This document shows positions 1-64,000 of a stretch of 64,000 nucleotides of DNA, one piece after another (within the stretch, counting starts at the first letter, position 1; each line of letters opens with the position of its first letter). Origin of the DNA: Christensenellales bacterium (GTDB taxonomy: Bacteria; Bacillota; Clostridia; Christensenellales; UMGS416); contig JBMNEH010000001.1 in the NCBI GenBank assembly GCA_050948665.1, positions 1,723,813-1,787,812 of the forward strand, read 5' to 3'. A program made the translations under genes and the position numbers. The notes under the pieces are model-generated. The model saw nothing but the letters and a program-made list of their open reading frames with translations. It was not told where the DNA came from and did not search any database.

Positions 1-185
1 TGGGCGGCGTAGTGCCCAGCGAAGCCACTGTGAAGGACGGCAGTTATGTGATCCAGCGCCCCTTCGTCCTCGTAACAAAGAGCGACAAGGCGCTCAGCAA
101 AACTGCTCAGAAGTTCTTCGACTACATCACCTCTAAGGATGCAACATCAATCATCTCCGGCGCAGGAGTTGTTCCGGCAAACTAA
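1..185 (+). CDS. pstS: Phosphate ABC transporter substrate-binding protein PstS, 3' end (partial, runs off the window)
   Basis: Frame 3 reads GGVVPSEATVKDGSYVIQRPFVLVTKSDKALSKTAQKFFDYITSKDATSIISGAGVVPAN then TAA at 183-185. This is a typical PstS C-terminus and lies directly upstream of pstCAB. Confidence 0.75.
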   Translation, partial: GGVVPSEATVKDGSYVIQRPFVLVTKSDKALSKTAQKFFDYITSKDATSIISGAGVVPAN

Positions 186-196
186 CAATCACATGA

Positions 197-233
197 AAAG
201 AGGCGGCCGCATCGATCGCAGCCGCCTCTTTTC
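197..233 (+). terminator. Intra-operon hairpin/attenuator after pstS
   Basis: AAAAGAGGCGGC (197-208) pairs with GCCGCCTCTTTT (221-232), followed by T residues. Confidence 0.55.
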
Positions 234-253
234 GGGTAAATAGAGGGGTATAT

Positions 254-1123
254 ATGAAAGAAAAGAAGAAAATACTTGAAAGGGTGGTACACGGTATATT
301 CCTGATACTGGGCTTGGTCACTGTCTGCTGCGTGCTGCTTATCACCGTGTATCTGATCATCTCCGGTATTCCGGCTATACTCGAGATCGGACTCATCAAG
401 TTCCTCTTTGGCACAAAATGGGCCTCAACTGCGGCGGAACCTTCCTTCGGAATACTTCCCTTCATCCTGACCAGCATATACGGCACAGCGGGAGCGATTG
501 TCATCGGTGTTCCCATCGGTTTCATGACGGCAGTGTATCTGGCAAAGATCGCTCCGCCGAAGATAAAGACAGTGATGGCGTCAGCCGTCAGTCTGCTGGC
601 CGGGATCCCTTCGGTGGTATATGGACTTGTTGGCATGATGGTACTGGTCCCCGGAATACGAAAACTGTTCCAAGTTCCGGACGGAGCAAGCCTTTTAGCA
701 GCCATCCTTGTCTTAGCGGTCATGATATTGCCGAATATCATCAAAGTATCAGTAACGGCGCTGGAGGCTGTGCCAAAGGAGTATGAGGACGCTTCTCTCG
801 CCCTGGGCGCTACCCCGGTGGAAACATACTTCAGGGTTTCCGTCCCAGCTGCAAAAAGCGGTATCGCCGCTGCAGTGGTGCTGGGCGTGGGAAGGGCTAT
901 CGGCGAGGCGATGGCGGTTATGATGGTCTCCGGAAACGCAGCGAATATGCCAAGCCTTTTTCAGAGCGTACGCTTTCTGACTACAGCGATAGCCAGCGAA
1001 ATGTCCTATTCAGCTGGATTGCAACGGCAGGCGTTATTCTCTATCGCGCTGGTGCTGTACCTGTTCATCATGCTGATCAACGCAACGCTCAACTTCTTTT
1101 TGAAGCGTAATAAGGAGGGCTGA
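254..1123 (+). CDS. pstC: Phosphate ABC transporter permease PstC
   Basis: 289-aa multi-pass membrane protein. It has the EAA-like loop (ALEAVPKEYEDASLALGAT), an ATG with an AGAGGGG SD, and pst operon context. Confidence 0.92.
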   Translation: MKEKKKILERVVHGIFLILGLVTVCCVLLITVYLIISGIPAILEIGLIKFLFGTKWASTAAEPSFGILPFILTSIYGTAGAIVIGVPIGFMTAVYLAKIAPPKIKTVMASAVSLLAGIPSVVYGLVGMMVLVPGIRKLFQVPDGASLLAAILVLAVMILPNIIKVSVTALEAVPKEYEDASLALGATPVETYFRVSVPAAKSGIAAAVVLGVGRAIGEAMAVMMVSGNAANMPSLFQSVRFLTTAIASEMSYSAGLQRQALFSIALVLYLFIMLINATLNFFLKRNKEG

Positions 1124-1125
1124 GG

Positions 1126-1989
1126 ATGCTGCAAGGAAAACTATCCCGTGAACGCCGAGGATACATTGGCTTTATGCGGACTTTAATGTATGTCAGCGCT
1201 GTGCTGATATGCGCGCTTGTACTTTTTCTGATTGTCTATGTGTTGGCAAAGGGTATCCCCAATATCTCCTGGGAACTGCTGAGCACCTCGCCCAGCTACC
1301 TGGAAGAACGTATCGGTATTCTGCCGGACATCCTTAACACGGTATATATTGTAATCGCGACACTGCTCATTGTCCTGCCGCTGGGCGTAGGCGCGGCCAT
1401 CTATCTTACAGAATACGCAAAAAACAAGAAAGTCGTGGCTGTCATCGAATACGCAGCGGAAACCCTTTCCGGTATTCCCTCCATCATATACGGGCTTGTG
1501 GGCATGCTATTCTTCTGCCAGTTCCTTGGAATGCAGACGTCGCTGCTGGCCGGCGCAATGACACTGGTCATCATGAACCTGCCCACCATCATGCGCACCA
1601 CACAGGAAAGCCTCAAGACTGTACCGCAAAGCTATCGCGAAGGTGCTTTCGGCCTCGGTGCGGGCAAGTGGCGCGTCACCCGCACAGTGGTGCTTCCCGG
1701 CTGTGTGGACGGCATTATCACCGGATGTATTCTCTCCGTAGGCCGCATACTTGGCGAGTCGGCGGCGCTGCTTTTCACGGCGGGTTTTGCCCACGCATTA
1801 AACGGCTTTTTTAAAGGGCTGACAAGCGCCGGCGCGACACTGAGTGTGGCATTATATGTCTACGCAAAAGAACAAGGCGAGTTTGGCGCAGCATTCGCTA
1901 TTGCAGCGATATTGATGGGTCTGACGCTTGTGATCAATTTGGCTGCAGAACTTACCCAGCGGTACTTTAGGAGGAAAAAAGCGTTATGA
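1126..1989 (+). CDS. pstA: Phosphate ABC transporter permease PstA
   Basis: 287-aa membrane protein with the motif [24 protein letters not shown]. It starts 2 nt after the pstC stop. Confidence 0.92.
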
Positions 1990-2744
1990 GCAGAATTATA
2001 ATATCAACAGACAAACTCAGCCTTTGGTATGGCAGTCAGCAGGCGCTGAATAATGTCAGCATAGACATTCCGGATAAAAGCATTACCGCACTGATCGGAC
2101 CCTCCGGATGCGGCAAATCCACCTTTCTGAAAACACTCAACCGTATGAACGATCTGATACCCGAAGTTAGAATCACCGGTGTCGTGAAATACGGAGATGC
2201 CGATATCTATGATCCTGGTACAGATGTCAACGAACTGCGCCGACAGATCGGTATGGTGTTTCAAAAGCCGAACCCATTCCCCATGAGTATCTATGAAAAT
2301 GTGGCCTACGGTCCCCGCACACACGGTGTAAGGGGCAAAGCGAAATTGGACGAAATCGTAGAACGCTCTCTGCGGGACGCGGCGATCTGGGACGAAGTCA
2401 AGGGCAGATTGAGAAAGAATGCGCTGGGGCTCTCCGGCGGGCAGCAGCAGCGACTGTGCATCGCCCGCGCGCTTGCAGTGGAACCGGCCGTACTGCTCAT
2501 GGACGAGCCGACCAGCGCTCTCGACCCAATATCGACCTCTAAAATTGAGGAGCTTGCTTTACAGCTCAAAGATACCTACACCATCGTTATCGTCACACAT
2601 AATATGCAGCAGGCTGCCCGTATTTCGGATAATACAGCGTTCTTCCTTCTGGGAGATCTGATAGAGTACGGAACAACAGAAAGCCTGTTCTCACAACCGG
2701 TGGATAAGAGGACGGAGAATTACATTACGGGGAGGTTCGGATAA
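1986..2744 (+). CDS. pstB: Phosphate ABC transporter ATP-binding protein PstB
   Basis: Walker [10 protein letters not shown], signature LSGGQQQR and Walker [16 protein letters not shown] overlap with pstA. Confidence 0.95.
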
Positions 2745-3394
2745 TGAGAAGTCGTTTTGATGAACAGCTCGCTCTTTTAAACAAGGAGCTTATAGAGATG
2801 GGCGCGCTTTGCGAGGAGGTCATTGCCCTCAGTTCCGAGGCGCTAACCGCCGCAGACAAGGAATTGGCGAAGAAAGTCGCGCCGCTGGGTGCGGAGATCG
2901 ATCAAAAGGAAAGGACCATTGAGGCCTTGTGCCTGAAACTGCTTTTACAGCAGCAGCCGGTGGCAAGTGATCTTCGGCTGATTTCCGCCGCCCTCAAAAT
3001 GATAACCGATATGGAGCGCATCGGCGATCAAGCCGAGGATATTGCGGAGATCGTCTGCTTTCTGGACGGCAGAAGCGCGGAAAACGACGACCTTATGCGA
3101 GAGATGGCCCGAGCCGCCATACAAATGGTCACGGGAAGCGTGGACGCCTTTGTAAAACGTGATATAATGCTGGCAGAAAAGGTTATCACGGATGACGACA
3201 TAGTAGATGCCTTCTTTGATCAGGTAAAAACTAAGCTTATTAAAAAAATAGGTAAGGATCCCTCAGACGGAGAGTACGCCCTTGACCTGTTGATGATAGC
3301 AAAGTACTTTGAACGGATCGCAGACCATGCGGTCAACATCGCCGAATGGGTCATTTTTTCGGTAACGGGGGTGCATAAGGAGGAGCATGCATGA
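2744..3394 (+). CDS. phoU: Phosphate signalling regulator PhoU
   Basis: Two PhoU repeats (ERIGDQAEDIAE and ERIADHAVNIAE). TAATG overlap with pstB. Confidence 0.92.
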   Translation: MRSRFDEQLALLNKELIEMGALCEEVIALSSEALTAADKELAKKVAPLGAEIDQKERTIEALCLKLLLQQQPVASDLRLISAALKMITDMERIGDQAEDIAEIVCFLDGRSAENDDLMREMARAAIQMVTGSVDAFVKRDIMLAEKVITDDDIVDAFFDQVKTKLIKKIGKDPSDGEYALDLLMIAKYFERIADHAVNIAEWVIFSVTGVHKEEHA

Positions 3395-4065
3395 TCTGGT
3401 GCGTAGAAGACGAGGCCAGTATACGCGATATTGAGGTATATAGCTTGCAATCCACCGGCTTCGAGGCAAGGGGCTTCGAGGACGGAACATCCTTCTGGGA
3501 GGCGCTGCAAGCGGAACAACCGGATCTTGTGGTGCTCGATGTGATGCTACCCGGTGTTGATGGGATTGAACTGCTGCGCCGCATGAGAGCGTCCGCCAAG
3601 CTCTGTGATATCCCGGTAATAATGGCCACTGCCAAGGACGCGGAATACGACAAGATACAGGGGCTTGATCTCGGCGCGGATTACTATCTTACCAAGCCCT
3701 TTGGCGTGATGGAGCTTGTCTCCTGCGTAAAAGCCGTATTGCGCCGCTGCGCCCCGAAGCAGGCGGAGAATCTTCTGAAAACGGGCGACCTGGTCGTCAA
3801 TCTGGACGAGCATACCGTAACAGCGGATGGCGAGCGCGTGTTGCTGACATATAAAGAATTTGAGTTGCTTCGCCTGCTCCTGTCCCATCCGGGCATTGCC
3901 TTTACCCGGGATCAGATCATGGAGGAGGTCTGGGGCACGAATTACTACGGTGAAACCCGAACAGTGGATATGCATATCCGTACCCTGCGACAGAAGCTGG
4001 GTCCCTATGGCAGTCTTATCGAGACAGTTCGCAATGTGGGTTATCGGATGGAGGTAAGGGAATGA
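3391..4065 (+). CDS. OmpR/PhoB-family response regulator (phosphate regulon type)
   Basis: Receiver domain (DLVVLDVMLPGVDG, TAKD) plus a winged-helix output domain (LTYKEFELLRLL...VGYRMEV). ATGA overlap with phoU. Confidence 0.9.
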   Translation: MIWCVEDEASIRDIEVYSLQSTGFEARGFEDGTSFWEALQAEQPDLVVLDVMLPGVDGIELLRRMRASAKLCDIPVIMATAKDAEYDKIQGLDLGADYYLTKPFGVMELVSCVKAVLRRCAPKQAENLLKTGDLVVNLDEHTVTADGERVLLTYKEFELLRLLLSHPGIAFTRDQIMEEVWGTNYYGETRTVDMHIRTLRQKLGPYGSLIETVRNVGYRMEVRE

Positions 4066-5714
4066 CAAAAAAGATATTCAGATCCATCCTTCTCGTAGCC
4101 GGCGCCGTGTTGCTCGCAAGCCTTGTCATCATTATGGGGTGCCTCTACGATTATTTCAGCAACATACAGAAAAACCAGATGAAAGATCAGCTTAACCTGG
4201 CGGCGATAGCTGTTGAAAGCGAAGGCAAAAGCTCTCTTGAAAAAATTAACTCAAACAACTACAGGCTCACATGGGTCGCGTCCGACGGCACAGTGATTTA
4301 TGACACACAGGCAGATGCCCAAACAATGGAAAATCATTTGGACCGCAGCGAGATACAGAATGCTCTATCCAGCGGAGAGGGTGAAAGCTCTCGATTTTCA
4401 TCAACGCTTCTGGAAAAGACAATGTATCTCGCAAAGCGGCTATCCGACGGCAGTGTCCTGCGCATTTCCGTCAGCCGCGCCACTGCAGGTCTGCTGGCGC
4501 TGGGGATGCTCCAGCCCATTTTGATCGTTCTTGCGGTCGCGCTTGTTTTGTCCGGTGTTTTGGCAGGCCACATGTCCAAAAGAGTCACCGAGTCGCTGAA
4601 CAAGCTTGATCTTGAGAACCCTTTAGAAAACGATGCTTACGAGGAACTTGCCCCGCTTTTGCGCAGAATCAACCACCAGCAGCAAGAGATAAAAAATCAG
4701 CTTAGGCTACTACAACGCCAACGCGACGAGTTCTCACAGATCACCGGTTATATAAAGGAAGGGCTGGTACTGTTGGATGCGAAGGATGCCGTACTCAGTA
4801 TCAATCACGCCGCGAAGAAACTCTTTGACACGGACAATTCCTGCATAGGCCATGATTTTCTGACGATAGACCGTAGTCTTGAGATGAGCGCAGCCATACG
4901 GCAGGCAAAAGAAAGCGGTTCCGGCGAACTTCGCATGAAGCGAAATGGGCGCATCTATCAATTCGATTTAAGTAAAATTGAATCGGGCGGCGAAGTGATC
5001 GGTATCGCCATTCTCTCCTTTGATATTACTGAACAGGACGCTGCGGAACGAATTCGCAGAGAGTTCACCGCCAATGTGTCTCACGAGTTAAAAACCCCAC
5101 TGCAAGGCATCATAGGCAGTACGGAGCTTTTGGAAAAGGGCATGGTGAAGCGGGAAGACGAGCCTCGTTTTATCGGGCATATCCGTACAGAGAGCGCAAG
5201 AATGATGGCAATGATCGACGATATTATCCGCCTTTCTCAGCTTGACGAAGGTGATGCTATGCCGCATGAAGCCGTGGACATGCTGGAGGTCGCGCAGGAA
5301 ACCATCGAAAACCTGCATGACGCTGCAGTGAAAAAGGGCGTAGCACTCGTCGTTGATGGAATAAGCGCTGAGGTGAATGGCGTGCGGCGGTTATTATGTG
5401 AAATCGTCTACAACCTCTGCGATAACGCCATCAAGTACAACAAAGAAGGCGGCAGTGTGGAGATCAATGTTATGTCGGACGACCGCACGGTCTCTCTCAC
5501 GGTAAAAGATACCGGTATCGGTATTCCTCTGGAATACCAGGGACGGGTATTTGAGCGGTTCTATCGCGTGGACGAGAGCCATTCGAGAACTTCCGGCGGT
5601 ACAGGGCTGGGCCTCTCCATTGTTAAGCACGCCGTGCAATATCACCATGGCCATATTGAACTTGAAAGCGAACCGGACAAGGGAACCAAAATTAAGGTCA
5701 CTTTTCCCAAATAG
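4062..5714 (+). CDS. phoR: Sensor histidine kinase (PhoR-like)
   Basis: N-terminal TM segments, H-box SHELKTPL, and the N, G1 (DTGIGIP) and G2 (GGTGLGLSIV) boxes. ATGA overlap with the regulator. Confidence 0.85.
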   Translation: MTKKIFRSILLVAGAVLLASLVIIMGCLYDYFSNIQKNQMKDQLNLAAIAVESEGKSSLEKINSNNYRLTWVASDGTVIYDTQADAQTMENHLDRSEIQNALSSGEGESSRFSSTLLEKTMYLAKRLSDGSVLRISVSRATAGLLALGMLQPILIVLAVALVLSGVLAGHMSKRVTESLNKLDLENPLENDAYEELAPLLRRINHQQQEIKNQLRLLQRQRDEFSQITGYIKEGLVLLDAKDAVLSINHAAKKLFDTDNSCIGHDFLTIDRSLEMSAAIRQAKESGSGELRMKRNGRIYQFDLSKIESGGEVIGIAILSFDITEQDAAERIRREFTANVSHELKTPLQGIIGSTELLEKGMVKREDEPRFIGHIRTESARMMAMIDDIIRLSQLDEGDAMPHEAVDMLEVAQETIENLHDAAVKKGVALVVDGISAEVNGVRRLLCEIVYNLCDNAIKYNKEGGSVEINVMSDDRTVSLTVKDTGIGIPLEYQGRVFERFYRVDESHSRTSGGTGLGLSIVKHAVQYHHGHIELESEPDKGTKIKVTFPK

Positions 5715-5740
5715 TCAAAAGCACACTTTTGATTCGAAAA

Positions 5741-5771
5741 CAGACGCTTCCCAAAGGAACGTCTGTTTTTT
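5741..5771 (+). terminator. Rho-independent terminator of the pst-pho operon
   Basis: CAGACGCTTCC / GGAACGTCTG stem followed by TTTTTT. Confidence 0.6.
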
Positions 5772-6088
5772 CTTTGGTTTCCATTCTTCTGATTGCCTAT
5801 ATCATAAACAAACACCTGTTTTGATTCACCAGATATTATGATGATTTTTTTACATTTTTTTGAACCCTTTTCGTGCGGATTTTCTATTTCATGAGCGACA
5901 AAAGGCTCCATGGCACGACGATATGAATCGCGGCGGAGCCTTTTTCATTTAACCCTTCTGTCTCCTAACAAAGTATAAGGCGTGCCTTTTTAACAAAGAG
6001 GCATGCGTTTTATGATCTTTCCGTAAAAGCTCAGGGATGTGGACGCCATAACACCGGAAATCGGCTGAAACCCGGGGGCATCTCTATG

Positions 6089-7069
6089 CTAATACTTGAT
6101 AAACTTTTCCCCCGGAACATTGCAGATAAAGCATTTGTCCGGACGGACCTTCTCAATGTTTCCGCAGACAGGGCACAGATAATAGAAAACCTCTTCGGTC
6201 TGATCCAGATTTTCCAAGGCATCTTTATAAAGCTTCGCGTGAACCTCTTCCGCCTTCATAGCAAAAGTAAAGGCAATATGCGCGGCCTTATTCCCTTCCG
6301 CATCGGCTTCCTTCACAAAACCAGGATACATTTCCTCGTATTCATATGTTTCACCAGCAATAGCGTCCACCAGATTTTCCGCAGTTGTGTTCACTTTTCC
6401 CGCAAGCTCGAATTCTTTAAGCGCGTGCAACGTCTCGGCATCAGCGGTTGCTTTGAATAATTTGGCCGCATTCATCTTACCGTCTTTTTCAGCTTTTTTT
6501 GCGTATGCCAGGTATTTTCTGTTGGCCTGGGATTCTCCGGCAAATGCCTCCATCAGATTCTTCAACGTTTTGTTTTCACTCATTGTATTATCCTCCTTAT
6601 TTTCTTTCAAAGATTCCAGTAATTCTTCCGCTGCCGCTTTGGGGAAACCCTCAGGCTGTTGTTGGTCGATCAAGGTCTTAAGAAAATCTATGGAATTGTC
6701 ACTTTGCGGAAGCATAAATCCTGCTTCCCTGATAATATCCTCGGCCATGATTTGATTGGATTTTTCAATGGCCACTGCCAACTTCCCGGGTAATGCGGAA
6801 GCAATACACTCCTGTTCCGTCTTGCTACGCAAAAGTGTTCTAAGAACTTTGATGACTTCTTCGGTTTTGGGCTGCTGTGGCGGATAAACTTCGGGCACCA
6901 TAGATATAGCGCCGGATGGGCAGGCGTCCGCACAATCTCCGCAACCAATGCATTTGCTAACATCGATGACACTGTTCTCTGTATCTGTCGCCCCAGTAGG
7001 ACACACATAGAGACACAAACAATCTTTGGTGCATAGGCGTATATTTCTAACAGCGTATTTCTTAGTCAT
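6089..7069 (-). CDS. Ferredoxin (2x[4Fe-4S]) - linker - rubrerythrin fusion protein
   Basis: The N-terminus carries CIGCGDCADACP plus a second Cys cluster. The C-terminal 164 aa are a full rubrerythrin (NLMEAFAGESQANRKYL, EEVHAKLY) with a rubredoxin-like tail (CPVCG...CFIC). Confidence 0.85.
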   Translation of the reverse strand: MTKKYAVRNIRLCTKDCLCLYVCPTGATDTENSVIDVSKCIGCGDCADACPSGAISMVPEVYPPQQPKTEEVIKVLRTLLRSKTEQECIASALPGKLAVAIEKSNQIMAEDIIREAGFMLPQSDNSIDFLKTLIDQQQPEGFPKAAAEELLESLKENKEDNTMSENKTLKNLMEAFAGESQANRKYLAYAKKAEKDGKMNAAKLFKATADAETLHALKEFELAGKVNTTAENLVDAIAGETYEYEEMYPGFVKEADAEGNKAAHIAFTFAMKAEEVHAKLYKDALENLDQTEEVFYYLCPVCGNIEKVRPDKCFICNVPGEKFIKY

Positions 7070-7740
7070 TATAATGACCTCCCCTCAACCTTTTCGAATT
7101 TCCAATTCGGCACCTTACAGACAGGGCAAACCTCCGGCAAGCTATCCCCTATGTATATAAAACCGCAAATTGTACAGACATGAACACCGGTGTTTTCCAG
7201 TATGGCGTCGCCCTTCCTCTGATATCGGGTCAAAAGAGACTTCAAAACCCGTGTAACCTTCTCACTCCAAACCAGAGCGCGGAGCGCGCCGCGATCTTTG
7301 GTATCGATAGCTATAGCATTTGCGTTCGTAAAACCTTGTTCAAGATCTTTTTCAATCAGTTCCATCAGTTGGTTGAAATCCGGGTTCTCGGCAGGTAGTG
7401 AAGCGTCTTTGAAAAAACCGGCCAGTTCGGAAAAGAGAGCCGCCTCCTTCGGCTTGTACTGCTTTTCACAGCCTCGAGCCAGATTCGTGCAAAGGACGCT
7501 GACCTCAAGCGGAGAAAGCCCCCGCATATCAGTCGTCCGCTCTGCAACGGGTTTTTTCTTCTTTTCAGAAGACACAGTTCCGCCTTGCTTTTCAAATTCC
7601 GCTTTTGTCGCCCCGCAAAGAGGACAAACCCAATCAACCGGCAGGTCTTCCCACTTTGTGCCCGGTATAATGCTTGCTTCCGGGATGCCCTTTGCCTCAT
7701 TATAAATGTAACTGCAAATAGTGCATACATATTTACCCAT
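7069..7740 (-). CDS. Rubredoxin-domain protein with a second C-terminal Cys4 knuckle
   Basis: N-terminal rubredoxin (CTIC...WVCPLCG) and C-terminal VCTICGF...CPVCKVP. The stop overlaps the downstream start (TAATG). Confidence 0.75.
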
Positions 7741-8068
7741 AACATTACCTCCTTTTATATTCTAACAAAGCAAAAGCCTTTTGTCTGTAACCTTGTTACA
7801 TAAAATGCAAATTCGCTTTATTGACTTTTGTTGAATTTGCTTTAAAAAAAGAACGGTTGGGCCACCGGCAGAAGCAGGCTCGGTAAACACAACGATATGT
7901 TTTGAAACTGTCGCTAAAGTAGCATTTTCCGCAACCTAAATACAAACTCTCATGGTGTCTCCGTAATCAGAGATATCCAACATCGCTTAACTCCATTGTA
8001 CAAACACTGCGTGGGTGAAAAAATAGTTCTTCACTCCCATCTGTAGGAGATTCGATAGAGATATTACT

Positions 8069-8428
8069 CTACTCGCCGCGCTTTTCGTAATACTGATGCT
8101 CATGGCAAACAGAGCCTGTTGACTTTAACTCTCCCTTCAGATAATTCTGAACAGCGGTTTTCGCATCGCCGGAAGCGCCAACGATGACCTCTACATTCCT
8201 ATCATTAAAGATATCGATCGCGCCGCCGCCCATGCCCCCGCTGATAATCACATTAACACCTCTGTCAGCCAGGAAATTGGGTAAGAAGCCGGGTCTATGC
8301 CCGGGGTTGGGTATAGATTCCTCCTTTATGATTTTTCCGTTTTCAATATCGTAAATCAAAAAATTAGCGCAGTGACCAAAGTGCTCCGTCACATTTGTAC
8401 CTTCACCGGCAATAGCGATTCTCAGCAT
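8069..8428 (-). CDS. NifB/NifX-family (dinitrogenase FeMo-cofactor-binding-like) small protein
   Basis: 119 aa with the family-typical signature EHFGHCANFLIYDIENGK...GGMGGGA. Confidence 0.8.
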   Translation of the reverse strand: MLRIAIAGEGTNVTEHFGHCANFLIYDIENGKIIKEESIPNPGHRPGFLPNFLADRGVNVIISGGMGGGAIDIFNDRNVEVIVGASGDAKTAVQNYLKGELKSTGSVCHEHQYYEKRGE

Positions 8429-8892
8429 TTCTTTTCCTCCATATTTTTATTTTCGATATATTCGTCCAGTATTTGTGCGGCATATGCAACAAACTCTGCG
8501 CAGGGACGCTTTTTGTAGTAAGACTCTGTTCTTTTCTCCGGAAGTGGCAAATCATGTTTTAATGTAAGGCCCAACAACTCTCTGCATATGATCGAACCGT
8601 TTTCTTCTTCGAACTTTTTTGCCATGGTCTGAATCAACGCATAGTGTTCATATTTCTTTGATTGATCCGCCGGGTCGGCATATCCATATTTCATTCCGGC
8701 AACCATAAACATTCCGGTGACGGCTCCGCACACCTCCCGAAGCCTTCCCATACCCCCGCCAAAGGACGATGATATTTTTAACGCGTCCTCCAAATCAAGG
8801 CCGGTTTCATCACAAAACGCGGCAAATACTGCTTGCGAGCAATTGTAACCCTTTTTAAACAAGTCTTTTGCGCAATCTGAATGTTTACTCAA
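8422..8892 (-). CDS. C_GCAxxG_C_C family protein
   Basis: Motifs YNCSQAV and EVCGAVTG. TTG start overlaps the stop of the upstream MBL gene (TTGA). Confidence 0.82.
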   Translation of the reverse strand: MSKHSDCAKDLFKKGYNCSQAVFAAFCDETGLDLEDALKISSSFGGGMGRLREVCGAVTGMFMVAGMKYGYADPADQSKKYEHYALIQTMAKKFEEENGSIICRELLGLTLKHDLPLPEKRTESYYKKRPCAEFVAYAAQILDEYIENKNMEEKKC

Positions 8893-9755
8893 TGCCTTTT
8901 CCTTCTCTGATTGTTTCCGACGTTTTCCCTATTGATCGTCAATTGATCGCCGGTCGATATGTAGCCGATCTTTTCTCCCATCACAGTTTTTAAATGGTGA
9001 TAGGGCTCAATGCCTGTGCAGTGACAGGTGTAAAAACGCGCCCCGGTCTTCAACAGAATATGTCCGATCTCAATTACAACATGCGGAGCCTCACTTTGTT
9101 TTGTTCCATTGCTGTAAAGATGAAATCCTCCGATTACGTAATCAGGCAGGCACCCTTTTTCCGCATAAAATTGATCGATAATGTTGACGATCCCGGTATG
9201 CGCACATCCCGCGACCAACAAAGTTTTTCCGTTTTCACTAATGATCAAGTTTTGCTCATGTGCAAAATCATCCCGCACAAAAGCATCTCCGTCTTTCATG
9301 AGCAAGTCAACATTACCTGAAGGAAGGTGTTTTGGGGATCCAATGCCGGAAAACAACACAAGTTCATCGTCAATTATAAATCTGTCACCACAGAATACAA
9401 ATCGTTCATTCGGCAACAACGATCTATCCAGCCCGATATATGCTTTATTGCTTCCCGGTCTGCTTGCGTAATACGGTCCAAATGCCTTTTGATGCAGGTA
9501 AATCTTTGCTTTTTTGTTGATATCAAGAAATGTTTTTAAGCCGCCGCCATGATCATAGTGGCCATGAGAAAGCACAGCCAGATCGATCCTTGTTAAATCA
9601 ACGCCCATTTTCTCAGCATTTTCGGCAAAAAGACCGCTTGCGCCCGTATCAAACAGGATCTTATGATTTTCAGTTTCAATGTAAAAACTTAAGCCGTGTT
9701 CGCTGCCAAGCTTCTCTGAAGATGCCGTGTTTTCAGATAACACCTTTACTATCAT
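8889..9755 (-). CDS. MBL-fold metallo-hydrolase
   Basis: HGHYDHGGG metal-binding motif, 288 aa. 4-nt overlap with the upstream ATPase gene. Confidence 0.85.
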   Translation of the reverse strand: MIVKVLSENTASSEKLGSEHGLSFYIETENHKILFDTGASGLFAENAEKMGVDLTRIDLAVLSHGHYDHGGGLKTFLDINKKAKIYLHQKAFGPYYASRPGSNKAYIGLDRSLLPNERFVFCGDRFIIDDELVLFSGIGSPKHLPSGNVDLLMKDGDAFVRDDFAHEQNLIISENGKTLLVAGCAHTGIVNIIDQFYAEKGCLPDYVIGGFHLYSNGTKQSEAPHVVIEIGHILLKTGARFYTCHCTGIEPYHHLKTVMGEKIGYISTGDQLTINRENVGNNQRRKRH

Positions 9756-10639
9756 GCTTCATTATCTTCACTTTCATCGAATAGTAACTGCATTGTGCTG
9801 TCATAAACCTCTTTTACGGCAGCTCCGGAAGGACAATCGATATCTACTATAGTCTGTCCGTTATTGATCGCTTTGACAGCCTCCGGGTCAAACGGTATCC
9901 TGCCAGTAAACGGCAGTCTTTTTTCTTTACAAAATTCCTCTATTTTTTTTGTATTAGCGGCATTGATGTCATGCTTATTGATACAGATTCCTATCTTGAT
10001 TTTGAAAGTTTCCGCTGTTTTTATGATGCGCTCCATATCGCTGATCCCCGAAACAGACGGCTCCGCAACAACCAGGACCATATCTACTCCGCTGAGGGAA
10101 GCGATAACGGGACAGCCTATACCGGGAGAGCCATCAATAATGGCCAGTTTAGCATCCGGACTCGCCATCGTTTTCATTTGTTTTTTTACTTCTGTAACGA
10201 GTTTTCCCGAAGTACCGCTTCCCATTTTCAACTGTGCTGTTGAAAAAATGTTGTCTCCGTCAGCATACAGCATCAGCTCTCCTGCAACGGCGGGTTTCAG
10301 GCAAGCCGCATTTGCCGGGCAGAAAGCTTCACAAACCCCGCAGCCTTCACAGGCATAAGGATCGACCATATAGCCATTCGTATTGGAAATAGCGTCGAAT
10401 CGGCAATACTTTTTGCATAATCCGCATTCAATGCATTTATTTGCGTCTATTTCAGATTTTGGCATGCCGAAATAGTCTGTCCATCTCGGATCGATATTTT
10501 GCGCCATGATCAGGTGAAGGTTAGGTGCGTCAACATCGCAATCGGCATAGGTTTTGGCACATGAAAGCTTGATAAAAGCGCTGGCTATCGTCGTTTTCCC
10601 GGTACCGCCCTTACCGCTGAGGATCAACAGTTGTTTCAT
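9752..10639 (-). CDS. MinD/CbiA-type P-loop ATPase with 2x[4Fe-4S] ferredoxin insert
   Basis: Walker A SGKGGTGKTT, then CIECGLCKKYC and CEGCGVCEAFCP. GGAGG SD. Confidence 0.85.
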   Translation of the reverse strand: MKQLLILSGKGGTGKTTIASAFIKLSCAKTYADCDVDAPNLHLIMAQNIDPRWTDYFGMPKSEIDANKCIECGLCKKYCRFDAISNTNGYMVDPYACEGCGVCEAFCPANAACLKPAVAGELMLYADGDNIFSTAQLKMGSGTSGKLVTEVKKQMKTMASPDAKLAIIDGSPGIGCPVIASLSGVDMVLVVAEPSVSGISDMERIIKTAETFKIKIGICINKHDINAANTKKIEEFCKEKRLPFTGRIPFDPEAVKAINNGQTIVDIDCPSGAAVKEVYDSTMQLLFDESEDNEA

Positions 10640-11498
10640 GCCGCACCTCCTTCATCACAGTCTTAAGCAACGAAGCAAATAATACGCGAAACCTGTCGTT
10701 TTCCCTTGCGGCTATTTTTGCGTCCGAATTAAGGCTTCCGAGTTCACTGTCAAACGGTATCCGGGCCAATATTGGAACATTGTTCTCCATACAAAATGCA
10801 TCCAAAGGGTTCTCTGCGTCAAGACACTTGTTCAGCACGACTCCGTGCGGCTTTTCAAACAGCCTTACCAAATCGTAGACCATGTTGAAATTATGAATGC
10901 CAAACACCGTCGGCTCAGCAACAAGTATGCAATAATCCGCGTCCTTGATACTTTCCATGACACTGCAGGCGCTTCCCGGTGGGCAGTCGATAAAAACGGG
11001 AAGCGCTTCATCTGCAATGCTCTCGTTAAGAAGATTTTTGATGATCGGTATTCCGATCGCTATGCCCGGATCCATGATCCCGGTATGAACGCTTACATTA
11101 CCGGAAACACCTCTCCGTACTACCCCGATTGACTTTTCTTCTTCACCGATTGCTTTCTCCGGGCAGAGAAGCATGCAACCGCCACAGGAGTGGCACACCT
11201 CCTCAAAAACATATGGTTTTTTCTTTATGAATGCAAGGGCATTAAACTTACAAAAGTCAATACATTTGCGGCAACCATTGCATAAGCTTTCGTTGAAGAC
11301 CGGTATTTTTACAGAAATGATCTCCTCGCGAACATTCTCGGGCTTAAAAAACAAATGACCATTGGGCTCTTCAACATCGCAATCAATATAGACGGATCTC
11401 TCGGCGATCGATGCTAAATTAACAGATACCAGCGTTTTGCCTGTACCGCCTTTGCCGCTCAGTATGGCGATTTGCACACCTTTATTTTCCACGCCCAT
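10611..11498 (-). CDS. MinD/CbiA-type P-loop ATPase with 2x[4Fe-4S] ferredoxin insert (paralog)
   Basis: Walker A SGKGGTGKT, then CNGCRKCIDFC and CHSCGGCMLLCP. The start is uncertain: ATG 11498 is chosen, the ORF-track TTG at 11531 or GTG at 11477 are alternatives. Confidence 0.78.
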   Translation of the reverse strand: MGVENKGVQIAILSGKGGTGKTLVSVNLASIAERSVYIDCDVEEPNGHLFFKPENVREEIISVKIPVFNESLCNGCRKCIDFCKFNALAFIKKKPYVFEEVCHSCGGCMLLCPEKAIGEEEKSIGVVRRGVSGNVSVHTGIMDPGIAIGIPIIKNLLNESIADEALPVFIDCPPGSACSVMESIKDADYCILVAEPTVFGIHNFNMVYDLVRLFEKPHGVVLNKCLDAENPLDAFCMENNVPILARIPFDSELGSLNSDAKIAARENDRFRVLFASLLKTVMKEVRHETTVDPQR

Positions 11499-11847
11499 GA
11501 AATCCCGGGTGAAAGTCTTTAAGCAAATCAAGCTTTTCAGCTAAAAATGCGTCAATGTTTTGCTGTACAGTTCCGGGAATAGATTTATAGATCAGTACCT
11601 CCGACCTGCGTAATACATCTTCCGCGTTTTTACCGCAGCGCGGTGTAAGCAGTGCCTTAACATCATGGTCGGCTAATACCTGCGCGGCCATGATCCCGGC
11701 TCCGCCCTGGTTGGCTGCAGCGGTGTTCTCAAGATAATTGCTTTCCTTTGTATCTGTATTATAGAGAAGGAAATAAGGGGCTCGTCCAAAAGAGGAACAC
11801 ACACCTGATCCCAAGTTTATCTCATCTACCGGTATTGCTATTTTCAT
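11482..11847 (-). CDS. NifB/NifX-family (FeMo-cofactor-binding-like) small protein
   Basis: 121 aa with SFGRAPYFLLYNTDT...GGAGIMAAQ. GGAGG SD. Confidence 0.8.
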   Translation of the reverse strand: MKIAIPVDEINLGSGVCSSFGRAPYFLLYNTDTKESNYLENTAAANQGGAGIMAAQVLADHDVKALLTPRCGKNAEDVLRRSEVLIYKSIPGTVQQNIDAFLAEKLDLLKDFHPGFHGRGK

Positions 11848-11895
11848 TTTGATCCTCCATTCTGATTGTTTTCAAATTCTCCCGGTTTCGGGTTC

Positions 11896-12255
11896 TTACG
11901 TAAAACCTCTGCCGCCTCTATGACGACGGCAGGCGCCCCTTCCGCATCCATTCTCTCTGCCGTTGCAGAGCAGATAATCGCCTCCTTCTATACAAAGCAC
12001 TTTCCCATTGACCAAGGACTCGGCAAGCTTTCTCCTGGCCATATCATACATTCCCTGAACGGTTGTGCGGGAAACGTTCATTTGATTGGCGCACTCTTCC
12101 TGCGTAAATCGATCTAAATCAATGAGTCTTATCGTTTCATACTCATCGACAGTCATATTTACCGTGTTTGCTGCATCTGCAAAGGAGTCAAGAGGTCCGA
12201 AACGATTACTGTCCGGAAGGTAGCAAACTCTTCTCCGTTTTCGGGGTCTTGGCAT
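11896..12255 (-). CDS. DUF134 (UPF0251) predicted DNA-binding protein with C-terminal 4-Cys tail
   Basis: MPRPRKRRRV...TVDEYETIRLIDLDRFTQEECANQMNVSRTTV (HTH-like), then VLCIEGGDYLLCNGRENGCGRGAC. GGGAGG SD. Confidence 0.85.
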   Translation of the reverse strand: MPRPRKRRRVCYLPDSNRFGPLDSFADAANTVNMTVDEYETIRLIDLDRFTQEECANQMNVSRTTVQGMYDMARRKLAESLVNGKVLCIEGGDYLLCNGRENGCGRGACRRHRGGRGFT

Positions 12256-12317
12256 TAAATCTCACCTCCCATAACAGCAGAAGTAACCGGAGCTCCTCTC
12301 GGTTACTTCTGCTGCTT

Positions 12318-12617
12318 TCACAGATTTTCCAGCTGTTTGTCAATGACATCCAATCGATTTTTCAGCACATCCCTCTGCTCTTGGAGCAGCTCTTTTTCTG
12401 TTTTGGAGGAGTCCTGATTTGTGGCAAACTCCCTTCCCAAACCACGTCCGTAGCCACGTCCGTAACCGCGTCCGAAGCCACGCCTGCAGCCACCCAAACC
12501 TAACCCCAGTCCAAGACCGGCACCGGTTTTTACTGCGTCAGCATCTGTGCATGAACCTAATCCTCTTCCCGTCATTGCTCCTGCGCCCATTGGGCCGGTT
12601 CCATCCCTTCTCGGCAT
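12318..12617 (-). CDS. DUF5320-like protein (RG/GY-rich segment plus coiled coil)
   Basis: MPRRDGTGPMGAGAMTGRGLG..., then GFGRGYGRGYGRG, then KELLQEQRDVLKNRLDVIDKQLENL. ATG 12617 has AAGGAGG 8 nt upstream; the upstream ATG of the track ORF has no SD. Confidence 0.75.
   Translation of the reverse strand: MPRRDGTGPMGAGAMTGRGLGSCTDADAVKTGAGLGLGLGLGGCRRGFGRGYGRGYGRGLGREFATNQDSSKTEKELLQEQRDVLKNRLDVIDKQLENL
12442..12489 (-). repeat. Four tandem 12-nt coding repeats (RG/GY motif)
   Basis: Plus strand reads CCACGTCCGTAG CCACGTCCGTAA CCGCGTCCGAAG CCACGCCTGCAG. The minus strand encodes CRRGFGRGYGRGYGRG. Confidence 0.85.
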
Positions 12618-12631
12618 ATCATTCACCTCCT

Positions 12632-12692
12632 TATCATTTCCGGCATATGCCGCTTTCAACTACTATTATACATCGTTTCCGGCATATGTCAA
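12632..12692 (-). promoter_or_regulatory. Near-consensus sigma-A-type promoter plus repeated operator-like element for the DUF5320/DUF134 operon
   Basis: On the minus strand: TTGACA (12692-12687), a 16-nt spacer, then TATAAT (12670-12665). An 18-nt direct repeat CATATGCCGGAAAyGATr lies at 12688-12671 and 12649-12632. CGGCATATGCCG (12641-12652) is a 12-bp palindrome. Confidence 0.6.
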
Positions 12693-13039
12693 CAACTATT
12701 TTTAAATTTTTTGATTTTTTTCAAAATGAGACAGTTGTTCTGTCTTCAACATATAAATCCGAGCCCGCGAGGAATTTGTAAATAAAGCAAATCACAATTC
12801 ATGATGATAGACATGTCGATGATTGGAAAATAACCATATCATATGGTTCAGCCTCTCGCCGATATAAATGGTTAAACACTTTAAACAAATCATATAAAAC
12901 AAAGAAGTTATGGTACAACGCCATAAAGGTCTGGATTTTAATTGCAGCGGCCTTCTTTTCTGAAACAATTCTTTTCCTTTCGATTTTCGAAAGAATGTGA
13001 TATTATTCTCAATGGTTAAGGATCCATAAGGAGTAGACA

Positions 13040-13852
13040 ATGGAGTTAAACAGTTGGGGGCTTGCGCTGACATTATCGTTGCTTGCCGGACTTTCTACGG
13101 GACTGGGCGGATTATTCGTTCTTTTTTTAAAAAATGTGAATACAAAGCTATTGTCGATCTCCCTTGGATTTTCAGCAGGAATAATGATATATATCTCCTT
13201 TATGGAAATCCTTCCGGAAGCAAAATTGCAGCTTGTATCAGAGTTGAGTGAAAGTGCCGGCGGATGGATCACATTGGCGTCATTCCTGGCAGGCATTCTA
13301 TTGATCGCAGTAATTGATAAACTGATCCCCTCTCATGAAAATCCCCATGAGATCCGCCAAATCCATGAAGTTTGCCAATACAGTGACAGTACAACAAAGC
13401 CTCATCTTATGAGGACAGGTCTTTTAACCGCGGTTGCAATAACTATCCATAATTTCCCAGAAGGCATGGCAACGTTTATATCAGGGATCAGCCACTATAA
13501 GCTGGGAATAGCAGTCGCAATTGCCGTTGCCATTCACAATATCCCGGAAGGGATTTCCGTTGCCATACCTATTTATTGCGCAACAGGAAACCGGCGGAAA
13601 GCTTTTTTCTTTTCACTGCTATCAGGAATAACCGAACCGCTGGGCGCGGTTATAGCCTTCTTATTCCTTGCCCCTTTTTTAAGCGAATTGCTGTTGGGTA
13701 TGCTTTTTGCGGCGGTCGCCGGGATAATGGTCTATATTTCCTTTGACGAACTCTTGCCGACAGCACAGCAATGCGGTGAACATCATTTGGTCATCTATGG
13801 ATTATTCGCTGGGATGCTTGTTATGGGAGTCAGCATGCAGCTCCTTCTGTGA
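13040..13852 (+). CDS. zupT: ZIP-family zinc transporter ZupT
   Basis: 270-aa multi-pass protein with two HNFPEG/HNIPEG motifs typical of ZupT. AAGGAG SD. Confidence 0.88.
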   Translation: MELNSWGLALTLSLLAGLSTGLGGLFVLFLKNVNTKLLSISLGFSAGIMIYISFMEILPEAKLQLVSELSESAGGWITLASFLAGILLIAVIDKLIPSHENPHEIRQIHEVCQYSDSTTKPHLMRTGLLTAVAITIHNFPEGMATFISGISHYKLGIAVAIAVAIHNIPEGISVAIPIYCATGNRRKAFFFSLLSGITEPLGAVIAFLFLAPFLSELLLGMLFAAVAGIMVYISFDELLPTAQQCGEHHLVIYGLFAGMLVMGVSMQLLL

Positions 13853-13890
13853 AAATTCTTTACAGCATCAATACTATTTCGAAAGTTACT

Positions 13891-13921
13891 CGCCGGCAAA
13901 ACCTGTTCGCCGGCGTTTTTC
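13891..13921 (+). terminator. Rho-independent terminator of zupT
   Basis: CGCCGGC (13891-13897) pairs with GCCGGCG (13909-13915), then TTTTT. Confidence 0.6.
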
Positions 13922-14150
13922 GTCTCATTTATTTGCACACTTCTGCAAAGAGGAGACATCGTGGCAATTTATTGATAAATGCAAATTTGGGGAATTAAAC
14001 AGAAAGATCAGTCCGTATTTACCAAGACAATCACTCACTTCGTCTATACTGCTAACAATGTCTCAGTCAATCATAGAATTTCAACCCTGACAACTGTTTT
14101 CAAGCACATATGTAACCTATATAAAATTCTTTGATTCCAAAAAACAGTTT

Positions 14151-17100
14151 TTATCCCACTACCAATTTATTTGTCTTTTTAAGAAACTTCGCCGGGATTG
14201 GGCGATCCAGGTGCCAAATAATATTCATCGGCTTAGAACCTGTGTGTGCCACATAACTGGCCGTGCCGAGATAGGTGTAAGCCTCCGCACTATTTGTGAT
14301 TCTATCTGTTTTGAATTCGCGGACAAACAACAAAACCTTTATACCCCTATCCCTATGATAAATATAGCGCTGACCAGTGGGAGAATCCGCAGCAGTAGTA
14401 CTCTGACTCTGCCAATGGAACAGGCTTTCATTTATAGAATAATCGTTGTACATTGTCGTAGGCGAGTAATCTTTATCGGATTTATTCAGTGTTACAAAGA
14501 ACACATCCAACTGCTTTTCAGGCAACCACTTGACCCCCTCGCGTACCGTGTTAGGTTTCATGAAATCCATAGCCACCAGCAATTGATCACGTGTATAGGT
14601 ACAATGCAAATCCAACGGACAATCAAATCCTAAATCAACAGGCTCATCGATAAAATCGATTTGTTCGTACCGATATTGTAGCAGATTCATTAGCTCATCT
14701 ATCAGTGTAGTGCTATCAGACAGAGCCGAAAGGTTGCCCAGCACCTTTTCATCGTCCCAAGACTCTGCGCTTTCGCCCCAAACAGTGATGTAAAACATTT
14801 GAAGCATGCGCCTCTCCGCATCGCTAAAAGCCGCAAAATCCGCATTATCTAAACGAGGCAGGATATCTAGCAAGAAAGATATCCAGCGCCTGGAATCAAT
14901 CACGGCAAGGCGCGCAAAAGCCTTAGTAAGTATTTCCTCCGCAGGCTCCTCGAACTCTTCAATCATATCCGCTCTGGCGCAGAGACGTGAGAAGGATGTG
15001 AACTTGTAAATTGCTCTTGGATCTAAATGATAGTAATACAAAAAGTTCTTCAAGTTCAGTTCTAACCCGCTGTCCTCTCTAAAAGTGGCAACACGAGAAA
15101 CCAAGCCTGCTGTATTTCCATAGGAAGCCCGGATGTTATCAAGGATATATTTAGCTGCCTTCTTTTCCAGTTGAATGTAGCAGCCTTTTGGTACAGAGAT
15201 AAAGCCATCCTTGATTTCGTGCGTCACGCTTCGAGTGGTATTGCTCAACAGTGCTGCGAACTTATCCTCAAAACTATATTTTTTATTTGCCTGACCGATA
15301 AAATCCAGAACGGTCAAACATTCTTTATCTTCAGCCAAACGTAATCCACGACCCAATTGTTGCAAAAATACAGTCAGAGATTCTGTGGGTCGCAAGAAAA
15401 GAACAGTATTAACTTCGGGTATGTCCACACCTTCGTTATAGATATCTACAACAAAAATAAAGCGAATTTCTCCGGACACCAAGCGCTGCTTAGCATTTTT
15501 TCTTTCCTCATCTGGGGAAGCTCCTATCAGAAACATGGAAGGAATATTATGCTCATTGAAATAACGACACATAAATGCAGCATGCTCAGTAGAAACACAG
15601 AAGCCAAGACCTTTGACATCATTGATATCCGTCACGTATTTCAACAGAGAATCTATAACCAAATCGGCACGACGATTGGCAGTTGCGCCGCTGAGGGTAT
15701 AAACTTTAGTCAACTCACCTTTATCATAACCGCCAGCGCTCCACTTTAACATGTTCAGGTCGACCGTATCGGTAACACCAAAGTACTGGAAAGGACTCAA
15801 CAGTTTACGATCTATGGCTTCAGGAAGACGAATTTCAGCCGCAATACGATTATCGAAATACGGCAAAATACTCTTCCCGTCCATACGCTCAGGAGTTGCG
15901 GTCAGCCCAAGGAGAATCTGCGGCCGATAGTACTCTAAGAGTTTCTGATATGAGGGTGCCGCTGCATGGTGAAACTCGTCTACAATGATATAGTCATAGA
16001 AATCATCTGCAGTCTTCATGGTAAAATCCCGGGAGTTAAATGTCTGAATGGATATGAATAAATTTTCAATGTCATTTGGCTTGTGACTGCCAACAAACAG
16101 CTCTCCAAAGTTGGCATCCTTAAGAACAGCACGAAAAGTGTACAAACTCTGTTTCAAAATCTCCTCACGATGAGCTATGTACAGCAAGCGACAAGGTTTT
16201 CCGGAATTCTGCTTACGAAAGTGCTTATAATCCAACGCAGAGACAACTGTTTTCCCGGTACCAGTGGCCGCCACCACCAAGTTGTGATTATGGCCTCGTA
16301 CTTTGCGTTCTGCCTCCAGCTTATCTAAAATTTCCTGCTGATATGGGTACGGCATAATGTCCATAGTGTAGATATCAGGGCTACTTCCATCCGCATGCTT
16401 TTCAGCCTTTAACGCGCGAGCTAGACGTTCTTTTTGATCCTCAGAATAATACTCAAATTCATTAGAATTCCAGTAGCTTTCAAAGGTTGCTTCGATTTTA
16501 TCGATAGTCTCCGGAAGGTCCTTCTTTGTAACCTTGACATTCCATTCCAATCCGCTTGAAATAGCGGTGTTGGAAAGATTGGAAGAACCAACATAAGCGG
16601 TAGTAAAACCGGTATTACGATAGAACACATAGGTCTTTGCGTGGAGTCGCGTGCGCTTCGTATCATAACTCACCTTAATTTTAGTGTTCAGTAATTGACG
16701 CAGTTCTTCAATAGCCCTCACATCGGTAGCGCCCATATAGGAAGTGGTGATAATCCGTAGCTCGCCGCCATTCATGGTAAACTCTCGTAACTCGTCCATC
16801 AAAAGACGCAGACCACTCCACTTAATAAAGGAAACCAGCATATCAACGCGATCCGCAGATACGATTTCCTTCTTCAATTCGGTGTACATTTGGGGTTCAT
16901 GTCTTGCACCAGTGAATAAAGAGCTTTGTGCGATAGATGTTTCAGGGCGGTTCAAATCAGCCGCCGTCTTACCAACTATCAGACGAGGATCATTTTCTCT
17001 CAGAAGAGCAAGAAGCTGCTCTGCGCGCTGGTCAACGCCCAGCGCGGCAAAGTCTGTTTCCTTTGTAATGCTTTGAATTAATTCTATTATTTGATTGGTG

Positions 17101-17306
17101 AGCATGATTTGATCAGAGATATCCCCACCATTGTCAATCATGTTATCCAGGCCCTTTTGAACCACATCAACCAAATACTGCGTCAGGATTTTAGAGGCTT
17201 CCGCCTTATCAATGGGCGCAACTGCCTTACGGGCTTCCGGAATCTCCGCAAGATCGCTGTTCAGCAGATTATTGATAACTTGTTCGTAAAGACCGTATTC
17301 TAACAT
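14151..17306 (-). CDS. HKD (PLD-family) nuclease - SF2 (ResIII/DEAH) helicase - DUF3427-like C-terminal domain protein
   Basis: Single HKD motif LHAKTYVF...GSSNLS (aa 221-245). Walker A ATGTGKT (346-352), DEFHH (443-447), LTATPER (468-474), QQLGRGLR (649-656). C-terminal about 150 aa with FVTLNK...FHWQSQ...LLFVRE...YLG...PMNIIWHL. Confidence 0.85.
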   Translation of the reverse strand: MLEYGLYEQVINNLLNSDLAEIPEARKAVAPIDKAEASKILTQYLVDVVQKGLDNMIDNGGDISDQIMLTNQIIELIQSITKETDFAALGVDQRAEQLLALLRENDPRLIVGKTAADLNRPETSIAQSSLFTGARHEPQMYTELKKEIVSADRVDMLVSFIKWSGLRLLMDELREFTMNGGELRIITTSYMGATDVRAIEELRQLLNTKIKVSYDTKRTRLHAKTYVFYRNTGFTTAYVGSSNLSNTAISSGLEWNVKVTKKDLPETIDKIEATFESYWNSNEFEYYSEDQKERLARALKAEKHADGSSPDIYTMDIMPYPYQQEILDKLEAERKVRGHNHNLVVAATGTGKTVVSALDYKHFRKQNSGKPCRLLYIAHREEILKQSLYTFRAVLKDANFGELFVGSHKPNDIENLFISIQTFNSRDFTMKTADDFYDYIIVDEFHHAAAPSYQKLLEYYRPQILLGLTATPERMDGKSILPYFDNRIAAEIRLPEAIDRKLLSPFQYFGVTDTVDLNMLKWSAGGYDKGELTKVYTLSGATANRRADLVIDSLLKYVTDINDVKGLGFCVSTEHAAFMCRYFNEHNIPSMFLIGASPDEERKNAKQRLVSGEIRFIFVVDIYNEGVDIPEVNTVLFLRPTESLTVFLQQLGRGLRLAEDKECLTVLDFIGQANKKYSFEDKFAALLSNTTRSVTHEIKDGFISVPKGCYIQLEKKAAKYILDNIRASYGNTAGLVSRVATFREDSGLELNLKNFLYYYHLDPRAIYKFTSFSRLCARADMIEEFEEPAEEILTKAFARLAVIDSRRWISFLLDILPRLDNADFAAFSDAERRMLQMFYITVWGESAESWDDEKVLGNLSALSDSTTLIDELMNLLQYRYEQIDFIDEPVDLGFDCPLDLHCTYTRDQLLVAMDFMKPNTVREGVKWLPEKQLDVFFVTLNKSDKDYSPTTMYNDYSINESLFHWQSQSTTAADSPTGQRYIYHRDRGIKVLLFVREFKTDRITNSAEAYTYLGTASYVAHTGSKPMNIIWHLDRPIPAKFLKKTNKLVVG

Positions 17307-17862
17307 ACGTTCTTCCCTTTCTTAAATTTCTTGCAAAAACGGATATTCACATTACTCTGATTTCTTTATAATGATGCGACTATTTCGTCGCATCAGAAGC
17401 CACCGATCTTTACAAAATCACTTTGCAATATGGTTATTTACCATATCTTTTTTATATCCCCAACAACCAACATTTTCCGGAGTTTTCGAACAGCTGACTG
17501 CTCTAAAGGCACTCCTCCCGATAAACCAAATGTATCCCACCGCTTGCAGGTCACTAATTTTCTGTCTTTTAGCCAAGCCTAACAGCGCTTAGAAGCATTG
17601 TATGTTATTTTAACACAAGCTCTGACAAGTTGCTACACATAATCGAGCCGCCGCATGATTTGTTATAGGACTTTGGGGAATGGCTCGCATCTTCAACCAA
17701 ACAGCAGTTTCGATATTCGTTTGCATTTCACGTCTTTCCCCCGCCGGAAATTCCGCACAAACTGCACTGAGATCCCCACCGGTTCGTATATCTTCCGGCT
17801 TTTATACGGCAGGAGTTGCCGCAATTTCATCGAAATTACGATATGGAACGGAGGGGTTCAGC

Positions 17863-18852
17863 ATGTATGATATTTTAAATCAACCGATACAGATAGGCAA
17901 GCTAACCATTAAAAACAGGATCGTGATGGCACCTATGGTTGTTTTCCACAAGAAGAACGATGACGGGTTCGTCACTCCGGAGTATGTTCGTCATTATCTT
18001 ACTCGTGCAGAAGCCGGTGTTGGGCTGATTATATGTGAAGCCACCTGTATTGCCCCTGAGGGGCGTCTTTTACCGTATCAACTGGGGCTTTGGACGGATG
18101 AGCAGATCCCAGGCTTTGGCCATATCGCCGATGCTTGTCATGTAAACGGAGCCGCAATGGTTATACAGATCCATCATTCGGGTAGAACCGTACATCCGTC
18201 GGTTTCTTCCGCTCCGGTTGGTCCTGTTTCGGAGATCCATAAAGACAGGCAGATCTCAGCCCTCTCTGAGGAGGGCATTGAGACCCTCATCGATGGCTTT
18301 GCCCAAGCTGCGCGCCGGGCTGCAGAGGCGGGTGCTGACGGAGTGGAACTCCATGGTTGTCACGGATATATGATCAACCAGTTTACAGATCCGGGAACAA
18401 ACACGCGGGAGGATAAGTGGGGTGGCTCTTTTGAGAACCGGATGCGCTTTCCGCGGCGTATTGTGGAAGCGATCCGGAAGGCAACTCCTGAGGATTTTCT
18501 TGTGACAGTTCGTATGCCCGGCGGAGATCCGGATACGGCAGAGGGCTGTGCATTGGCCGACGCGTATATGGATATGGGCATTCAAGCATTAAATGTGTCC
18601 TTCGGTATCTGCTCCCCTCCAGCTCCTCCGGATGATTTTCCGGGTATAGGGCAAGCATGGTTGGGCGCCTCTATCGCAGCGCATGTGCAGCACCGCCTTC
18701 CGGTGATAGCTGTAGGACAGTTGGACGACTACACCGTGGCGGAAGCCATGGTAAAGGATTGGGATCTGGATATGGTTTGTATCGCCCGCGGATTATTGAA
18801 GGATCCCGGCTGGGCCAGAGCGATAACCGGGTCCGTCAAAATATCAGAATAA
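17863..18852 (+). CDS. NADH:flavin oxidoreductase (Old Yellow Enzyme family)
   Basis: MYDILNQPIQIGKLTIKNRIVMAPMV..., HGCHGYMINQF. ATG 17863 follows GGAACGGAGGGG. The 61 upstream codons of the track ORF look non-coding. Confidence 0.85.
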   Translation: MYDILNQPIQIGKLTIKNRIVMAPMVVFHKKNDDGFVTPEYVRHYLTRAEAGVGLIICEATCIAPEGRLLPYQLGLWTDEQIPGFGHIADACHVNGAAMVIQIHHSGRTVHPSVSSAPVGPVSEIHKDRQISALSEEGIETLIDGFAQAARRAAEAGADGVELHGCHGYMINQFTDPGTNTREDKWGGSFENRMRFPRRIVEAIRKATPEDFLVTVRMPGGDPDTAEGCALADAYMDMGIQALNVSFGICSPPAPPDDFPGIGQAWLGASIAAHVQHRLPVIAVGQLDDYTVAEAMVKDWDLDMVCIARGLLKDPGWARAITGSVKISE

Positions 18853-18956
18853 ATTCTCTGCAGGAAGAATGATAAACGGCTCTCTCTATAAAAATGAAAG
18901 ATTCTGTTTATTACTTGACATTTTATGAAGACGCCGTTATAATACACTTCTGTCGG

Positions 18957-19033
18957 GCGCCATTAGCTCAGCTGGATAGAGCGTTTGGCTACGGACTAAA
19001 AGGCCGGGGGTTCGAATCCCTCATGGCGCGCCA
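18957..19033 (+). tRNA. tRNA-Arg (anticodon ACG)
   Basis: Manual cloverleaf. Acceptor GCGCCAT/ATGGCGC, D-arm GCTCAGCTGGATAGAGC, anticodon stem TTTGG/CTAAA with loop CTACGGA, T-arm GGGGGTTCGAATCCCTC, encoded GCCA 3' end. Confidence 0.9.
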
Positions 19034-19038
19034 GGAAG

Positions 19039-19068
19039 CTCCGGAATTCGTAATTCCGGAGTTTGCTT
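19039..19068 (+). terminator. Hairpin terminator after the tRNA
   Basis: CTCCGGAATT / AATTCCGGAG stem followed by TTTGCTTT. Confidence 0.5.
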
Positions 19069-19349
19069 TATATCGATGTGATTTCGCGCGCAGGATATCG
19101 GATATTGCGCAGGTAGCAAGCAGGCATTTCTCTTGAACCGGACGCTGCATTTCTTTGTATTAAAAGGGGCGGCTTCTCATGTCATTTGTCAATACATTAT
19201 AAATGTTGTCAGAACACGTGCTTTTATGAGCATTTTTGCCGGGAGTCCACATCATTACACATATTGCTTAAAGGCTTTGTTCATATTTTCTTAACACAAG
19301 GCGCTATGAGATGTGATAAAATGACTAAAGCACTAAAGGAGGATATCCA

Positions 19350-20291
19350 ATGATTCGAGTTGAGAATGTGACAAAACGGTTCGGTAGTAAACTGGCCGTG
19401 GATAATGTCACCTTCCAGGTGAAAGAGGGCGAAGTTGTCGGCTTCTTGGGGCGAAACGGAGCCGGGAAAACCACCACGATGAACATTATCACAGGGTATA
19501 TTTCTTCTACCTCCGGTTCGGCGAAGGTGGACGGTTATGATATCCTGAAAAACCCCATGGAAGTTAAGCGCCGTATCGGTTATCTGCCGGAGCAGCCTCC
19601 TGTCTACATGGATATGACGGTGAACGAGTATCTGCGTTTTGTCTGTGACATTAAACATGTTCCGGGCAGGGACCAGGAAAAACACATCGCCACGGTATGT
19701 GACAGGGTCGGCATCCAGCATATGCGCAAACGGCTGATAAAAAACCTTTCCAAGGGATATAAGCAGCGGACCGGCCTAGCGCAGGCGCTTGTAGGCAAAC
19801 CCAAGGTGTTGATCCTCGACGAGCCTACCGTCGGTCTGGATCCGCGGCAGATCATCGAGATCCGTCAGTTGATTCGTGAGCTGGGAGAAAGCCACACTGT
19901 TATCCTGTCCAGTCATATCCTCCATGAAGTTGCTGATACCTGTCAGCGGGTCATTATTATCGACCAAGGCAGAATTGTAGCACAGGACACCTTGTCAAAC
20001 CTGGCAAATGACGTTAACGATGTTGCTCGGCTTATGATTCGTGTACAGGGTGGTGACCAGGCGGTCCGTACGGCTATTCACAACCTGAAAGGCGTCAGGT
20101 ATGTGGAGTCTCTAGGTGCCAAAGAACCGAACACCTGTGATTACCTCGTTGAGTGCTCCCAACGCGGGGATGCAAGAGCAGATATCTTCCGTACGCTGTC
20201 TCGTATGAATCGCCCCCTGCTTATGATGAAGCCTATGGATGTCACGCTGGAGGATATCTTCCTGCAATTAACTTCCGAGGGAGGAAACTGA
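19350..20291 (+). CDS. ABC transporter ATP-binding protein (GldA-like, ABC-2 type)
   Basis: Walker A GRNGAGKTT, signature LSKGYKQR and Walker B LILDEPTVGLD. AAGGAGG SD. Confidence 0.9.
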   Translation: MIRVENVTKRFGSKLAVDNVTFQVKEGEVVGFLGRNGAGKTTTMNIITGYISSTSGSAKVDGYDILKNPMEVKRRIGYLPEQPPVYMDMTVNEYLRFVCDIKHVPGRDQEKHIATVCDRVGIQHMRKRLIKNLSKGYKQRTGLAQALVGKPKVLILDEPTVGLDPRQIIEIRQLIRELGESHTVILSSHILHEVADTCQRVIIIDQGRIVAQDTLSNLANDVNDVARLMIRVQGGDQAVRTAIHNLKGVRYVESLGAKEPNTCDYLVECSQRGDARADIFRTLSRMNRPLLMMKPMDVTLEDIFLQLTSEGGN

Positions 20292-20292
20292 T

Positions 20293-21003
20293 ATGTATGC
20301 TGTTTGGAAAAGGGAGATGCTGGCTTACTTTTTGTCTCCAATCGCCTATGTCATTATCGGAGTGTTTATGGCGGTTGCCGGTTTGTTCTTCACCACCACA
20401 AACCTCTTGAGCCAAAGTGCGGAGTTCAATGCCACACTGAGCAACATTACCTTTATCTTTATACTGATCGTGCCGGTTATAACCATGCGCCTTCTTTCAG
20501 AGGAAAGGAAGAATAAAACAGACCAACTTCTCCTTACTGCCCCGGTTTCCCTGACCCGTATTATTATGGGAAAGTACCTGGCCGCCCTGACTGTATTTGC
20601 GATCACACTCGTTTTCTCCTTTGTGTATCCCCTTTGCCTGGCTATCAAGGGCAGCCCTGCTTTCGGTGAGATTTTTGCCGGGTATGTGGGCTTCTTCCTT
20701 CTGGGTGCGGCGTTGATCTCGTTAGGGCTTTTCATGTCTTCCATTACCGAGAATCAGGTAACCGCCGCTATTGCCTCCTTCGGTACAATATTGTTGTTGT
20801 GGCTCATCAATTCCATCACGAACTCTCTGGATTCTCAGTGGCTTGTCACAGTGTTGAATTGGCTCAGCGTATACGACCGATATACAGAGTTTACTGCAGG
20901 GCTTATCGGCCTTGCGCCCATAATCTACTATATCAGCTTTTCCGGCGTGTTTATCTTTCTTACAATTCGTGCCGTTGAAAAGAGAAGGTGGAGTGAAGCA
21001 TAA
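20293..21003 (+). CDS. ABC-2 family permease (GldF-like)
   Basis: 236-aa six-TM-like protein that starts 1 nt after the ATPase stop. Confidence 0.82.
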   Translation: MYAVWKREMLAYFLSPIAYVIIGVFMAVAGLFFTTTNLLSQSAEFNATLSNITFIFILIVPVITMRLLSEERKNKTDQLLLTAPVSLTRIIMGKYLAALTVFAITLVFSFVYPLCLAIKGSPAFGEIFAGYVGFFLLGAALISLGLFMSSITENQVTAAIASFGTILLLWLINSITNSLDSQWLVTVLNWLSVYDRYTEFTAGLIGLAPIIYYISFSGVFIFLTIRAVEKRRWSEA

Positions 21004-22487
21004 TGTCTCAGCCGAATAATAAGCCCGGAAAAGAAAACCCGCGCATATCCAAGAAAACCTTACTGTACGGAGGTTATTCCGTGCTTACGATCATTGTGGT
21101 ACTTGCGCTGGTGATTTTGATCAATGTAGGTATTACCGCTCTGGATAATAAGTTTAACCTGAAACTCGACTTAACTGACAGCCGTCTCTATACCATCACA
21201 GATCAAACGGTAAAAGTAGTAGAAGGTCTGAAGGATGATGTGTATATATACACATTATACGTCACCGGAAACGAGAACAGCGTCGTTCAGGAAATCGCAA
21301 ATCGCTATAAGGCCATGAGCAGCCATGTCCATGCGGAGAATGTGGATCCTAATAAAAACCCCACTTTCCTGAAAGATTTCCAAACCAGCAGCACCACGCT
21401 GTCTGCCGGCTCCATTATCGTTTCAAACGCTGCCAAGACCCGTTTTACCGTCATTAAACCTAATGATTTATACACCTATGACGACAAAGGGAATGTAACC
21501 TCCATCAACGTAGAGGCTAAGCTGACCAGCGGCATTATGTATGTGACCAAGGAAGATATTGCCAAGGTGTATATGATCACCGGCCACGGTGAGCCTACAT
21601 CCAACGATGAAACCGGCCCCGCTTTGATGACGATTCTTCAGAATAACAATTACGACGTATCCTGGCTGGATTTAAATACCTTTGACGGCACCTTGCAGCC
21701 CAAAGATATTATCCTTATGATCTATCCTACCTCCGATCTGTCCGACGCCCAACGTCAGGTAATGAAAGATTTCCTTACCTCCGGCGGTCGTATGGTGATG
21801 GCTCTTTCCCCTGTTTACATTGATAAGCAACCCAATATTCAGTCTTTATTGCAATATTACGGTGTGACGATGCACTCCGATGTGGTAATCGAGCGCAACC
21901 GCGATAACTACTTCATGAATCAGCAGCTGTATTTGGTACCGAACTATGAGAAGCACGAAATTGTAAATACCTTCTCCTCCCGGGGTTTTTCTCTGGTGAT
22001 GCCAATATCAGGTTATCTGACTACGCAGGATCTTGCAGTGAATACCACGATTCAAATCAAGCCGCTGCTGACCACCTCATCTACCGCTTTTGCTACGTTA
22101 AACACCAGTTCCACAACCACCATGCAGCCTTCCGAAGGTGATAATACTTCCGGTTCCTTCGTAGTCGGCTACTCTATACTCGATCATAAGGGCGAAGATA
22201 ATGAGGTTCGGTTAACTGTATACAGCAGTTCCAGCCTTTTCACTTCCATCGCCATGAGTGCAAATATCTCCTCGTATGCGAATGAAGACCTTCTTTTGAA
22301 TTCCATCAGCTGGGTCATGGGTGATGAGGATAGCATTTATATCCGCGGTAAGAGCAACGTAAGCAAACTCATTTATTTCTCGAATGCCACGGAGCTTTAT
22401 ACGATGATCATTATCGTTTGGCCGGTGCTGACACTCCTGTTCTTTATGGCTGGGTTTGTTGTATACCTGCGCCGTAAGAACCTGTAA
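21003..22487 (+). CDS. GldG-family ABC transporter auxiliary protein
   Basis: 494 aa with N- and C-terminal TM anchors around a large extracytoplasmic domain. TAATG overlap with the permease gene. Confidence 0.75.
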   Translation: MSQPNNKPGKENPRISKKTLLYGGYSVLTIIVVLALVILINVGITALDNKFNLKLDLTDSRLYTITDQTVKVVEGLKDDVYIYTLYVTGNENSVVQEIANRYKAMSSHVHAENVDPNKNPTFLKDFQTSSTTLSAGSIIVSNAAKTRFTVIKPNDLYTYDDKGNVTSINVEAKLTSGIMYVTKEDIAKVYMITGHGEPTSNDETGPALMTILQNNNYDVSWLDLNTFDGTLQPKDIILMIYPTSDLSDAQRQVMKDFLTSGGRMVMALSPVYIDKQPNIQSLLQYYGVTMHSDVVIERNRDNYFMNQQLYLVPNYEKHEIVNTFSSRGFSLVMPISGYLTTQDLAVNTTIQIKPLLTTSSTAFATLNTSSTTTMQPSEGDNTSGSFVVGYSILDHKGEDNEVRLTVYSSSSLFTSIAMSANISSYANEDLLLNSISWVMGDEDSIYIRGKSNVSKLIYFSNATELYTMIIIVWPVLTLLFFMAGFVVYLRRKNL

Positions 22488-22502
22488 CCGAAAGGAAGCA
22501 CC

Positions 22503-24026
22503 ATGGACAAAAAGAAAGTTAAGCTCCTTGTTATTCTCAGTTCCATCGTAGTGGTGTTGGGCATTGCTCTGGCGATTGCTCTCCCCATATTGAACCGTGA
22601 AGTTGTTGTCGATCCTGTCAAAGAGTATACCGCCGCCACTGAAGGCAAAACGCTCAGTAACCGTACTTCGACCGAAGTAGAGAAGATGATCCTGACGAAT
22701 AAAAACGGCGTGTTCACCTTCTGTCGAGATGCCGGTACCCGTGACTGGTATTGGGAAGAAGATCCGAGTTATGCTGTATATCAAAGTGCGATTGACGCAT
22801 TGGCCAAATACACCGCCCATGTATACGGTGTCGAAATCATTGCGGAGAATAAGGACGATTTATTTTCCTTCGGCCTGCTGGAACCTGCTGCTAGCTGCTA
22901 TACTCTGTTCACCGACGGGCAGGAAATCAATGTATATATCGGCGATATGGCCCCTGTCGGCAATTCCTATTATGTCATGACGGACAGCAGTGAGAAGATC
23001 GTACGCTGCGTAACTTCCAACGTATCTCCCTTTCTGATGAATAAAACCAGTATCCACGACCGCCCTTCTTTGGCCCTGGAACAGCAGGGTTTGAATCAGA
23101 TCGAAGTTATCGAGGCGGGCGAGGAAAAGTTTTCTTTGGAGTACAAGGAAGCCTCCGAAAACCTGACCATCTATAACTGGCAGATCACTTATCCCTTCGT
23201 AACCGATTGTGACAGTGATGTGTTGGAGAACATATTGTCAAACATGTCCTCTCTAACCATCAGCGAAACAGTAGACAGCGGAAATGTGGATTTATCCATG
23301 TACGGACTGGCAGAGGATCAACGCACAGAGGTCACGTTCCGTTATAGCACAGGGTTTGCGAAAACCATCTATTACGGCAATTTGACGGAAGATGGTGCCC
23401 ACCGCTACCTTACCGTACCGGATGACGATGGCGTATATACCATTGCGGCAGAATTGCTGGACTTCATCAACATCAGTCCCGCTTCCGCAGCAGGCCGCCT
23501 GCTGGCGCCCATCTTTGTATACAACGTGGAGAAGGTGATTTTTGATGCGCTGGGTGAGTCCGCCGAAATTGAGGTTACCAATACCGTAATGCTTGAAAAA
23601 GATGGCTCGGAACGTATCGATTCCAGCGGAGAACTGGTTTATGAGCAGAGCTATAAATTGGACGGTAAAGATATACAGCGAGCTGCCGCCGTAACCTGGT
23701 ATAAGACCGCCCTGTACATCAAGGTACACAGTATCCTTCCCGAGAACGCGATTGCCGACGATGCCGAGGCGATTGGATATCTGAAATATGTGTTAAACGA
23801 CCGGGTCGACGCAGACGAAGTTCTGCTGGAGTTTGTCCCTTTCGGGTATGACTACTACGCTCTCCGTGTAAACGGTGTCTGTTATTTCAGCATTTTACGG
23901 GAGGATGTACAGGCTATCGCCGATAATCTGGTCGCTCTCCGTAAAGGTGAACTTGACAAGGAGGAAACCATTCCCTTCTCCGAAAGAGAAAATAGCAACG
24001 CCGATGAGACCGGGAACGGCACTTGA
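22503..24026 (+). CDS. DUF4340-like membrane-anchored protein
   Basis: 507 aa with an N-terminal TM anchor (LLVILSSIVVVLGIALAIALPIL). It sits at the position that usually follows GldG-like genes. Confidence 0.65.
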   Translation: MDKKKVKLLVILSSIVVVLGIALAIALPILNREVVVDPVKEYTAATEGKTLSNRTSTEVEKMILTNKNGVFTFCRDAGTRDWYWEEDPSYAVYQSAIDALAKYTAHVYGVEIIAENKDDLFSFGLLEPAASCYTLFTDGQEINVYIGDMAPVGNSYYVMTDSSEKIVRCVTSNVSPFLMNKTSIHDRPSLALEQQGLNQIEVIEAGEEKFSLEYKEASENLTIYNWQITYPFVTDCDSDVLENILSNMSSLTISETVDSGNVDLSMYGLAEDQRTEVTFRYSTGFAKTIYYGNLTEDGAHRYLTVPDDDGVYTIAAELLDFINISPASAAGRLLAPIFVYNVEKVIFDALGESAEIEVTNTVMLEKDGSERIDSSGELVYEQSYKLDGKDIQRAAAVTWYKTALYIKVHSILPENAIADDAEAIGYLKYVLNDRVDADEVLLEFVPFGYDYYALRVNGVCYFSILREDVQAIADNLVALRKGELDKEETIPFSERENSNADETGNGT

Positions 24027-24040
24027 TCCTGCCTGCATAT

Positions 24041-24073
24041 GACCGCAGAGAAAAATTCTCTGCGGTCTTTTCT
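24041..24073 (+). terminator. Rho-independent terminator
   Basis: GACCGCAGAG (24041-50) pairs with CTCTGCGGTC (24058-67), then TTTTCT. Confidence 0.6.
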
Positions 24074-24169
24074 ATCTCCGGAATTCATGATTACCCTGTC
24101 CGGGATAGTTATAGGGTCAACTGGCGTCGTTACTATGCCTGTGATACAATAAATTTGGGAGGAAATGGT

Positions 24170-24871
24170 ATGAAAATCGCTGTGTGGGCTTCTCCCCGGG
24201 CTTTGACCCAGCCGCCTAAGGGTGTTTGCCTGGTACTGGATGTGCTACGCGCAACCACGGTTATGCTAACAGCGCTGGAAAACGGTGCCGCATGGATACG
24301 CCCGGTATCTGAAACAGAAGAGGCTTTGAAGCTCGCCGAATCGGCCGGCCTCGGTCCGCTGTTAGGGGGAGAACGGAATGCGCTGAAGATCCCTGGTTTT
24401 GATTTCGGTAATTCTCCTCTGGAATATACCAGCGAACGCGTAGCCGGGCGCGGTATCGTGATGACTACTACAAACGGCACACGGGCCTTTGGTGCCTGCA
24501 GTGAAGCGGAGCAGGTGTATGCCGTATGCATGCGAAATGCCGCCTCCGGCGCAAAAGCGCTGTCCCGGAGTACAGAGGGCCATATTCTTTGCGCCGGGAA
24601 CGCAGGCCGCTTTACCTTGGAAGATGGTTTATGCGCCGGCGCAATACTGGACAAACTGCCGGATGTCCAGCCCGACGACCTTGGACAGGCTATGCTGACC
24701 CTTTACAGAGCGCATAGGAAGGATTTGTTCTCTCTGCTGAGAACTACCGCCCATACCGGGAGACTGCTGTCACTGGGAATGGAGGACGATATTAGGTTCT
24801 GTTTGGAAGAGGACGCCTCCTCCGCCCTACCGATATTGATAAACGGGCTATTAAACTTGACAGCCCCGTAG
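24170..24871 (+). CDS. 2-phosphosulfolactate phosphatase (ComB) family protein
   Basis: MKIAVWASP...LVLDVLRATTVM...GGERN...GFDFGNSP...MTTTNGT. ATG 24170 follows GGGAGGAAA. Confidence 0.78.
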   Translation: MKIAVWASPRALTQPPKGVCLVLDVLRATTVMLTALENGAAWIRPVSETEEALKLAESAGLGPLLGGERNALKIPGFDFGNSPLEYTSERVAGRGIVMTTTNGTRAFGACSEAEQVYAVCMRNAASGAKALSRSTEGHILCAGNAGRFTLEDGLCAGAILDKLPDVQPDDLGQAMLTLYRAHRKDLFSLLRTTAHTGRLLSLGMEDDIRFCLEEDASSALPILINGLLNLTAP

Positions 24872-24914
24872 CAGTCGGATAAAATGGGACAGTCGACCAG
24901 ATAAGGAGGTCATT

Positions 24915-26846
24915 ATGAACAAGCCAACCTTTTATATCACGACCCCGATCTATTATCCCAGCAATAATCTGCATATCGGTAACGCCTACACCACTGTTGC
25001 GGCGGATACAATGGCCAGATACAAGCGTATGCGGGGTTTCGATACATACTTTCTTACAGGCACCGACGAACACGGGCAGAAGATCGAGCGTAAAGCCGCA
25101 GAAATGGGTATTGCACCCCAAGCCTTTGTAGATGAGATCGTGGAAGGTATACAGCGGCTGTGGAAGCTGATGGATATCTCCAATGACGATTTTATACGTA
25201 CTACCGAACCCCGCCATGAAGCCGTGGTTCAAAAGGTTTTCAAGCAGCTTTACGACCAGGGTAACATCTATAAGGGGCATTATGAGGGTTGGTACTGTAC
25301 ACCATGCGAAAGCTTTTTTACGATAACGCAACTCAAAGACGGAAACTGTCCCGATTGCGGCCGCCCTGTTGAGTTGGCAAAGGAGGAAGCTTATTTCCTG
25401 CGGCTATCTAAATATCAGGATTGGCTGATGGAACATATTGAAACCCATCCTGAGTTCATACAACCGGACAGCCGCGCTAACGAGATGGTTCAGAACTTCA
25501 TCAAGCCCGGTCTGGAGGATTTATGCGTTTCCCGCACCTCTTTTAACTGGGGTGTTCCTGTAGAGTTTGACCCAAAGCACGTTGTCTACGTTTGGGTAGA
25601 TGCGTTGACCAACTACATCTCCGCTCTGGGTTGGGGCAGTGATGACGACAGTCTCTACCGGAAATACTGGCCTGCGGACATTCATCTGGTGGGCAAAGAA
25701 ATTGTCCGTTTCCATACGATCATATGGCCGATCATGCTTCATATACTCGGATTGCCCCAGCCCAAGCAGATTTACGGTCACGGTTGGCTGCTGGGTGTCT
25801 CCGGTGATAAAATATCAAAGTCCAAAGGCAACTGTGTGGATCCGGTGATCCTTTGTGACCGTTACGGTGTGGACGCCATACGATATTACCTGTTACGTGA
25901 AATGCCATTCGGTTCTGATGGCATGTTCTCCAATGAATCGCTTGTGAACCGGATAAACGCCGATTTGGCTAATGATTTGGGCAATTTGGTCCACCGTACC
26001 GTCGCGATGATTGAAAAATACTTTGGCGGCGTTATTCCCGCACCGAAAGAGGCAGGCGAAGCGGATGCCGCTTTCAAAGCTATGGCAGAAGCCCTTCCTG
26101 GCAAGTATGCTGAAGACATGGATCAAATGCGTTTCTCTAATGCGCTGGTGTCGGTCTGGGCCTTTGTCGGGCAGTGTAATAAATATATCGACCAGACCAC
26201 CCCCTGGGTGCTGGCCAGAGATCCCGGCAAGCAAATGCGCCTCGGTACAGTTTTATACAATCTGGCGGAGGGCATTCGCATACTTGCCGTTCTCATCTCC
26301 CCTTGCATGACACGCACACCGGAAAAGATTTTTTTGCAGTTGGGTATTGATCCTACTGTCCAAGTCTGGGATTCCATTCAGCAGTTCGGTGGGCTGGTGC
26401 CCGGCAGTCGTGTAGCGCCTCAACCGGCGTTATTCCCCCGCCGGGATGTAGTGGAGGAACTTGAGGCGCTGACGCCTCCTCCTGCTGTACCGGAGAAAGC
26501 TATGGCTCCGATGAAGCCCGAAATCACATATAATGATTTCGCAAAACTGGATTTACGGGTAGCAAAGGTGATCGCCGCAGAGGAAATTAAAAAATCCGAT
26601 AAATTGCTGCAGCTGACGTTAAAAGTGGGTACCGAACAACGTACCGTTGTCAGCGGTATAAAAGAACACTACAGCGCAGCCGAGATGGTGGGAAAACAGG
26701 TCATTCTTGTCTATAATTTAAAACCCGCAAAACTGCGCGGCATACTCTCTGAAGGAATGATACTCTGTGCCACGGATGATGAGGCAGGTACCTTAAAGTG
26801 CCTGACAGTCGAGCAGGGTATGGAGGACGGAGACAGTATCAGCTGA
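24915..26846 (+). CDS. metG: Methionine--tRNA ligase
   Basis: The HIGN (HIGH) motif and KISKS (KMSKS) motif, Zn knuckles CTPCE/CPDCG, and a C-terminal tRNA-binding (EMAP-like) domain. Confidence 0.95.
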   Translation: MNKPTFYITTPIYYPSNNLHIGNAYTTVAADTMARYKRMRGFDTYFLTGTDEHGQKIERKAAEMGIAPQAFVDEIVEGIQRLWKLMDISNDDFIRTTEPRHEAVVQKVFKQLYDQGNIYKGHYEGWYCTPCESFFTITQLKDGNCPDCGRPVELAKEEAYFLRLSKYQDWLMEHIETHPEFIQPDSRANEMVQNFIKPGLEDLCVSRTSFNWGVPVEFDPKHVVYVWVDALTNYISALGWGSDDDSLYRKYWPADIHLVGKEIVRFHTIIWPIMLHILGLPQPKQIYGHGWLLGVSGDKISKSKGNCVDPVILCDRYGVDAIRYYLLREMPFGSDGMFSNESLVNRINADLANDLGNLVHRTVAMIEKYFGGVIPAPKEAGEADAAFKAMAEALPGKYAEDMDQMRFSNALVSVWAFVGQCNKYIDQTTPWVLARDPGKQMRLGTVLYNLAEGIRILAVLISPCMTRTPEKIFLQLGIDPTVQVWDSIQQFGGLVPGSRVAPQPALFPRRDVVEELEALTPPPAVPEKAMAPMKPEITYNDFAKLDLRVAKVIAAEEIKKSDKLLQLTLKVGTEQRTVVSGIKEHYSAAEMVGKQVILVYNLKPAKLRGILSEGMILCATDDEAGTLKCLTVEQGMEDGDSIS

Positions 26847-27622
26847 TGCGCCTTTTTGACACACACACTCATATGGATGATCCACTATATGATGAGGACA
26901 GGGAGGCTATACTCGCCTCCCTACCTGCAATGGGCGTGGAACGGATTCTTATTTGCGGAGCAAATATGGCTTCCTCCCGGAGTTCGATGACATTGGCCGA
27001 TCACTTGACGACACCTGCCGCGATCGCTGCCGTAGGTATACATCCAAGCGATGCCGATGAAGTGACGCAAGAGAATCTGGCTATACTGGAGGGGTGGCTG
27101 TCCGACCCGAAGGTTGTTGCGTTGGGTGAGATCGGACTGGATTATTACTATCCCAATACGGACCGGGATGCGCAGAGGGCGGCATTTCAATCCCAGCTCC
27201 GATTAGCAAATTGTTTGGACGCACGTGTTATCTTTCATCTGCGGGATGCTTGGGGGGATTTCTTCTCGATCATGCGTACGCATGCGCCCCGTCGGGGGAT
27301 CATGCACTGCTGGTCCGGAAGTAAAGAGTCTGCCGCACGGTGCCTCGATATGGGCTTCATGATTTCTTTCTCCGGCTCTCTTACGTTTAAAAACGCTGAA
27401 AATCTCCGGCGTGTCGCCGCCTTCGTTCCCACAAACAAACTGCTTGTGGAAACAGATTGTCCCTACCTTGCGCCGGTACCCTTTCGTGGCAAAAGAAACC
27501 AGCCGGGTTATGTGGGTTATACCTGTACTTGTCTGGCCGAATGCAAGGGTTTGTCCGCCGAGGCGATGGCAGAGATAACCTATGAAAATGCCTGTGCGTT
27601 TTTTGATTTAAGCGCCGTCTGA
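26846..27622 (+). CDS. tatD: TatD-family metal-dependent DNase/hydrolase
   Basis: MRLFDTHTHMDD..., GEIGLDYYY, HCWSGS, ETDCPYLAP. TGATG overlap with metG. Confidence 0.9.
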   Translation: MRLFDTHTHMDDPLYDEDREAILASLPAMGVERILICGANMASSRSSMTLADHLTTPAAIAAVGIHPSDADEVTQENLAILEGWLSDPKVVALGEIGLDYYYPNTDRDAQRAAFQSQLRLANCLDARVIFHLRDAWGDFFSIMRTHAPRRGIMHCWSGSKESAARCLDMGFMISFSGSLTFKNAENLRRVAAFVPTNKLLVETDCPYLAPVPFRGKRNQPGYVGYTCTCLAECKGLSAEAMAEITYENACAFFDLSAV

Positions 27623-27848
27623 GCCGTAAAAGCTCTCTTCTTCACGCTTTTAAAGTGAGTACCATATTTTCCGGATAACAATTGCAGGGGACGTACTTGT
27701 AGTACGTTTAGCGGATTATAAAAAAACTGACGGAATTTACAGTAAACACAACAAATTTTCCGCAAAACAAACGAATATCTTGTCTTTACACACAGATTGT
27801 GGTATCCTTACGGTATCCTTATAAGGAAATATAGAGCCGGAGGTCATC

Positions 27849-28217
27849 ATGGCTACAAAGTATCAGGCACACAAGTGTTATTTGGGCGACATGAATGCCA
27901 ATATTGTTGTCGGATTGGGCTATCTTCTGCCCCCCTTGGGAATCGTCTCTCACTTTTTGGAAAAGAACTCGAACTTTGTCAGATATGCCGGCATGCAGTC
28001 TCTGGTCATTGCCGCAGTGTTGGCTACAGCCTGGATTTTAAATTTCATTTTTAGTTACCTTGGGATTTTCGGAATTGTTATGAATGTATTTATATACATC
28101 GTAGAGATAGCTACAGTTGTTTTCGCTATCATTGCCGCTGTAAATGGATTCAAATATCAGGAATATGATATCCCGTTGATCAGCCAAATCGCAAGAAATC
28201 TGATGACCAAATTCTAA
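27849..28217 (+). CDS. DUF4870-like small membrane protein
   Basis: GLGYLLPPLGIVSHFLEKNSNFVRYAGMQSLVI pattern followed by TM helices. Confidence 0.65.
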   Translation: MATKYQAHKCYLGDMNANIVVGLGYLLPPLGIVSHFLEKNSNFVRYAGMQSLVIAAVLATAWILNFIFSYLGIFGIVMNVFIYIVEIATVVFAIIAAVNGFKYQEYDIPLISQIARNLMTKF

Positions 28218-28228
28218 CAGGGGCATAC

Positions 28229-28264
28229 AGCCGTACCAATGAACGGTGCGGCTTTTCATTTTTT
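28229..28264 (+). terminator. Rho-independent terminator
   Basis: AGCCGTACC / GGTGCGGCT stem (one wobble pair) followed by TTTCATTTTTT. Confidence 0.5.
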
Positions 28265-28340
28265 ATTGAAGGTGATAAATTTCTTGTAATGCCTTTTCAA
28301 ATGTGGTATGTTTTAAATATACACAGGAAGGAGGTCACCC

Positions 28341-29021
28341 GTGGAAAGTATCTGGGTCATATTCGCGTTAATCGGTTTTCTCCTCCAGGGCATCTACATC
28401 TTCATCAGTGGAAAGGGCTTTCGGAATCTTGAATTGGCGATAAAAGGGCTCGCCTCCGTCTGTTTTGTAGTCGTTGGTGCTTTAGCCCTTAAGTTTACCT
28501 CCGCACCGGCATATGGATGGCTCGTGGTCCTTGGCTTAACCTTCGGCGCTGCCGGCGATGTTTTGCTGCAACTGGGAGATTTCACACCGGAAACAAAACG
28601 TCGGTTTATACTGGGTACCACTTGCTTTCTCATCGGGCATTTGTTCTATATCGCTGCCATATTGACCCTTGGCAGGCTCTTTCTGGCTTGGTCGATACCG
28701 TTGGCTGTCATTGCGTGTCTGTTGCTTGTGCCTGCGATACGGCGGCAAGTTCAACCTCCAAGGGAGATAGAGCTTTTCGGTATCGGTTATGTGACGGTAT
28801 TGGTTGTCATGGCGGTTTTTGCCTTTGGACAGATGTTTGCGGGTTTGGGACATCTGGGCAGGTATCTGCTGGTACTTGGCGCCTTATCTTTTGCTTTCAG
28901 TGATTGTGTGTTGATCGTAGACGCCTTTGGACGCCCCCTGCCGGCCAGCAGCCTGATCGTCCTTTCCTCCTACTATTTGGGGCAGCTTTTAATCGCCCTG
29001 AGCATCTTTTCCATCGCATAG
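28341..29021 (+). CDS. YhhN (lysoplasmalogenase) family membrane protein
   Basis: 226-aa multi-pass protein with the FGAAGDVLLQ and AFSDCVLI motifs. GTG start after GGAAGGAGG. Confidence 0.72.
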   Translation: MESIWVIFALIGFLLQGIYIFISGKGFRNLELAIKGLASVCFVVVGALALKFTSAPAYGWLVVLGLTFGAAGDVLLQLGDFTPETKRRFILGTTCFLIGHLFYIAAILTLGRLFLAWSIPLAVIACLLLVPAIRRQVQPPREIELFGIGYVTVLVVMAVFAFGQMFAGLGHLGRYLLVLGALSFAFSDCVLIVDAFGRPLPASSLIVLSSYYLGQLLIALSIFSIA

Positions 29022-29454
29022 AGCACTTAATAAAGTAGTCGTCGGGTAACTGACGACGGCTCTTCTATTATCCTCTCGACAGCCAATCTCGGGATACGGT
29101 CCGCCACAGTTTTTCCATGAGGCGCGTCTGCGTCTCCACTACGGAGATCTCCCCTCTTGCTTCAGAAAAAACAGCTCCCTGGTGGCGAATATATCCCAAT
29201 CCTCCCGTAAATCAAAACTGAACACAAAAATAAAAATTAAACCGGGTTGATTGGAAGCTACCACGGCCTTGAGAATCTCTACCCGGAAAAGCGTCACCAG
29301 CCGTTTCCCCTCTTTCTACCCATAGCTGAAGGACGGTGCTGCAAACTCAATGGATGTATGATTATGAAGCAACTTTATACCGGAAGGGGAGGCAAATGCC
29401 TCCCCCTTCCTTCATTTTTCCTACAGCCTGCGGTTGCAAAGGACAACAAATCTT

Positions 29455-31041
29455 TTACTCATACTTTGTCAGTTCTACCCGAAGAACCTGCGGCAGATAA
29501 TCCATCCGGCAAACATAGCCCTCATCTCCGTTCAATACCCGGCGACGCTGCCAGACGCCGTCAACATACTTGCCTTCCTCCTTGCGGACAAGACCGACCA
29601 CGCGGGCTTCTCCCAGCTTTGGGGTAAACTTGGCCACACTGCCCACTCCCACAAGGATGAAATTGTCGGCATCTTCCTCGATGATAAATCCGCCGGCTAT
29701 CGGCGCGCCCTCCGGGATACTGGCATCGGGGAAGTTGAAGGCGCCGAATGAACGCACCATCCCGGAACCGTAACTGATTTCCAGGTCGTATTTCTGCAGG
29801 TGAATTACCGTGCCCTGATCATGGAATTGCAGCCAGGCATGTACCCGTCCTTCCGCGCGTGCCTTCAGCAGTAGCTCCGTCATATTCTGCAGCAGCGTAT
29901 AGGTCCTGGCAAGAAGCTGACCGGACAGCGTTCCCTGCTGCCTCCTCATCATGGCCGGTCGCAGTTGAGAAGTCAACTGATAATCCGGGTCTGACGCCAA
30001 CACCTCCGGCGCCATGATATCTTCAATGGCAAAGGGAGCGAAACACAGTGTATTAAAACCGCCCACGGCATATAGGCAATTAGGAGTGGCATTGATGGCG
30101 CCGGATGTTTCCGGAATAAACAAGGGGTTGCCGGGTACCGCGAATTCCCTGCACCGCTTACCGAAATCCTCAACATAAATGTCCGGCGCGCAGAAGTCAA
30201 TGGAAGGTGCGGCGCATTTCCACATCGGGATATTTTTCGCAATCGGGCCCCCGGTGGGGTATGCGCCGGGTGCCGGGGGGTGTTGGTCGAGCCAGCAGTT
30301 CACATACAGGGGAAGCGGATAGATCGCCTTGCCGGCAGATGCAATCTCTTCAACAGCACGACCATAGGTGTATGCCATCAACATTTCATGAGAATCTTGG
30401 CCGAAAGCCTGCTCCCATGTCCCGGAGACGCCAAAGGTCTCTGCTACCAGGGAAGGCACTTCCGCATCGAACGCCGCCTGCGCTTGCGGTCCAAAATCCC
30501 GCTCGGAATACAGGGTGCCGATTTCATTCTCCACCTGTATGGTAATGACTGTGTGAGTCTCCCCGTCTATCTCCTTTAAACGCTCCATCATTCGGATATA
30601 GCAAGCTTTATCTGCCGCAACGCCCTCCTTGCAGAAGGGGGATACGACCTCCAAAGGCTTACCGAACTTATCGCGGATCCGGAAGAAGCGCTTGCTGTCC
30701 CGCTTCACCCATCCGGGGACGTACTGGGAAATGCCGTTCTTCCAAAGGCCGAACCAGAGGATTACAAGCCGTATGTTCTCCCGGCGGCATTGCTGAATTA
30801 GCCCTTCCATGAGAGAGAAGTCGTAAACGCCTTCCTCTGGCTCGCAAAGTTCCCAGTAAACAGGGGCGATCACCGTGTTCATGTTCAGCGGACGCAATGC
30901 GGGCCATACAACATCATCCATATATTCCAGCGAGGAAGAACTGGAGTTATGTATTTCCCCGCCGAGACAGAGGAATGGCTTGTCGTCCACCATCAATGTG
31001 GCTATACCGTTTTCGCGTTTCAGATAAGGGATCGATGACAT
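29455..31041 (-). CDS. GH35-like glycoside hydrolase (beta-galactosidase-like with DUF5597-type C-terminal domain)
   Basis: GGEIHNSS...VYWELCEPEEGVYDFS...WFGLWKNG...IQVENEIG, a TIM-barrel retaining-glycosidase signature. No signal peptide. Confidence 0.7.
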   Translation of the reverse strand: MSSIPYLKRENGIATLMVDDKPFLCLGGEIHNSSSSSLEYMDDVVWPALRPLNMNTVIAPVYWELCEPEEGVYDFSLMEGLIQQCRRENIRLVILWFGLWKNGISQYVPGWVKRDSKRFFRIRDKFGKPLEVVSPFCKEGVAADKACYIRMMERLKEIDGETHTVITIQVENEIGTLYSERDFGPQAQAAFDAEVPSLVAETFGVSGTWEQAFGQDSHEMLMAYTYGRAVEEIASAGKAIYPLPLYVNCWLDQHPPAPGAYPTGGPIAKNIPMWKCAAPSIDFCAPDIYVEDFGKRCREFAVPGNPLFIPETSGAINATPNCLYAVGGFNTLCFAPFAIEDIMAPEVLASDPDYQLTSQLRPAMMRRQQGTLSGQLLARTYTLLQNMTELLLKARAEGRVHAWLQFHDQGTVIHLQKYDLEISYGSGMVRSFGAFNFPDASIPEGAPIAGGFIIEEDADNFILVGVGSVAKFTPKLGEARVVGLVRKEEGKYVDGVWQRRRVLNGDEGYVCRMDYLPQVLRVELTKYE

Positions 31042-31164
31042 AATACACCTCCGTTATTCTCTGTTATATTCGGCAATGCCGATAATAAACCAATATAGTT
31101 ATTATATACCTATTCCCTTTTGTTTCCCATACCCCCGGTTGACTTTTACATGGAGTATTATGCT

Positions 31165-31190
31165 AAAAAACCCGGCCACTAAAGCCGGGC
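31165..31190 (-). terminator. Rho-independent terminator of serC-serA
   Basis: On the minus strand: CCCGGC TTTAGTG GCCGGG followed by TTTTTT. Confidence 0.6.
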
Positions 31191-31202
31191 ATCGGAATAA
31201 GT

Positions 31203-32366
31203 TCAGAAAACACTGCGAATACGTATGACGCCTTTGATGTTCCTGAGCGCCGACAATACAGAAGCTCCGGCAGCATCCGCAAGATCAAACACGGAATATC
31301 CCATATCACCCCGGGATTTGTTGATCATATTCTCAATATTCAGACCGGCAGCTGCCAATACGGTAGTCAACTGACCGATCATATTGGGGATATTCTGGTG
31401 AATTGCGGTAATGCGATGAGCCGTAGAGCGCGGCAATACACAATCAGGCAGGTTGACGGAATGTGTAATATCTCCCCGCTCCAAATAATCCCTTATCTGT
31501 TCTGCTACCATCGCAGCACAGTTCTCCTCAGACTCCGGGGTAGAAGCGCCTAAATGAGGAATTGTGAGTATGCCGGGAACACCGAGCAACTCATCACAGG
31601 GAAAATCTGTTACATACCGCCTCACTTTCCCCGAGACCAGAGCTTCCTTGATAGCTGTATTGTCTACCAACTCACCCCTTGCCAGATTCATCAAAACCAC
31701 TCCGTCCTTACAATGGAAGAGAAACTCCCGATTGACCATTCCCTTTGTATCCGGCGTCATTGGCGCATGAATGGAAACGTAATCACTTTGTTCGAGCATC
31801 TCATTTTGTGATGTGGCGTGGATGATCCTCCTGGACAAACGCCAAGCAGCGTCTACCGACAAATAGGGATCAAAGCCCACTACCTTCATTCTCAACGCGG
31901 AAGCTGCATTTGCCACTAAACCGCCTACTGCTCCAAGGCCCATTACTCCCAGCGTCTTTCCGGCTATCTCTGGTCCGATAAACTGACTCTTCCCCTTCTC
32001 TACCAAAGCGGCAACATCGTTCTGCCCCTGCAATCCCTGCGCCCATTGTATCCCGCCGATTATATCCCGGGAAGCCAGTAGTAACCCTGCTATAGCCAGT
32101 TCCATCACAGCATTGGCATTAGCGCCGGGGGTGTTGAAGACCACCACGCCCCGCTTGCTGCATTCCTTGATAGGAATGTTGTTATACCCTGCGCCTGCCC
32201 GTCCGACAGCCAGAAGATTTTCAGGAAAAGGCATCTCCAACAGATTGGCGCTACGAACAATTATGGCGTCGGGATTGAGTATATCATCCGCAATGGTGTA
32301 CGAAGTTTCCGTCAAACTCTCCCGAATGACCGGGGAGATAGTGTTTATTGTACGAACTGAAAACAT
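31203..32366 (-). CDS. serA: D-3-phosphoglycerate dehydrogenase with ACT domain
   Basis: NAD-binding motif GVMGLGAVGG, catalytic region HLGAST, C-terminal ACT-like domain, adjacent to serC. Confidence 0.9.
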   Translation of the reverse strand: MFSVRTINTISPVIRESLTETSYTIADDILNPDAIIVRSANLLEMPFPENLLAVGRAGAGYNNIPIKECSKRGVVVFNTPGANANAVMELAIAGLLLASRDIIGGIQWAQGLQGQNDVAALVEKGKSQFIGPEIAGKTLGVMGLGAVGGLVANAASALRMKVVGFDPYLSVDAAWRLSRRIIHATSQNEMLEQSDYVSIHAPMTPDTKGMVNREFLFHCKDGVVLMNLARGELVDNTAIKEALVSGKVRRYVTDFPCDELLGVPGILTIPHLGASTPESEENCAAMVAEQIRDYLERGDITHSVNLPDCVLPRSTAHRITAIHQNIPNMIGQLTTVLAAAGLNIENMINKSRGDMGYSVFDLADAAGASVLSALRNIKGVIRIRSVF

Positions 32367-32375
32367 GTTTTCCTC

Positions 32376-33452
32376 CTACACATGGACAGCTTCAAAATGA
32401 GCCATGAACTCTACCAGCTTCTCTACGCCTTCGATCGGCATCGCATTGTAAATAGAAGCCCGCATTCCGCCGACCAAACGATGCCCCTTTATATTTACAA
32501 GTCCGGCAGCAGCCGCTTCCTTGACAAACAAGGCATCCGTCTCGGGTGAGGGTGTAGTAAATGTCACGTTCATAATGGAGCGGCTCTCCTTCGACACGGG
32601 TGCAATATAGTAGGAGGAAGCGTCCAAGGCATCATAGAGTATTTTGGCCTTGGCCTCATTGATTTTTTCCATTTCCTTTATGCCGCCCATATCCAATAAC
32701 CAACGGAAGGTTAGGCCGGCCATATAAATCGACCAACATGGAGGCGTGTTGTACATAGATTCATGTTCCGCCATCAACCTGTAATTTAACATTGCAGGGA
32801 GGGACTCCTTACTGCGCTCCAGCAAGTCCCGGCGAATAATTATAATCGTGACTCCTGCGGGGGCGATATTTTTCTGTGCGCCGGCATAAATCACACCGTA
32901 CTGTGTTACGTCATAAGGGCGGGACAGTATGCAACTGGAGAGGTCAGCCACCAATGGCACCTTCCCGGTCTGTGGAAGTGTGGGAAAATGTGTGCCGAAT
33001 ATAGTATTGTTCAGGGTAATGTGGAAAAAGTCAGCCTCCGGATTGAAGTCTGCCTCGTTCCATTGAGGAATGTGATTATAAGCGGTGTCTTTTGAGGATG
33101 CTACCTCCCTGATTTTCGTGTATTTCCCGGCTTCTTTAATAAAAAGACTGGCAAAATTTCCCGAGTTGATTGCATCCGCACTCCCGTTGACCGTAAGATT
33201 CAAGGGAACCATGCAAAACTGCATAGAAGCACCTCCCTGAAGAAACAATACAGCATAATCCTCGGGAATACACATCAATGTGCGCAAATCTGCTTCCGCC
33301 TGATGAATGATCTTTTCAAAGGAAGCTGAGCGGTGGCTCATTTCCATAACAGACATACCTGCATTTCCCTGATCCAGTAATTCACACTGTGCCTGCTCCA
33401 GAACCGGGAGCGCTAGGGTAGAAGGACCTGCAGAAAAGTTAAAAACGCGCAT
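32376..33452 (-). CDS. serC: Phosphoserine aminotransferase
   Basis: MRVFNFSAGPS..., GAQKNIAPAG (PLP lysine region). ATG 33452 follows AGGAGGG. Confidence 0.92.
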   Translation of the reverse strand: MRVFNFSAGPSTLALPVLEQAQCELLDQGNAGMSVMEMSHRSASFEKIIHQAEADLRTLMCIPEDYAVLFLQGGASMQFCMVPLNLTVNGSADAINSGNFASLFIKEAGKYTKIREVASSKDTAYNHIPQWNEADFNPEADFFHITLNNTIFGTHFPTLPQTGKVPLVADLSSCILSRPYDVTQYGVIYAGAQKNIAPAGVTIIIIRRDLLERSKESLPAMLNYRLMAEHESMYNTPPCWSIYMAGLTFRWLLDMGGIKEMEKINEAKAKILYDALDASSYYIAPVSKESRSIMNVTFTTPSPETDALFVKEAAAAGLVNIKGHRLVGGMRASIYNAMPIEGVEKLVEFMAHFEAVHV

Positions 33453-33773
33453 TTTCCCTCCTGACATTCATGGCCTCCGAATGGAGACACAAACTTTACC
33501 CTCCTACTTTATCACGCCCTGCTTAGAAAAACAAGGGAATAGTATACAATCTCCGGAGCTTCTTATGAAATAACGAGTATGGATGATTTCGGAATCAAAC
33601 AGTCAGTTAACTCGCCTGCCAGGCCGGTCATGTATGCGCTCCTAATTACAACAATTAGCAGGAATGAGGTTTCCGATATGTTTCTATCCTTGTCGTTTGG
33701 AGTATCTGCTTTACAGGAAATCCGCTATTAATCATCATTATGTCACTTGTTACTCCTATGAAAGGAGCGGTAT

Positions 33774-33801
33774 GAAAAAGGACAGGCCATACCGCCTGCC
33801 C
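33774..33801 (-). terminator. Rho-independent terminator
   Basis: On the minus strand: GGGCAGGC GGTATG GCCTGTCC (one G-U pair, on this strand only), then TTTTT. Confidence 0.5.
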
Positions 33802-33821
33802 TTATCTTTATCTTCTGTATA

Positions 33822-34298
33822 TCAGTAACCGCGCATCTGACTCCGATTGGTACGGACCATCTCCAATTGTTTGGATATATATGTCTCCAGATCTGCCAGA
33901 ATATCCCCAACATATTCATTCCCAGAACGGCGAATTTCGTCAGCCGCATTCTGCGCCTGTTCCACGGTCGCTTGCGCATAGGCATTAGCTTTCCGGGCAA
34001 CTTCCGTCTCCTGTACCAGCCTTTCGGACTCTTCATTCGCATGCTGAATCATACGATCAGCATCCGCACGGGCTTGCTCCGTGATCCTTTCAAATTGCGC
34101 TTGAGCATCATTGATGATAGCATCCCGTTGGTTTAAAATACCCTGTGCTTCCTCCAGTTCCCTGGGCAATACCTGCGACAAATCATCGATCAAGTTCAAC
34201 AACTTCTCCTGATCCACTTTGATGTCCGAAGAGAACATCACCCTTGCGCCATTCTCCACTTCTTCCCTGATGTAACTCAGAATTGACGAGTACTCCAT
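33822..34298 (-). CDS. Coiled-coil hypothetical protein (ATP-synthase-b/G-like heptads)
   Basis: 158 aa, Q/E/A-rich coiled coil, GGGAGGG SD. Conserved position downstream of coaD. Confidence 0.55.
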   Translation of the reverse strand: MEYSSILSYIREEVENGARVMFSSDIKVDQEKLLNLIDDLSQVLPRELEEAQGILNQRDAIINDAQAQFERITEQARADADRMIQHANEESERLVQETEVARKANAYAQATVEQAQNAADEIRRSGNEYVGDILADLETYISKQLEMVRTNRSQMRGY

Positions 34299-34308
34299 GA
34301 GACCCTCC

Positions 34309-34797
34309 CTATTTTTTCCGCTCCAGTCGGAAACGGTTGCTTATAATTCTAATAATCTCCTGCGGCACAAAACCGATAAGGAATCCACCGTGCAGTGCCA
34401 CAGATCGTACAACAGTGGAAGATATGTGTGCATACTCCCCTTTGCAGGGAAAAAACACCGTTTCCACATCCGGGGCAAGCTGGCGGTTTGCAGCTGCGAT
34501 CTGCTGCTCAAATTCCAAATCCTGGGCATTACGCAAACCACGAAGAAGCACGGTTGCCTTTCGCTCCTTTGCCAGTTCAACCGTCAGCCCGGAAAAACTG
34601 CATACCTCTACATTATCCAGATCCTCTGTCACCAAGCGAAGCATCTCTACCCTTTCATCAGGAGAAAAGGCGGTACACTTATCGTCATTCACCAGGACTG
34701 CTACTACCAATGTATCACAAAGGAGGGAGGCCCGCTGAATTAAATCAAGATGACCCAGTGTCGGAGGATCAAAACTACCGGGAAATAACCAAATCAA
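34309..34797 (-). CDS. coaD: Phosphopantetheine adenylyltransferase
   Basis: (M)IWLFPGSFDPPTLGHLDLI..., ISSTVVR. TTG start at 34797 lies 6 nt after AGGAGG. The longer track ORF overlaps rsmD and lacks an SD. Confidence 0.9.
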   Translation of the reverse strand: MIWLFPGSFDPPTLGHLDLIQRASLLCDTLVVAVLVNDDKCTAFSPDERVEMLRLVTEDLDNVEVCSFSGLTVELAKERKATVLLRGLRNAQDLEFEQQIAAANRQLAPDVETVFFPCKGEYAHISSTVVRSVALHGGFLIGFVPQEIIRIISNRFRLERKK

Positions 34798-35342
34798 AGG
34801 GCTTCCTCCTTCGAATATAACGAAACGGCAACCGAACCGTAACACCGGACGTCCGTTTGTCGGAGAGGTGTTTCTGCAATAAGAGGCATGTCCGCAGGAT
34901 GCTCCACAGCCAAAATACCGCCCTGTTTCAGACAAAGGGGCAATGCTTGAAGCAATTGCGTATACAGCGCATCCTGATAGGGTGGATCCAGATAAATGAA
35001 ATCAAAACGCTGTCCAGTCAACCGAACAAGTGTATTCTGCCAATCCCCTGTGTACAGGGCATATCGCTGTCGCTCCGTTCCAAAGCGTTTCAGGATTTTC
35101 TCAATACGGTGTATCATTGCGGCGTCCCGGTCATTGAAAACCACATATGTCGCTCCCCGGCTTAAAGCTTCTAAGCCGATACAGCCGCTACCGGAAAAGA
35201 GGTCCAAAACCCGGCACCCGGAGATTCTGCCGTAAAGAATATTAAATATCGCTTCCCTTACACGATCGGACGTAGGGCGTATGCTACAGGACTGAGGAAT
35301 GTCGATTCTTCTACCGCGATATTCTCCAGCGATAATACGCAT
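34794..35342 (-). CDS. rsmD: 16S rRNA (guanine966-N2)-methyltransferase RsmD
   Basis: MRIIAGEYRGRRI..., LDLFSGSG, DPPY motif (IYLDPPYQ). Confidence 0.88.
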   Translation of the reverse strand: MRIIAGEYRGRRIDIPQSCSIRPTSDRVREAIFNILYGRISGCRVLDLFSGSGCIGLEALSRGATYVVFNDRDAAMIHRIEKILKRFGTERQRYALYTGDWQNTLVRLTGQRFDFIYLDPPYQDALYTQLLQALPLCLKQGGILAVEHPADMPLIAETPLRQTDVRCYGSVAVSLYSKEEAL

Positions 35343-35417
35343 CCGCACCCCCCGCTATACGTTTCTTATTGTACACGAATCCTTATCAATATGCAAGGAG
35401 AATAGCAGATATTTTTG

Positions 35418-36026
35418 TTATTTCTTTTGTTCCGGCTTATGCCCTTTGCGTATCCGCTGGGAGTTGCGCTGAATAACTACCTCAATGTGACGACGATGCG
35501 CTTCTCCTGCTCGATAACCCATACCCACAGCCAGTATGAACCAAGCAACCATGGCAAGGTATACATAAATGGGAATAACGCCGGTGGGAAAACTGCTGAA
35601 CAACGTCGTTAGGCAGAAGAACCAATACTTCAACAGAACTTCTATGGAATAAGCGGCTCCTAGGGCACACCAGCGCAACACCTGCATCACCAGTATGAAA
35701 AGCAGTACGGGAATCTGGGACAGAAACCCGTAGAGGAAGCCTTTCCAAGGGCAAAATGCCTTTGGCAACTCCGTAGAATCCTTTCCGAGATTTGCGTATT
35801 CCTTCTCTGCATTCACCGTGGCGCCCATATCATTGCTGCCCTTTATTTTACTGTCCACATACAGGATGTAAAAGTAGATGCCCAGTAACAGCAGCATTAT
35901 CGCCCAATGAAAAATATCCACCGCTTCCAGGACACCCAGAGTAGAATACAGTAGAAAATAAGTCATCACCGCAAACAGTACCTGTGCTATCAACAGCCGG
36001 ATCAAAAACCTCCAGTCAAACTTCAT
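35418..36026 (-). CDS. Hypothetical multi-pass membrane protein
   Basis: Hydrophobic helices throughout. ATG 36026 lies 6 nt after GGAGG. 11-nt overlap with the upstream gene. Confidence 0.5.
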   Translation of the reverse strand: MKFDWRFLIRLLIAQVLFAVMTYFLLYSTLGVLEAVDIFHWAIMLLLLGIYFYILYVDSKIKGSNDMGATVNAEKEYANLGKDSTELPKAFCPWKGFLYGFLSQIPVLLFILVMQVLRWCALGAAYSIEVLLKYWFFCLTTLFSSFPTGVIPIYVYLAMVAWFILAVGMGYRAGEAHRRHIEVVIQRNSQRIRKGHKPEQKK

Positions 36027-36570
36027 GCTGTGCCTCCAAAAAGGTATTCGGTGTAAGAATGCCCTCAACAGGCATATCAAAGGGTTCTCTGGGTAATTTA
36101 CCAACCACCTGGCAGGGGAAGGCTACCGCCCATGCAGTTACGGAGTATGCCGCAAAATAACGATCATAATAACCCCCGCCCTGACCTAAACGAAAACCGA
36201 AGCGATCAACTGCCAAACATGGTGCAAGTATCAGGTCAGGTATACATTCCGGCAGACTCCCATTCGGAACGGGAATACCAAACTTCCCCTCGGAAAGAGT
36301 ACTCCTTTCCGACGAAGCAAAATCCATTCTTCCACCTTCCAGGATGCGCGGCCAGCACCAGATTTTTCCGGGCGCAAGCATAAGCAAGGGCGTGAGATCT
36401 GCTTCGCTGTTCATTGGAACGTAGATCCCCACTCTCTCCGCTTTTCGGAAGCAGGACAGTGTTAAGGCTCTCTCACACAGATCCCGGCTCATGGCTCCTC
36501 TTGTTGCTTCTGGGAGTTTTAAACGCCTTAACCGGAAGACGCGCCGTAGATCAGCTTTCCCGGGATTCAT
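36016..36570 (-). CDS. 5-formyltetrahydrofolate cyclo-ligase
   Basis: VGIYVPMNSEADL..., GIPVP, RLGQGGGYYDRY. The first ATG is at 36570; the track start at 36600 is an ATT codon. Confidence 0.8.
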   Translation of the reverse strand: MNPGKADLRRVFRLRRLKLPEATRGAMSRDLCERALTLSCFRKAERVGIYVPMNSEADLTPLLMLAPGKIWCWPRILEGGRMDFASSERSTLSEGKFGIPVPNGSLPECIPDLILAPCLAVDRFGFRLGQGGGYYDRYFAAYSVTAWAVAFPCQVVGKLPREPFDMPVEGILTPNTFLEAQHEV

Positions 36571-37675
36571 CTGTGTACAAACGAGGGACCCGTTTTCCAA
36601 TACAGGTCACTACCTCGTAGGAATTGGTGTCCATCCATTCTGCCATCAAATCCGCGGAAATGGACCCCTCCCCGTCTCTGCCCAGCAATATAACCTCGTC
36701 CAACCGGGCAACACCGGGAATATCTGTTACATCGCACATGCATTGATCCATACAAATACGTCCGACAATCGGGGCCTTATACCCATGGATCAGCACATGC
36801 CCCTTACCGGACAAACTGCGGCGGTATCCGTCCGCATATCCCACTGGCAGCGTTGCCACCAACATGTTCTTCGGCGCAGTAAAGGTACAACCGTATCCAA
36901 TGGCTTCCCCCGCTGCCACAGGCTTTATATATGCCACCTGGGTTAACCAACGAAGGGCCGGGCGAAGGGTATGTAACGCCGCCTCTCCGGAGGGGCTGAT
37001 GCCGTATTGGACAATACCGAGCCGCAGCCATCCGTATGGAGTCGGATCTCTCTCCAATGCCAATGCAGAGTTAGCCAGATGCGTATCCAACCCAGTGTAA
37101 CCCCGGGCTGCAATTTGCGCTAAGCCTGCACGGAACAACGTATCCTGGTGCCGGTTATACGCTCCTCCCGGCTGTTCAGCATTGGCAAGGTGGCTGAATA
37201 CACCCACAAGGTGAATATGTTGTGCTTCATCCAAGGCATCCAGCAAATGCTCCATCTCCGGACCGGGACGCGCGCCCAAACGATGCATTCCTGTCTCAAT
37301 TTTTATATGCGCTTTAGCTTTCTTGCGTTGGTGAGCAGCTGCCGCGTCCAAGGCGTGGACTCCTTCCGGATCATATACTGTCTGCGTCAAATCGTACCGT
37401 ACCACTTCATCATCACCATCATCTGGAGTCGCGCCCAGTATCAAGACTGGCGCTGTTATACCAGCTTCTCGGAGCGCAACGCCCTCCTCCACAAAAGCTA
37501 CCGCCAGCATCCCCGCCCCAGCGGACAGAGCCGCTGTAGCCACAGGCACCATACCATGTCCGTAAGCGTCCGCTTTTACAACGGAGATTACTCCGGCTTC
37601 CGGATGCAGCCGCAAAATTTCTCGTATATTATGTCGGATGGCGGCTAAATCCACCACCACCTTGGTCGCTTTCAA
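36551..37675 (-). CDS. alr: Alanine racemase
   Basis: (M)KATKVVVDLAAIRHNI..., VVKADAYGHG (PLP lysine). TTG 37675 lies 6 nt after AAGGAGG. An 80-codon stop-free extension lies upstream (see findings). Confidence 0.86.
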   Translation of the reverse strand: MKATKVVVDLAAIRHNIREILRLHPEAGVISVVKADAYGHGMVPVATAALSAGAGMLAVAFVEEGVALREAGITAPVLILGATPDDGDDEVVRYDLTQTVYDPEGVHALDAAAAHQRKKAKAHIKIETGMHRLGARPGPEMEHLLDALDEAQHIHLVGVFSHLANAEQPGGAYNRHQDTLFRAGLAQIAARGYTGLDTHLANSALALERDPTPYGWLRLGIVQYGISPSGEAALHTLRPALRWLTQVAYIKPVAAGEAIGYGCTFTAPKNMLVATLPVGYADGYRRSLSGKGHVLIHGYKAPIVGRICMDQCMCDVTDIPGVARLDEVILLGRDGEGSISADLMAEWMDTNSYEVVTCIGKRVPRLYTDESRES

Positions 37676-37895
37676 ATCCTGCCTCCTTATCCCAACGTCG
37701 CCGCCCGCTTCCCGGATCAAACCTTGATATTCTTCTCCATGGAAAGTTCCGATGCCTTTGACGGTTAGTCCGTCCCAATACCGGAACCGGCAAGCTTCCC
37801 GCCATATGCGCTCCGCTACGACGTCGAGGCTTATCAAGATAAACCCATTTAAAAAGTTGTTTTCAAATACTATTCCTGGCTCAAGCCCTGTTGTG

Positions 37896-38474
37896 TCAGG
37901 TCTGTTCCCATCCAAGCAAAAAGGCTTTCTCGTTTATTTCCTGCGTTTTAGGCGGAACACATGCAACTACTGCCTCCAGCCACAGGGTTTTATCTCCCTC
38001 CATCCGGCGGGCAAGGCAACCCATCATCACGGTATTCACTGCCCTGGCTGTGCCGGCTTTCATCGCCAACACAAGAGCGTCCACCGGATGAACGGAAATC
38101 TGCCGGCTCTCAAGCTGCCCTAGTATGTTCTCAGGGTAAGCAGCCGCGCCGGTTATCACAGGCATAGACACTATCTTCTGAGTATTGACCACCACAGTGC
38201 CGCCCGCCTTCATATACTCCACATGTCGCAGGGCTTCCAATTGTTCAAAAGACAACATATAATCCGCCCCGCCCTTCTCTATCAGAGGGGAGTAGACCTT
38301 CTCCCCCATGGAGACATAGGTAACAACGCTTCCTCCCCGCTGAGACATACCATGAACCTCAGAGACCTTGACGTCCAGTCCGGAAAACTGCGCTACCTTC
38401 CCCAAAACACGGCTTGTAAGCAATGTTCCCTGTCCACCGACACCGGTGATGAGTATCCTTTTCATCTCTCTCAT
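37896..38474 (-). CDS. iorB: Indolepyruvate:ferredoxin oxidoreductase subunit beta
   Basis: ITGVGGQGTLL motif, 192 aa. ATGA overlap with iorA. Confidence 0.86.
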   Translation of the reverse strand: MREMKRILITGVGGQGTLLTSRVLGKVAQFSGLDVKVSEVHGMSQRGGSVVTYVSMGEKVYSPLIEKGGADYMLSFEQLEALRHVEYMKAGGTVVVNTQKIVSMPVITGAAAYPENILGQLESRQISVHPVDALVLAMKAGTARAVNTVMMGCLARRMEGDKTLWLEAVVACVPPKTQEINEKAFLLGWEQT

Positions 38475-40204
38475 GCCTCCCCTTTGATCGCGCCCTTAGG
38501 GCACAAGTCCGTACATAGACCGCATCCGACACAAAGGGTCGCATCCACCATCATGCCCTCTGCTGTTTTGAGAATCGCCGGGCAGCCCAAACCCATGCAC
38601 ACGCTACAACGTACACAAGCATCGGAGATAGTGACGAGCTTTCGTTTCTGTTTGGCAACCTGAGGAAGCAGTGCACAGGGGCGGCGGAAAACAATCACCG
38701 AAACGCCTTCATACGCCAAGGCCTCCTTCATGCAGGCCATACTCCCTTTCAGGTCAAAAGGATCGATCACATGCACATCCTCCACTCCCAAGGACCGGCA
38801 AAGGTCCTCAAGGCAGATTGCCGAAGCAGGTCGGCCGTAGATATCGAAACCCGAAGTAGGGTTCTGCTGATGACCCGTCATGCCGGTAATGGAATTATCC
38901 AATATCGCCACATTGATATTCCCGCCGTTGTACACCGCGTCCGCCAACGCCGTCATACCTGAATGGAGAAATGTAGAATCACCGATGACAGCTACGGTTT
39001 TGCGGGATATTTCGCGGCCCAGCGCCTTCTCCATCCCCATCGCCATGCCGATGGAGGCGCCCATGCAGAGGCAGGCATCCATTGCCGAGAGAGGCGCCAA
39101 TGCCCCCAATGTATAGCAACCGATGTCCCCCAGTACCGTAATCCCCAGCCTACGAAAGGTATAGAATACCCCCCGATGAGGACAGCCGGGACAAAGCACA
39201 GGCGGACGGCCGGGCAAGTTTTCCGCCGGAGCAATTACAACCGTTTCCGGACCGCCCAAAGCACGGGCAAGCATAGTGGAGGAGTACTCCCCCTGCAAGG
39301 TGAACAATTCTTTTCCCTCGCATTTTATTCCAGCGGCTGCCAGTTGATCCTGAATAAAGGGCTCCAACTCCTCCGCCACAACCATCCTTTTCACAGCTCC
39401 GGCAAAGGAACGGATGATTTCCATGGGAAGGGGATATACCATTCCCAAAATCAAATGGCTGGCTTCCGGCAATGCTTCTCTGGCATACTGAGCTGTAATC
39501 CCGGAAGAAATGATACCGAGCTCGGTGCTGCCCATATGCAAGTGTGTAAAGGGAAGATTGCTCACCTGCTCGGCTAATCTCTTCTCCCTTTCCTCTACTG
39601 CATGGTGACGAGTGATTGCCATTGCCGGCATCATTACATTCTTGGTAACATTTTTTTGATAAGGTTTCACAGGGGGAACCGCCCTGCCTCCTACCTCCAC
39701 GAAAGAACGGGAATGGGCAATACGCGTTGTTAGCCGCAGCATTACCGGAGTATCATAAGCCTCGCTTAGCGCAAAAGCATAACGGGTATAATCCAAACAC
39801 TGCTGGCTATCCGCCGGCTCAAGCATCGGGATGTGGGCAGCTCGTGCATAATAACGGCTGTCCTGCTCGTTCTGAGAGGAATGCATCCCGGGATCGTCTG
39901 CTACGACGATCACCATCCCGCCATTCACGCCTGTATATGCGGAAGTAAACATAGGATCTGCCGCCACATTCATCCCTACGTGCTTCATACAGGTCATGGA
40001 ACGTACTCCGGCTAAGGATGCGCCGAAAGCAACCTCCATCGCTACCTTCTCATTGGTAGCCCACTGCGCTTTAATTTCAGGATACTTAGCGATCTCTTCG
40101 GTAATCTCCGTGCTGGGTGTACCGGGATAACTGGCGCAGACCGATACACCTGCCTGCCAGGCGCCCCGCGCAACCGCCTGATTCCCTAACAATAACTCTT
40201 TCAT
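38471..40204 (-). CDS. iorA: Indolepyruvate:ferredoxin oxidoreductase subunit alpha
   Basis: TPP-binding domain, GDSTFLHSG, C-terminal 2x[4Fe-4S] (CVRCSVCMGLGCP, CVGCGLCTDLCP). ATG 40204 follows GAGGAG. Confidence 0.9.
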   Translation of the reverse strand: MKELLLGNQAVARGAWQAGVSVCASYPGTPSTEITEEIAKYPEIKAQWATNEKVAMEVAFGASLAGVRSMTCMKHVGMNVAADPMFTSAYTGVNGGMVIVVADDPGMHSSQNEQDSRYYARAAHIPMLEPADSQQCLDYTRYAFALSEAYDTPVMLRLTTRIAHSRSFVEVGGRAVPPVKPYQKNVTKNVMMPAMAITRHHAVEEREKRLAEQVSNLPFTHLHMGSTELGIISSGITAQYAREALPEASHLILGMVYPLPMEIIRSFAGAVKRMVVAEELEPFIQDQLAAAGIKCEGKELFTLQGEYSSTMLARALGGPETVVIAPAENLPGRPPVLCPGCPHRGVFYTFRRLGITVLGDIGCYTLGALAPLSAMDACLCMGASIGMAMGMEKALGREISRKTVAVIGDSTFLHSGMTALADAVYNGGNINVAILDNSITGMTGHQQNPTSGFDIYGRPASAICLEDLCRSLGVEDVHVIDPFDLKGSMACMKEALAYEGVSVIVFRRPCALLPQVAKQKRKLVTISDACVRCSVCMGLGCPAILKTAEGMMVDATLCVGCGLCTDLCPKGAIKGEA

Positions 40205-40446
40205 CCTATCTCCTCGCAATATCCGATGCGGATATTGTATTGCCCCCTTCTACCGTACTGCACCGTGCCCTCACGGATACGGTATCATAGAAGTATACAC
40301 CGAAACCCCCTGCATTTCAAGAACCAGAATCTCCTGTTCTATCCGGAATGACCTTATTCGGAGAATAAAACCGACATTTTCTATTGCATATTGTAAGGTA
40401 TATGTAATATAATAAAGCAGTGTTTTTACACAGAGAGGAGTTTTCT

Positions 40447-41703
40447 ATGGCAGATCATCATACCATCTATACATATGTTCGTGATTTATATGCCCAATAC
40501 GGTGTGGACACCGAGACAGCCATCTCACTGCTCGGGGAAACGCCTCTTTCCATCCATTGTTGGCAGGGAGATGATGTGACCGGATTTGAGGGCGGCGGCG
40601 CACTTACCGGAGGTATCGCCGTTACCGGTAATTATCCCGGTAAGGCACGGAATCCGCAGGAACTCATGGATGATTTTTCTCAGGTGCTCTCTCTTGTTCC
40701 CGGAAAGAAAAGATTGAATCTGCATGCCAGTTATGCCATCACCCGTGGAGAGAGCATAAGCCGCAATCAACTGACCCCCGACCACTTTTCTGACTGGATG
40801 GACTATGCGAAAGCACAGTCCGTTGGTCTGGATTTTAACCCTACCTTTTTCTCTCATCCTTTAAGCGGAGACGGGATGACGCTCACCCATCCTGATGAGG
40901 GGATTCGTTCCTATTGGATAGAGCATGCCAAGGCCTGCCGTTCCATCGGCGCCGCCATGGGAAAAGCATTGGGCTCCCCCTGCACAACGAATGTCTGGAT
41001 TCCCGATGGCTCCAAAGACGATCTTGTCAGCCGCGCAGAAGCCCGTTTGCGGCTGAAGGATTCGCTGGACCAAGCGTTTTCACAGCAGTATGACAAAGAA
41101 TGCCTCCTGGATGCCGTAGAAAGCAAGCTCTTCGGTATCGGCTTGGAAAGCTTTACAGCCGGAAGTCAAGAGTTCTATCTTGCCTATGCTGTGGCCCGCC
41201 AGATCCTCCTTACGATGGATATCGGTCATTTCCATCCCACAGAGACAGTATCCGACAAACTCTCCGCCGTTGCCCCGTTTGTACCCGGTATATTGCTGCA
41301 CCTTTCCCGGCCGGTACGCTGGGACAGCGACCATGTCATCGTGCTGGATAATGAGCTGCTGGCTGTGATGCGTGAACTGGTTCGCGGAAATTTACTGTCC
41401 TCCACTCACATCGCGCTGGATTATTTCGACGCTTCGATCAACCGAGTCGTGGCGTGGGTCATCGGTGCGCGAAATGCCGGTAAAGCTCTGTTGAACGCAT
41501 TATTAGAACCGGTTGCGCAGCTGCGCATTCTGGAGTCCGAGGGAGATTTCTCCGCCCGCTTGGCATTGATGGAAGAGAGCAAAACCCTTCCCTGGGGTAT
41601 TGTTTGGGAGGAATATTGCGCGCGGCAGAACATTCCGGGAGAAAGGGAATGGCCGACCGAGGTTCGCCGGTATCAGGAGGATGTGTTAAGTCGACGCATA
41701 TAA
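40447..41703 (+). CDS. rhaA: L-rhamnose isomerase family protein
   Basis: LSIHCWQGDDV..., NLHA, and the DxGHF and WDSDH regions typical of RhaA. ATG follows GAGAGGAG. TTGCAT-18 nt-TATAAT lies upstream. Confidence 0.8.
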   Translation: MADHHTIYTYVRDLYAQYGVDTETAISLLGETPLSIHCWQGDDVTGFEGGGALTGGIAVTGNYPGKARNPQELMDDFSQVLSLVPGKKRLNLHASYAITRGESISRNQLTPDHFSDWMDYAKAQSVGLDFNPTFFSHPLSGDGMTLTHPDEGIRSYWIEHAKACRSIGAAMGKALGSPCTTNVWIPDGSKDDLVSRAEARLRLKDSLDQAFSQQYDKECLLDAVESKLFGIGLESFTAGSQEFYLAYAVARQILLTMDIGHFHPTETVSDKLSAVAPFVPGILLHLSRPVRWDSDHVIVLDNELLAVMRELVRGNLLSSTHIALDYFDASINRVVAWVIGARNAGKALLNALLEPVAQLRILESEGDFSARLALMEESKTLPWGIVWEEYCARQNIPGEREWPTEVRRYQEDVLSRRI

Positions 41704-41729
41704 TCACTATTGCGGAAGGAAAGAAACCA

Positions 41730-42617
41730 ATGATACTCTGCATTGTAAACCCTACCGCCGGACACGGACGAACAGGTAAGGTTTTTGAGAAAAACAGGAA
41801 TGTCTGGCAGGAGCAATACCCGGATTGGACTTTTGTCACCACGAAATACGCCGGTCATGGCACGGAGCTTTCCAAAGAAGCGGTAAGCGACGGCACGGAA
41901 ATGGTGGTGGCAATGGGGGGAGATGGTACCGTGCAGGAGGTAGCCAGGAGTTTGTACGGGAAGAGGGTGCCGCTGGGCATCATTCCCACTGGCACCGGTA
42001 ACGATTATATAAAAGCGTTCCTGGACAAAAAGAAAGTCCAAGAAATGGAACGAAATCCTTGTTTGGCAATTCGACACATAAATGCTGCCTCTGTTCAACA
42101 GGCGGATGTAGGCCTGTGTAACGGCTCTCTTTTTTTGAATCTGGGAGGCTGTGGTTTTGATACCGAGACCATCCTCTGTACCGAAAGAGTAAAAAACCTC
42201 GGTTTTAGGGGTTTTGCCGCCTACCTGGTTGCCTTACTCGCATGTATCTTCACCCATAAGGATATCAGCGCCAGAATCATCGTTGACGGTGAAGAGCGTG
42301 AAGCCAAATTTATGATGCTTACGATATCCAATGGAAAATATATGGGCGGAGGTTTCTTGGTTTCTCCTGACTCCGTTATAGATGACGGATTGTTTGACTG
42401 TTCTCTTCTACATCCTATTTCGAAGATCATGATCCCCATCCTCCTTCCCCGATTTATTAAAGGGGAAGGGAAAAAACTGAAGCCGATGGAGACTTTCCGT
42501 TGTAAGCGTATCACAATTTGTTGCCCCGATTTGTATTATGAAATGGACGGAGAGGTGTTCCGGGGCGATATGGTAACCTACGAAATCGCTCCCGAGAAAC
42601 TTTTGGTGAGAGTATAG
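41730..42617 (+). CDS. Diacylglycerol/lipid kinase family protein (YegS/DagK-like)
   Basis: MILCIVNPTAGHGRTGK..., AMGGDGTVQEV, PTGTGNDY. Confidence 0.85.
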   Translation: MILCIVNPTAGHGRTGKVFEKNRNVWQEQYPDWTFVTTKYAGHGTELSKEAVSDGTEMVVAMGGDGTVQEVARSLYGKRVPLGIIPTGTGNDYIKAFLDKKKVQEMERNPCLAIRHINAASVQQADVGLCNGSLFLNLGGCGFDTETILCTERVKNLGFRGFAAYLVALLACIFTHKDISARIIVDGEEREAKFMMLTISNGKYMGGGFLVSPDSVIDDGLFDCSLLHPISKIMIPILLPRFIKGEGKKLKPMETFRCKRITICCPDLYYEMDGEVFRGDMVTYEIAPEKLLVRV

Positions 42618-42697
42618 GGCTTCTTCTTTTTCTATTAGGCAACCTTGATTTAAAGCAGATACTCCTTTTCTACTGTTCCCGATAACGCATATCGCAA

Positions 42698-42741
42698 ATA
42701 CGGCGCTTATTCGAGAGAATAAGCGCCGTATTATTGTTTTT
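42698..42741. terminator. Bidirectional terminator between convergent genes
   Basis: Perfect 15-bp stem ATACGGCGCTTATTC GAGA GAATAAGCGCCGTAT, followed by TATTGTTTTT. Confidence 0.7.
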
Positions 42742-42750
42742 ATACAGGAA

Positions 42751-43752
42751 CTAATTTCTGACAGCTTCTTCCACCGCTACAGCACAGGACACTGTTGCAC
42801 CGACCATAGGATTGTTCCCCATGCCGATAAGACCCATCATTTCCACATGTGCGGGCACAGAGGAGGATCCGGCAAATTGCGCATCGCCGTGCATACGACC
42901 CAATGTATCGGTCATACCATAGGAAGCGGGTCCGGCAGCCATGTTATCGGGATGCAGCGTGCGGCCAGTGCCGCCGCCAGAGGCCACGGAGAAGTACTGC
43001 TTATTATTTTCATAACTCCACTTCTTATAGGTGCCGGCTACAGGATGCTGGAACCGGGTGGGGTTAGTGGAGTTTCCGGTGATAGAAACGTCAACTCCCT
43101 CCAGAATCATAATGGCTACTCCCTCATTGACGCTGTCACAGCCATAGCTCTTTACCTTTGCATTCTCGCCGTCGGAATACGCGATTTCACGAACTACTTT
43201 CACGGTTTCGCTAGCATAGTCAAACTCCGTCTGTACATAAGTGAAGCCGTTGAGGCGGGCGATAATCAGGGCAGCATCTTTACCGAGACCGTTCAAAATG
43301 ACCCTGAGGGGCTCTTTGCGCACCCTGTTGGCAGATCGGGCGATACCGATAGCACCCTCTGCGGCAGCAAAAGACTCGTGCCCAGCCAGAAAGCAGAAAC
43401 ACTTCGTCTCATCCCGAAGTAACATGGCAGCCAGTTTACCATGGCCTAGTCCTACCTTTCGGTTCTCTGCGACAGAACCCGGGATACAGAAAGCTTGCAG
43501 CGCTTCGCCGATGCACTCTGCAGCTTCGGCAGCGGTCTTTACACCCTTCTTCAGAGCAATCGCCACACCGAAGGTGTAGGCCCACACAGCGTTCTCAAAG
43601 GCGATTGGCTGAACATTCCGAACAATGGGGTCGGCGTCCACACCTTTTGAAAGGGCATATTCTCGCGCCTCGTCCAAATCTTTAAAACCATACTTTGCCA
43701 GAGCGACGTTGATTTTCTCGATCCTGCGTTCATAACTTTCAAATTTTGCCAT
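42751..43752 (-). CDS. GGGtGRT family protein
   Basis: Literal GGGTGRT heptapeptide encoded at 42978-42958. ATG 43752 follows AAGGAGGAA. Confidence 0.85.
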   Translation of the reverse strand: MAKFESYERRIEKINVALAKYGFKDLDEAREYALSKGVDADPIVRNVQPIAFENAVWAYTFGVAIALKKGVKTAAEAAECIGEALQAFCIPGSVAENRKVGLGHGKLAAMLLRDETKCFCFLAGHESFAAAEGAIGIARSANRVRKEPLRVILNGLGKDAALIIARLNGFTYVQTEFDYASETVKVVREIAYSDGENAKVKSYGCDSVNEGVAIMILEGVDVSITGNSTNPTRFQHPVAGTYKKWSYENNKQYFSVASGGGTGRTLHPDNMAAGPASYGMTDTLGRMHGDAQFAGSSSVPAHVEMMGLIGMGNNPMVGATVSCAVAVEEAVRN

Positions 43753-43765
43753 TGGCCGTTCCTCC

Positions 43766-44458
43766 TTACTCCTTTCGGGGGTCGATGACCTTGACGGCCT
43801 CGTCAAAGCGACCGTAGGTGCCCACATTTTTCTCATAGGCGGTGGCGGGATCCACGCCTTTACGGATATCTTCCATCATCCTGCCCAAGTGGACAAAACG
43901 GTAGCCGATGATCTGATCGTCTTTATCCAGAGCAATGTTCAGCACATATCCCTCAGTCATTTCAAGATAGCGGGGGCCTTTGGCCAAAGTACCGTACATA
44001 GTGCCGATCTGGCTGCGAAGACCTTTGCCTAAATCCTCCAGGCCGCCACCGATAGGCAAGCCTCCCTCGGAGAAAGCTGACTGGGTACGGCCATAGGCAA
44101 TCTGCAGAAACAATTCCCGCATAGCGGTGTTAATAGCATCGCAAACAAGGTCGGTATTCAAAGCTTCAAGAATGGTCTTCCCGGGCAATATCTCTGCGGC
44201 CATTGCGGCGGAATGGGTCATACCGGAGCAGCCTAATGTTTCCACCAACGCTTCCTGAATGATGCCTTCCTTTACATTTAACGTCAGCTTACAGGCGCCC
44301 TGCTGAGGCGCACACCAACCAACTCCGTGGGTTAAACCGGAAATATCGGTAATCTGCGTGGATTTTACCCATTTCCCCTCCTCGGGTATGGGGGCGGGAC
44401 CGTGATTTGCTCCCCTGGCAACACAAGTCATCTCCGCAACTTCCCTGGAATACTGCAT
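43766..44458 (-). CDS. IscU/NifU-N-like protein, partner of the GGGtGRT protein
   Basis: WCAPQQGAC...LGCSGMTHSAAMAAEILPGKTILEA resembles the IscU scaffold core. ATG 44458 follows GAAGGAGG. Confidence 0.7.
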   Translation of the reverse strand: MQYSREVAEMTCVARGANHGPAPIPEEGKWVKSTQITDISGLTHGVGWCAPQQGACKLTLNVKEGIIQEALVETLGCSGMTHSAAMAAEILPGKTILEALNTDLVCDAINTAMRELFLQIAYGRTQSAFSEGGLPIGGGLEDLGKGLRSQIGTMYGTLAKGPRYLEMTEGYVLNIALDKDDQIIGYRFVHLGRMMEDIRKGVDPATAYEKNVGTYGRFDEAVKVIDPRKE

Positions 44459-44598
44459 ATAAATAACCTCCTTCGTTGCGTCCTGCTCTATGAGCGTACT
44501 ATAAAAGTATAGCATAGACAATGGTTTTTGTCCATAAATAACTCCGCCGGAAATCACGCGAAAAACAAACCCTAAGGCCGAGATTGCCGTGCTGCTGA

Positions 44599-45420
44599 TT
44601 ATCGGAGTTTTGTTGGATCATAGCTGATACGCACATCGTTTACCGTGATAAAAGTGCGCCTTCCAAAGACATCTGCATCCATTTCCTCTCCCCGTAAAGT
44701 ACCGTTCAACAACCCCTTGCAGATAAAAACACAGGTGTTCAACACCTCTGGCCCCTCACTGACCGCCGTTGTCAGATTACCTCCCCATCCCAAGTGCCCT
44801 GTGAAATTCCTGTCAAACTCCCCGGTATGGGACTTCACATTGAGCAACCCCTCCAGAGCAACCTCAACCGAGCAAGACAATATTCCCAGGTTCCGGTTTG
44901 CCGCATCCCCAGTGAATACGATCCGGGAGGCATGATCTACAAACACGCATGCGCCAGGTGTATGGCCAGGGGCATGATGTACGGTTACCATCCTTCCGCC
45001 AAGGTTGAAGACATGTCCCTCCTCCATGGGCAGCAGTCGTGGTTTCTTTTCCCACGGAAGAACCTCCTCAGGAACAGCAAAGCATTGCCATTGGTCGTTC
45101 GAAAGCATTCCTGTAATATACCGAGAAATGGACTGCGGGTTAAACTTTTCTACCGCAACAAAATCCGAAGAGTGAACATAAGCCTCATCAAACTGCCCCA
45201 AGCCGCCGATATGGTCACCGTGAGCGTGAGTAATTGCCACCGTCAAAGGCAAATCCGTAATGCCACGGACAAATCCTGCCAGGTCGTAATTCCCGCAGGC
45301 AGTATCGATCAACAGGGCCTTTTCTTCGCCTATAAGCAAAGCGGGAGATTGCAAACCAAAGCAGTTGATCATATAGGTTTTGTAGGAAACCTCATGCAGT
45401 GTAGGAACGGAAATACTCAT
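44599..45420 (-). CDS. MBL-fold metallo-hydrolase
   Basis: ITHAHGDHIGG motif and a later HAPGHTPG motif. Confidence 0.85.
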   Translation of the reverse strand: MSISVPTLHEVSYKTYMINCFGLQSPALLIGEEKALLIDTACGNYDLAGFVRGITDLPLTVAITHAHGDHIGGLGQFDEAYVHSSDFVAVEKFNPQSISRYITGMLSNDQWQCFAVPEEVLPWEKKPRLLPMEEGHVFNLGGRMVTVHHAPGHTPGACVFVDHASRIVFTGDAANRNLGILSCSVEVALEGLLNVKSHTGEFDRNFTGHLGWGGNLTTAVSEGPEVLNTCVFICKGLLNGTLRGEEMDADVFGRRTFITVNDVRISYDPTKLR

Positions 45421-45445
45421 GATGCTCTCTCCCTTTTTATCTCAA

Positions 45446-46810
45446 TTAAACTCTCTCACCCACCGGTTCCTCATCCAGCAACTCGTGCAGGATTCGGGCA
45501 GTACCCCGCGTCAACTGTATGGGGTGGGGCGCGGTGTAGAACACTTCATTCTCCTCACAACACCACCAACCAAAAATATCTTCCATCACTTCCCGCACAG
45601 GGATGTAAAAGCAGCCTGATATATGCGCAGACTGGCGCTTAAAGGAGACATACCGTCCGTCCACTTTATAAAGAAGGCTACGTCCGTAAAACTCAACTTT
45701 TCGTCCGTCCGCCAACTCCGCAACAGCGTTCCCGGCGTAACCATCCACGGTGACCTTTGCTCCCAGTCTCTCCAGCACACCGATGGGCGCCATCATGACC
45801 GGTGTCGTCCACATTTCACCGATTTTCACCTGCACACTTCCCTCCCGGATATCGCTGTTCATAAGGTAACGGGGGCGGGCGTTAGGCGCCGTATCGATGG
45901 AAATAAGTTCCCTGTTTTTATACATCCGGCTGCTCCCGCAGACCAGCGCAAAGGCATCCGCATCCGCACGGAGCGGATTAACCGGCCGGGAACGGACAAT
46001 CCCTTCTTCGGTACGGCGAAAGCCGGTGTAGAAAGCTTCCCATAAAAAGGACGGCATATGAGGCAACACTCTGTGTCCCATATCCGCAATCTCCCAGTAG
46101 AACAAGTCGCTGTCATTCCCTGTATACCATACATAGTTATCCTTTCCGTAGATGCATATCTGCGGCACGGCATCGACACGGTTCCTCTCCATCCAGGCAT
46201 GACGGTTCTCGTCGTTATACTTCTCTCGAAGGGCATAAGGATCGGTCTCACCAGAGACACCTATGGCGAGCACATCTTTCTCTCCTCGCATTTGCAGCGC
46301 AGGTAATTCACCCGACAGTTCGGAGGGAAAGCGCTCTGTAAAGGTAGGGCCGGTCATATATCCAGCGGAGGCAAGCATTTCCGGATAACGAGCGGCAAAA
46401 GAAAGGGTCATCATATCTCCGTTAGACATTCCCTGCATATAGATACGGGAGGCATCGATGCGGTATTTCTGTTTCATTCGCTTGATTAACCGGTACAGAT
46501 AGGTTATATCCCCCTCATCACATTTCCAGTGGAGGAATCCGGGAGAGGTTGGGTATACCGCAATAAACCCGTATTTCTCCGCGGGCAGGTACCAGGGGAC
46601 ATACCGGATAAAGTCTTTAGGATCGGAATTTCCCCCATGCAGTTCCACAACAAGGGGTACCGAATATTCTCCTGTATAGCCGGAGGGAACATACTCAAAC
46701 CAAACATTATTTTGCCCCGGTACCAGTGATTCCCTTACCTCCAGAAAGGGCACTGCCGGTTCCGGCAGAATTTGCCAGGTTTCCAGATTTTTGCGTGTGA
46801 CAGGAAACAT
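45446..46810 (-). CDS. Alpha/beta-hydrolase esterase (PHB-depolymerase/LpqC-like) with C-terminal copper-amine-oxidase-N-like stalk domain
   Basis: VELHGG...GMSNGDMM nucleophile elbow. The C-terminus (VLERLGAKVTVDG...LLYKVDGRYV) resembles the stalk domain. Confidence 0.65.
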   Translation of the reverse strand: MFPVTRKNLETWQILPEPAVPFLEVRESLVPGQNNVWFEYVPSGYTGEYSVPLVVELHGGNSDPKDFIRYVPWYLPAEKYGFIAVYPTSPGFLHWKCDEGDITYLYRLIKRMKQKYRIDASRIYMQGMSNGDMMTLSFAARYPEMLASAGYMTGPTFTERFPSELSGELPALQMRGEKDVLAIGVSGETDPYALREKYNDENRHAWMERNRVDAVPQICIYGKDNYVWYTGNDSDLFYWEIADMGHRVLPHMPSFLWEAFYTGFRRTEEGIVRSRPVNPLRADADAFALVCGSSRMYKNRELISIDTAPNARPRYLMNSDIREGSVQVKIGEMWTTPVMMAPIGVLERLGAKVTVDGYAGNAVAELADGRKVEFYGRSLLYKVDGRYVSFKRQSAHISGCFYIPVREVMEDIFGWWCCEENEVFYTAPHPIQLTRGTARILHELLDEEPVGERV

Positions 46811-46945
46811 GCCTACCTCCTTGTAAATTCTATACCATCATTGTAACAGTACAAAACTGATGTTCTCATAGAGATGTTTGACGAAAACGAACACGAATTT
46901 GACCTGTTAAAAAAGCCGGCACAACGCCGACTACTTCCTAAATCG

Positions 46946-48331
46946 TTATTTCCCGTCAGAATATGAGGGAGTGTCCGTCAGCATTCCATTTATTCTATCT
47001 ATGGTGCCTGCGCCCAAGGTAATCACCAGATCTCCGACCTGCACTCCGGCACGTACCTTTTCGGTACAGACCGGGAAACTGTCGACATATAAGGCATCTA
47101 TCCCCCTTGTCTGAAGTGCTTCCGCCAGCACTTGTGAGGAAATATCACCCGGGTCGGCTTCTCTGGCAGCGTAAATACCGGTAATATAGAGGCGGTCCGC
47201 ATCACCGAAAGCATTAAGCCAGTCCTCAAATAAGAGTTTTGTCCTGGAATACGTATGGGGCTGGAATATGCACCAGATTCGCCCGGATGCCATCTTCCGC
47301 GCCATAGCGAGTGTTGCCGTGACCTCATCCGGATGGTGGGCGTAATCATGATACACCGGCACTTCTCCTATGATGCCTACCCTCTCCATACGCCTCTTCA
47401 TACCGCTGAAAGCAGCAATACGCCCGGCAATGGCCGCTGGCTCCGCACCCAACTTCACCGCCATGACAAAAGCTGCAAGCGCATTCAAAACGTTATGTGC
47501 ACCGGGAATCCCCAGTTGAAGAACGGCCACACGAGCGCCGTCATGATAGACGGAAAATGCGTAGAAGCCTTTCTCTTCCCGGATATCTACCGCCTGCCAG
47601 TCGCAGTCAGGGGTGCGCCCGTATGTTTCCGTATGGCAGGGTGCGTTTTCCAGCACCTCCTGTACCCGCTGATCCTCCCCGTATCCCAATATATACCCGT
47701 CTGCAGGATGCGAGGCGGCATACCTGGCAAAGGATTCTTGAATGCGGTCCAACGTGCCGAAATAGTCCAAATGATCCGGACGGATATTTAAAATAACGGA
47801 ATGGGTGGGACGCATCTCCAAGAAAGAATCCCTATATTCGCACGCCTCTGCCACCAGCAGGTCTTTTCCTCCCATTTTCCCTGCTGCGCCTATCAACGGC
47901 AATACTCCCCCCAAGTGAATCGTAGGACGGAAGCCCTCCGTTTCCATGATATATGCCAACATGCCGGAGGTAGTGGTTTTCCCGTGGGTACCAGATATGC
48001 AGGCAACCTTGGGATACCGAGCCATTACGTCCCCCAACAGGGTTCCCCGGGACAGCATGGGAATGCCCCTTTCCAGAGCGGCAATATACTCCGGGTTTTC
48101 TTCATCGATAGCGGCGTTATAAATCAATGCGTCCACTCCCTCCAGGTGGGAGGCATCATGACCTGTTCTGGAAGGGATGCCATGCGCCCGGAGCATCACC
48201 AGCACATTGCTCTCCGATTGATCACAACCGGAAACATTGTATCCCCAGCCCTGCATATACAGCGCCAGAGTGCTCATACTGACGCCTCCGATTCCCATAA
48301 AATGCAGACTGGCCCCCTCTTTTATATCCAT
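46946..48331 (-). CDS. murC: UDP-N-acetylmuramate--L-alanine ligase
   Basis: HFMGIGGVSMS, GTHGKTTT, Mur ligase middle and C-terminal domains. Confidence 0.92.
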   Translation of the reverse strand: MDIKEGASLHFMGIGGVSMSTLALYMQGWGYNVSGCDQSESNVLVMLRAHGIPSRTGHDASHLEGVDALIYNAAIDEENPEYIAALERGIPMLSRGTLLGDVMARYPKVACISGTHGKTTTSGMLAYIMETEGFRPTIHLGGVLPLIGAAGKMGGKDLLVAEACEYRDSFLEMRPTHSVILNIRPDHLDYFGTLDRIQESFARYAASHPADGYILGYGEDQRVQEVLENAPCHTETYGRTPDCDWQAVDIREEKGFYAFSVYHDGARVAVLQLGIPGAHNVLNALAAFVMAVKLGAEPAAIAGRIAAFSGMKRRMERVGIIGEVPVYHDYAHHPDEVTATLAMARKMASGRIWCIFQPHTYSRTKLLFEDWLNAFGDADRLYITGIYAAREADPGDISSQVLAEALQTRGIDALYVDSFPVCTEKVRAGVQVGDLVITLGAGTIDRINGMLTDTPSYSDGK

Positions 48332-48463
48332 CCTGTATACCCTTTCACACCGCTATCCTAGCGGACGATACTATTATACACAGAGACATGCCAATAAATC
48401 AAGAATGCGAACAGAAAATGAATATTGCACTCGAAAAGACTGGATTTATTATTAAAAACCGAT

Positions 48464-48492
48464 TATAATGACGTTGGAAAAATCCGAACATT
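48464..48492 (+). promoter_or_regulatory. Putative purR promoter -10 box plus PurBox-like operator
   Basis: TATAAT at 48464-48469. AAATCCGAACATT at 48480-48492 matches the B. subtilis PurBox consensus as I recall it (AWWWCCGAACWWT). It is embedded in the palindrome CCGAACATTCGG. Confidence 0.5.
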
Positions 48493-48511
48493 CGGTTTTA
48501 GGAGATGTGCT

Positions 48512-49333
48512 GTGGAAAAAATAAAACGGAGCGAACGGGTTAGCGCTATGATAAAGATACTGTCTGATACACCCAACCGTATTTATACGTTGGGCTATTT
48601 TTCTGAACTGTTCGGCGCAGCCAAGTCTACCATCAGTGAAGACATTGACCAGGCGCAGGGGATACTGGATCGATTTAAATTGGGAAGGTTAGAAACCGTC
48701 ACAGGTGCCGCAGGAGGTGTACGATATCTTCCCCTTCTTCAACCGGATGAGATGATGCACTTCCGAAACGAACTGTGTATGCGTCTGTCTGATCCGGACA
48801 GGATCCTCCCCGGTGGTTTTCTCTACATGGTGGATATACTTTGCAGCCCCGTACTTGCCGGGAAAATGGGGGAAATCATGGCATCCTGGTACGCAGGCCA
48901 GCATCCGGATTTTGTCATCACGGTAGAGACAAAAGGGATCCCCGTGGCGTTCATGGTAGCCCGCACACTGAACCTACCCCTGATGATTGCCCGGCGTGAC
49001 GCCCGGATTACCGATGGTTCCGTGGTGGCGATCAATTATGTCTCCGGTTCCAACCGGCGCATACAAACCATGTCCATGCCAAAGCGGAACATCAAGCAGG
49101 GACAACGCGCATTGCTTATCGACGACTTTATGAAGGGCGGAGGCACGGCAAAAGGTATGATCGATATGATGCACGAGTTTTCCGTGCAGGTGGTAGGTAT
49201 AGGCGTTGTAGTGTCCACTGCGCAACCTGAGCACAAAATGGTTCGAGATTACCGAAGTATCTTTACTCTGAACAATGTGGACGAAATAGCCCGTCGGGTG
49301 GACATCCGCCTGACGCCCGAAATCAGGAGGTAA
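48512..49333 (+). CDS. purR: Purine operon repressor PurR
   Basis: (M)EKIKRSERVSAMIKIL...FSELFGAAKSTISEDI...TGAAGGVRYLP plus a PRT-fold C-terminus (LLIDDFMKGGGT). GTG start lies 7 nt after AGGAG. Confidence 0.87.
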   Translation: MEKIKRSERVSAMIKILSDTPNRIYTLGYFSELFGAAKSTISEDIDQAQGILDRFKLGRLETVTGAAGGVRYLPLLQPDEMMHFRNELCMRLSDPDRILPGGFLYMVDILCSPVLAGKMGEIMASWYAGQHPDFVITVETKGIPVAFMVARTLNLPLMIARRDARITDGSVVAINYVSGSNRRIQTMSMPKRNIKQGQRALLIDDFMKGGGTAKGMIDMMHEFSVQVVGIGVVVSTAQPEHKMVRDYRSIFTLNNVDEIARRVDIRLTPEIRR

Positions 49334-49334
49334 C

Positions 49335-50699
49335 ATGAAGGCAAAGGTGATTATTTTAGCAGCAGGGGAAGGAAAACGGATGAGATCCTCCCTGGCCAAA
49401 CCTCTGCTGCCGGTCTGCGGAAGACCCATGCTTGAGTGGGTCATGGAGGCTGCCTCCGTACTGGACACCGACCCTGTGGTCGTTGTAGGACACGGCAGAG
49501 AGCAACTTATCAATAAATATCCCCACCTTACTTTTGCTGTACAGGACCCGCCGAAAGGAACCGGCCATGCCGTGATGATGGCGGAACCCTGGTTGGAAGA
49601 CGATGCCACGGCTGTGATCCTGGCCGGAGACACTCCACTGATACCCAAAGAACTGTTGCAGCAGATGACGGAGACAATGCATGCCCGGGGATGCGCCGGC
49701 ACACTGTTGGTAGCCGAGTTGGAGGATCCCTCCGGTTACGGCCGTATCCTTACCGACTTTGACGGCCATGTGACCGGGATCGTCGAACATAAAGATGCCA
49801 CGGAAGAACAACGAAAAATCAGGCTCATCAACACCTTATGCTGCTGTTTCCGTGGAGATTTGTTAAAAAAATACCTCCACCGGCTCACGAATCACAACAT
49901 TCAGGGGGAATACTACCTTACGGATGTTGTGGGTATGCTGGTACAGGATGGGTATACCGTGGGGTATACCCTATGTCCCGATCCCGACGCCGCAATGGGG
50001 GTAAACGACCGGGTACAGTTGGCGAACGCCGAAAAGGCTGTACGAAAGCGCATCAACACCCGCTGGATGCTGGAGGGTGTGACAATGATAGACCCGGAAA
50101 GAATCTGTATTGGTCCTGAAGTCATCTTAGAAAAAGATACCGTAATCTATCCGGATAATATTCTGGAGGGGCGTACAACCGTGGGCCGCGGCTGCATTCT
50201 ATACCCCGGCTCCCACCTGAAGGACACCCGTATAGGGGACGAGGTTCAGGTACGAGCAGCGGTGACGGACGGAGCGGTCATCGGGAACAGGACAATGGTG
50301 GGGCCCTTTGCCTATCTCCGACCAGGTACCGTTATCGGTGAAGAATGCCGTATCGGTGATTTTGTGGAGGTGAAGAACTCCACTTTGGGTGACGGTACAA
50401 AACTCTCTCACCTGAGTTATGTGGGAGATGCCGACGTAGGAAAAGATGTTAACATCGGTTGCGGTGTAGTGTTCAGCAACTATGACGGAACGAATAAGTA
50501 TCACACCACGGTGGAAGATGGCGTCTTTATCGGAGGAAACACCAACCTTGTGGCACCGGTTACTTTGGGTGAGGGTGCATATACCGCTGCCGGAAGTACC
50601 ATAACCGAAGACGTGCCGCCCCGCGCCTTGGCAATTGCCCGGACACGACAGGTGAACAAAACCGGCTGGGTCTCCAGGTACACTCGGAAGGAGCATTAA
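49335..50699 (+). CDS. glmU: Bifunctional UDP-GlcNAc pyrophosphorylase / GlcN-1-P N-acetyltransferase
   Basis: ILAAGEGKRM, a left-handed beta-helix hexapeptide-repeat C-terminus, 454 aa. Confidence 0.95.
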   Translation: MKAKVIILAAGEGKRMRSSLAKPLLPVCGRPMLEWVMEAASVLDTDPVVVVGHGREQLINKYPHLTFAVQDPPKGTGHAVMMAEPWLEDDATAVILAGDTPLIPKELLQQMTETMHARGCAGTLLVAELEDPSGYGRILTDFDGHVTGIVEHKDATEEQRKIRLINTLCCCFRGDLLKKYLHRLTNHNIQGEYYLTDVVGMLVQDGYTVGYTLCPDPDAAMGVNDRVQLANAEKAVRKRINTRWMLEGVTMIDPERICIGPEVILEKDTVIYPDNILEGRTTVGRGCILYPGSHLKDTRIGDEVQVRAAVTDGAVIGNRTMVGPFAYLRPGTVIGEECRIGDFVEVKNSTLGDGTKLSHLSYVGDADVGKDVNIGCGVVFSNYDGTNKYHTTVEDGVFIGGNTNLVAPVTLGEGAYTAAGSTITEDVPPRALAIARTRQVNKTGWVSRYTRKEH

Positions 50700-50703
50700 G
50701 TAT

Positions 50704-51276
50704 ATGCTTTTAATTGTTGGGCTGGGAAACCCCGGGCCGAACTACCGGGATAACCGCCATAACATGGGTTACCAAGTGGTAGAACTGCTGTCTTCCCGAT
50801 GGAATATCCCTCTTAAAGAAGAAAAGAAATTTCATGGTATGGTAGGAAAAGGCGCAGTGGAAGGTAAAAAGGCCATGCTGGCGCAGCCTACTACCTATAT
50901 GAATAACTCGGGTACCTGTGTTTCTGCGCTGATGCGCTATCTGAGCCTGCCCACAGCGGAACTGTTGGTCATCTATGACGATGTTGACCTCCCCATCGGT
51001 CGGCTCCGTATGCGGATAAACGGCTCAGCGGGCAGCCATAACGGTATGAAATCCGTGATAGAGCATTTGAAGGTCAGTGATTTCCTCAGGTTGCGGGTAG
51101 GTATCGGGCAGCAACCCGAGGGCTGGGACCTAGCAGATTATGTGCTGGGTAATCCGACTGCGGAGGAAAAAAAATTGCTGCTGCCTGCGTTGGCCAAGGC
51201 AGCGGATGTAGTTGATATCTTGATAAAGGTGAATCTTGACCGGGCAATAGAGACCGCCAATCGGAGCGATTTATGA
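50704..51276 (+). CDS. pth: Peptidyl-tRNA hydrolase
   Basis: LIVGLGNPG..Y...RHN.G, GSHNGMKS. Confidence 0.95.
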   Translation: MLLIVGLGNPGPNYRDNRHNMGYQVVELLSSRWNIPLKEEKKFHGMVGKGAVEGKKAMLAQPTTYMNNSGTCVSALMRYLSLPTAELLVIYDDVDLPIGRLRMRINGSAGSHNGMKSVIEHLKVSDFLRLRVGIGQQPEGWDLADYVLGNPTAEEKKLLLPALAKAADVVDILIKVNLDRAIETANRSDL

Positions 51277-54200
51277 TAAAACATCCAAAGGCATGGCTAG
51301 GTCCTCTGTATGACAGTGCCCTATGGGCAAGATTGGAGCCGGCACTGCGAGAAAAGACTCTTCCGTGCACTTTGCAAGGGGTTGCGGAGGGACAAAAACC
51401 GCATCTTGCCGCCGCAATAGCAGCTACGGGACGTCAGGTGCTATTGATCGCGTCCTCCGAGGAAGCCTCACAACGGCTGTATGAAGATGCCAAGCGGCTA
51501 GCTGGTGAAATTGTCCTGCGCTATCCCGCCCGTTCAGTGACACTATATACCGCCAAGGCAGCCAGCCAGGAGCTATATCGCCGACGTATACAGGTGCTCG
51601 GTGAACTCCTTGCCGGTCGAGCAGGGCTAATTGTAGCTTCTGTTGACGCCCTCATTCCCCGCCTTCCTCCTGTGGAAGCCTTTCGTCAAGCTATATTGAC
51701 CATACAAGCAGGGAGAGTTTATGACCTGTCCAAATTGGCTGCCTTCCTATCCTCAGCAGGATATACCCGCCAGCTGCCCGTAGAAACACCGGGAGAGTTT
51801 AACATTCATGGCTACATACTTGATATTTTCCCCATCGGTGAGGAACAACCGGTTCGAGTGGAATTCTTTGACGAAGAGGTGGACACACTGCGACGATTTG
51901 ATCCGGTTACCCAACGTTCGACCGAGAACCTGGAAGCTATCCGCATTCTGCCTGCAATAGAAATGCCGCTCTCTCCGAAAATGCTGCAATCTGGCATACT
52001 CGCTTTGCAGCAGCAGCGGCGGGAAGCCGTGACCCAGTTGCGGAAACGACATACCGGGCAAACCGCCTACCGCCGCACCGCTCGTCCGGAAGAAGACATT
52101 GCTGAGAAACTGACGCATCTTGTAGACAGCAATATCGAAAGACTGCTGACCCAAGGTTTTTATCGGGGAATGGAAAACGAAATTGCCTGTTTCTACCCAC
52201 AGTCTGCCGACCTAGCAGATTATATGAAGAATCCGCTAATACTGTTGGACGAGCCTCTGCATTGCCGGGAGCGGTGCGATAATATTGCGCTGGAGTTTTA
52301 CCGTTCCCTGGAATCCGCAGAGGAAAGCGGCACAGTGCTGCCGATCCATCGCACCCTTGTTCCGGAGGGAAATACCTGGATACAGACGTACCGGAGCCGA
52401 GATGTGGTTTCCCTCCACACATTGACCACACAGGATTTACTGTTGCCCGCTCTTGTGATACCGGTCGACAGTAAGGGAATGCAAACCTTCCGGGGGAATT
52501 TCGATGCGTTGCGTAAAGAGCTGGAAACCTGGAAAGCACTGCAATACAGGATTCTTCTGGCAGCCGGCAGTGAAAAGCGGGCGCAACAACTTGCAAAATC
52601 TCTGGAAGAGTTTCGAATTTATCTACATGTCCTTCGGGAGGATCGGGAACTGGAGCCCGGGGAAGCGCTTATCACCCCGCAAAGTCTTGCTACAGGCTTT
52701 GTTTGCGATGTTTCGCGCCTGGCAGTACTCGGTGAGAGGGAAATATACGGCATCATCCGCAATATACCGTCAAAACGCAGAAAGAATCCTCTTGCACAGG
52801 ATCTGTTTTCAGATATTCGTCCAGGGGATTATATTGTTCATGAATTTCACGGTATCGGTCTTTATAACGGTGTGGTCAAGCTCACCAGCGAAGGCATTTC
52901 CAGAGATTATATCAAAATCACATACAAAGATGAGGACATACTATATGTCCCCACAGAACAGATAGACAGGGTACAAAAGTATATCGGCCAAGAAGGCCGG
53001 GGGCCTGTTATAAACCGGCTTGGGGGGCAGGAATGGCGACGTACCCGGGGAAAAGTGAAAAAGGCCATCCGGGATATGGCAGATGAACTTTTAAAGCTTT
53101 ATGCCGCCAGGCAGATTGCTCCGGGCTTTGCTTTCAGCAAGGATACTCCTTGGCAAAGACAGTTTGAAGACCGCTTTCTTTTTGAGGAAACACCGGATCA
53201 ACTCCAATGCATTGAGGAGATCAAGGATGACATGGAGTCAGACCGGGTAATGGACCGGCTTCTTTGCGGTGATGTAGGCTATGGAAAGACCGAGGTAGCC
53301 CTTAGGGCAATTTTCAAGGCAGTTATGGATAAAAAGCAGGTTGCTTTTCTTGCTCCTACCACCATACTCGCCCAGCAGCACTATCAGACAATGCTCGATC
53401 GTTTTGAAGGCTTCCCCATTAGGGTGGGGCTGCTTTCTCGTTTCCGCTCCCCTGGAGAAATAAAATACACTCTTGCCGAGTTGGCCGCCGGAGCGATGGA
53501 TGTGGTCACAGGTACCCACCGCCTTCTGAGCGAAGACGTAAAATTCCGCGATCTCGGGCTATTGGTAATCGATGAGGAGCAGCGCTTCGGCGTGGCACAT
53601 AAAGAAAAAATCAAAAAACTACGGCATAACGTGGACGTGCTGACGCTTTCTGCTACGCCTATTCCACGCACATTGAATATGTCTATGATTGGTCTCCGGG
53701 ATATATCCGTCATTGATACGCCTCCGGAGGAGCGGTTTCCGGTTCAGACATTGGTTACGGAGTATGATGAAAATATGGTTCGGGATGCCATTCTGCGTGA
53801 AATCAGCCGGGGCGGACAGGTATACTTTGTTTATAATAAGGTAGAATCCATCGACATCATGCGGGAGAAACTTCAGGATTTGGTGCCGGAAGCCAAGATC
53901 GAAGTGGGACATGGGCAAATGGCTGAGAACCGGCTGGAGAAAGCCATGCTTCGTGTATTAAGCGGAGAAGCGGATATCTTTCTCTGCACCACGATTATTG
54001 AAAACGGTCTGGATATTCCCCGGGTCAATACGATTATCATCTATGACGCGGATCATTTCGGCTTGTCCCAGCTGTATCAGATACGGGGCCGTGTAGGCCG
54101 TTCAAACCGTATTGCGTATGCCTACTTCACATATCAACCCCGGAAGGTACTCAATGAAGCGGCAGAAAAACGGTTGACTGCCATACGTGAGTTCACGGAG

Positions 54201-54836
54201 CTTGGCAGTGGCTTTAAGGTTGCTATGAGAGATTTGGAAATCCGCGGCACCGGGAACCTGTTGGGATCCCAGCAAAGCGGCTTTATGGTCTCTGTGGGCT
54301 ATGGTCTGTACTGCAAAATGATCGAAGAAGCCGTGGCGATCCTCAAAGGTGCCCCGGAAGCAGCCGTTCCCGAGCCTGTTATTGAACTTCGTACCGACGC
54401 GAATATACCCGACACCTATGTACCGGGAGAAACCGCGCGGCTGGATTTGTACAGGCGTATATCCGACATCCGCACGGAGGAAGATTGCTCTGAGTTGGTG
54501 GATGAGATGATGGATCGGTTCGGTGATCCGCCGCCCTCTGTCCTTCGACTGACGAAGGTGGCGCTGCTCCGAGGTCTGTGCATGCGCTGCGGGATCGAAA
54601 AGCTGACGGAATTTTCCAATGCTCTCCATCTTCGGCTGATTCCCAAAGCACCGCTGGACCCGGGGAAGTTATTAGCTCTTGTTATGAGTGAAGAAAGTCA
54701 TTTGTCCATAGTCTCCAGTTCCGCCCCCCTGCTGAAATTTCGAATCTCGGAAAACGATACCCGAAGCCGCTTGGATATCGCGCTGTCGATTTGTTCACAA
54801 ATAATTCTTTGCACTACGGAAGAACATTTGTTATAA
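51273..54836 (+). CDS. mfd: Transcription-repair coupling factor
   Basis: 1187 aa with a CarD-like domain, the helicase motifs GDVGYGKTEVA, DEEQRFG and RGRVGRS, and a TRCF C-terminal domain. ATGA overlap with pth. Confidence 0.95.
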   Translation: MIKHPKAWLGPLYDSALWARLEPALREKTLPCTLQGVAEGQKPHLAAAIAATGRQVLLIASSEEASQRLYEDAKRLAGEIVLRYPARSVTLYTAKAASQELYRRRIQVLGELLAGRAGLIVASVDALIPRLPPVEAFRQAILTIQAGRVYDLSKLAAFLSSAGYTRQLPVETPGEFNIHGYILDIFPIGEEQPVRVEFFDEEVDTLRRFDPVTQRSTENLEAIRILPAIEMPLSPKMLQSGILALQQQRREAVTQLRKRHTGQTAYRRTARPEEDIAEKLTHLVDSNIERLLTQGFYRGMENEIACFYPQSADLADYMKNPLILLDEPLHCRERCDNIALEFYRSLESAEESGTVLPIHRTLVPEGNTWIQTYRSRDVVSLHTLTTQDLLLPALVIPVDSKGMQTFRGNFDALRKELETWKALQYRILLAAGSEKRAQQLAKSLEEFRIYLHVLREDRELEPGEALITPQSLATGFVCDVSRLAVLGEREIYGIIRNIPSKRRKNPLAQDLFSDIRPGDYIVHEFHGIGLYNGVVKLTSEGISRDYIKITYKDEDILYVPTEQIDRVQKYIGQEGRGPVINRLGGQEWRRTRGKVKKAIRDMADELLKLYAARQIAPGFAFSKDTPWQRQFEDRFLFEETPDQLQCIEEIKDDMESDRVMDRLLCGDVGYGKTEVALRAIFKAVMDKKQVAFLAPTTILAQQHYQTMLDRFEGFPIRVGLLSRFRSPGEIKYTLAELAAGAMDVVTGTHRLLSEDVKFRDLGLLVIDEEQRFGVAHKEKIKKLRHNVDVLTLSATPIPRTLNMSMIGLRDISVIDTPPEERFPVQTLVTEYDENMVRDAILREISRGGQVYFVYNKVESIDIMREKLQDLVPEAKIEVGHGQMAENRLEKAMLRVLSGEADIFLCTTIIENGLDIPRVNTIIIYDADHFGLSQLYQIRGRVGRSNRIAYAYFTYQPRKVLNEAAEKRLTAIREFTELGSGFKVAMRDLEIRGTGNLLGSQQSGFMVSVGYGLYCKMIEEAVAILKGAPEAAVPEPVIELRTDANIPDTYVPGETARLDLYRRISDIRTEEDCSELVDEMMDRFGDPPPSVLRLTKVALLRGLCMRCGIEKLTEFSNALHLRLIPKAPLDPGKLLALVMSEESHLSIVSSSAPLLKFRISENDTRSRLDIALSICSQIILCTTEEHLL

Positions 54837-54877
54837 TAGCATGAGCGTAAACCGACCGTAACGAAAGGACGCGTGTT

Positions 54878-56101
54878 ATGTCATTGAAAAAAGGACTTTG
54901 TGCTCTATTGGCTGTACTGTGTTTATTCTGTCTTATAAGCTGCAAACTGGTGCGGATAAACAAGGAACGGGATGCTGCGCAGGTTGTGGCGATTGTTGAA
55001 GGACATAAGATTCTGAAGGGCGAGTATTTACAGGCGCTTCGTTCTGCCCTGGCGCAATATGGGATGACTGAAGAAGATCTGGATTCCGCGGATTATGCCA
55101 GCATTGCCGAAACTTTCCGAGTCCAGGTGTTGGATATGGTAATAGAGCAAAAGGTCCAGCTGATCAAGGCAGCGGAACTAGGACTGGATCAGCTGACCGA
55201 TGAGGACTATGCCGCCATACAGGAAGATATTGATTCTCTCCTTTCCTCCATGCTGGAGGGCCAGAAAGCCACCATCGCTGCCGAGAACGGCACGCTTTCA
55301 GAGGAACAGATCGCTGAACAGGCCGAAATTGCCGTACAAGCCTTTCGGGATGAAAACGGCTATACCGATGCGTACCTGCATACCTATTATACAAACCTGA
55401 AAATTGTGGAAAAGGTAAAGGACTACCTGATTCAAGATGTATCCATCACGGACGATACCGTCTACTCCTCTTGGGCAAGCAAGTGTGACGACGCAAAATC
55501 CTCTTATTCCAGCGATCCGACTGCTTTCGTTGCCGATCTCAACGATAATAACACTATCTATTATTATAACGAGGAGACCCACAGGGTAAAGCACATCCTG
55601 CTGAAACTGTCCGAAGAGGATATCTCCGAAATCACCTCTCTTCGCAAGAATGAAGGCGACGAAGCCGCTGACACCCTTCGGGAAGAGAGACTTGCCAGAT
55701 TAACCGACAAGCTGGCCGAGGTGCAGGAAAAGCTGGGAGAAGCCCCCGATAAAGAAACCTTTGACGCAGTGATGCAGGAACATTCCGAGGACACCGGCCT
55801 TGCCTCTTATCCCGACGGGTACCTGCTCTGCGCAAGCAGCACCCAATACATGCCTGAATTCACCAAGGGCGGTATGGCGCTTAAAAATGAAGGGAACACC
55901 TCTGTGATATCTACAGATTACGGCTACCACATTCTGTATTTGGATAAAGTGTGGAGTATGGGTGTCGTTCCTTATGATGATATAAAAGAGGCTCTCCGAT
56001 TAGAACTGGAAACCGAGAAGAAGAATGAAACCTATTACACGGCGGTAGATTTCTGGTGGGATGCTATGGAGGTCACTACCTATCCCAAGAGGCTGGGCTG
56101 A
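54878..56101 (+). CDS. PrsA/SurA-like peptidyl-prolyl isomerase lipoprotein
   Basis: Lipobox LISC, a parvulin-like core (HILLKL...GYHILYL), position downstream of mfd. Confidence 0.78.
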   Translation: MSLKKGLCALLAVLCLFCLISCKLVRINKERDAAQVVAIVEGHKILKGEYLQALRSALAQYGMTEEDLDSADYASIAETFRVQVLDMVIEQKVQLIKAAELGLDQLTDEDYAAIQEDIDSLLSSMLEGQKATIAAENGTLSEEQIAEQAEIAVQAFRDENGYTDAYLHTYYTNLKIVEKVKDYLIQDVSITDDTVYSSWASKCDDAKSSYSSDPTAFVADLNDNNTIYYYNEETHRVKHILLKLSEEDISEITSLRKNEGDEAADTLREERLARLTDKLAEVQEKLGEAPDKETFDAVMQEHSEDTGLASYPDGYLLCASSTQYMPEFTKGGMALKNEGNTSVISTDYGYHILYLDKVWSMGVVPYDDIKEALRLELETEKKNETYYTAVDFWWDAMEVTTYPKRLG

Positions 56102-56105
56102 GCAT

Positions 56106-56142
56106 AAAAGAACCCCGGGTCGATACCCCGGGGTTCTTTTTT
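56106..56142. terminator. Bidirectional terminator
   Basis: AAAA GAACCCCGGG TCGATAC CCCGGGGTTC TTTTTT, between convergent genes. Confidence 0.7.
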
Positions 56143-57277
56143 ATATAGCTACCGGTTTCCCATCAATGAAAACAGCTTTTACCGCAGATTCCGACCCTAA
56201 AGGACTGCCGAAGGCCAGTACAATGTCGGCGTCCTTACCCTCCTCTAAAGAACCCACACGGTCCGAGACACCAATCTGCAGCGCCGGATTGATCGTTATG
56301 GCCTGCAGCGCCTGGAAAGAATCCATGCCATCTTTTACTGCGAGACCTGCGCAGAGAGGCAAATACTGCTGCGGGATTACAGGAGAATCCGTTATAATAG
56401 AGACCCGGCCTCCGGCTTTTGCTAGAATACCAGGCGTCGCAAAGGTTTTATTCCGCAACTCGAACTTGCTTGCATGGGTCAAAGAGGGACCAACTGCCAG
56501 AGGATATCCAGCTGATACCACTTTCTCCGGCGCCAAATGGCCTTCTGTACAATGCTCAAGGGTAAGTTTCACACCGAACTCATTGGCGATACGAATGGCA
56601 GTGAAGATATCATCCAACCTGTGGGCATGCGCTTTAAGGGGAATTTCCCCTCGAATCACAGGCAGCATAGCCTCCAGTTTGATATCATAGTCCGGGGCTT
56701 TCACCAGGAGTTCATTCTGTTTTTTACCATACTCCTTCGCCTTAAAAAGCAGTTCGCGAAGCTTGGCCGCTGTCGACATACGGGAAGTTATGCTTTTATC
56801 CCGATAGCAACGTTTCGGATTTTCACCGAAAGCCACCTTCATGGCTGCCGGAAACTTTACCACCATATCATCTACCCGATCGCCAATGGTTTTGATTACC
56901 GCGAACATACCCCCCACCACATTGGAACTTCCGGGACCGGTGCACACGGTTGTGACGCCCGCCCGTGCCGCCTGAAGGAAAGTGGGATCGGTCGGCTCGA
57001 TGCCGTCGATCGCGCGAAGATGGGGCGTCATGGCATCCGTATACTCGTTATAATCCTGCCCCTCGTAACCTATACCGTAACCGTCAAGACCAATATGGCA
57101 ATGCGCTTCTACAAAGCCGGGATACACGTCCAGCCCGGCGGCATCCACGATCTCAGCGCCCTCCTCCTGGATATTCTGGGCGATGCGCAGAATTTTTCCA
57201 TCCTTTACCAGAATATCCGCGGAAAAAGGATCAGGATGTACGGCATTGTGCAGCCTTCCGTTTTTGATAATGAGCAT
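56141..57277 (-). CDS. Amidohydrolase-family protein
   Basis: PGFVEAHCHIG metal-binding start, 378 aa, TIM-barrel amidohydrolase pattern. Confidence 0.82.
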   Translation of the reverse strand: MLIIKNGRLHNAVHPDPFSADILVKDGKILRIAQNIQEEGAEIVDAAGLDVYPGFVEAHCHIGLDGYGIGYEGQDYNEYTDAMTPHLRAIDGIEPTDPTFLQAARAGVTTVCTGPGSSNVVGGMFAVIKTIGDRVDDMVVKFPAAMKVAFGENPKRCYRDKSITSRMSTAAKLRELLFKAKEYGKKQNELLVKAPDYDIKLEAMLPVIRGEIPLKAHAHRLDDIFTAIRIANEFGVKLTLEHCTEGHLAPEKVVSAGYPLAVGPSLTHASKFELRNKTFATPGILAKAGGRVSIITDSPVIPQQYLPLCAGLAVKDGMDSFQALQAITINPALQIGVSDRVGSLEEGKDADIVLAFGSPLGSESAVKAVFIDGKPVAI

Positions 57278-57327
57278 GGGTGAAAACCTCCTTTTATTTT
57301 AACTGTACTAAATTGCGGCATAAAAAA

Positions 57328-58116
57328 CTACAAGCCCAAAAGCTTCGCGCCATTGTCCCATAGTATGGCATTTTGCTCCGATTCTGTAAGGGGCAGCCGA
57401 TAAAAACGCTCCAGCTCCCCGGGCAACGTCCACATGGGATAATCTGTACCGAACAGCGTTTTCTCCGGTCCGTGCAGCCTTATCATATCCGCAGCCTCCT
57501 CCGGTTCCAAAGCAAACAGAGAACTGGAAGTATCGATATACAAATCCCTTCCCAGCAGGTATTTTTTTGCTTCCAACCACTGACTGTAACCCCCGAAATG
57601 AGCGGCTATCAACCGCAGACCCGGCACAGCGTCCATAACTCTAGCCATCCGGAGCGGAGAAGAATAATCATATCGGCTGTCTCCGGTATGCACCAGCACC
57701 GGCAATTGCCCGGCCAACAGACGGAACATTTTCATCGCACGTGGTTCATCCAATTGAAACTGCTGAAAATCCGGATGAACCTTGATCCCTTTCATACCGG
57801 ACGACAGAGCCAGCTCGATCTCCTCTTCCATTTGATCCATATACGGATGAAGGGTGGCAAAACCGATCAACTCAGGGTGAGACCCGGTTTCTTCCCATAT
57901 GAACCGGTTGATAGACGCCACCTGTGCCGGTGTAGTAGCTACTGAGTGAACAACAAACCGAGTCACACCGGATATTCTTCCCTCCCGCAACAGCTCCGTA
58001 GCCGAACCGTCGGCATACATCTCCAGTTCATAAAACCTGCCGATAGCTTCGACTGCTTTACATGCGATTTTCTCCGGGAAGATATGCGCATGTACATCAA
58101 GTATCTTTCTGTCCAT
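57328..58116 (-). CDS. Amidohydrolase_2 (PF04909-like) TIM-barrel metal hydrolase
   Basis: MDRKILDVHAHIFP..., HTGD, GTDYP. ATG 58116 lies 5 nt after GGAGG; the track start is a TTG inside the SD. Confidence 0.8.
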   Translation of the reverse strand: MDRKILDVHAHIFPEKIACKAVEAIGRFYELEMYADGSATELLREGRISGVTRFVVHSVATTPAQVASINRFIWEETGSHPELIGFATLHPYMDQMEEEIELALSSGMKGIKVHPDFQQFQLDEPRAMKMFRLLAGQLPVLVHTGDSRYDYSSPLRMARVMDAVPGLRLIAAHFGGYSQWLEAKKYLLGRDLYIDTSSSLFALEPEEAADMIRLHGPEKTLFGTDYPMWTLPGELERFYRLPLTESEQNAILWDNGAKLLGL

Positions 58117-58469
58117 ATGCACCTCCAAAGTGAGGATACTCCATTTTTTCCTTATGTCAAGAACTTCTATCCTGTTTTGAAGAAGCCCTTAAGCCTCTTT
58201 TTCATTTTTGTTTTCGATGTTATAATGTTATATTATATAAACAGTCGAAGTTTAGGCATTCAGAGGCTGCTAAAGCATAACTATGTGTTTAATGGGATGA
58301 GTCTACAAGGATTTCGCTGGCTTTGGTACAGGAAAAAGGGGCTATCGGCTTTCTCTAATATTGCTATGACCTTCTACCGAGTTTCTCATAATCTTACCCG
58401 AGTAAAACTGAATCAATATACCTATGAATGATGGAAAGCGCACTATAGCCGCAAAGAAAGGAGTAATAC

Positions 58470-59024
58470 ATGAAAGTAATTGCAGTTATCGGCAGTCCCC
58501 GGCCTCAGGGGAACTCCACCGCCCTGGCTCATGCCTTTTTGAAAGGCGCGGAAGCGGCAGGACATCAAACCGTGGTCTATGACTTAAATACCCTTACGGT
58601 AAAGGGATGTCAGGGATGCCGTACCTGCAAGGAAAAAGGATGTGACTGTATCCTGCAGGATGACCTGGTTCCCTATTGGCACGATTTGCATGAGGCAGGC
58701 GCCCTTGTCGTCAGCGCGCCAAATTATGCCGGGCAGGTTTGTGGCCCGATGGTCACGTATATGAACCGTCATTATTGCCTTCTTGACAAAGACTGGCGTT
58801 CACGACTCCGGCCCGGTAAAAAGGTATTGGGTATCTTCTCCCAAGGCAATGCAAACAGAAAAGTCTACCTCAATCATTACCAATGGTATATGCACGATTT
58901 TCAAAACCGGGATATGACGCTTCTGGACATACTGGTTCATACGAGTGAAGACTCGGTGGCTCCTGACAGTCCTCTGGCTGTCCACGCTTACCGTCTGGGT
59001 CTGGAATTGCAAACCCTTCCTTAA
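58470..59024 (+). CDS. Flavodoxin-like NAD(P)H-dependent FMN reductase / iron-sulfur flavoprotein-like protein
   Basis: MKVIAVIGSPRPQGNS... plus the Cys cluster CQGCRTCKEKGCDC. Confidence 0.78.
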   Translation: MKVIAVIGSPRPQGNSTALAHAFLKGAEAAGHQTVVYDLNTLTVKGCQGCRTCKEKGCDCILQDDLVPYWHDLHEAGALVVSAPNYAGQVCGPMVTYMNRHYCLLDKDWRSRLRPGKKVLGIFSQGNANRKVYLNHYQWYMHDFQNRDMTLLDILVHTSEDSVAPDSPLAVHAYRLGLELQTLP

Positions 59025-59100
59025 ATGAAGCGCAATGCAGGCTTGCCTCATTCTGTGACATCTGTTATAATAACCGCAGGTTATTTGGAGGAGTGGTCTT

Positions 59101-59466
59101 ATGCAAAAGAAAAGGATTTATTCTCTTCTCGCAGCACTGCTGGTACTGGTTCTGCTCTCCGGCTGTACATACAGCAGCGTGCTCTATGGTCCCTGGGTCA
59201 TCATGAAAACGACGAACCTTAAAAATGGCCTGGAATCAGATCCGCCTTTAGCAGTAACCTTTGATATCCGAGAAAACGGCGAAGTGTACATGCTGGGGAA
59301 TCTCTTCGGTACCTATACCCGAAAAGGTGATACTTTTACATTTGAATATACCAATTATGAAGGTAGCGTTTCAGGCGGTTGGGAACTGAGCGGTAGCCAA
59401 CTTCTGATATATTTAGATGATGAACCTATGATGTACACTTTTGAGAGACCGAAGGCTACTTCCTAA
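59101..59466 (+). CDS. Small lipoprotein, hypothetical
   Basis: Signal peptide with lipobox LLSGC. GGAGG SD. TAATG overlap with the next ORF. Confidence 0.6.
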   Translation: MQKKRIYSLLAALLVLVLLSGCTYSSVLYGPWVIMKTTNLKNGLESDPPLAVTFDIRENGEVYMLGNLFGTYTRKGDTFTFEYTNYEGSVSGGWELSGSQLLIYLDDEPMMYTFERPKATS

Positions 59467-60485
59467 TGCAATATGTAATGGCAGTAAGACCCTCTCACAA
59501 CCGTGTCTATACAGGACAGGCTGTTAAGCTGGCTATAGCTGAGCTTGACAGCCTCAATATTTCCCTCGGAGGAAGATTGCAGCACATTTCTCCCGCCGTC
59601 CTGGGTGGTGCTGATGCTGTGACCTGGGAGCAGAAATTTCCGATGGACAACGAGGAAATGCGCTGGCTGCAGCGACTGTCATCTGCCTATCTGTGCTTCC
59701 GGAAAGAGGGTAAAGCGCTTTATCCTCTATCTCTGCAGTTCATTTCCCCGCTGCAGGAAGATTTGGTATCCATACCCAAGTATGTCGGACGCACCAACGA
59801 GCAGTTCACCCGTCTGATGGTGAATTGCGGTTTGCTGGCGTCAGACTTCTGGCAGCTGACTCCTGATGAAGTGCTGCTGCTTGACCCAGTCTGCGGTCGG
59901 GGCACAACGTTGCTTGAGGGTCTTGTACAGGGGCATTCCGTAGCCGGCATAGAAACCGATAAAAAGGATGTGGAGTGGCTACGGTAGTATATGAAGCGGT
60001 ACCTGCAGGAGCACCGGTGGAAACACACGGTCAGGGAGGAGAATATTCCGGGATCGCAGGGTACCATCGGCCGCCGCTATACCTTCCATATGTCACCCGA
60101 CAAAGAAAGTTTCAGAAATGCACCGGTGTGTATGGATTTCATCCGGGGTGATACTCTTTTAACCAGCCGCTACTTTAAACCCGATACCTTCCACCTGTTG
60201 GCTGCGGATTTGCCTTATGACGTCCAGCATGGTTCCACGGTGAATGGCCGTTTGGCGCCCAAGCCGGAGGAACTGCTCAAAGATGCCCTCCCCGGCTGGA
60301 AGCGCGTACTCAAAACTGGTGGCGGCCTCGCGATAACTTGAAATGAAAAGCGATGCCCACGGAATCGTATGGAGCGGCTGGTATCTCTGGAGGGACTTGA
60401 TGTCTACGAACCTCCAAAGGAGGGTTTTTCACACACAGTGGATACCTCCATCACCCGGAATTTACTGATTGCGGTAAAGCGATAA
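59466..60485 (+). pseudogene. UPF0020/TRM11-like SAM-dependent methyltransferase interrupted by two in-frame stops
   Basis: One continuous frame. SAM motif I LLDPVCGRGTTLLEG and motif IV ADLPYD. In-frame TAG at 59985-59987 and TGA at 60339-60341, with a coherent C-terminus up to TAA at 60483-60485. Confidence 0.65.
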
Positions 60486-60514
60486 TACCATTCAGCAGAG
60501 AAAGCCCTTTCCCC

Positions 60515-60542
60515 TTGCATATCCTTATGAATATGATATAAT
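60515..60542 (+). promoter_or_regulatory. Promoter of the cysE-cysS leader
   Basis: TTGCAT (60515-20), a 16-nt spacer, and an extended -10 TGATATAAT (60534-42). Confidence 0.6.
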
Positions 60543-60548
60543 ATACCG

Positions 60549-60781
60549 CGTAAAGGCTACGAAGCGATTAGTAGCCCCGAAGTTCCTCCGCAAAAGAGAG
60601 AGCCCGCCGCCGGCTGAAAACGGGCTTTGCGGTTTTCGGGTTGAATTGCACCGCCGATATGCCGTTCCCGGGGCAGCTTGGGGAACGCTGGACAGCGTTA
60701 ACGTCATGGAGTGAGGGTTACGGCCCTAACCAGAGTGGAACCGCGAGGATTTTCCCCGTCTCTGATGAGACGGTTTTTTTA
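60549..60781 (+). promoter_or_regulatory. T-box riboswitch leader (Cys specifier inferred)
   Basis: Stem I elements (AGTA, AGAGAG, GCTGAAAA). T-box sequence CAGAGTGGAACCGCG at 60730-60744. Terminator CCGTCTC TGAT GAGACGG plus a T-run at 60756-60781. TGC followed by A at 60647-60650 in the specifier region. Confidence 0.8.
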
Positions 60782-60793
60782 TTCGGAGGAAGT

Positions 60794-61459
60794 ATGATAA
60801 CAGAAATCAAAGCAGTATTACATCGGGATCCGGCAGCACGGAACTGGCTGGAAGCTTTTCTGTGTTACCCCAGTGTTCATGCAATATTCTGGCAGAGGGT
60901 TTCTCATAGACTGTACCGATGGAACCTGAAGCTGTTGGCACGATGTATCAGTCAAATTGTTCGGCATTTCACCGGCATAGAGATCCACCCCGGTGCCGTT
61001 ATCGGTAGAGGATTGTTTATAGACCACGGTATGGGAGTTGTCATTGGAGAAACCTCTGAGATTGGAGATAATTGCACTCTCTATCAGGGCGTGACCCTCG
61101 GGGGAACCGGTAAAAATGTCGGAAAAAGGCACCCCACATTAGGCAATTATGTGATGGTCGGAGCGAATGCACTGGTATTAGGCCCGGTAACCCTGGGAGA
61201 CTATGCGAAAATCGGCGCTGGCTCAGTTGTACTAAAGGATGTGCCTGCCGGTTCAACCGTAGTAGGGAATCCCGGGAAGGTTGTCCGATGTAACGGTCAA
61301 CCGGTCCGGAGGGATGACGCTTTCGAGCATGGAAATCTTCCCGACCCTGTTCAGACGGAAATAAAAATGCTGGAACAAATTATCGGAGAGTTGTGCCAGC
61401 GTATTATGACTTTGGAAAAAACAGACCATGAAAGGAAGGAGCCCAATGAGGATTTATAA
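60794..61459 (+). CDS. cysE: Serine O-acetyltransferase
   Basis: [17 protein letters not shown]..., [27 protein letters not shown], hexapeptide repeats. ATG follows GGAGGAAG. Confidence 0.92.
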
Positions 61460-62828
61460 CACAATGACACGCCGGAAGGAGGAGCTACAACCGCAGGTAC
61501 CCGGTGAGGTGCGTATTTATGCCTGTGGACCAACGGTTTACGGCTACATGCACATTGGGAATGCCCGACAGCTTGTGGTGTTTGATACACTACGCAGATA
61601 TCTTACTTGGCGGGGATACAAGGTCACCTTTGTGCAAAACTTTACCGATGTGGATGATAAAATGATACATCAGGCCCAGGAGGATAGAATCACCGTCAAG
61701 GAACTGGGGGATCGGTTCATACAAGAGTACAAAACAGATGCCGAATCACTTGGCGTGCTACCGGCGACTGTCCACCCCCGCGCAACGGAACATATCGGTG
61801 AGATTATCGGCTTGATCCGCAAGCTGGAAAAAAAGGGGCTTGCCTATAAAGCAGGAGATGGGGTGTATTTTGACACCCAGGCTTACCCGGCATACGGCGA
61901 GCTTTCTGGACAAAATCAGGAGGACAGATTGGCGGGAGCCCGCATTCAGGTAGATGACACAAAGAAAAACCCTATGGACTTTGCCCTTTGGAAAGATGAG
62001 AAACCCGGCGAACCCGCATGGAATTCGCCTTGGGGAAAGGGACGTCCGGGTTGGCATATTGAGTGCTCCGCAATGTCCATGAAATACCTGGGAGAAACCC
62101 TAGACATTCATGGCGGCGGGCAGGACTTGATTTTTCCCCACCATGAAAACGAAATTGCCCAGTCAGAAGGCGCAACCGGAAAACCTCTTGCCCGTTATTG
62201 GATGCACAACGGCTTTATCAATGTCAACAACGAGAAGATGAGCAAGTCCGCTGACAACTTCTTTACCGTACGGGATATCTGTAAGCAGTATGACCCGGAG
62301 GCAGTACGGTTTTTCCTTATTTCTTCCCATTACCGCAGTCCCGTGAACTTTTCTGAGGAACAGATGCAGCAGGCCCAGGCTGCTTTGACCCGTCTCTACA
62401 ATGGCCGGGATATACTGGCTTACCAAGCAATCCACGGCCCCTCAGGGGAGGATAAGGCTGCCGAACTGCTGACACAGTCCCAGGAAGCCTTCATCCGGGC
62501 AATGGACGATGACATGAACACCGCAGATGCCATTTCTGTCCTGTTTGATATGATTCGTGTCACAAACAGCTGGGTTGCAAAGGATTGCACCAGAGAAACC
62601 GCATCCTCCGCTCTATCCGGTCTGGAAGAATTATCAGGGGTCATAGGTATGCTTACACGTGTTTTTGTGGAAAAACTGCCCCACGAGATTCAAGTTCTGG
62701 CAGATGCTCGCGCAGCCGCGAGAAAAGCCCGTAATTGGAATGAATCCGACAGGCTGCGGGATGAGATACTGGCAAAGGGTTATTCCGTTGAGGATACAAA
62801 AGATGGGCAGAAGATTCGTTTAAAGTAG
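61446..62828 (+). CDS. cysS: Cysteine--tRNA ligase
   Basis: [14 protein letters not shown], the HIGN (HIGH) motif, KMSKS, WHIECS. 14-nt overlap with cysE. Confidence 0.95.
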
Positions 62829-62837
62829 GAGGTACGT

Positions 62838-64000
62838 ATGCTGAAGGAAATTTCCTCTGCAAATATAAAGCTTCATTCCGGATTTTGGTTGGACAGACTG
62901 ACACAGATGGCAAAAGTAACCGCTCCCCTGTGTCTGGATCGCTGTGAGGAAACCGGCCGACTCAGTAACTTCCGACGCGCCGCAGGTTGGGAAAAGGGGC
63001 CATTCCAAGGTTTATACTACAATGATTCCGATGTGTACAAGGTTCTGGAAGGCATTGCCTACATATTGATACAACGCCCGGATCCTGTGCTGGAAGCAAG
63101 AGGGCAGGCAGTGATAGATTCCATTATCGCTGCTGCTGAACCTGACGGTTATATATTCACAAGCTATACTCTGGGTGATACGCCGGAGCGTTGGCAGGAT
63201 ATGCGCCGGCACGAAGCCTACTGTCTGGGGCATATGGTGGAAGGGGCTGTCGCCTGGAGCCGGGCAACCGGCAGGAATACCTGGCTGGAGATGGCGGAAA
63301 GGGCCGTCCGGCAAATGATGGAGACCCTTGGTCCCGACAAAGCCCCTTGGGTCACAGGACATGAAGAACTGGAATTGGCATTGGTAAAACTCAGCCGGTA
63401 TACCGGTAAAAGGTGTTACCTGGATTATGCGCTTTGGCTGCTGGAGCAGAGAGGGCGCGGATATTTCTCTTATCCTGGTAAGGAGGACACCTTATTCCGT
63501 CCCTCATACCACCAGGATGATATACCGGTTCGGGAACTCAGCCGGGTTACAGGTCATGCGGTACGGGCGATGTATTTGTATTGCGGTATGGCGGACGTTG
63601 CAGGGGAAACAGGAGATACCGCCATGTTCTCCGCGCTGAATCGGCTATGGAATCATGTTGTTCCCGCCAATTTGTACATCACCGGAGGGATCGGTCAGGA
63701 AGCCGCCCACGAGGGTTTCACGGAGGACTGGTCCCTGCCCAATCTGACCGCTTATTGTGAAACCTGCGCAGCCATCGGCATGGCACTGTGGAACCAGCGT
63801 ATGTACCAGGCTACAGGACACGCAAAGTACGCCGATCTTGTGGAGAGGGAGCTGTTCAACGGCGCGCTCGCCGGTATTTCCCGGAAGGGAGACCGCTTCT
63901 TCTATGTGAATCCTCTGTCTTCGGTGGGAAATCATCACCGCTCGGAATGGTTCGGCACTTCTTGCTGCCCCACCAACCTCATCCGTTTTTTGCCTTCCGT
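62838..64000 (+). CDS. GH127 (DUF1680) beta-L-arabinofuranosidase-like protein, 5' part (runs off the window)
   Basis: My own translation, since it is not in the ORF track: MLKEISSANIKLHSGFWLDRL...YYNDSDVYKVLEG...HEAYCLGHM...TGHAVRAMYLY...ETCAAIG...SCCPTN. AGGAGG SD. Confidence 0.82.
   Translation, partial: MLKEISSANIKLHSGFWLDRLTQMAKVTAPLCLDRCEETGRLSNFRRAAGWEKGPFQGLYYNDSDVYKVLEGIAYILIQRPDPVLEARGQAVIDSIIAAAEPDGYIFTSYTLGDTPERWQDMRRHEAYCLGHMVEGAVAWSRATGRNTWLEMAERAVRQMMETLGPDKAPWVTGHEELELALVKLSRYTGKRCYLDYALWLLEQRGRGYFSYPGKEDTLFRPSYHQDDIPVRELSRVTGHAVRAMYLYCGMADVAGETGDTAMFSALNRLWNHVVPANLYITGGIGQEAAHEGFTEDWSLPNLTAYCETCAAIGMALWNQRMYQATGHAKYADLVERELFNGALAGISRKGDRFFYVNPLSSVGNHHRSEWFGTSCCPTNLIRFLPS

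Follow-up and report, generated by a model that had tools for sequence, protein, structure and literature searches.

The closest described relative of the gene cluster reported here is the ORP cluster of Desulfovibrio vulgaris Hildenborough, which is arranged as orp3-orp4-orp5 / orpR / orp7-orp8-orp9. Orp3, Orp4, Orp5, Orp8 and Orp9 associate physically in a complex whose members are Fe-S and Mo-Cu-S proteins. MrpORP matures this complex and passes Fe-S on to Orp3/Orp4, and OrpR exerts redox control (PMC6345978, PMC8359166). A second point of reference is IssA of Pyrococcus furiosus, a protein of thioferrate Fe-S storage, whose domain model was templated on the NMR structure of MTH1175 (PMC5524996). 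Given this work, an earlier note on the same DNA went too far in stating that the operon has no assigned function and that the non-nitrogenase versions of its families have no experimentally defined role.

In the 64-kb window, i.e., the whole stretch of DNA that was analyzed, eight minus-strand genes run from 12617 down to 8069 behind a single sigma-70 promoter:

12318..12617, minus strand: DUF5320 protein, 99 aa (PF17253)
11896..12255, minus strand: DUF134/UPF0251 protein, 119 aa (Pfam)
11482..11847, minus strand: NifX-like 1, 121 aa, single-domain Nitro_FeMo-Co (Pfam and PDB sequence search)
10611..11498, minus strand (longest ORF from TTG 11531): MinD/Fer4 ATPase paralogue 1 (Pfam, NCBIfam, motifs)
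9752..10639, minus strand: MinD/Fer4 ATPase paralogue 2 (Pfam, NCBIfam, motifs)
8889..9755, minus strand: MBL-fold metallo-hydrolase, 288 aa, HGHYDH motif (Pfam Lactamase_B)
8422..8892, minus strand: C_GCAxxG_C_C protein, 156 aa (Pfam and TIGR01909)
8069..8428, minus strand: NifX-like 2, 119 aa (Pfam and NCBIfam MrpORP model)

Gaps of 62 and 48 nt separate the first three genes, and the next five junctions are overlaps of 17, 29, 4, 4 and 7 nt (the overlap of NifX-like 1 with ATPase paralogue 1 is 11 nt instead of 17 nt with the alternative called start). An ORF check and gene calling carried out independently on three public contigs returned the same eight genes, in agreement with the ORFs and junction sizes of the earlier note. 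Its claim of a single compact operon is also supported, and the genes are probably co-translated. Every Pfam family of the operon passed the gathering cut-offs (DUF5320, 99 bits; DUF134, 73; Nitro_FeMo-Co, 73 and 83; Lactamase_B, 51; C_GCAxxG_C_C, 139; CbiA and Fer4 in each of the two ATPases), which bears out the original family assignments.

Both ATPases have a MinD-type deviant Walker A and, as an insert, a 2x[4Fe-4S] ferredoxin domain; the GKGGTGKT P-loop and the two CxxCxxCxxxC motifs previously read from each are present. The paralogues are approximately 29% identical to each other, and paralogue 1 is 33-41% identical to the products of genes 3' of ORP in Thermodesulfobacteriota. Two paralogous MinD-type ATPases with two [4Fe-4S] motifs each (Orp3/Orp4) are also present in the D. 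vulgaris cluster, and we infer that both ATPases are Orp3/Orp4-like. A PDB search with paralogue 2 found no solved structure of such architecture.

Single-domain Nitro_FeMo-Co proteins are likewise shared with the D. vulgaris cluster (Orp5/Orp8). NifX-like 1 matched MTH1175 (1e-17), TM1290 (2e-14) and D. gigas ORP (2wfb, 7e-8) in the PDB sequence search. It is about 34% identical to the latter and nearer to MTH1175, a likeness to the IssA/MTH1175 clade; in contrast to IssA, it ends in a short HPGFHGRGK and lacks a long Gly-rich C-terminal tail of the type by which the IssA clade is defined (PMC5524996). In Thermodesulfobacteriota loci, ORP occupies the slot of NifX-like 1, and we infer that the protein is of the MTH1175/TM1290/ORP type and the counterpart of Orp8. 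NifX-like 2, with the motifs EHFGHC, PGHRPGFLP and CHEH, matched positions 265-365 of the NCBIfam MrpORP model (E=6e-32) and, in the PDB, TM1816 (7e-16) and PH0822 (3e-15). Judged by sequence, it is homologous to the "Di-Nase" domain at the C-terminus of MrpORP but stands alone, a further likeness to the D. vulgaris system. With NifX, NafY and the NifB C-terminal domain, the proteins share PF02579 and, in general terms, the task of keeping complex metal-sulfur clusters bound. Unlike for the nitrogenase cofactor carriers, nifHDK and nifEN are missing from the window, and the nifX and nifB NCBIfam scores (15-17 bits) are far under the cut-offs (112 and 344), confirming the earlier view that this is not a nif cluster.

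For comparison with other genomes, a set of 150 related loci was used, and gene counts were taken from the 46 DUF134-anchored loci with enough flank. NifX-like 1 and both ATPases were found together in 31 of the 46, a strongly positive result for the co-occurrence of DUF134 with NifX-like and MinD-Fer4 genes on which the earlier note had staked its reading. NifX-like 2 was present in 31/46, an Mrp/NBP35 gene in 26/46 and an IscU-like gene in 10/46; the last two, carried by many relatives, are missing from the window. Both the Thermodesulfobacteriota ORP loci and the MTH1175 locus are colinear with the core genes (DUF134, NifX-like, two MinD-ferredoxin ATPases, NifX-like). When ORP orthologues with 54-73% identity to the D. 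gigas protein served as anchors, the loci had the order DUF134 - ORP - MinD/Fd - MinD/Fd - NifX2-like - IscU-like, which from DUF134 to the NifX-like gene is the order in the window. The Methanothermobacter MTH1175 locus contains DUF134, NifX2-like, Mrp, MTH1175 and two MinD/Fd genes, and the cluster is also found in methanogens and DPANN archaea. As this arrangement of genes is repeated across several phyla, in dozens of genomes, it reflects more than chance. Like the ORP cluster, it is confined to anaerobes. Differences from D. vulgaris are the single sigma-70 operon (two divergent sigma-54 operons there), the lack of the OrpR enhancer-binding protein and of an Mrp/NBP35 domain in the window, and the extra DUF5320, MBL and C_GCAxxG genes.

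We consider it fairly likely that this operon represents the ORP cluster in its Bacillota/Clostridia version, that is, a system for ATP/ferredoxin-coupled metallocluster handling under IscR-like feedback by a DUF134 autoregulator. An ATP-driven metallocluster carrier with a Cys-rich regulator, as put forward in the earlier note, fits the data in its broad outline, and we retain the carrier reading because of the ORP homology, the frequent Mrp/NBP35 and IscU-like partners in the operons of relatives, and the DUF134-NifX fusions described below. The two ATPases (the Orp3 and Orp4 equivalents) would form an ATP-dependent, electron-carrying core, and its two NifX-fold partners would hold metal-sulfur clusters non-covalently or by few ligands, NifX-like 1 in the manner of ORP/Orp8/MTH1175 and NifX-like 2 in that of the [3Fe-4S]-binding C-terminal domain of MrpORP. 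ATPases and NifX-like proteins could together build Fe-S or heterometal-sulfide clusters, keep them or hand them over; the C_GCAxxG thiol protein and the MBL enzyme would be optional helpers.

IscR, of the Rrf2 family, is the feedback autoregulator of the isc Fe-S biogenesis operon and ties its transcription to cluster supply. DUF134 resembles IscR as a small HTH regulator near the operon start (second, after DUF5320), with Cys C-terminal to the HTH and predicted operator sites that overlap the core promoter. The two proteins are nevertheless unrelated in fold (sigma-region-4-like HTH versus winged-helix Rrf2 fold), the Cys spacing of DUF134 is different and variable, and its cluster binding is a prediction.

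The DUF134 protein is 65-88% identical across phyla and, according to Pfam, the sole HTH protein of the conserved unit. The HTH-like core recognized earlier is sigma-region-4-like (AF2 core pLDDT >85; best Foldseek matches SigR region 4, DeoR and ECF sigma region 4), but the "4-Cys tail" did not hold up as a conserved unit, since the proposed ligand set contains the variable C88. The conserved residues are C11, C55, C97, C104 and C109, which do not vary among 20 aligned sequences and reach 96-100% conservation in 80 loci. AF2 pLDDT is below 50 for the Cys tail, and the Cys spacing varies. These five Cys might hold an Fe-S cluster or metal; a structural Zn site is equally possible. Alternatively, DUF134 might sense how far the adjacent NifX-like protein is loaded. 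Among the top 150 DUF134 representatives, 37 are at least 200 aa long, and all 10 that were scanned of those in the 230-310 aa range proved to be DUF134 + Nitro_FeMo-Co fusions with the Cys tail kept.

The promoter, TTGACA-16-TATAAT at 12692..12665, matches the sigma-70 consensus at 12/12 positions. The 16-bp site GRCATATGYCRNAAAC occurs twice in it, over the -35 and between the -10 and the RBS:

12687..12692, minus strand: -35 hexamer TTGACA, within putative operator site 1
12665..12670, minus strand: -10 hexamer TATAAT, 16-nt spacer
12675..12690, minus strand: putative operator site 1, GACATATGCCGGAAAC, over the -35 and spacer, exact match to GRCATATGYCRKAAAY
12636..12651, minus strand: putative operator site 2, GGCATATGCCGGAAAT, between -10 and RBS, repeat of the site 1 unit
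12626..12632, minus strand: RBS AAGGAGG, 5' of the DUF5320 ATG at 12617 (AAGGAGGTGA conserved in relatives)

This twin repeat was missed by the earlier note. Site 2 is placed inside the 12-bp palindrome CGGCATATGCCG and, counted along the inferred transcript, corresponds to about +7 to +22. The centre-to-centre spacing of 39 bp is the commonest among relatives (24/53). The 64 kb contain only two exact matches to GRCATATGYCRKAAAY, and four matches when two mismatches are allowed (0.72 expected). The operator pair was found in 52/71 related promoter windows versus 4/1508 control windows. Related upstream regions retain TTGACATA in the -35 region (43/50) and TATAAT or TATACT at the -10 position. 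Site 1 is conserved in relatives, partly as promoter conservation, because it includes the -35 hexamer.

Expression is thus predicted from one strong sigma-70 promoter with two 16-bp putative operators, over the -35 and the transcript start. The pair is probably a twin operator, an undescribed control switch, bound by the Cys-rich DUF134 protein. A DUF134 dimer on both sites would repress its own operon, although control may be by repression in the holo form, by repression in the apo form, or even by activation. Whether through its Cys or the NifX-like protein, transcription would track cluster supply or redox state, comparable to IscR/isc, or to OrpR/orp in Desulfovibrio. The twin operator, the DUF134 Cys signature and the natural DUF134-NifX-like fusions appear to be new here.

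The assignment of the operator to DUF134 is a sequence-based prediction, and the motif might instead serve another factor (DUF5320 or an unlinked regulator) or be a conserved promoter or 5'-UTR element, with DUF134 acting elsewhere. The -35 hexamer inside site 1 would suit the promoter version, and site 2, being part of the transcribed leader, could work as RNA. However, the leader has no match to an Rfam family, and the same 16-bp unit is present on both sides of the transcription start, which argues for recognition at the DNA level. Moreover, the pair accompanies DUF134, the only HTH protein of the unit, even in loci without DUF5320 (e.g., L001, L050 and L053). The divergent DUF134 clade of ORP-linked Thermodesulfobacteriota, which lacks the five-Cys set conserved here, has a recognition helix SRxTFGR versus (S/A)RTTVQG in the clade of the operon, and its promoters carry a different palindrome, of the TGAGC-N4-GCTCA type, at the corresponding place (defined post hoc from the data, and upstream of only 11/40 DUF134 genes). 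Helix-operator covariation within the clade is a hint, confounded by phylogeny. We regard these alternatives to a DUF134 operator as rather unlikely.

A positioning or cell-division device, with the MinD-like ATPases as spatial regulators (e.g., of septum placement) and the NifX-like proteins as accessories, is highly unlikely. Such a role has been proposed for the Desulfovibrio ORP complex, and the authors of that work favour a connection with cell division; abnormal morphology of an orpR mutant and localization of MrpORP at the poles are reported (PMC8359166, PMC6345978). Both ATPases are of the MinD/ParA family, and their best non-ferredoxin PDB match is MinD. On the other hand, MinD NCBIfam scores were 29-53 bits versus cut-offs above 200, neither minC nor minE is nearby, and each ATPase has a two-cluster ferredoxin insert. 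Fe-S biogenesis genes (Mrp/NBP35 and IscU-like) recur in the operon, the NifX fold is fused to the regulator, and methanogens and DPANN archaea, whose mode of division differs, have the cluster as well.

Two further genes follow directly downstream of the operon:

7069-7740, minus strand: rubredoxin / rubrerythrin-C-domain protein (Pfam)
6089-7069, minus strand: ferredoxin-rubrerythrin fusion (Pfam)

The 328-nt gap before them contains no convincing terminator, and they may be co-transcribed with the operon. An oxidative-stress module for Fe-S cluster repair or protection with DUF134 as oxidant sensor, towards which these neighbours, the C_GCAxxG redox protein and the Cys-rich regulator point, has very little probability, as the adjacency is limited to 3/46 loci, all closest relatives (against the oxidative-stress connection suggested earlier), C_GCAxxG occurs in only 4/46, and the D. 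vulgaris orp genes are switched off, not on, at rising redox potential (PMC8359166).

Among the other genes around the metallocluster-handling core, DUF5320 is upstream of DUF134 in 29/46 loci. It has a conserved N-terminus (MPRRDGTGPMGxGxMTGRGLGxC, alignment of 52 homologues), followed by a Gly/Arg-rich linker and a C-terminal helix, KELLQEQK..L..RL..IDKQLENL. The MBL protein is a frequent accessory (15/46 loci, in some directly after the DUF134 gene), with PDB matches to the uncharacterized 2p4z (4e-37) and TM1679 (5e-22). C_GCAxxG and the rubredoxin/rubrerythrin genes are rare accessories. The C_GCAxxG_C_C protein, a putative redox-active Cys protein (TIGR01909, 94 bits), is joined to a NifX2-type domain in one ORF of locus L014.

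The operon, on DNA from a Christensenellales MAG, consists of eight minus-strand genes at the positions listed in the earlier note. Its junctions were reproduced (two gaps, 62 and 48 nt, followed by overlaps of 17, 29, 4, 4 and 7 nt), each Pfam family that it named scores above the gathering score, both ATPases carry GKGGTGKT and two CxxCxxCxxxC motifs as described, and the promoter that it called near-consensus is in fact a full match. The same eight genes were called on three public contigs encoding an identical DUF134 protein. In window positions, the features are:

12692..12665, minus strand: promoter TTGACA-16-TATAAT, matching the sigma-70 consensus at 12/12 positions
12318-12617, minus strand: DUF5320, its ATG supported by the conserved N-terminus MPRRDGTGP and an AAGGAGG ribosome-binding site
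11896-12255, minus strand: DUF134, Pfam PF02001 with 72.6 bits versus a gathering score of 27
11482-11847, minus strand: NifX-like 1, single-domain Nitro_FeMo-Co, Pfam above gathering score
10611-11498, minus strand: MinD/Fer4 ATPase 1, Pfam, GKGGTGKT and 2x CxxCxxCxxxC
9752-10639, minus strand: MinD/Fer4 ATPase 2, Pfam, GKGGTGKT and 2x CxxCxxCxxxC
8889-9755, minus strand: MBL, Pfam above gathering score
8422-8892, minus strand: C_GCAxxG, Pfam above gathering score
8069-8428, minus strand: NifX-like 2, Pfam and NCBIfam MrpORP C-terminal-domain match

In DUF5320, a Gly/Arg-rich linker joins a conserved N-terminal peptide to a coiled-coil-like C-terminal helix; that the protein acts as a co-regulator is only a guess.

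The NCBIfam MrpORP model matches NifX-like 2 with its C-terminal domain (NF041136, E=6e-32, model positions 265-365, 111 bits with a cut-off of 450), and this led us to the orange protein (ORP) system of Desulfovibrio vulgaris. There, Orp9 (MrpORP) joins an Mrp/NBP35 domain and a Nitro_FeMo-Co-type domain in a single protein, Orp3 and Orp4 are MinD-like with two [4Fe-4S] motifs apiece, and Orp5 and Orp8 each consist of one Nitro_FeMo-Co domain, Orp8 being homologous to the Mo-Cu-sulfide "orange protein" (PMC6345978, PMC8359166). Five D. vulgaris ORP proteins associate in one complex, Fe-S clusters go from MrpORP to Orp3 and Orp4, and orp transcription involves sigma-54 and OrpR, which has a PAS domain with a redox-sensitive [4Fe-4S] cluster (PMC6345978, PMC8359166).

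The two operon ATPases, 29% identical to each other, form a comparable pair of MinD-like proteins with two [4Fe-4S] ferredoxin motifs each, as in Orp3/Orp4, and share 31-44% identity with the two genes adjoining ORP in Thermodesulfobacteriota loci. NifX-like 1 matches MTH1175 (1e-17), TM1290 (2e-14) and the D. gigas orange protein 2wfb (7e-8); it is 34% identical to the D. gigas ORP and occupies its syntenic position, while being closer to MTH1175 and TM1290. NifX-like 2 also matches TM1816 and PH0822. A genome search anchored on D. gigas ORP yielded 58 loci, mostly from Thermodesulfobacteriota, with the typical order DUF134 - ORP - MinD/Fd - MinD/Fd - NifX2-like - IscU-like, colinear with the window (MinD/Fd, MinD-type ATPase with a ferredoxin insert; NifX1 and NifX2, counterparts of NifX-like 1 and 2). 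From the Thermodesulfobacteriota loci, Orp7 is probably DUF134. The Methanothermobacter MTH1175 locus reads DUF134 - NifX2-like - Mrp - MTH1175 - MinD/Fd - MinD/Fd, and subsets of these DUF134/NifX/Mrp/MinD/Fd genes occur in loci of Methanosarcinales, Brocadiia and DPANN archaea. Judged by homology and by the colinear loci of Thermodesulfobacteriota and Methanothermobacter, the operon belongs to a known anaerobe-wide ORP-type gene set, a unit that on the same grounds spans Bacillota, Thermodesulfobacteriota and methanogens; the earlier description of an operon with no assigned function is too strong.

Four things differ from the Desulfovibrio ORP cluster. The operon has a sigma-70 promoter and putative DUF134 control, whereas Desulfovibrio relies on sigma-54 and OrpR; a scan of the surrounding genes (6089-17306) revealed no EBP. 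In place of a two-domain MrpORP, it has only the Di-Nase (Nitro_FeMo-Co) half as a separate gene, and neither an Mrp/NBP35 nor an IscU-like gene was found anywhere in the 64-kb window. DUF5320, MBL and C_GCAxxG genes are added, and the regulator belongs to a Cys-rich clade.

To follow the unit across genomes, we took the DUF134 protein as anchor, which gave 80 loci of Clostridia, Negativicutes, Desulfotomaculia, Syntrophomonadia, Synergistota, Anaerolineae and Armatimonadota, and counted genes in the 46 loci with at least 700 bp upstream and at least 5.5 kb downstream. NifX1 together with both ATPases was present in 31/46 loci, NifX2 also in 31/46, DUF5320 upstream in 29/46 and a separate Mrp/NBP35 gene within the operon in 26/46. 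Counts were 15/46 for MBL, 10/46 for an IscU-like gene, 4/46 for C_GCAxxG and 3/46 for the rubredoxin/rubrerythrin pair. The exact window architecture was found at one locus only (L062). Anaerosporobacter faecicola has the full layout DUF5320 - DUF134 - IscU-like - NifX1 - ATPase - ATPase - MBL - Mrp - C_GCAxxG::NifX2. The last item is a single 274-aa ORF in this isolate genome (L014:14533-15357), versus separate genes with a 7-nt overlap in the window, and at the sequence level this fusion ties C_GCAxxG to NifX2.

Other gene sets follow paralogous DUF134 copies: Mrp or MBL by itself, a permease set, or a membrane protein. In two loci (L059:4136-5591 and L053:11391-12409), DUF5320-DUF134 or a DUF134 paralogue is followed by a two-gene membrane permease instead of the ORP-type core, and in the first of these a small Cys-rich protein with a CGGC motif, read as a CGGC-domain protein, comes after the permease genes. 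In a third (L044:10879-11949), a DUF134-type paralogue precedes a YeeE/YedE-like membrane protein. With permease, CGGC and YeeE/YedE-like identities assigned by eye, these gene sets suggest a small sulfur/metal regulon.

The operon promoter contains two copies of a 16-bp putative operator, a repeat that the earlier note had missed. They are the only exact matches in the window:

12675-12690: site 1, GRCATATGYCRNAAAC, overlapping the -35
12636-12651: site 2, GRCATATGYCRNAAAC, between the -10 and the RBS, within the palindrome CGGCATATGCCG

Across phyla the promoter is kept as GTTATTGACATATGYCRNAAAC - N4 - TATAAT - about 11 nt - GRCATATGYCRNAAAC - AAGGAGG. Of 71 upstream windows, 52 contain two CATATG cores separated by 30-45 bp, versus 4 of 1508 control windows drawn from these loci; the most common spacings are 39, 36 and 38 bp. 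At three loci without DUF5320 (L001, L050, L053), the pair lies directly before DUF134. A literature search with the operator sequence returned nothing relevant. It is possible that another factor binds the twin motif or that the motif acts as RNA; against the latter stand the identical 16-bp unit found before as well as after the transcription start and a leader that matches no Rfam family. The Rfam search covered 5800-13300, and with its negative result an RNA element in the leader was rejected.

DUF134 is the likely binder of the twin sites. It is the sole HTH protein in the conserved unit and shows 65-88% identity across phyla. Its structure model is confident for the HTH core only (residues 31-90, pLDDT 80-92), and superposition of this core with sigma region 4 and with the DeoR DNA-binding domain gives 0.5-1 Å rmsd; a PDB sequence search with DUF134 gave no homologue below E=0.01. 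DUF134 proteins adjoining true ORP genes in Thermodesulfobacteriota have the recognition helix SRxTFGR versus (S/A)RTTVQG and keep one Cys only. Their promoters carry another palindrome, of the TGAGC-N4-GCTCA or GAGCATATGCTC type, found before 11 of 40 DUF134 genes versus 13 matches in 765 kb of background, for a pattern defined post hoc. DUF134 proteins with a TVQR helix (Desulfosporosinus and Peptococcaceae; L029, L068, L072, L073, L025) are associated with CATATGTTCAAAA or TATATGTT... at site 1, versus CATATGYCRNAAA. This gives a hint of covariation between recognition helix and operator within the clade, confounded by phylogeny.

Five DUF134 cysteines (C11, C55, C97, C104 and C109) show no variation in a 20-sequence alignment and are 96-100% conserved over the 80 loci. 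The "4-Cys tail" of the earlier note does not coincide with this conserved set, since C88, which was counted there, varies. We also considered an IscR-like C-x-C-x-C-x2-H motif and rejected it; the His is present in only 51/80 sequences and the spacing varies, so that the likeness to IscR stays a loose analogy.

In a representative library of 1.8 billion proteins, the DUF134 family comprises 3551 clusters at 50% identity (E<=1e-3). Among the top 150 representatives, 37 have at least 200 aa, and all ten of these that were scanned, with lengths of 230-310 aa, proved to be fusions of DUF134 with Nitro_FeMo-Co. The six fusion sequences that we read contain a NifX1-type or NifX2-type domain and keep the Cys tail. 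One further representative (P0200) is a 1879-aa protein with 18 repeated matches to DUF134 residues 3-50. Literature on DUF134, UPF0251, DUF5320 and related COG numbers contained incidental mentions only; no paper with a function or operator for DUF134 was found, the founding ORP paper lying outside the reach of that search.

Operon structure, homology and conserved promoter sites are direct observations. By homology to the ORP proteins, the ATPase pair with its ferredoxin inserts and the two NifX-fold proteins would handle Fe-S or heterometal-sulfide clusters in an ATP-dependent manner, with MBL and C_GCAxxG as optional helpers. An oxidative-stress repair module could be proposed instead from the adjacent rubredoxin/rubrerythrin genes, but this adjacency is rare, and D. 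vulgaris orp is down-regulated at raised redox potential. A MinD-like role in positioning or cell division, which the Desulfovibrio authors hypothesised, loses weight given that the ATPases carry ferredoxin inserts, that Fe-S biogenesis genes lie in the neighbourhood and that the scores with MinD models stay well under their cut-offs; the septum-site ATPase identity was rejected (TIGR01968 / TIGR01969, 29-53 bits versus cut-offs of 202-213, no adjacent minC/minE). A nitrogenase link was rejected because the scores for NifX (TIGR02663, 16.9 versus a cut-off of 112) and NifB (TIGR01290, 15.5 versus 344 bits) fall far short of the cut-offs and nif genes are absent.

For the control of this presumed cluster-handling machinery, we propose by analogy that DUF134 would bind both promoter sites and repress the promoter, although the evidence would fit either sign of regulation. 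A cluster or metal on its cysteines may control its activity, as may the degree to which a NifX-fold partner is loaded; the cysteines could instead hold structural Zn. Five conserved cysteines and promoter-embedded sites make DUF134 a candidate for Fe-S sensing of the IscR/NsrR/OrpR class, in a circuit that would be IscR-like but built from unrelated parts. At somewhat less than an even chance, in our estimate, DUF134/UPF0251 proteins are unrecognised, widespread sigma-region-4-like transcription factors of anaerobic Bacteria and Archaea, which would sense metal-sulfur cluster status via their own Cys-ligated cluster or an adjacent or fused NifX-fold domain and autoregulate an ancient ORP-type metallocluster machinery through the twin operator.

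Biogenesis of Fe-S and other metalloclusters in strict anaerobes is poorly understood, and ORP proteins are among the most conserved "anaerobe-only" proteins without a defined role, a system to which a common Clostridia operon is now tied. The gene set is ordinary for anaerobes; operator, Cys signature and fusions make a long-standing unknown directly testable. The handles for experiment are the 16-bp putative operator, the candidate regulator with five cysteines, and the natural regulator-NifX fusions, which point to the sensed ligand. Should DUF134 prove to regulate by sensing clusters, a function could be given to thousands of proteins annotated as "predicted DNA-binding protein (UPF0251)", and the conditions that induce the ORP machinery could be read from the regulon.

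Some loci raise questions of binning. An Oscillospiraceae MAG (JAGPMA01, bin_114) has four DUF134-NifX-ATPase clusters on different contigs (L011, L018, L036, L039), which could reflect true paralogy or a mixed bin. The Bacillota-type cluster was also seen on contigs labelled Leptospira (L047), Veillonella absiana (L012) and Cyclobacteriaceae (P0010, a library representative). In its upstream region the first is nearly identical to Herbinix (L042) and the second to Anaerosporobacter (L014); all three contigs are probably mis-binned or contaminant.

As to the neighbouring genes, a terminator search between NifX-like 2 and the rubredoxin gene revealed just a weak 4-bp stem with a U-tract (fold z-score -0.29). 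The rubredoxin gene (7069-7740, minus strand) encodes a 223-aa protein of unusual architecture, with an N-terminal rubredoxin domain, a middle part of about 130 aa without Pfam match and a C-terminal rubrerythrin-type rubredoxin-like domain, and adjoins a ferredoxin-rubrerythrin fusion. Divergent from the operon promoter lies a ZIP-family metal transporter gene (13040-13852, plus strand). It was rejected as part of the system, and its adjacency is probably coincidental, because ZIP adjoins none of the related loci. A further gene (14151-17306, minus strand) encodes a 1051-aa protein with PLD-like nuclease, ResIII/DEAD helicase and DUF3427 domains, which looks restriction- or defence-like; it falls in the 6-18 kb part of the window, where GC is 0.43-0.47 versus 0.48-0.54 elsewhere in the window.

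What the first reader, a model, noticed from the sequence alone, without database searches (positions are those of the whole stretch)
14151..17306. Stand-alone 1051-aa HKD nuclease - SF2 helicase - DUF3427-like protein: candidate single-gene defence or DNA-surveillance factor
Seen: one polypeptide combines three parts. The first is a single HKD/PLD nuclease motif (LHAKTYVF...GSSNLS, aa 221-245; a single copy implies dimerisation, as in Nuc or BfiI-type enzymes). The second is a complete ResIII/DEAH helicase core (ATGTGKT, DEFHH, LTATPER, QQLGRGLR). The third is a roughly 150-aa beta-rich C-terminal domain (FVTLNK..FHWQSQ..LLFVRE..PMNIIWHL) that I recognise as DUF3427-like. The gene is monocistronic, convergent with zupT, and flanked by 298-nt and 556-nt non-coding AT-rich spacers. 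There is no adjacent methyltransferase, specificity subunit or partner gene. Hand GC counts on single 60-nt lines gave 25/60 (14161-14220) and 24/60 (15361-15420). That compares with 38/60 in pstB (2401-2460) and 35/60 in alr (36901-36960). Inference: the nuclease-plus-translocase architecture without a cognate methylase fits a modification-dependent or otherwise self-sparing anti-phage/anti-plasmid enzyme, with the C-terminal domain acting as target reader. I am not aware of a functional description of this exact architecture.
Basis: partly seen in the sequence, partly recalled or inferred. Interest (0 to 1): 0.66.

Follow-up and report, generated by a model that had tools for sequence, protein, structure and literature searches.

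The report
SauUSI-type methylated-DNA restriction enzyme
This gene encodes a relative of SauUSI, a well-studied bacterial enzyme that uses ATP to find and shred foreign DNA carrying methylated cytosine, so it is an ordinary new member of a known defence family rather than a new kind of system.

Summary
The architecture is not undescribed. It is that of SauUSI, the ATP-dependent Type IV (5mC/5hmC-dependent) restriction enzyme of Staphylococcus aureus (biochemistry 2011, crystal structure 7CLG 2021). The evidence is a near full-length PADLOC Type IV model hit (E 3.8e-234), one collinear 29% identity alignment to SauUSI (E 3.7e-96), and a confident AlphaFold model whose best PDB match by far is 7CLG (E 4e-48). 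All mutagenesis-proven nuclease residues, the ATPase motifs and most of the 5mC-pocket residues are conserved. The protein belongs to a sister subfamily (PADLOC PDLC03659, not SauUSI's PDLC03658). It carries an extra ~117-aa N-terminal helical module with no recognisable relatives, which is common in this "long-form" clade. Orthologues (73-89% identity) occur in at least 181 species, mostly gut Clostridia, always in different contexts and often next to other defence genes. Two-thirds have a downstream NUDIX gene, a linkage already reported for SauUSI; the window copy lacks it. The verdict is a new member of a known kind, of low interest. The exact modified base and sequence context cannot be read from sequence.

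The parts
14151..17306 (-). Complete gene for a 1051-aa SauUSI-family Type IV restriction enzyme (includes stop codon)
   Evidence: ORF. PADLOC mREase_IV PDLC03659 E 3.8e-234 covering aa 118-1041. PDB 7clg_A E 3.2e-87. Foldseek 7clg E 4e-48.
16956..17306 (-). aa 1-117: N-terminal helical extension absent from SauUSI and from both PADLOC models; function unknown
   Evidence: The PADLOC model starts at aa 118. The region is conserved as a 'long form' in most close 50%-cluster representatives, with G5 and Y7 near-invariant. AF2 models it as helical with pLDDT 84-95. There is no match by PDB profile (best E 0.3), Foldseek PDB (best E 2.6) or BFVD (best E 1.2). It is the least conserved region among orthologues, at 63% mean identity.
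16470..16955 (-). aa 118-279: PLD/HKD-family nuclease domain with one HxK motif; catalytic H222, K224, N243, E254
   Evidence: Pfam PLDc_2 and RE_NgoFVII. The residues align with SauUSI H119/K121/N139/E150, whose alanine mutants are inactive (PMC3141236). They are invariant in 77 orthologues and in 85 diverse relatives.
16359..16469 (-). aa 280-316: flexible linker between nuclease and ATPase
   Evidence: AF2 pLDDT <50 at aa 307-314. The equivalent SauUSI linker (192-220) is disordered in the crystal (PMC7913695). Conservation is low, 70%.
15267..16358 (-). aa 317-680: SF2 helicase-like ATPase/translocase (two RecA-like lobes): Walker A GTGKT 349-353, Walker B DEFH 443-446, motif III TAT 469-471, motif VI QQLGRGLR 649-656
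   Evidence: Pfam ResIII and Helicase_C. All motif residues are invariant in 85 relatives. K352/T353, D443 and R653/R656 align with SauUSI K255/T256, D342 and R541/R544.
14712..15266 (-). aa 681-865: alpha-helical coupler domain linking ATPase to TRD
   Evidence: AF2 secondary structure is all-helical from about 694 to 882. It is collinear with the SauUSI coupler (618-805; PMC7913695).
14184..14711 (-). aa 866-1041: DUF3427 / SRA-like target recognition domain (predicted flipped-cytosine pocket F937, V938, Y953, D955, W965)
   Evidence: Pfam DUF3427 E 5e-25. It aligns with the SauUSI TRD. D955 is invariant and W965 is present in 84 of 85 relatives. The beta-rich fold is modelled at high pLDDT.
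13853..14150 (.). 298-nt spacer between the convergent stop codons of zupT and the restriction gene; holds no NUDIX remnant
   Evidence: GC 35.9%. tblastn with 48 NUDIX partner proteins gives no hit better than E 0.19 anywhere in the window. No flanking repeats.
17307..17862 (.). Divergent intergenic region between the restriction gene and the OYE-type oxidoreductase; presumably holds both promoters
   Evidence: A purine-rich Shine-Dalgarno-like AAAGGGAAG lies 6 nt upstream of the ATG. There is no Rfam family, promoter-like sites are not above the shuffled expectation, and there are no meaningful repeats.

Best explanation
The gene encodes an ATP-dependent Type IV (modification-dependent) restriction endonuclease of the SauUSI family. 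By homology it should work as follows. Two subunits dimerise through their N-terminal PLD domains, so that the two half-sites (H222/K224/N243/E254 from each chain) form one nuclease active site. The C-terminal SRA-like DUF3427 domain flips a modified cytosine out of foreign DNA into a pocket (D955, W965, F937, V938). Recognition switches on the SF2 motor, which translocates along double-stranded DNA using ATP and carries the nuclease to the cleavage point. Repeated cycles shred the modified DNA. The host spares itself by not carrying that modification, so no methylase is needed. What is shown here is the homology, the domain order, and the conservation of catalytic, ATPase and most pocket residues. 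What is inferred is dimerisation, translocation, the modified base (most likely 5-methyl- or 5-hydroxymethyl-cytosine) and its sequence context. The extra N-terminal helical module has no assigned role. This copy works without the NUDIX partner found beside most orthologues.
For: PADLOC mREase_IV PDLC03659 E 3.8e-234, aa 118-1041 against model positions 14-935 of 945. phmmer against PDB: 7clg_A SauUSI E 3.2e-87, collinear, query 146-1021 against chain 46-919. BLASTP to SauUSI 46-919: 29.3% identity over 918 columns, one HSP, E 3.7e-96. AlphaFold2 model pLDDT 90.2, pTM 0.84. Foldseek top hit is 7clg (E 4e-48, 951 columns), 31 orders of magnitude ahead of the next hit, RadD, which covers the helicase only. 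The SauUSI catalytic residues proven by mutagenesis (PMC3141236) align with H222/K224/N243/E254. The Walker A/B and motif VI residues and pocket residues F841/I842/D858/W868 align with F937/V938/D955/W965. All of these are invariant or conservatively substituted in 77 orthologues and, apart from F937 (F43/L32), in 85 relatives at 35-57% identity. No methyltransferase lies within +/-10 kb and no DNA MTase motif set is found in the window. Orthologues sit in variable contexts, often beside Wadjet, MkoA-like, BREX or HEPN-SNF2 genes. The mechanism is taken from PMC3141236, PMC7913695 and bioRxiv 10.1101/2025.10.16.682607.
Against: Identity to SauUSI is only 29%, and the protein fits a different PADLOC Type IV model (PDLC03659, 778 bits) better than SauUSI's own (PDLC03658, 309 bits). 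I could not identify a biochemically characterised member of that sister subfamily. The two SauUSI residues proposed to wedge into the DNA (M829) and to touch the methyl group (Y831) are not conserved or cannot be aligned unambiguously: M829 maps to E923, and Y831 maps to W927 by HMMER but V925 by MAFFT. Position 927 varies across the family (Y/W/H/R/F). Nothing here demonstrates activity, expression, or the absence of cytosine methylation in the host genome. In this window the gene sits among housekeeping genes, not in a defence island.
Confidence: 0.82

Rival explanations
1. It is the same SauUSI-type machine but reads a different mark. The TRD of this sister subfamily could recognise another cytosine derivative (for example glucosylated or otherwise hypermodified 5hmC, or N4-methylcytosine), or 5mC in a quite different sequence context. 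Its biological targets would then differ from SauUSI's S5mCNGS.
For: The coupler and TRD are the parts that separate the two PADLOC models: SauUSI matches PDLC03659 only over its nuclease and helicase, residues 7-520 of the fragment. The methyl-contacting Y831 and wedge M829 of SauUSI are not conserved. The candidate equivalent position 927 is variable across the family but fixed as W in this orthologous group. Other DUF3427 enzymes bind both 5mC and 5hmC with differing activity (PMC6765204).
Against: The residue proposed to make cytosine-specific hydrogen bonds (D858 to D955) is invariant, and the stacking tryptophan (W868 to W965) is present in 84 of 85 relatives. The simplest expectation is therefore a 5-substituted cytosine, as in SauUSI.
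Confidence: 0.2
2. It is a genome-maintenance factor rather than a defence enzyme. A highly conserved helicase-nuclease would work with a MutT-like NUDIX hydrolase on damaged or aberrant bases in the cell's own DNA.
For: Purifying selection is exceptionally strong for a defence gene: dS is saturated in 75 of 76 comparisons, dN/dS is about 0.025 in the one finite pair, and identity stays at 73-89% while GC3 drifts from 0.29 to 0.80 with host composition. A MutT/NudG-like NUDIX gene lies downstream in 48 of 72 loci. The helicase core resembles RadD. The window copy sits among housekeeping genes.
Against: No locus among 80 species shares the window's neighbours, so the gene is not at a fixed core position. 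The nearest ZupT relatives lack it. Related loci hold Wadjet, MkoA-like, BREX and HEPN-SNF2 genes or phage recombination genes. The full-length homologue with a known function is a restriction enzyme. In S. aureus the NUDIX gene is dispensable for restriction (PMC3312211). RadD similarity is limited to the SF2 core.
Confidence: 0.06
3. It is a silent or decaying copy: intact in sequence but not expressed or not active in this host, having lost its NUDIX partner and defence-island context.
For: There is no NUDIX gene or remnant. No convincing promoter or terminator was found. Inactivated copies exist elsewhere: an internal stop in L039 and a copy split over three frames in L177.
Against: The ORF is intact and identical on all 8 contigs that carry it, and every catalytic and motif residue is present. 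A third of orthologous loci also lack the NUDIX gene yet keep intact ORFs. NUDIX is not needed for SauUSI restriction (PMC3312211).
Confidence: 0.05

Closest known systems
SauUSI (Staphylococcus aureus USA300; PDB 7CLG), ATP-dependent Type IV restriction endonuclease
   Same: The domain order is the same in one polypeptide: PLD nuclease, disordered linker, SF2 ATPase, helical coupler, SRA-like DUF3427 TRD. The two proteins are collinear over about 875 residues (29% identity, E 3.7e-96; Foldseek E 4e-48). The catalytic H/K/N/E, the Walker A/B and motif VI residues, and pocket residues F/I(V)/D/W are conserved. Neither has a cognate methylase. The orthologous group shares SauUSI's frequent linkage to a MutT/NUDIX gene.
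   Different: This protein is 98 aa longer because of an N-terminal helical module of about 117 aa that has no detectable relatives. It falls in a separate PADLOC model (PDLC03659 rather than PDLC03658). The SauUSI wedge (M829) and methyl-contact (Y831) residues are not conserved, so specificity may differ. In this family the NUDIX gene is downstream, whereas in S. aureus it is upstream, and it is absent from this window. The host is a Christensenellales-type gut anaerobe rather than Staphylococcus.
DUF3427-PD-(D/E)XK fusions (McaZI, BwiMMI, EfaL9I, YenY4I; Lutz et al. 2019, PMC6765204)
   Same: They share the DUF3427 modified-cytosine-binding domain, they restrict 5hmC phage T4gt and are toxic in Dcm+ hosts, and they are often found in defence islands.
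   Different: They use a PD-(D/E)XK nuclease instead of PLD, have no helicase or ATPase, and place the DUF3427 domain at the N-terminus. They are not ATP-dependent translocases.
NgoAVII / CglI-type restriction enzymes (PLD nuclease plus separate SF2 ATPase subunit)
   Same: They combine a PLD-family nuclease (Pfam RE_NgoFVII hit E 4e-9) with an SF2 helicase-like ATPase.
   Different: They are two-subunit systems with a B3-like DNA-binding domain and a cognate methyltransferase, and they cleave unmodified sites. Here everything is in one chain, the TRD is SRA-like, and there is no methylase.
Type I HsdR / Type III Res / Type ISP (LlaBIII) motor subunits and RadD
   Same: They share the SF2 translocase core (NCBIfam EcoAI R E 3.9e-32, RadD E 5.9e-26; Foldseek RadD, LlaBIII and HsdR hits).
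   Different: All scores are far below the curated cut-offs. Those enzymes use PD-(D/E)XK nucleases and need methylase or specificity partners, or, in the case of RadD, have no nuclease or TRD.

Membership tests
SauUSI-family ATP-dependent Type IV restriction enzymes | Single N-terminal PLD/HKD nuclease domain with catalytic His, Lys, Asn and Glu (SauUSI H119, K121, N139, E150) | tested here: met
   One HxK motif only. H222/K224/N243/E254 align with the SauUSI residues by both HMMER and MAFFT. They are invariant in 77 orthologues and 85 relatives.
SauUSI-family ATP-dependent Type IV restriction enzymes | Central SF2 helicase-like ATPase with motifs I, II, III and VI intact | tested here: met
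   ResIII E 3.1e-37 and Helicase_C E 2.5e-12. GTGKT 349-353, DEFHH 443-447, TAT 469-471 and QQLGRGLR 649-656 are invariant. They map to SauUSI K255/T256, D342 and R541/R544.
SauUSI-family ATP-dependent Type IV restriction enzymes | Alpha-helical coupler domain between ATPase and TRD; the same four-domain order in one chain | tested here: met
   The AF2 model is helical from about 694 to 882. A single collinear alignment to SauUSI covers all four domains. Foldseek aligns 951 columns to 7clg_A.
SauUSI-family ATP-dependent Type IV restriction enzymes | C-terminal DUF3427 / SRA-like TRD with a pocket for a flipped modified cytosine (SauUSI Y831, F841, I842, D858, W868; wedge M829) | tested here: inconclusive
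   DUF3427 E 5e-25. F841, I842, D858 and W868 map to F937, V938, D955 and W965 and are conserved. However, M829 maps to E923, and the Y831 equivalent is ambiguous (W927 by HMMER, V925 by MAFFT).
SauUSI-family ATP-dependent Type IV restriction enzymes | No cognate DNA methyltransferase | tested here: met
   None among the called genes within +/-10 kb. A motif scan of the 64-kb window found only an RsmD-type rRNA MTase. The rest of the genome could not be examined.
SauUSI-family ATP-dependent Type IV restriction enzymes | Homodimer formed through the nuclease domains | not testable with these tools
   Inferred from the single HKD motif and from the 7CLG dimer (PMC7913695). No multimer prediction was available.
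SauUSI-family ATP-dependent Type IV restriction enzymes | ATP-dependent cleavage of 5mC/5hmC DNA and restriction of modified plasmids or phage | not testable with these tools
   This needs biochemistry or genetics. Only homology supports it here.
SauUSI-family ATP-dependent Type IV restriction enzymes | Frequent but non-essential linkage to a MutT/NUDIX gene | tested here: not met
   Absent from the window, with no remnant. Present downstream in 48 of 72 orthologous loci. Not defining: Delta-nudix S. aureus still restricts (PMC3312211).
Type I (HsdR) or Type III (Res) restriction subunits | Score above the family cut-off and presence of partner Mod/HsdM/HsdS genes | tested here: not met
   NCBIfam EcoAI R scores 111.5 bits against a 550 cut-off, and hsdR 16.4 against 284.55. 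There are no partner genes.
RadD / XPB-type repair helicases | Full-length similarity above the cut-off | tested here: not met
   RadD scores 90.9 bits against a 720 cut-off and covers aa 321-677 only. Foldseek RadD hits cover about 380 columns.
DISARM DrmC / PbeA / PLD-helicase anti-phage proteins | Best PADLOC or NCBIfam match to those models | tested here: not met
   PbeA 129 bits, DrmC about 20 bits and PLD_Helicase 17 bits, against 778 bits for mREase_IV. phospholipD_antiphage scores 22 bits against a 1100 cut-off.

The most novel reading that the evidence does not exclude
The 'long-form' clade to which this protein belongs may be functionally distinct from SauUSI in two ways. First, its conserved N-terminal helical module, which has no relatives by sequence or fold, may add a regulatory or sensing function. 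Together with the altered wedge and methyl-contact residues, this could give a different modification specificity. Second, the NUDIX partner (PADLOC candidate PDC-S07, MutT/NudG-like) that accompanies two-thirds of orthologues may hydrolyse 5-methyl-dCTP released from shredded foreign DNA. That would stop modified cytosine being re-incorporated into the host chromosome, where it would trigger self-restriction. Solitary copies such as this one would then need another safeguard. The NUDIX function has been called unexamined since 2011, and I found no paper proposing this role.
Probability: 0.15. Interest if true: 0.5.

Novelty: new member of a known kind. Interest (0 to 1): 0.2.

Why it matters
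As a finding it mainly corrects an annotation gap. Public records call this protein 'DUF3427 domain-containing protein' or 'superfamily II helicase', although it is a recognisable Type IV restriction enzyme. In practice, such enzymes are the main barrier to introducing E. coli-grown (Dcm-methylated) DNA into S. aureus. The same is likely for the many gut Clostridia that carry this highly conserved orthologue (Faecalibacterium, Flavonifractor, Agathobaculum, Intestinimonas and others). People developing genetic tools for these organisms should therefore prepare DNA in dcm-negative hosts. The unexplained N-terminal module and the NUDIX linkage are modest open questions about the family, not about this locus.

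Tried and rejected
1. Empty-site comparison. Contigs carrying the identical ZupT all carry the gene. A metagenome scan with ZupT found only relatives at or below 61% identity, with no synteny. The protein database holds no ZupT above 79%, and those sit on 1.3-1.5 kb contigs. The nearest usable contexts (67-69%) lack the gene but are too distant to define insertion boundaries.

2. Insertion scars. There are no meaningful direct or inverted repeats flanking the gene and no integrase nearby. A tRNA-Arg lies 1.65 kb upstream, but an OYE gene lies between them.

3. NUDIX remnant in the 298-nt spacer or elsewhere in the window: none.

4. Identity of the N-terminal 117 aa. There is no Pfam, NCBIfam or PADLOC coverage, no PDB profile hit, and no Foldseek hit in PDB or BFVD.

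5. Rfam and promoter/terminator scans of the spacers gave nothing above background.

6. Recent horizontal spread as the explanation for the high identity was rejected. Synonymous sites are saturated and GC3 tracks host GC, so the similarity reflects constraint, with older transfers.

7. Low GC as evidence of foreignness was rejected as weak, because the neighbours share it.

8. A literature search for SauUSI homologues in gut Clostridia was badly constrained and returned nothing useful.

9. My first MAFFT --keeplength mapping of SauUSI residues was wrong beyond the nuclease domain and was redone.

10. Model coordinates are not exposed. I therefore could not resolve the Y831 equivalent structurally, nor see what the N-terminal module contacts.


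Full report
OBSERVATION. Every quoted motif is at the stated residue numbers, and the protein holds only one HxK motif. Pfam independently finds PLDc_2 (167-279), ResIII (317-474), Helicase_C (554-657) and DUF3427 (866-1041, E 5e-25). The gene is convergent with zupT and divergent from an OYE-type oxidoreductase. The two spacers measure 298 and 556 nt if the oxidoreductase starts at 17863; one public annotation uses 17680. No methyltransferase or partner gene lies within 10 kb on either side. A crude motif scan of the whole window found only an RsmD-type rRNA methyltransferase. The hand GC counts are exact. The compositional argument is weak, though. The gene is 43.7% GC against 49.3% for the window, but zupT is 45% and the whole 6-18 kb stretch is 42-46%.

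WHAT IT IS. The architecture is not undescribed. The best match in PADLOC is a Type IV methyl-directed restriction enzyme model, PDLC03659. The score is E 3.8e-234, and residues 118-1041 cover model positions 14-935 of 945. Against PDB sequences the only full-length hit is 7CLG chain A, the crystal structure of SauUSI. The match (E 3.2e-87) is collinear from residue 146 to 1021. I rebuilt SauUSI residues 46-919 from that printed alignment and checked the result against twelve published residue numbers, all of which matched. BLASTP then gave 29.3% identity over 918 columns in a single alignment, E 3.7e-96.

An AlphaFold2 model built on 85 diverse relatives is confident (mean pLDDT 90.2, pTM 0.84). 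Its best PDB match is 7CLG at E 4e-48 over 951 columns. The next hits (RadD, about 1e-17) cover only the helicase core.

SauUSI was shown in 2011 to be an ATP-dependent Type IV enzyme with no cognate methylase. It cleaves 5mC and 5hmC DNA at S5mCNGS sites, and it restricts Dcm+ plasmids and phage (PMC3141236). Its 2021 structure defined the PLD nuclease, SF2 ATPase, helical coupler and SRA-like TRD, with dimerisation through the nuclease domains (PMC7913695). A 2025 single-molecule study described 5mC-triggered unidirectional and loop translocation followed by repeated cleavage.

RESIDUE-LEVEL TEST. The four SauUSI nuclease residues whose alanine mutants are inactive (H119, K121, N139, E150) align with H222, K224, N243 and E254. 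Walker A K255/T256, Walker B D342 and motif VI R541/R544 align with K352/T353, D443 and R653/R656. All of these are invariant in 77 orthologues and in 85 relatives at 35-57% identity.

In the TRD, the proposed pocket residues F841, I842, D858 and W868 correspond to F937, V938, D955 and W965. D955 is invariant and W965 is present in 84 of 85 relatives. Two positions do not carry over. The wedge M829 aligns with E923. The methyl-contacting Y831 aligns with W927 by HMMER but with V925 by MAFFT, because of a two-residue indel. Position 927 varies across the wider family (Y, W, H, R, F) but is W in 75 of 77 orthologues. Flipped-cytosine recognition is therefore well supported. The exact modification and sequence context are not.

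DIFFERENCES FROM SauUSI. First, SauUSI itself belongs to PADLOC model PDLC03658 (2073 bits) and matches PDLC03659 only over its nuclease and helicase. The window protein shows the reverse preference (778 against 309 bits). It is therefore a member of a sister subfamily that defence-annotation tools already model.

Second, it has about 117 extra N-terminal residues. This extension is not an annotation artefact. G5 and Y7 are near-invariant, and most of the closest 50%-identity cluster representatives are 1020-1090 aa and align from residue 2-5. Short forms of 900-960 aa start at about residue 112-145, as SauUSI does. The extension is modelled as a helical bundle at high confidence. It has no relatives by PDB profile search (best E 0.3), Foldseek against the PDB (best E 2.6) or Foldseek against viral models (best E 1.2). 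It is the least conserved part of the protein (63% mean identity against 80-90% for the catalytic domains).

DISTRIBUTION AND CONTEXT. The exact protein is on record from a Christensenellales MAG. Relatives at 73-89% identity, nearly all 1048-1051 aa, occur in at least 181 species-representative genomes. Most are gut Clostridia: Flavonifractor, Pseudoflavonifractor, Faecalibacterium, Agathobaculum, Intestinimonas, Caproiciproducens and Acutalibacteraceae. A few are bins labelled Bacteroides, Oxalobacter, Mailhella or Paludibacteraceae, which may be mis-binned.

None of 80 such loci shares the window's neighbours. In related loci the gene often lies next to recognised defence genes. These include a complete type I Wadjet, an MkoA-like helicase, a REase-helicase fusion, BrxA and a HEPN-SNF2 protein; in one case the neighbours are phage recombination genes. 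By contrast the neighbouring ZupT has no relative above 79% in the same database. The nearest ZupT loci with usable context keep the DUF134/CbiA/Lactamase_B metal-cluster genes but lack the restriction gene.

The high identity does not reflect recent spread. Synonymous sites are saturated in 75 of 76 comparisons, and the single finite pair gives dN 0.064 and dS 2.57. GC3 ranges from 0.29 to 0.80 and correlates with flank GC at r = 0.63. The protein is under unusually strong purifying selection.

THE NUDIX PARTNER. In 48 of the 72 related loci with enough downstream sequence, a MutT/NudG-like NUDIX gene of about 131 aa follows on the same strand. It lies within 700 nt in 36 of them. In five loci a whole Wadjet operon sits between the two genes. 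The NUDIX protein matches PADLOC candidate PDC-S07 (E 4e-45).

This linkage is not new. Xu et al. reported at least 60 SauUSI-like genes linked to a MutT/NUDIX gene of unexamined function. Monk et al. found that deleting it in S. aureus did not make the strain transformable in the way that deleting sauUSI did. The window copy has no NUDIX gene and no remnant of one, as do a third of the orthologous loci. A solitary copy is therefore compatible with function.

I note, as inference only, that E. coli NudG-type and MazG/DCTPP1-type enzymes hydrolyse 5-methyl-dCTP. A MazG-like ORF also recurs in 14 loci, although it matched no Pfam, NCBIfam or PADLOC family, so that label rests on my reading of the sequence. 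A role in keeping 5-methyl-dCTP out of host DNA would make sense for a 5mC-dependent nuclease. I did not find this proposed in the papers I read.

VERDICT. It is a new member of a known kind. The open points concern the family rather than this locus: the role of the N-terminal module, the exact specificity of this subfamily, and the function of the NUDIX partner. Interest is low (0.2).

Noticed in passing
Related loci, e.g. L073:13150-13545, L004:13156-13545, L017:3370-3753 (Flavonifractor plautii): A MutT/NudG-like NUDIX gene of about 131 aa lies downstream on the same strand in 48 of 72 orthologous loci, and within 700 nt in 36 of them. It matches PADLOC candidate PDC-S07 (E 4e-45) and falls into two subfamilies (about 75% and about 35% identical to the reference). 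The linkage was reported for SauUSI in 2011 with its function unexamined. The window copy lacks the gene.
   Followed up: partly
L024:3440-10285, L026:3320-10179, L008, L020, L068: A complete type I Wadjet operon (JetA, B, C, D; PADLOC E down to 0) is inserted between the restriction gene and its NUDIX partner, which stays on the same strand about 6.8-8 kb downstream. The intergenic gap seems to act as an insertion point for other defence systems.
   Followed up: partly
L004-L083 compared with window 14151-17306: Purifying selection is very strong. Protein identity is 73-89% across many genera and families, while synonymous sites are saturated (75 of 76 pairs) and GC3 ranges from 0.29 to 0.80 in step with host GC (r = 0.63). 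This is unusual for a defence gene.
   Followed up: partly
L032:14698-15021 and 13 other loci: A roughly 107-aa ORF that looks MazG-like to me recurs about 1.5 kb downstream of the restriction gene in 14 loci. It matched no Pfam, NCBIfam or PADLOC family, so its identity is unconfirmed.
   Followed up: partly
L054:1880-4138 and 12 other loci: A 752-aa protein recurs near the restriction gene. It combines an MTES_1575-type endonuclease domain with an SF2 helicase whose core resembles that of the restriction enzyme (PADLOC mREase_IV about 187 bits, over the helicase only).
   Followed up: no
L035, L047, L050, L074, L079: Copies at 74-79% identity occur in bins labelled Bacteroides uniformis, Oxalobacter, Paludibacteraceae, Bacteroides sp. 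and Mailhella. This reflects either cross-phylum transfer or mis-binned Firmicutes contigs. As one example, the L035 flank GC is 0.54.
   Followed up: no
L039 (Feifaniaceae MAG) and L177 (IMG/VR contig) 1838-4993: These appear to be inactivated copies. L039 has an internal stop. In L177 the gene is split over three reading frames, through either frameshifts or assembly errors, and it lies next to BrxA and a HEPN-SNF2 helicase.
   Followed up: no
window 13040-13852 (zupT): The host lineage is poorly sampled. In a 5.8-billion-protein database the best non-identical ZupT relative is 79% identical and most are at or below 70%. The adjacent restriction gene has more than 100 clusters at 85-89%.
   Followed up: yes
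window 17680-17862: The start of the OYE-type oxidoreductase is ambiguous. Public annotations call either a 390-aa product (start 17680) or a 329-aa product (start 17863). This changes the upstream spacer from 373 to 556 nt.
   Followed up: no
window 18957-19033: A tRNA-Arg (ACG) is the only RNA gene found in the window by ARAGORN and Rfam. It lies 1.65 kb from the restriction gene's start, separated from it by the oxidoreductase gene. There is no integrase or repeat evidence for a tRNA-targeted island.
   Followed up: partly
window 5000-13000: On the far side of zupT there is a conserved cluster of DUF134, NifB/NifX-like, CbiA/MinD-like Fe-S ATPase, Lactamase_B, C_GCAxxG and rubredoxin/rubrerythrin genes. 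It is partly syntenic with the nearest ZupT relatives and is unrelated to the finding.
   Followed up: no
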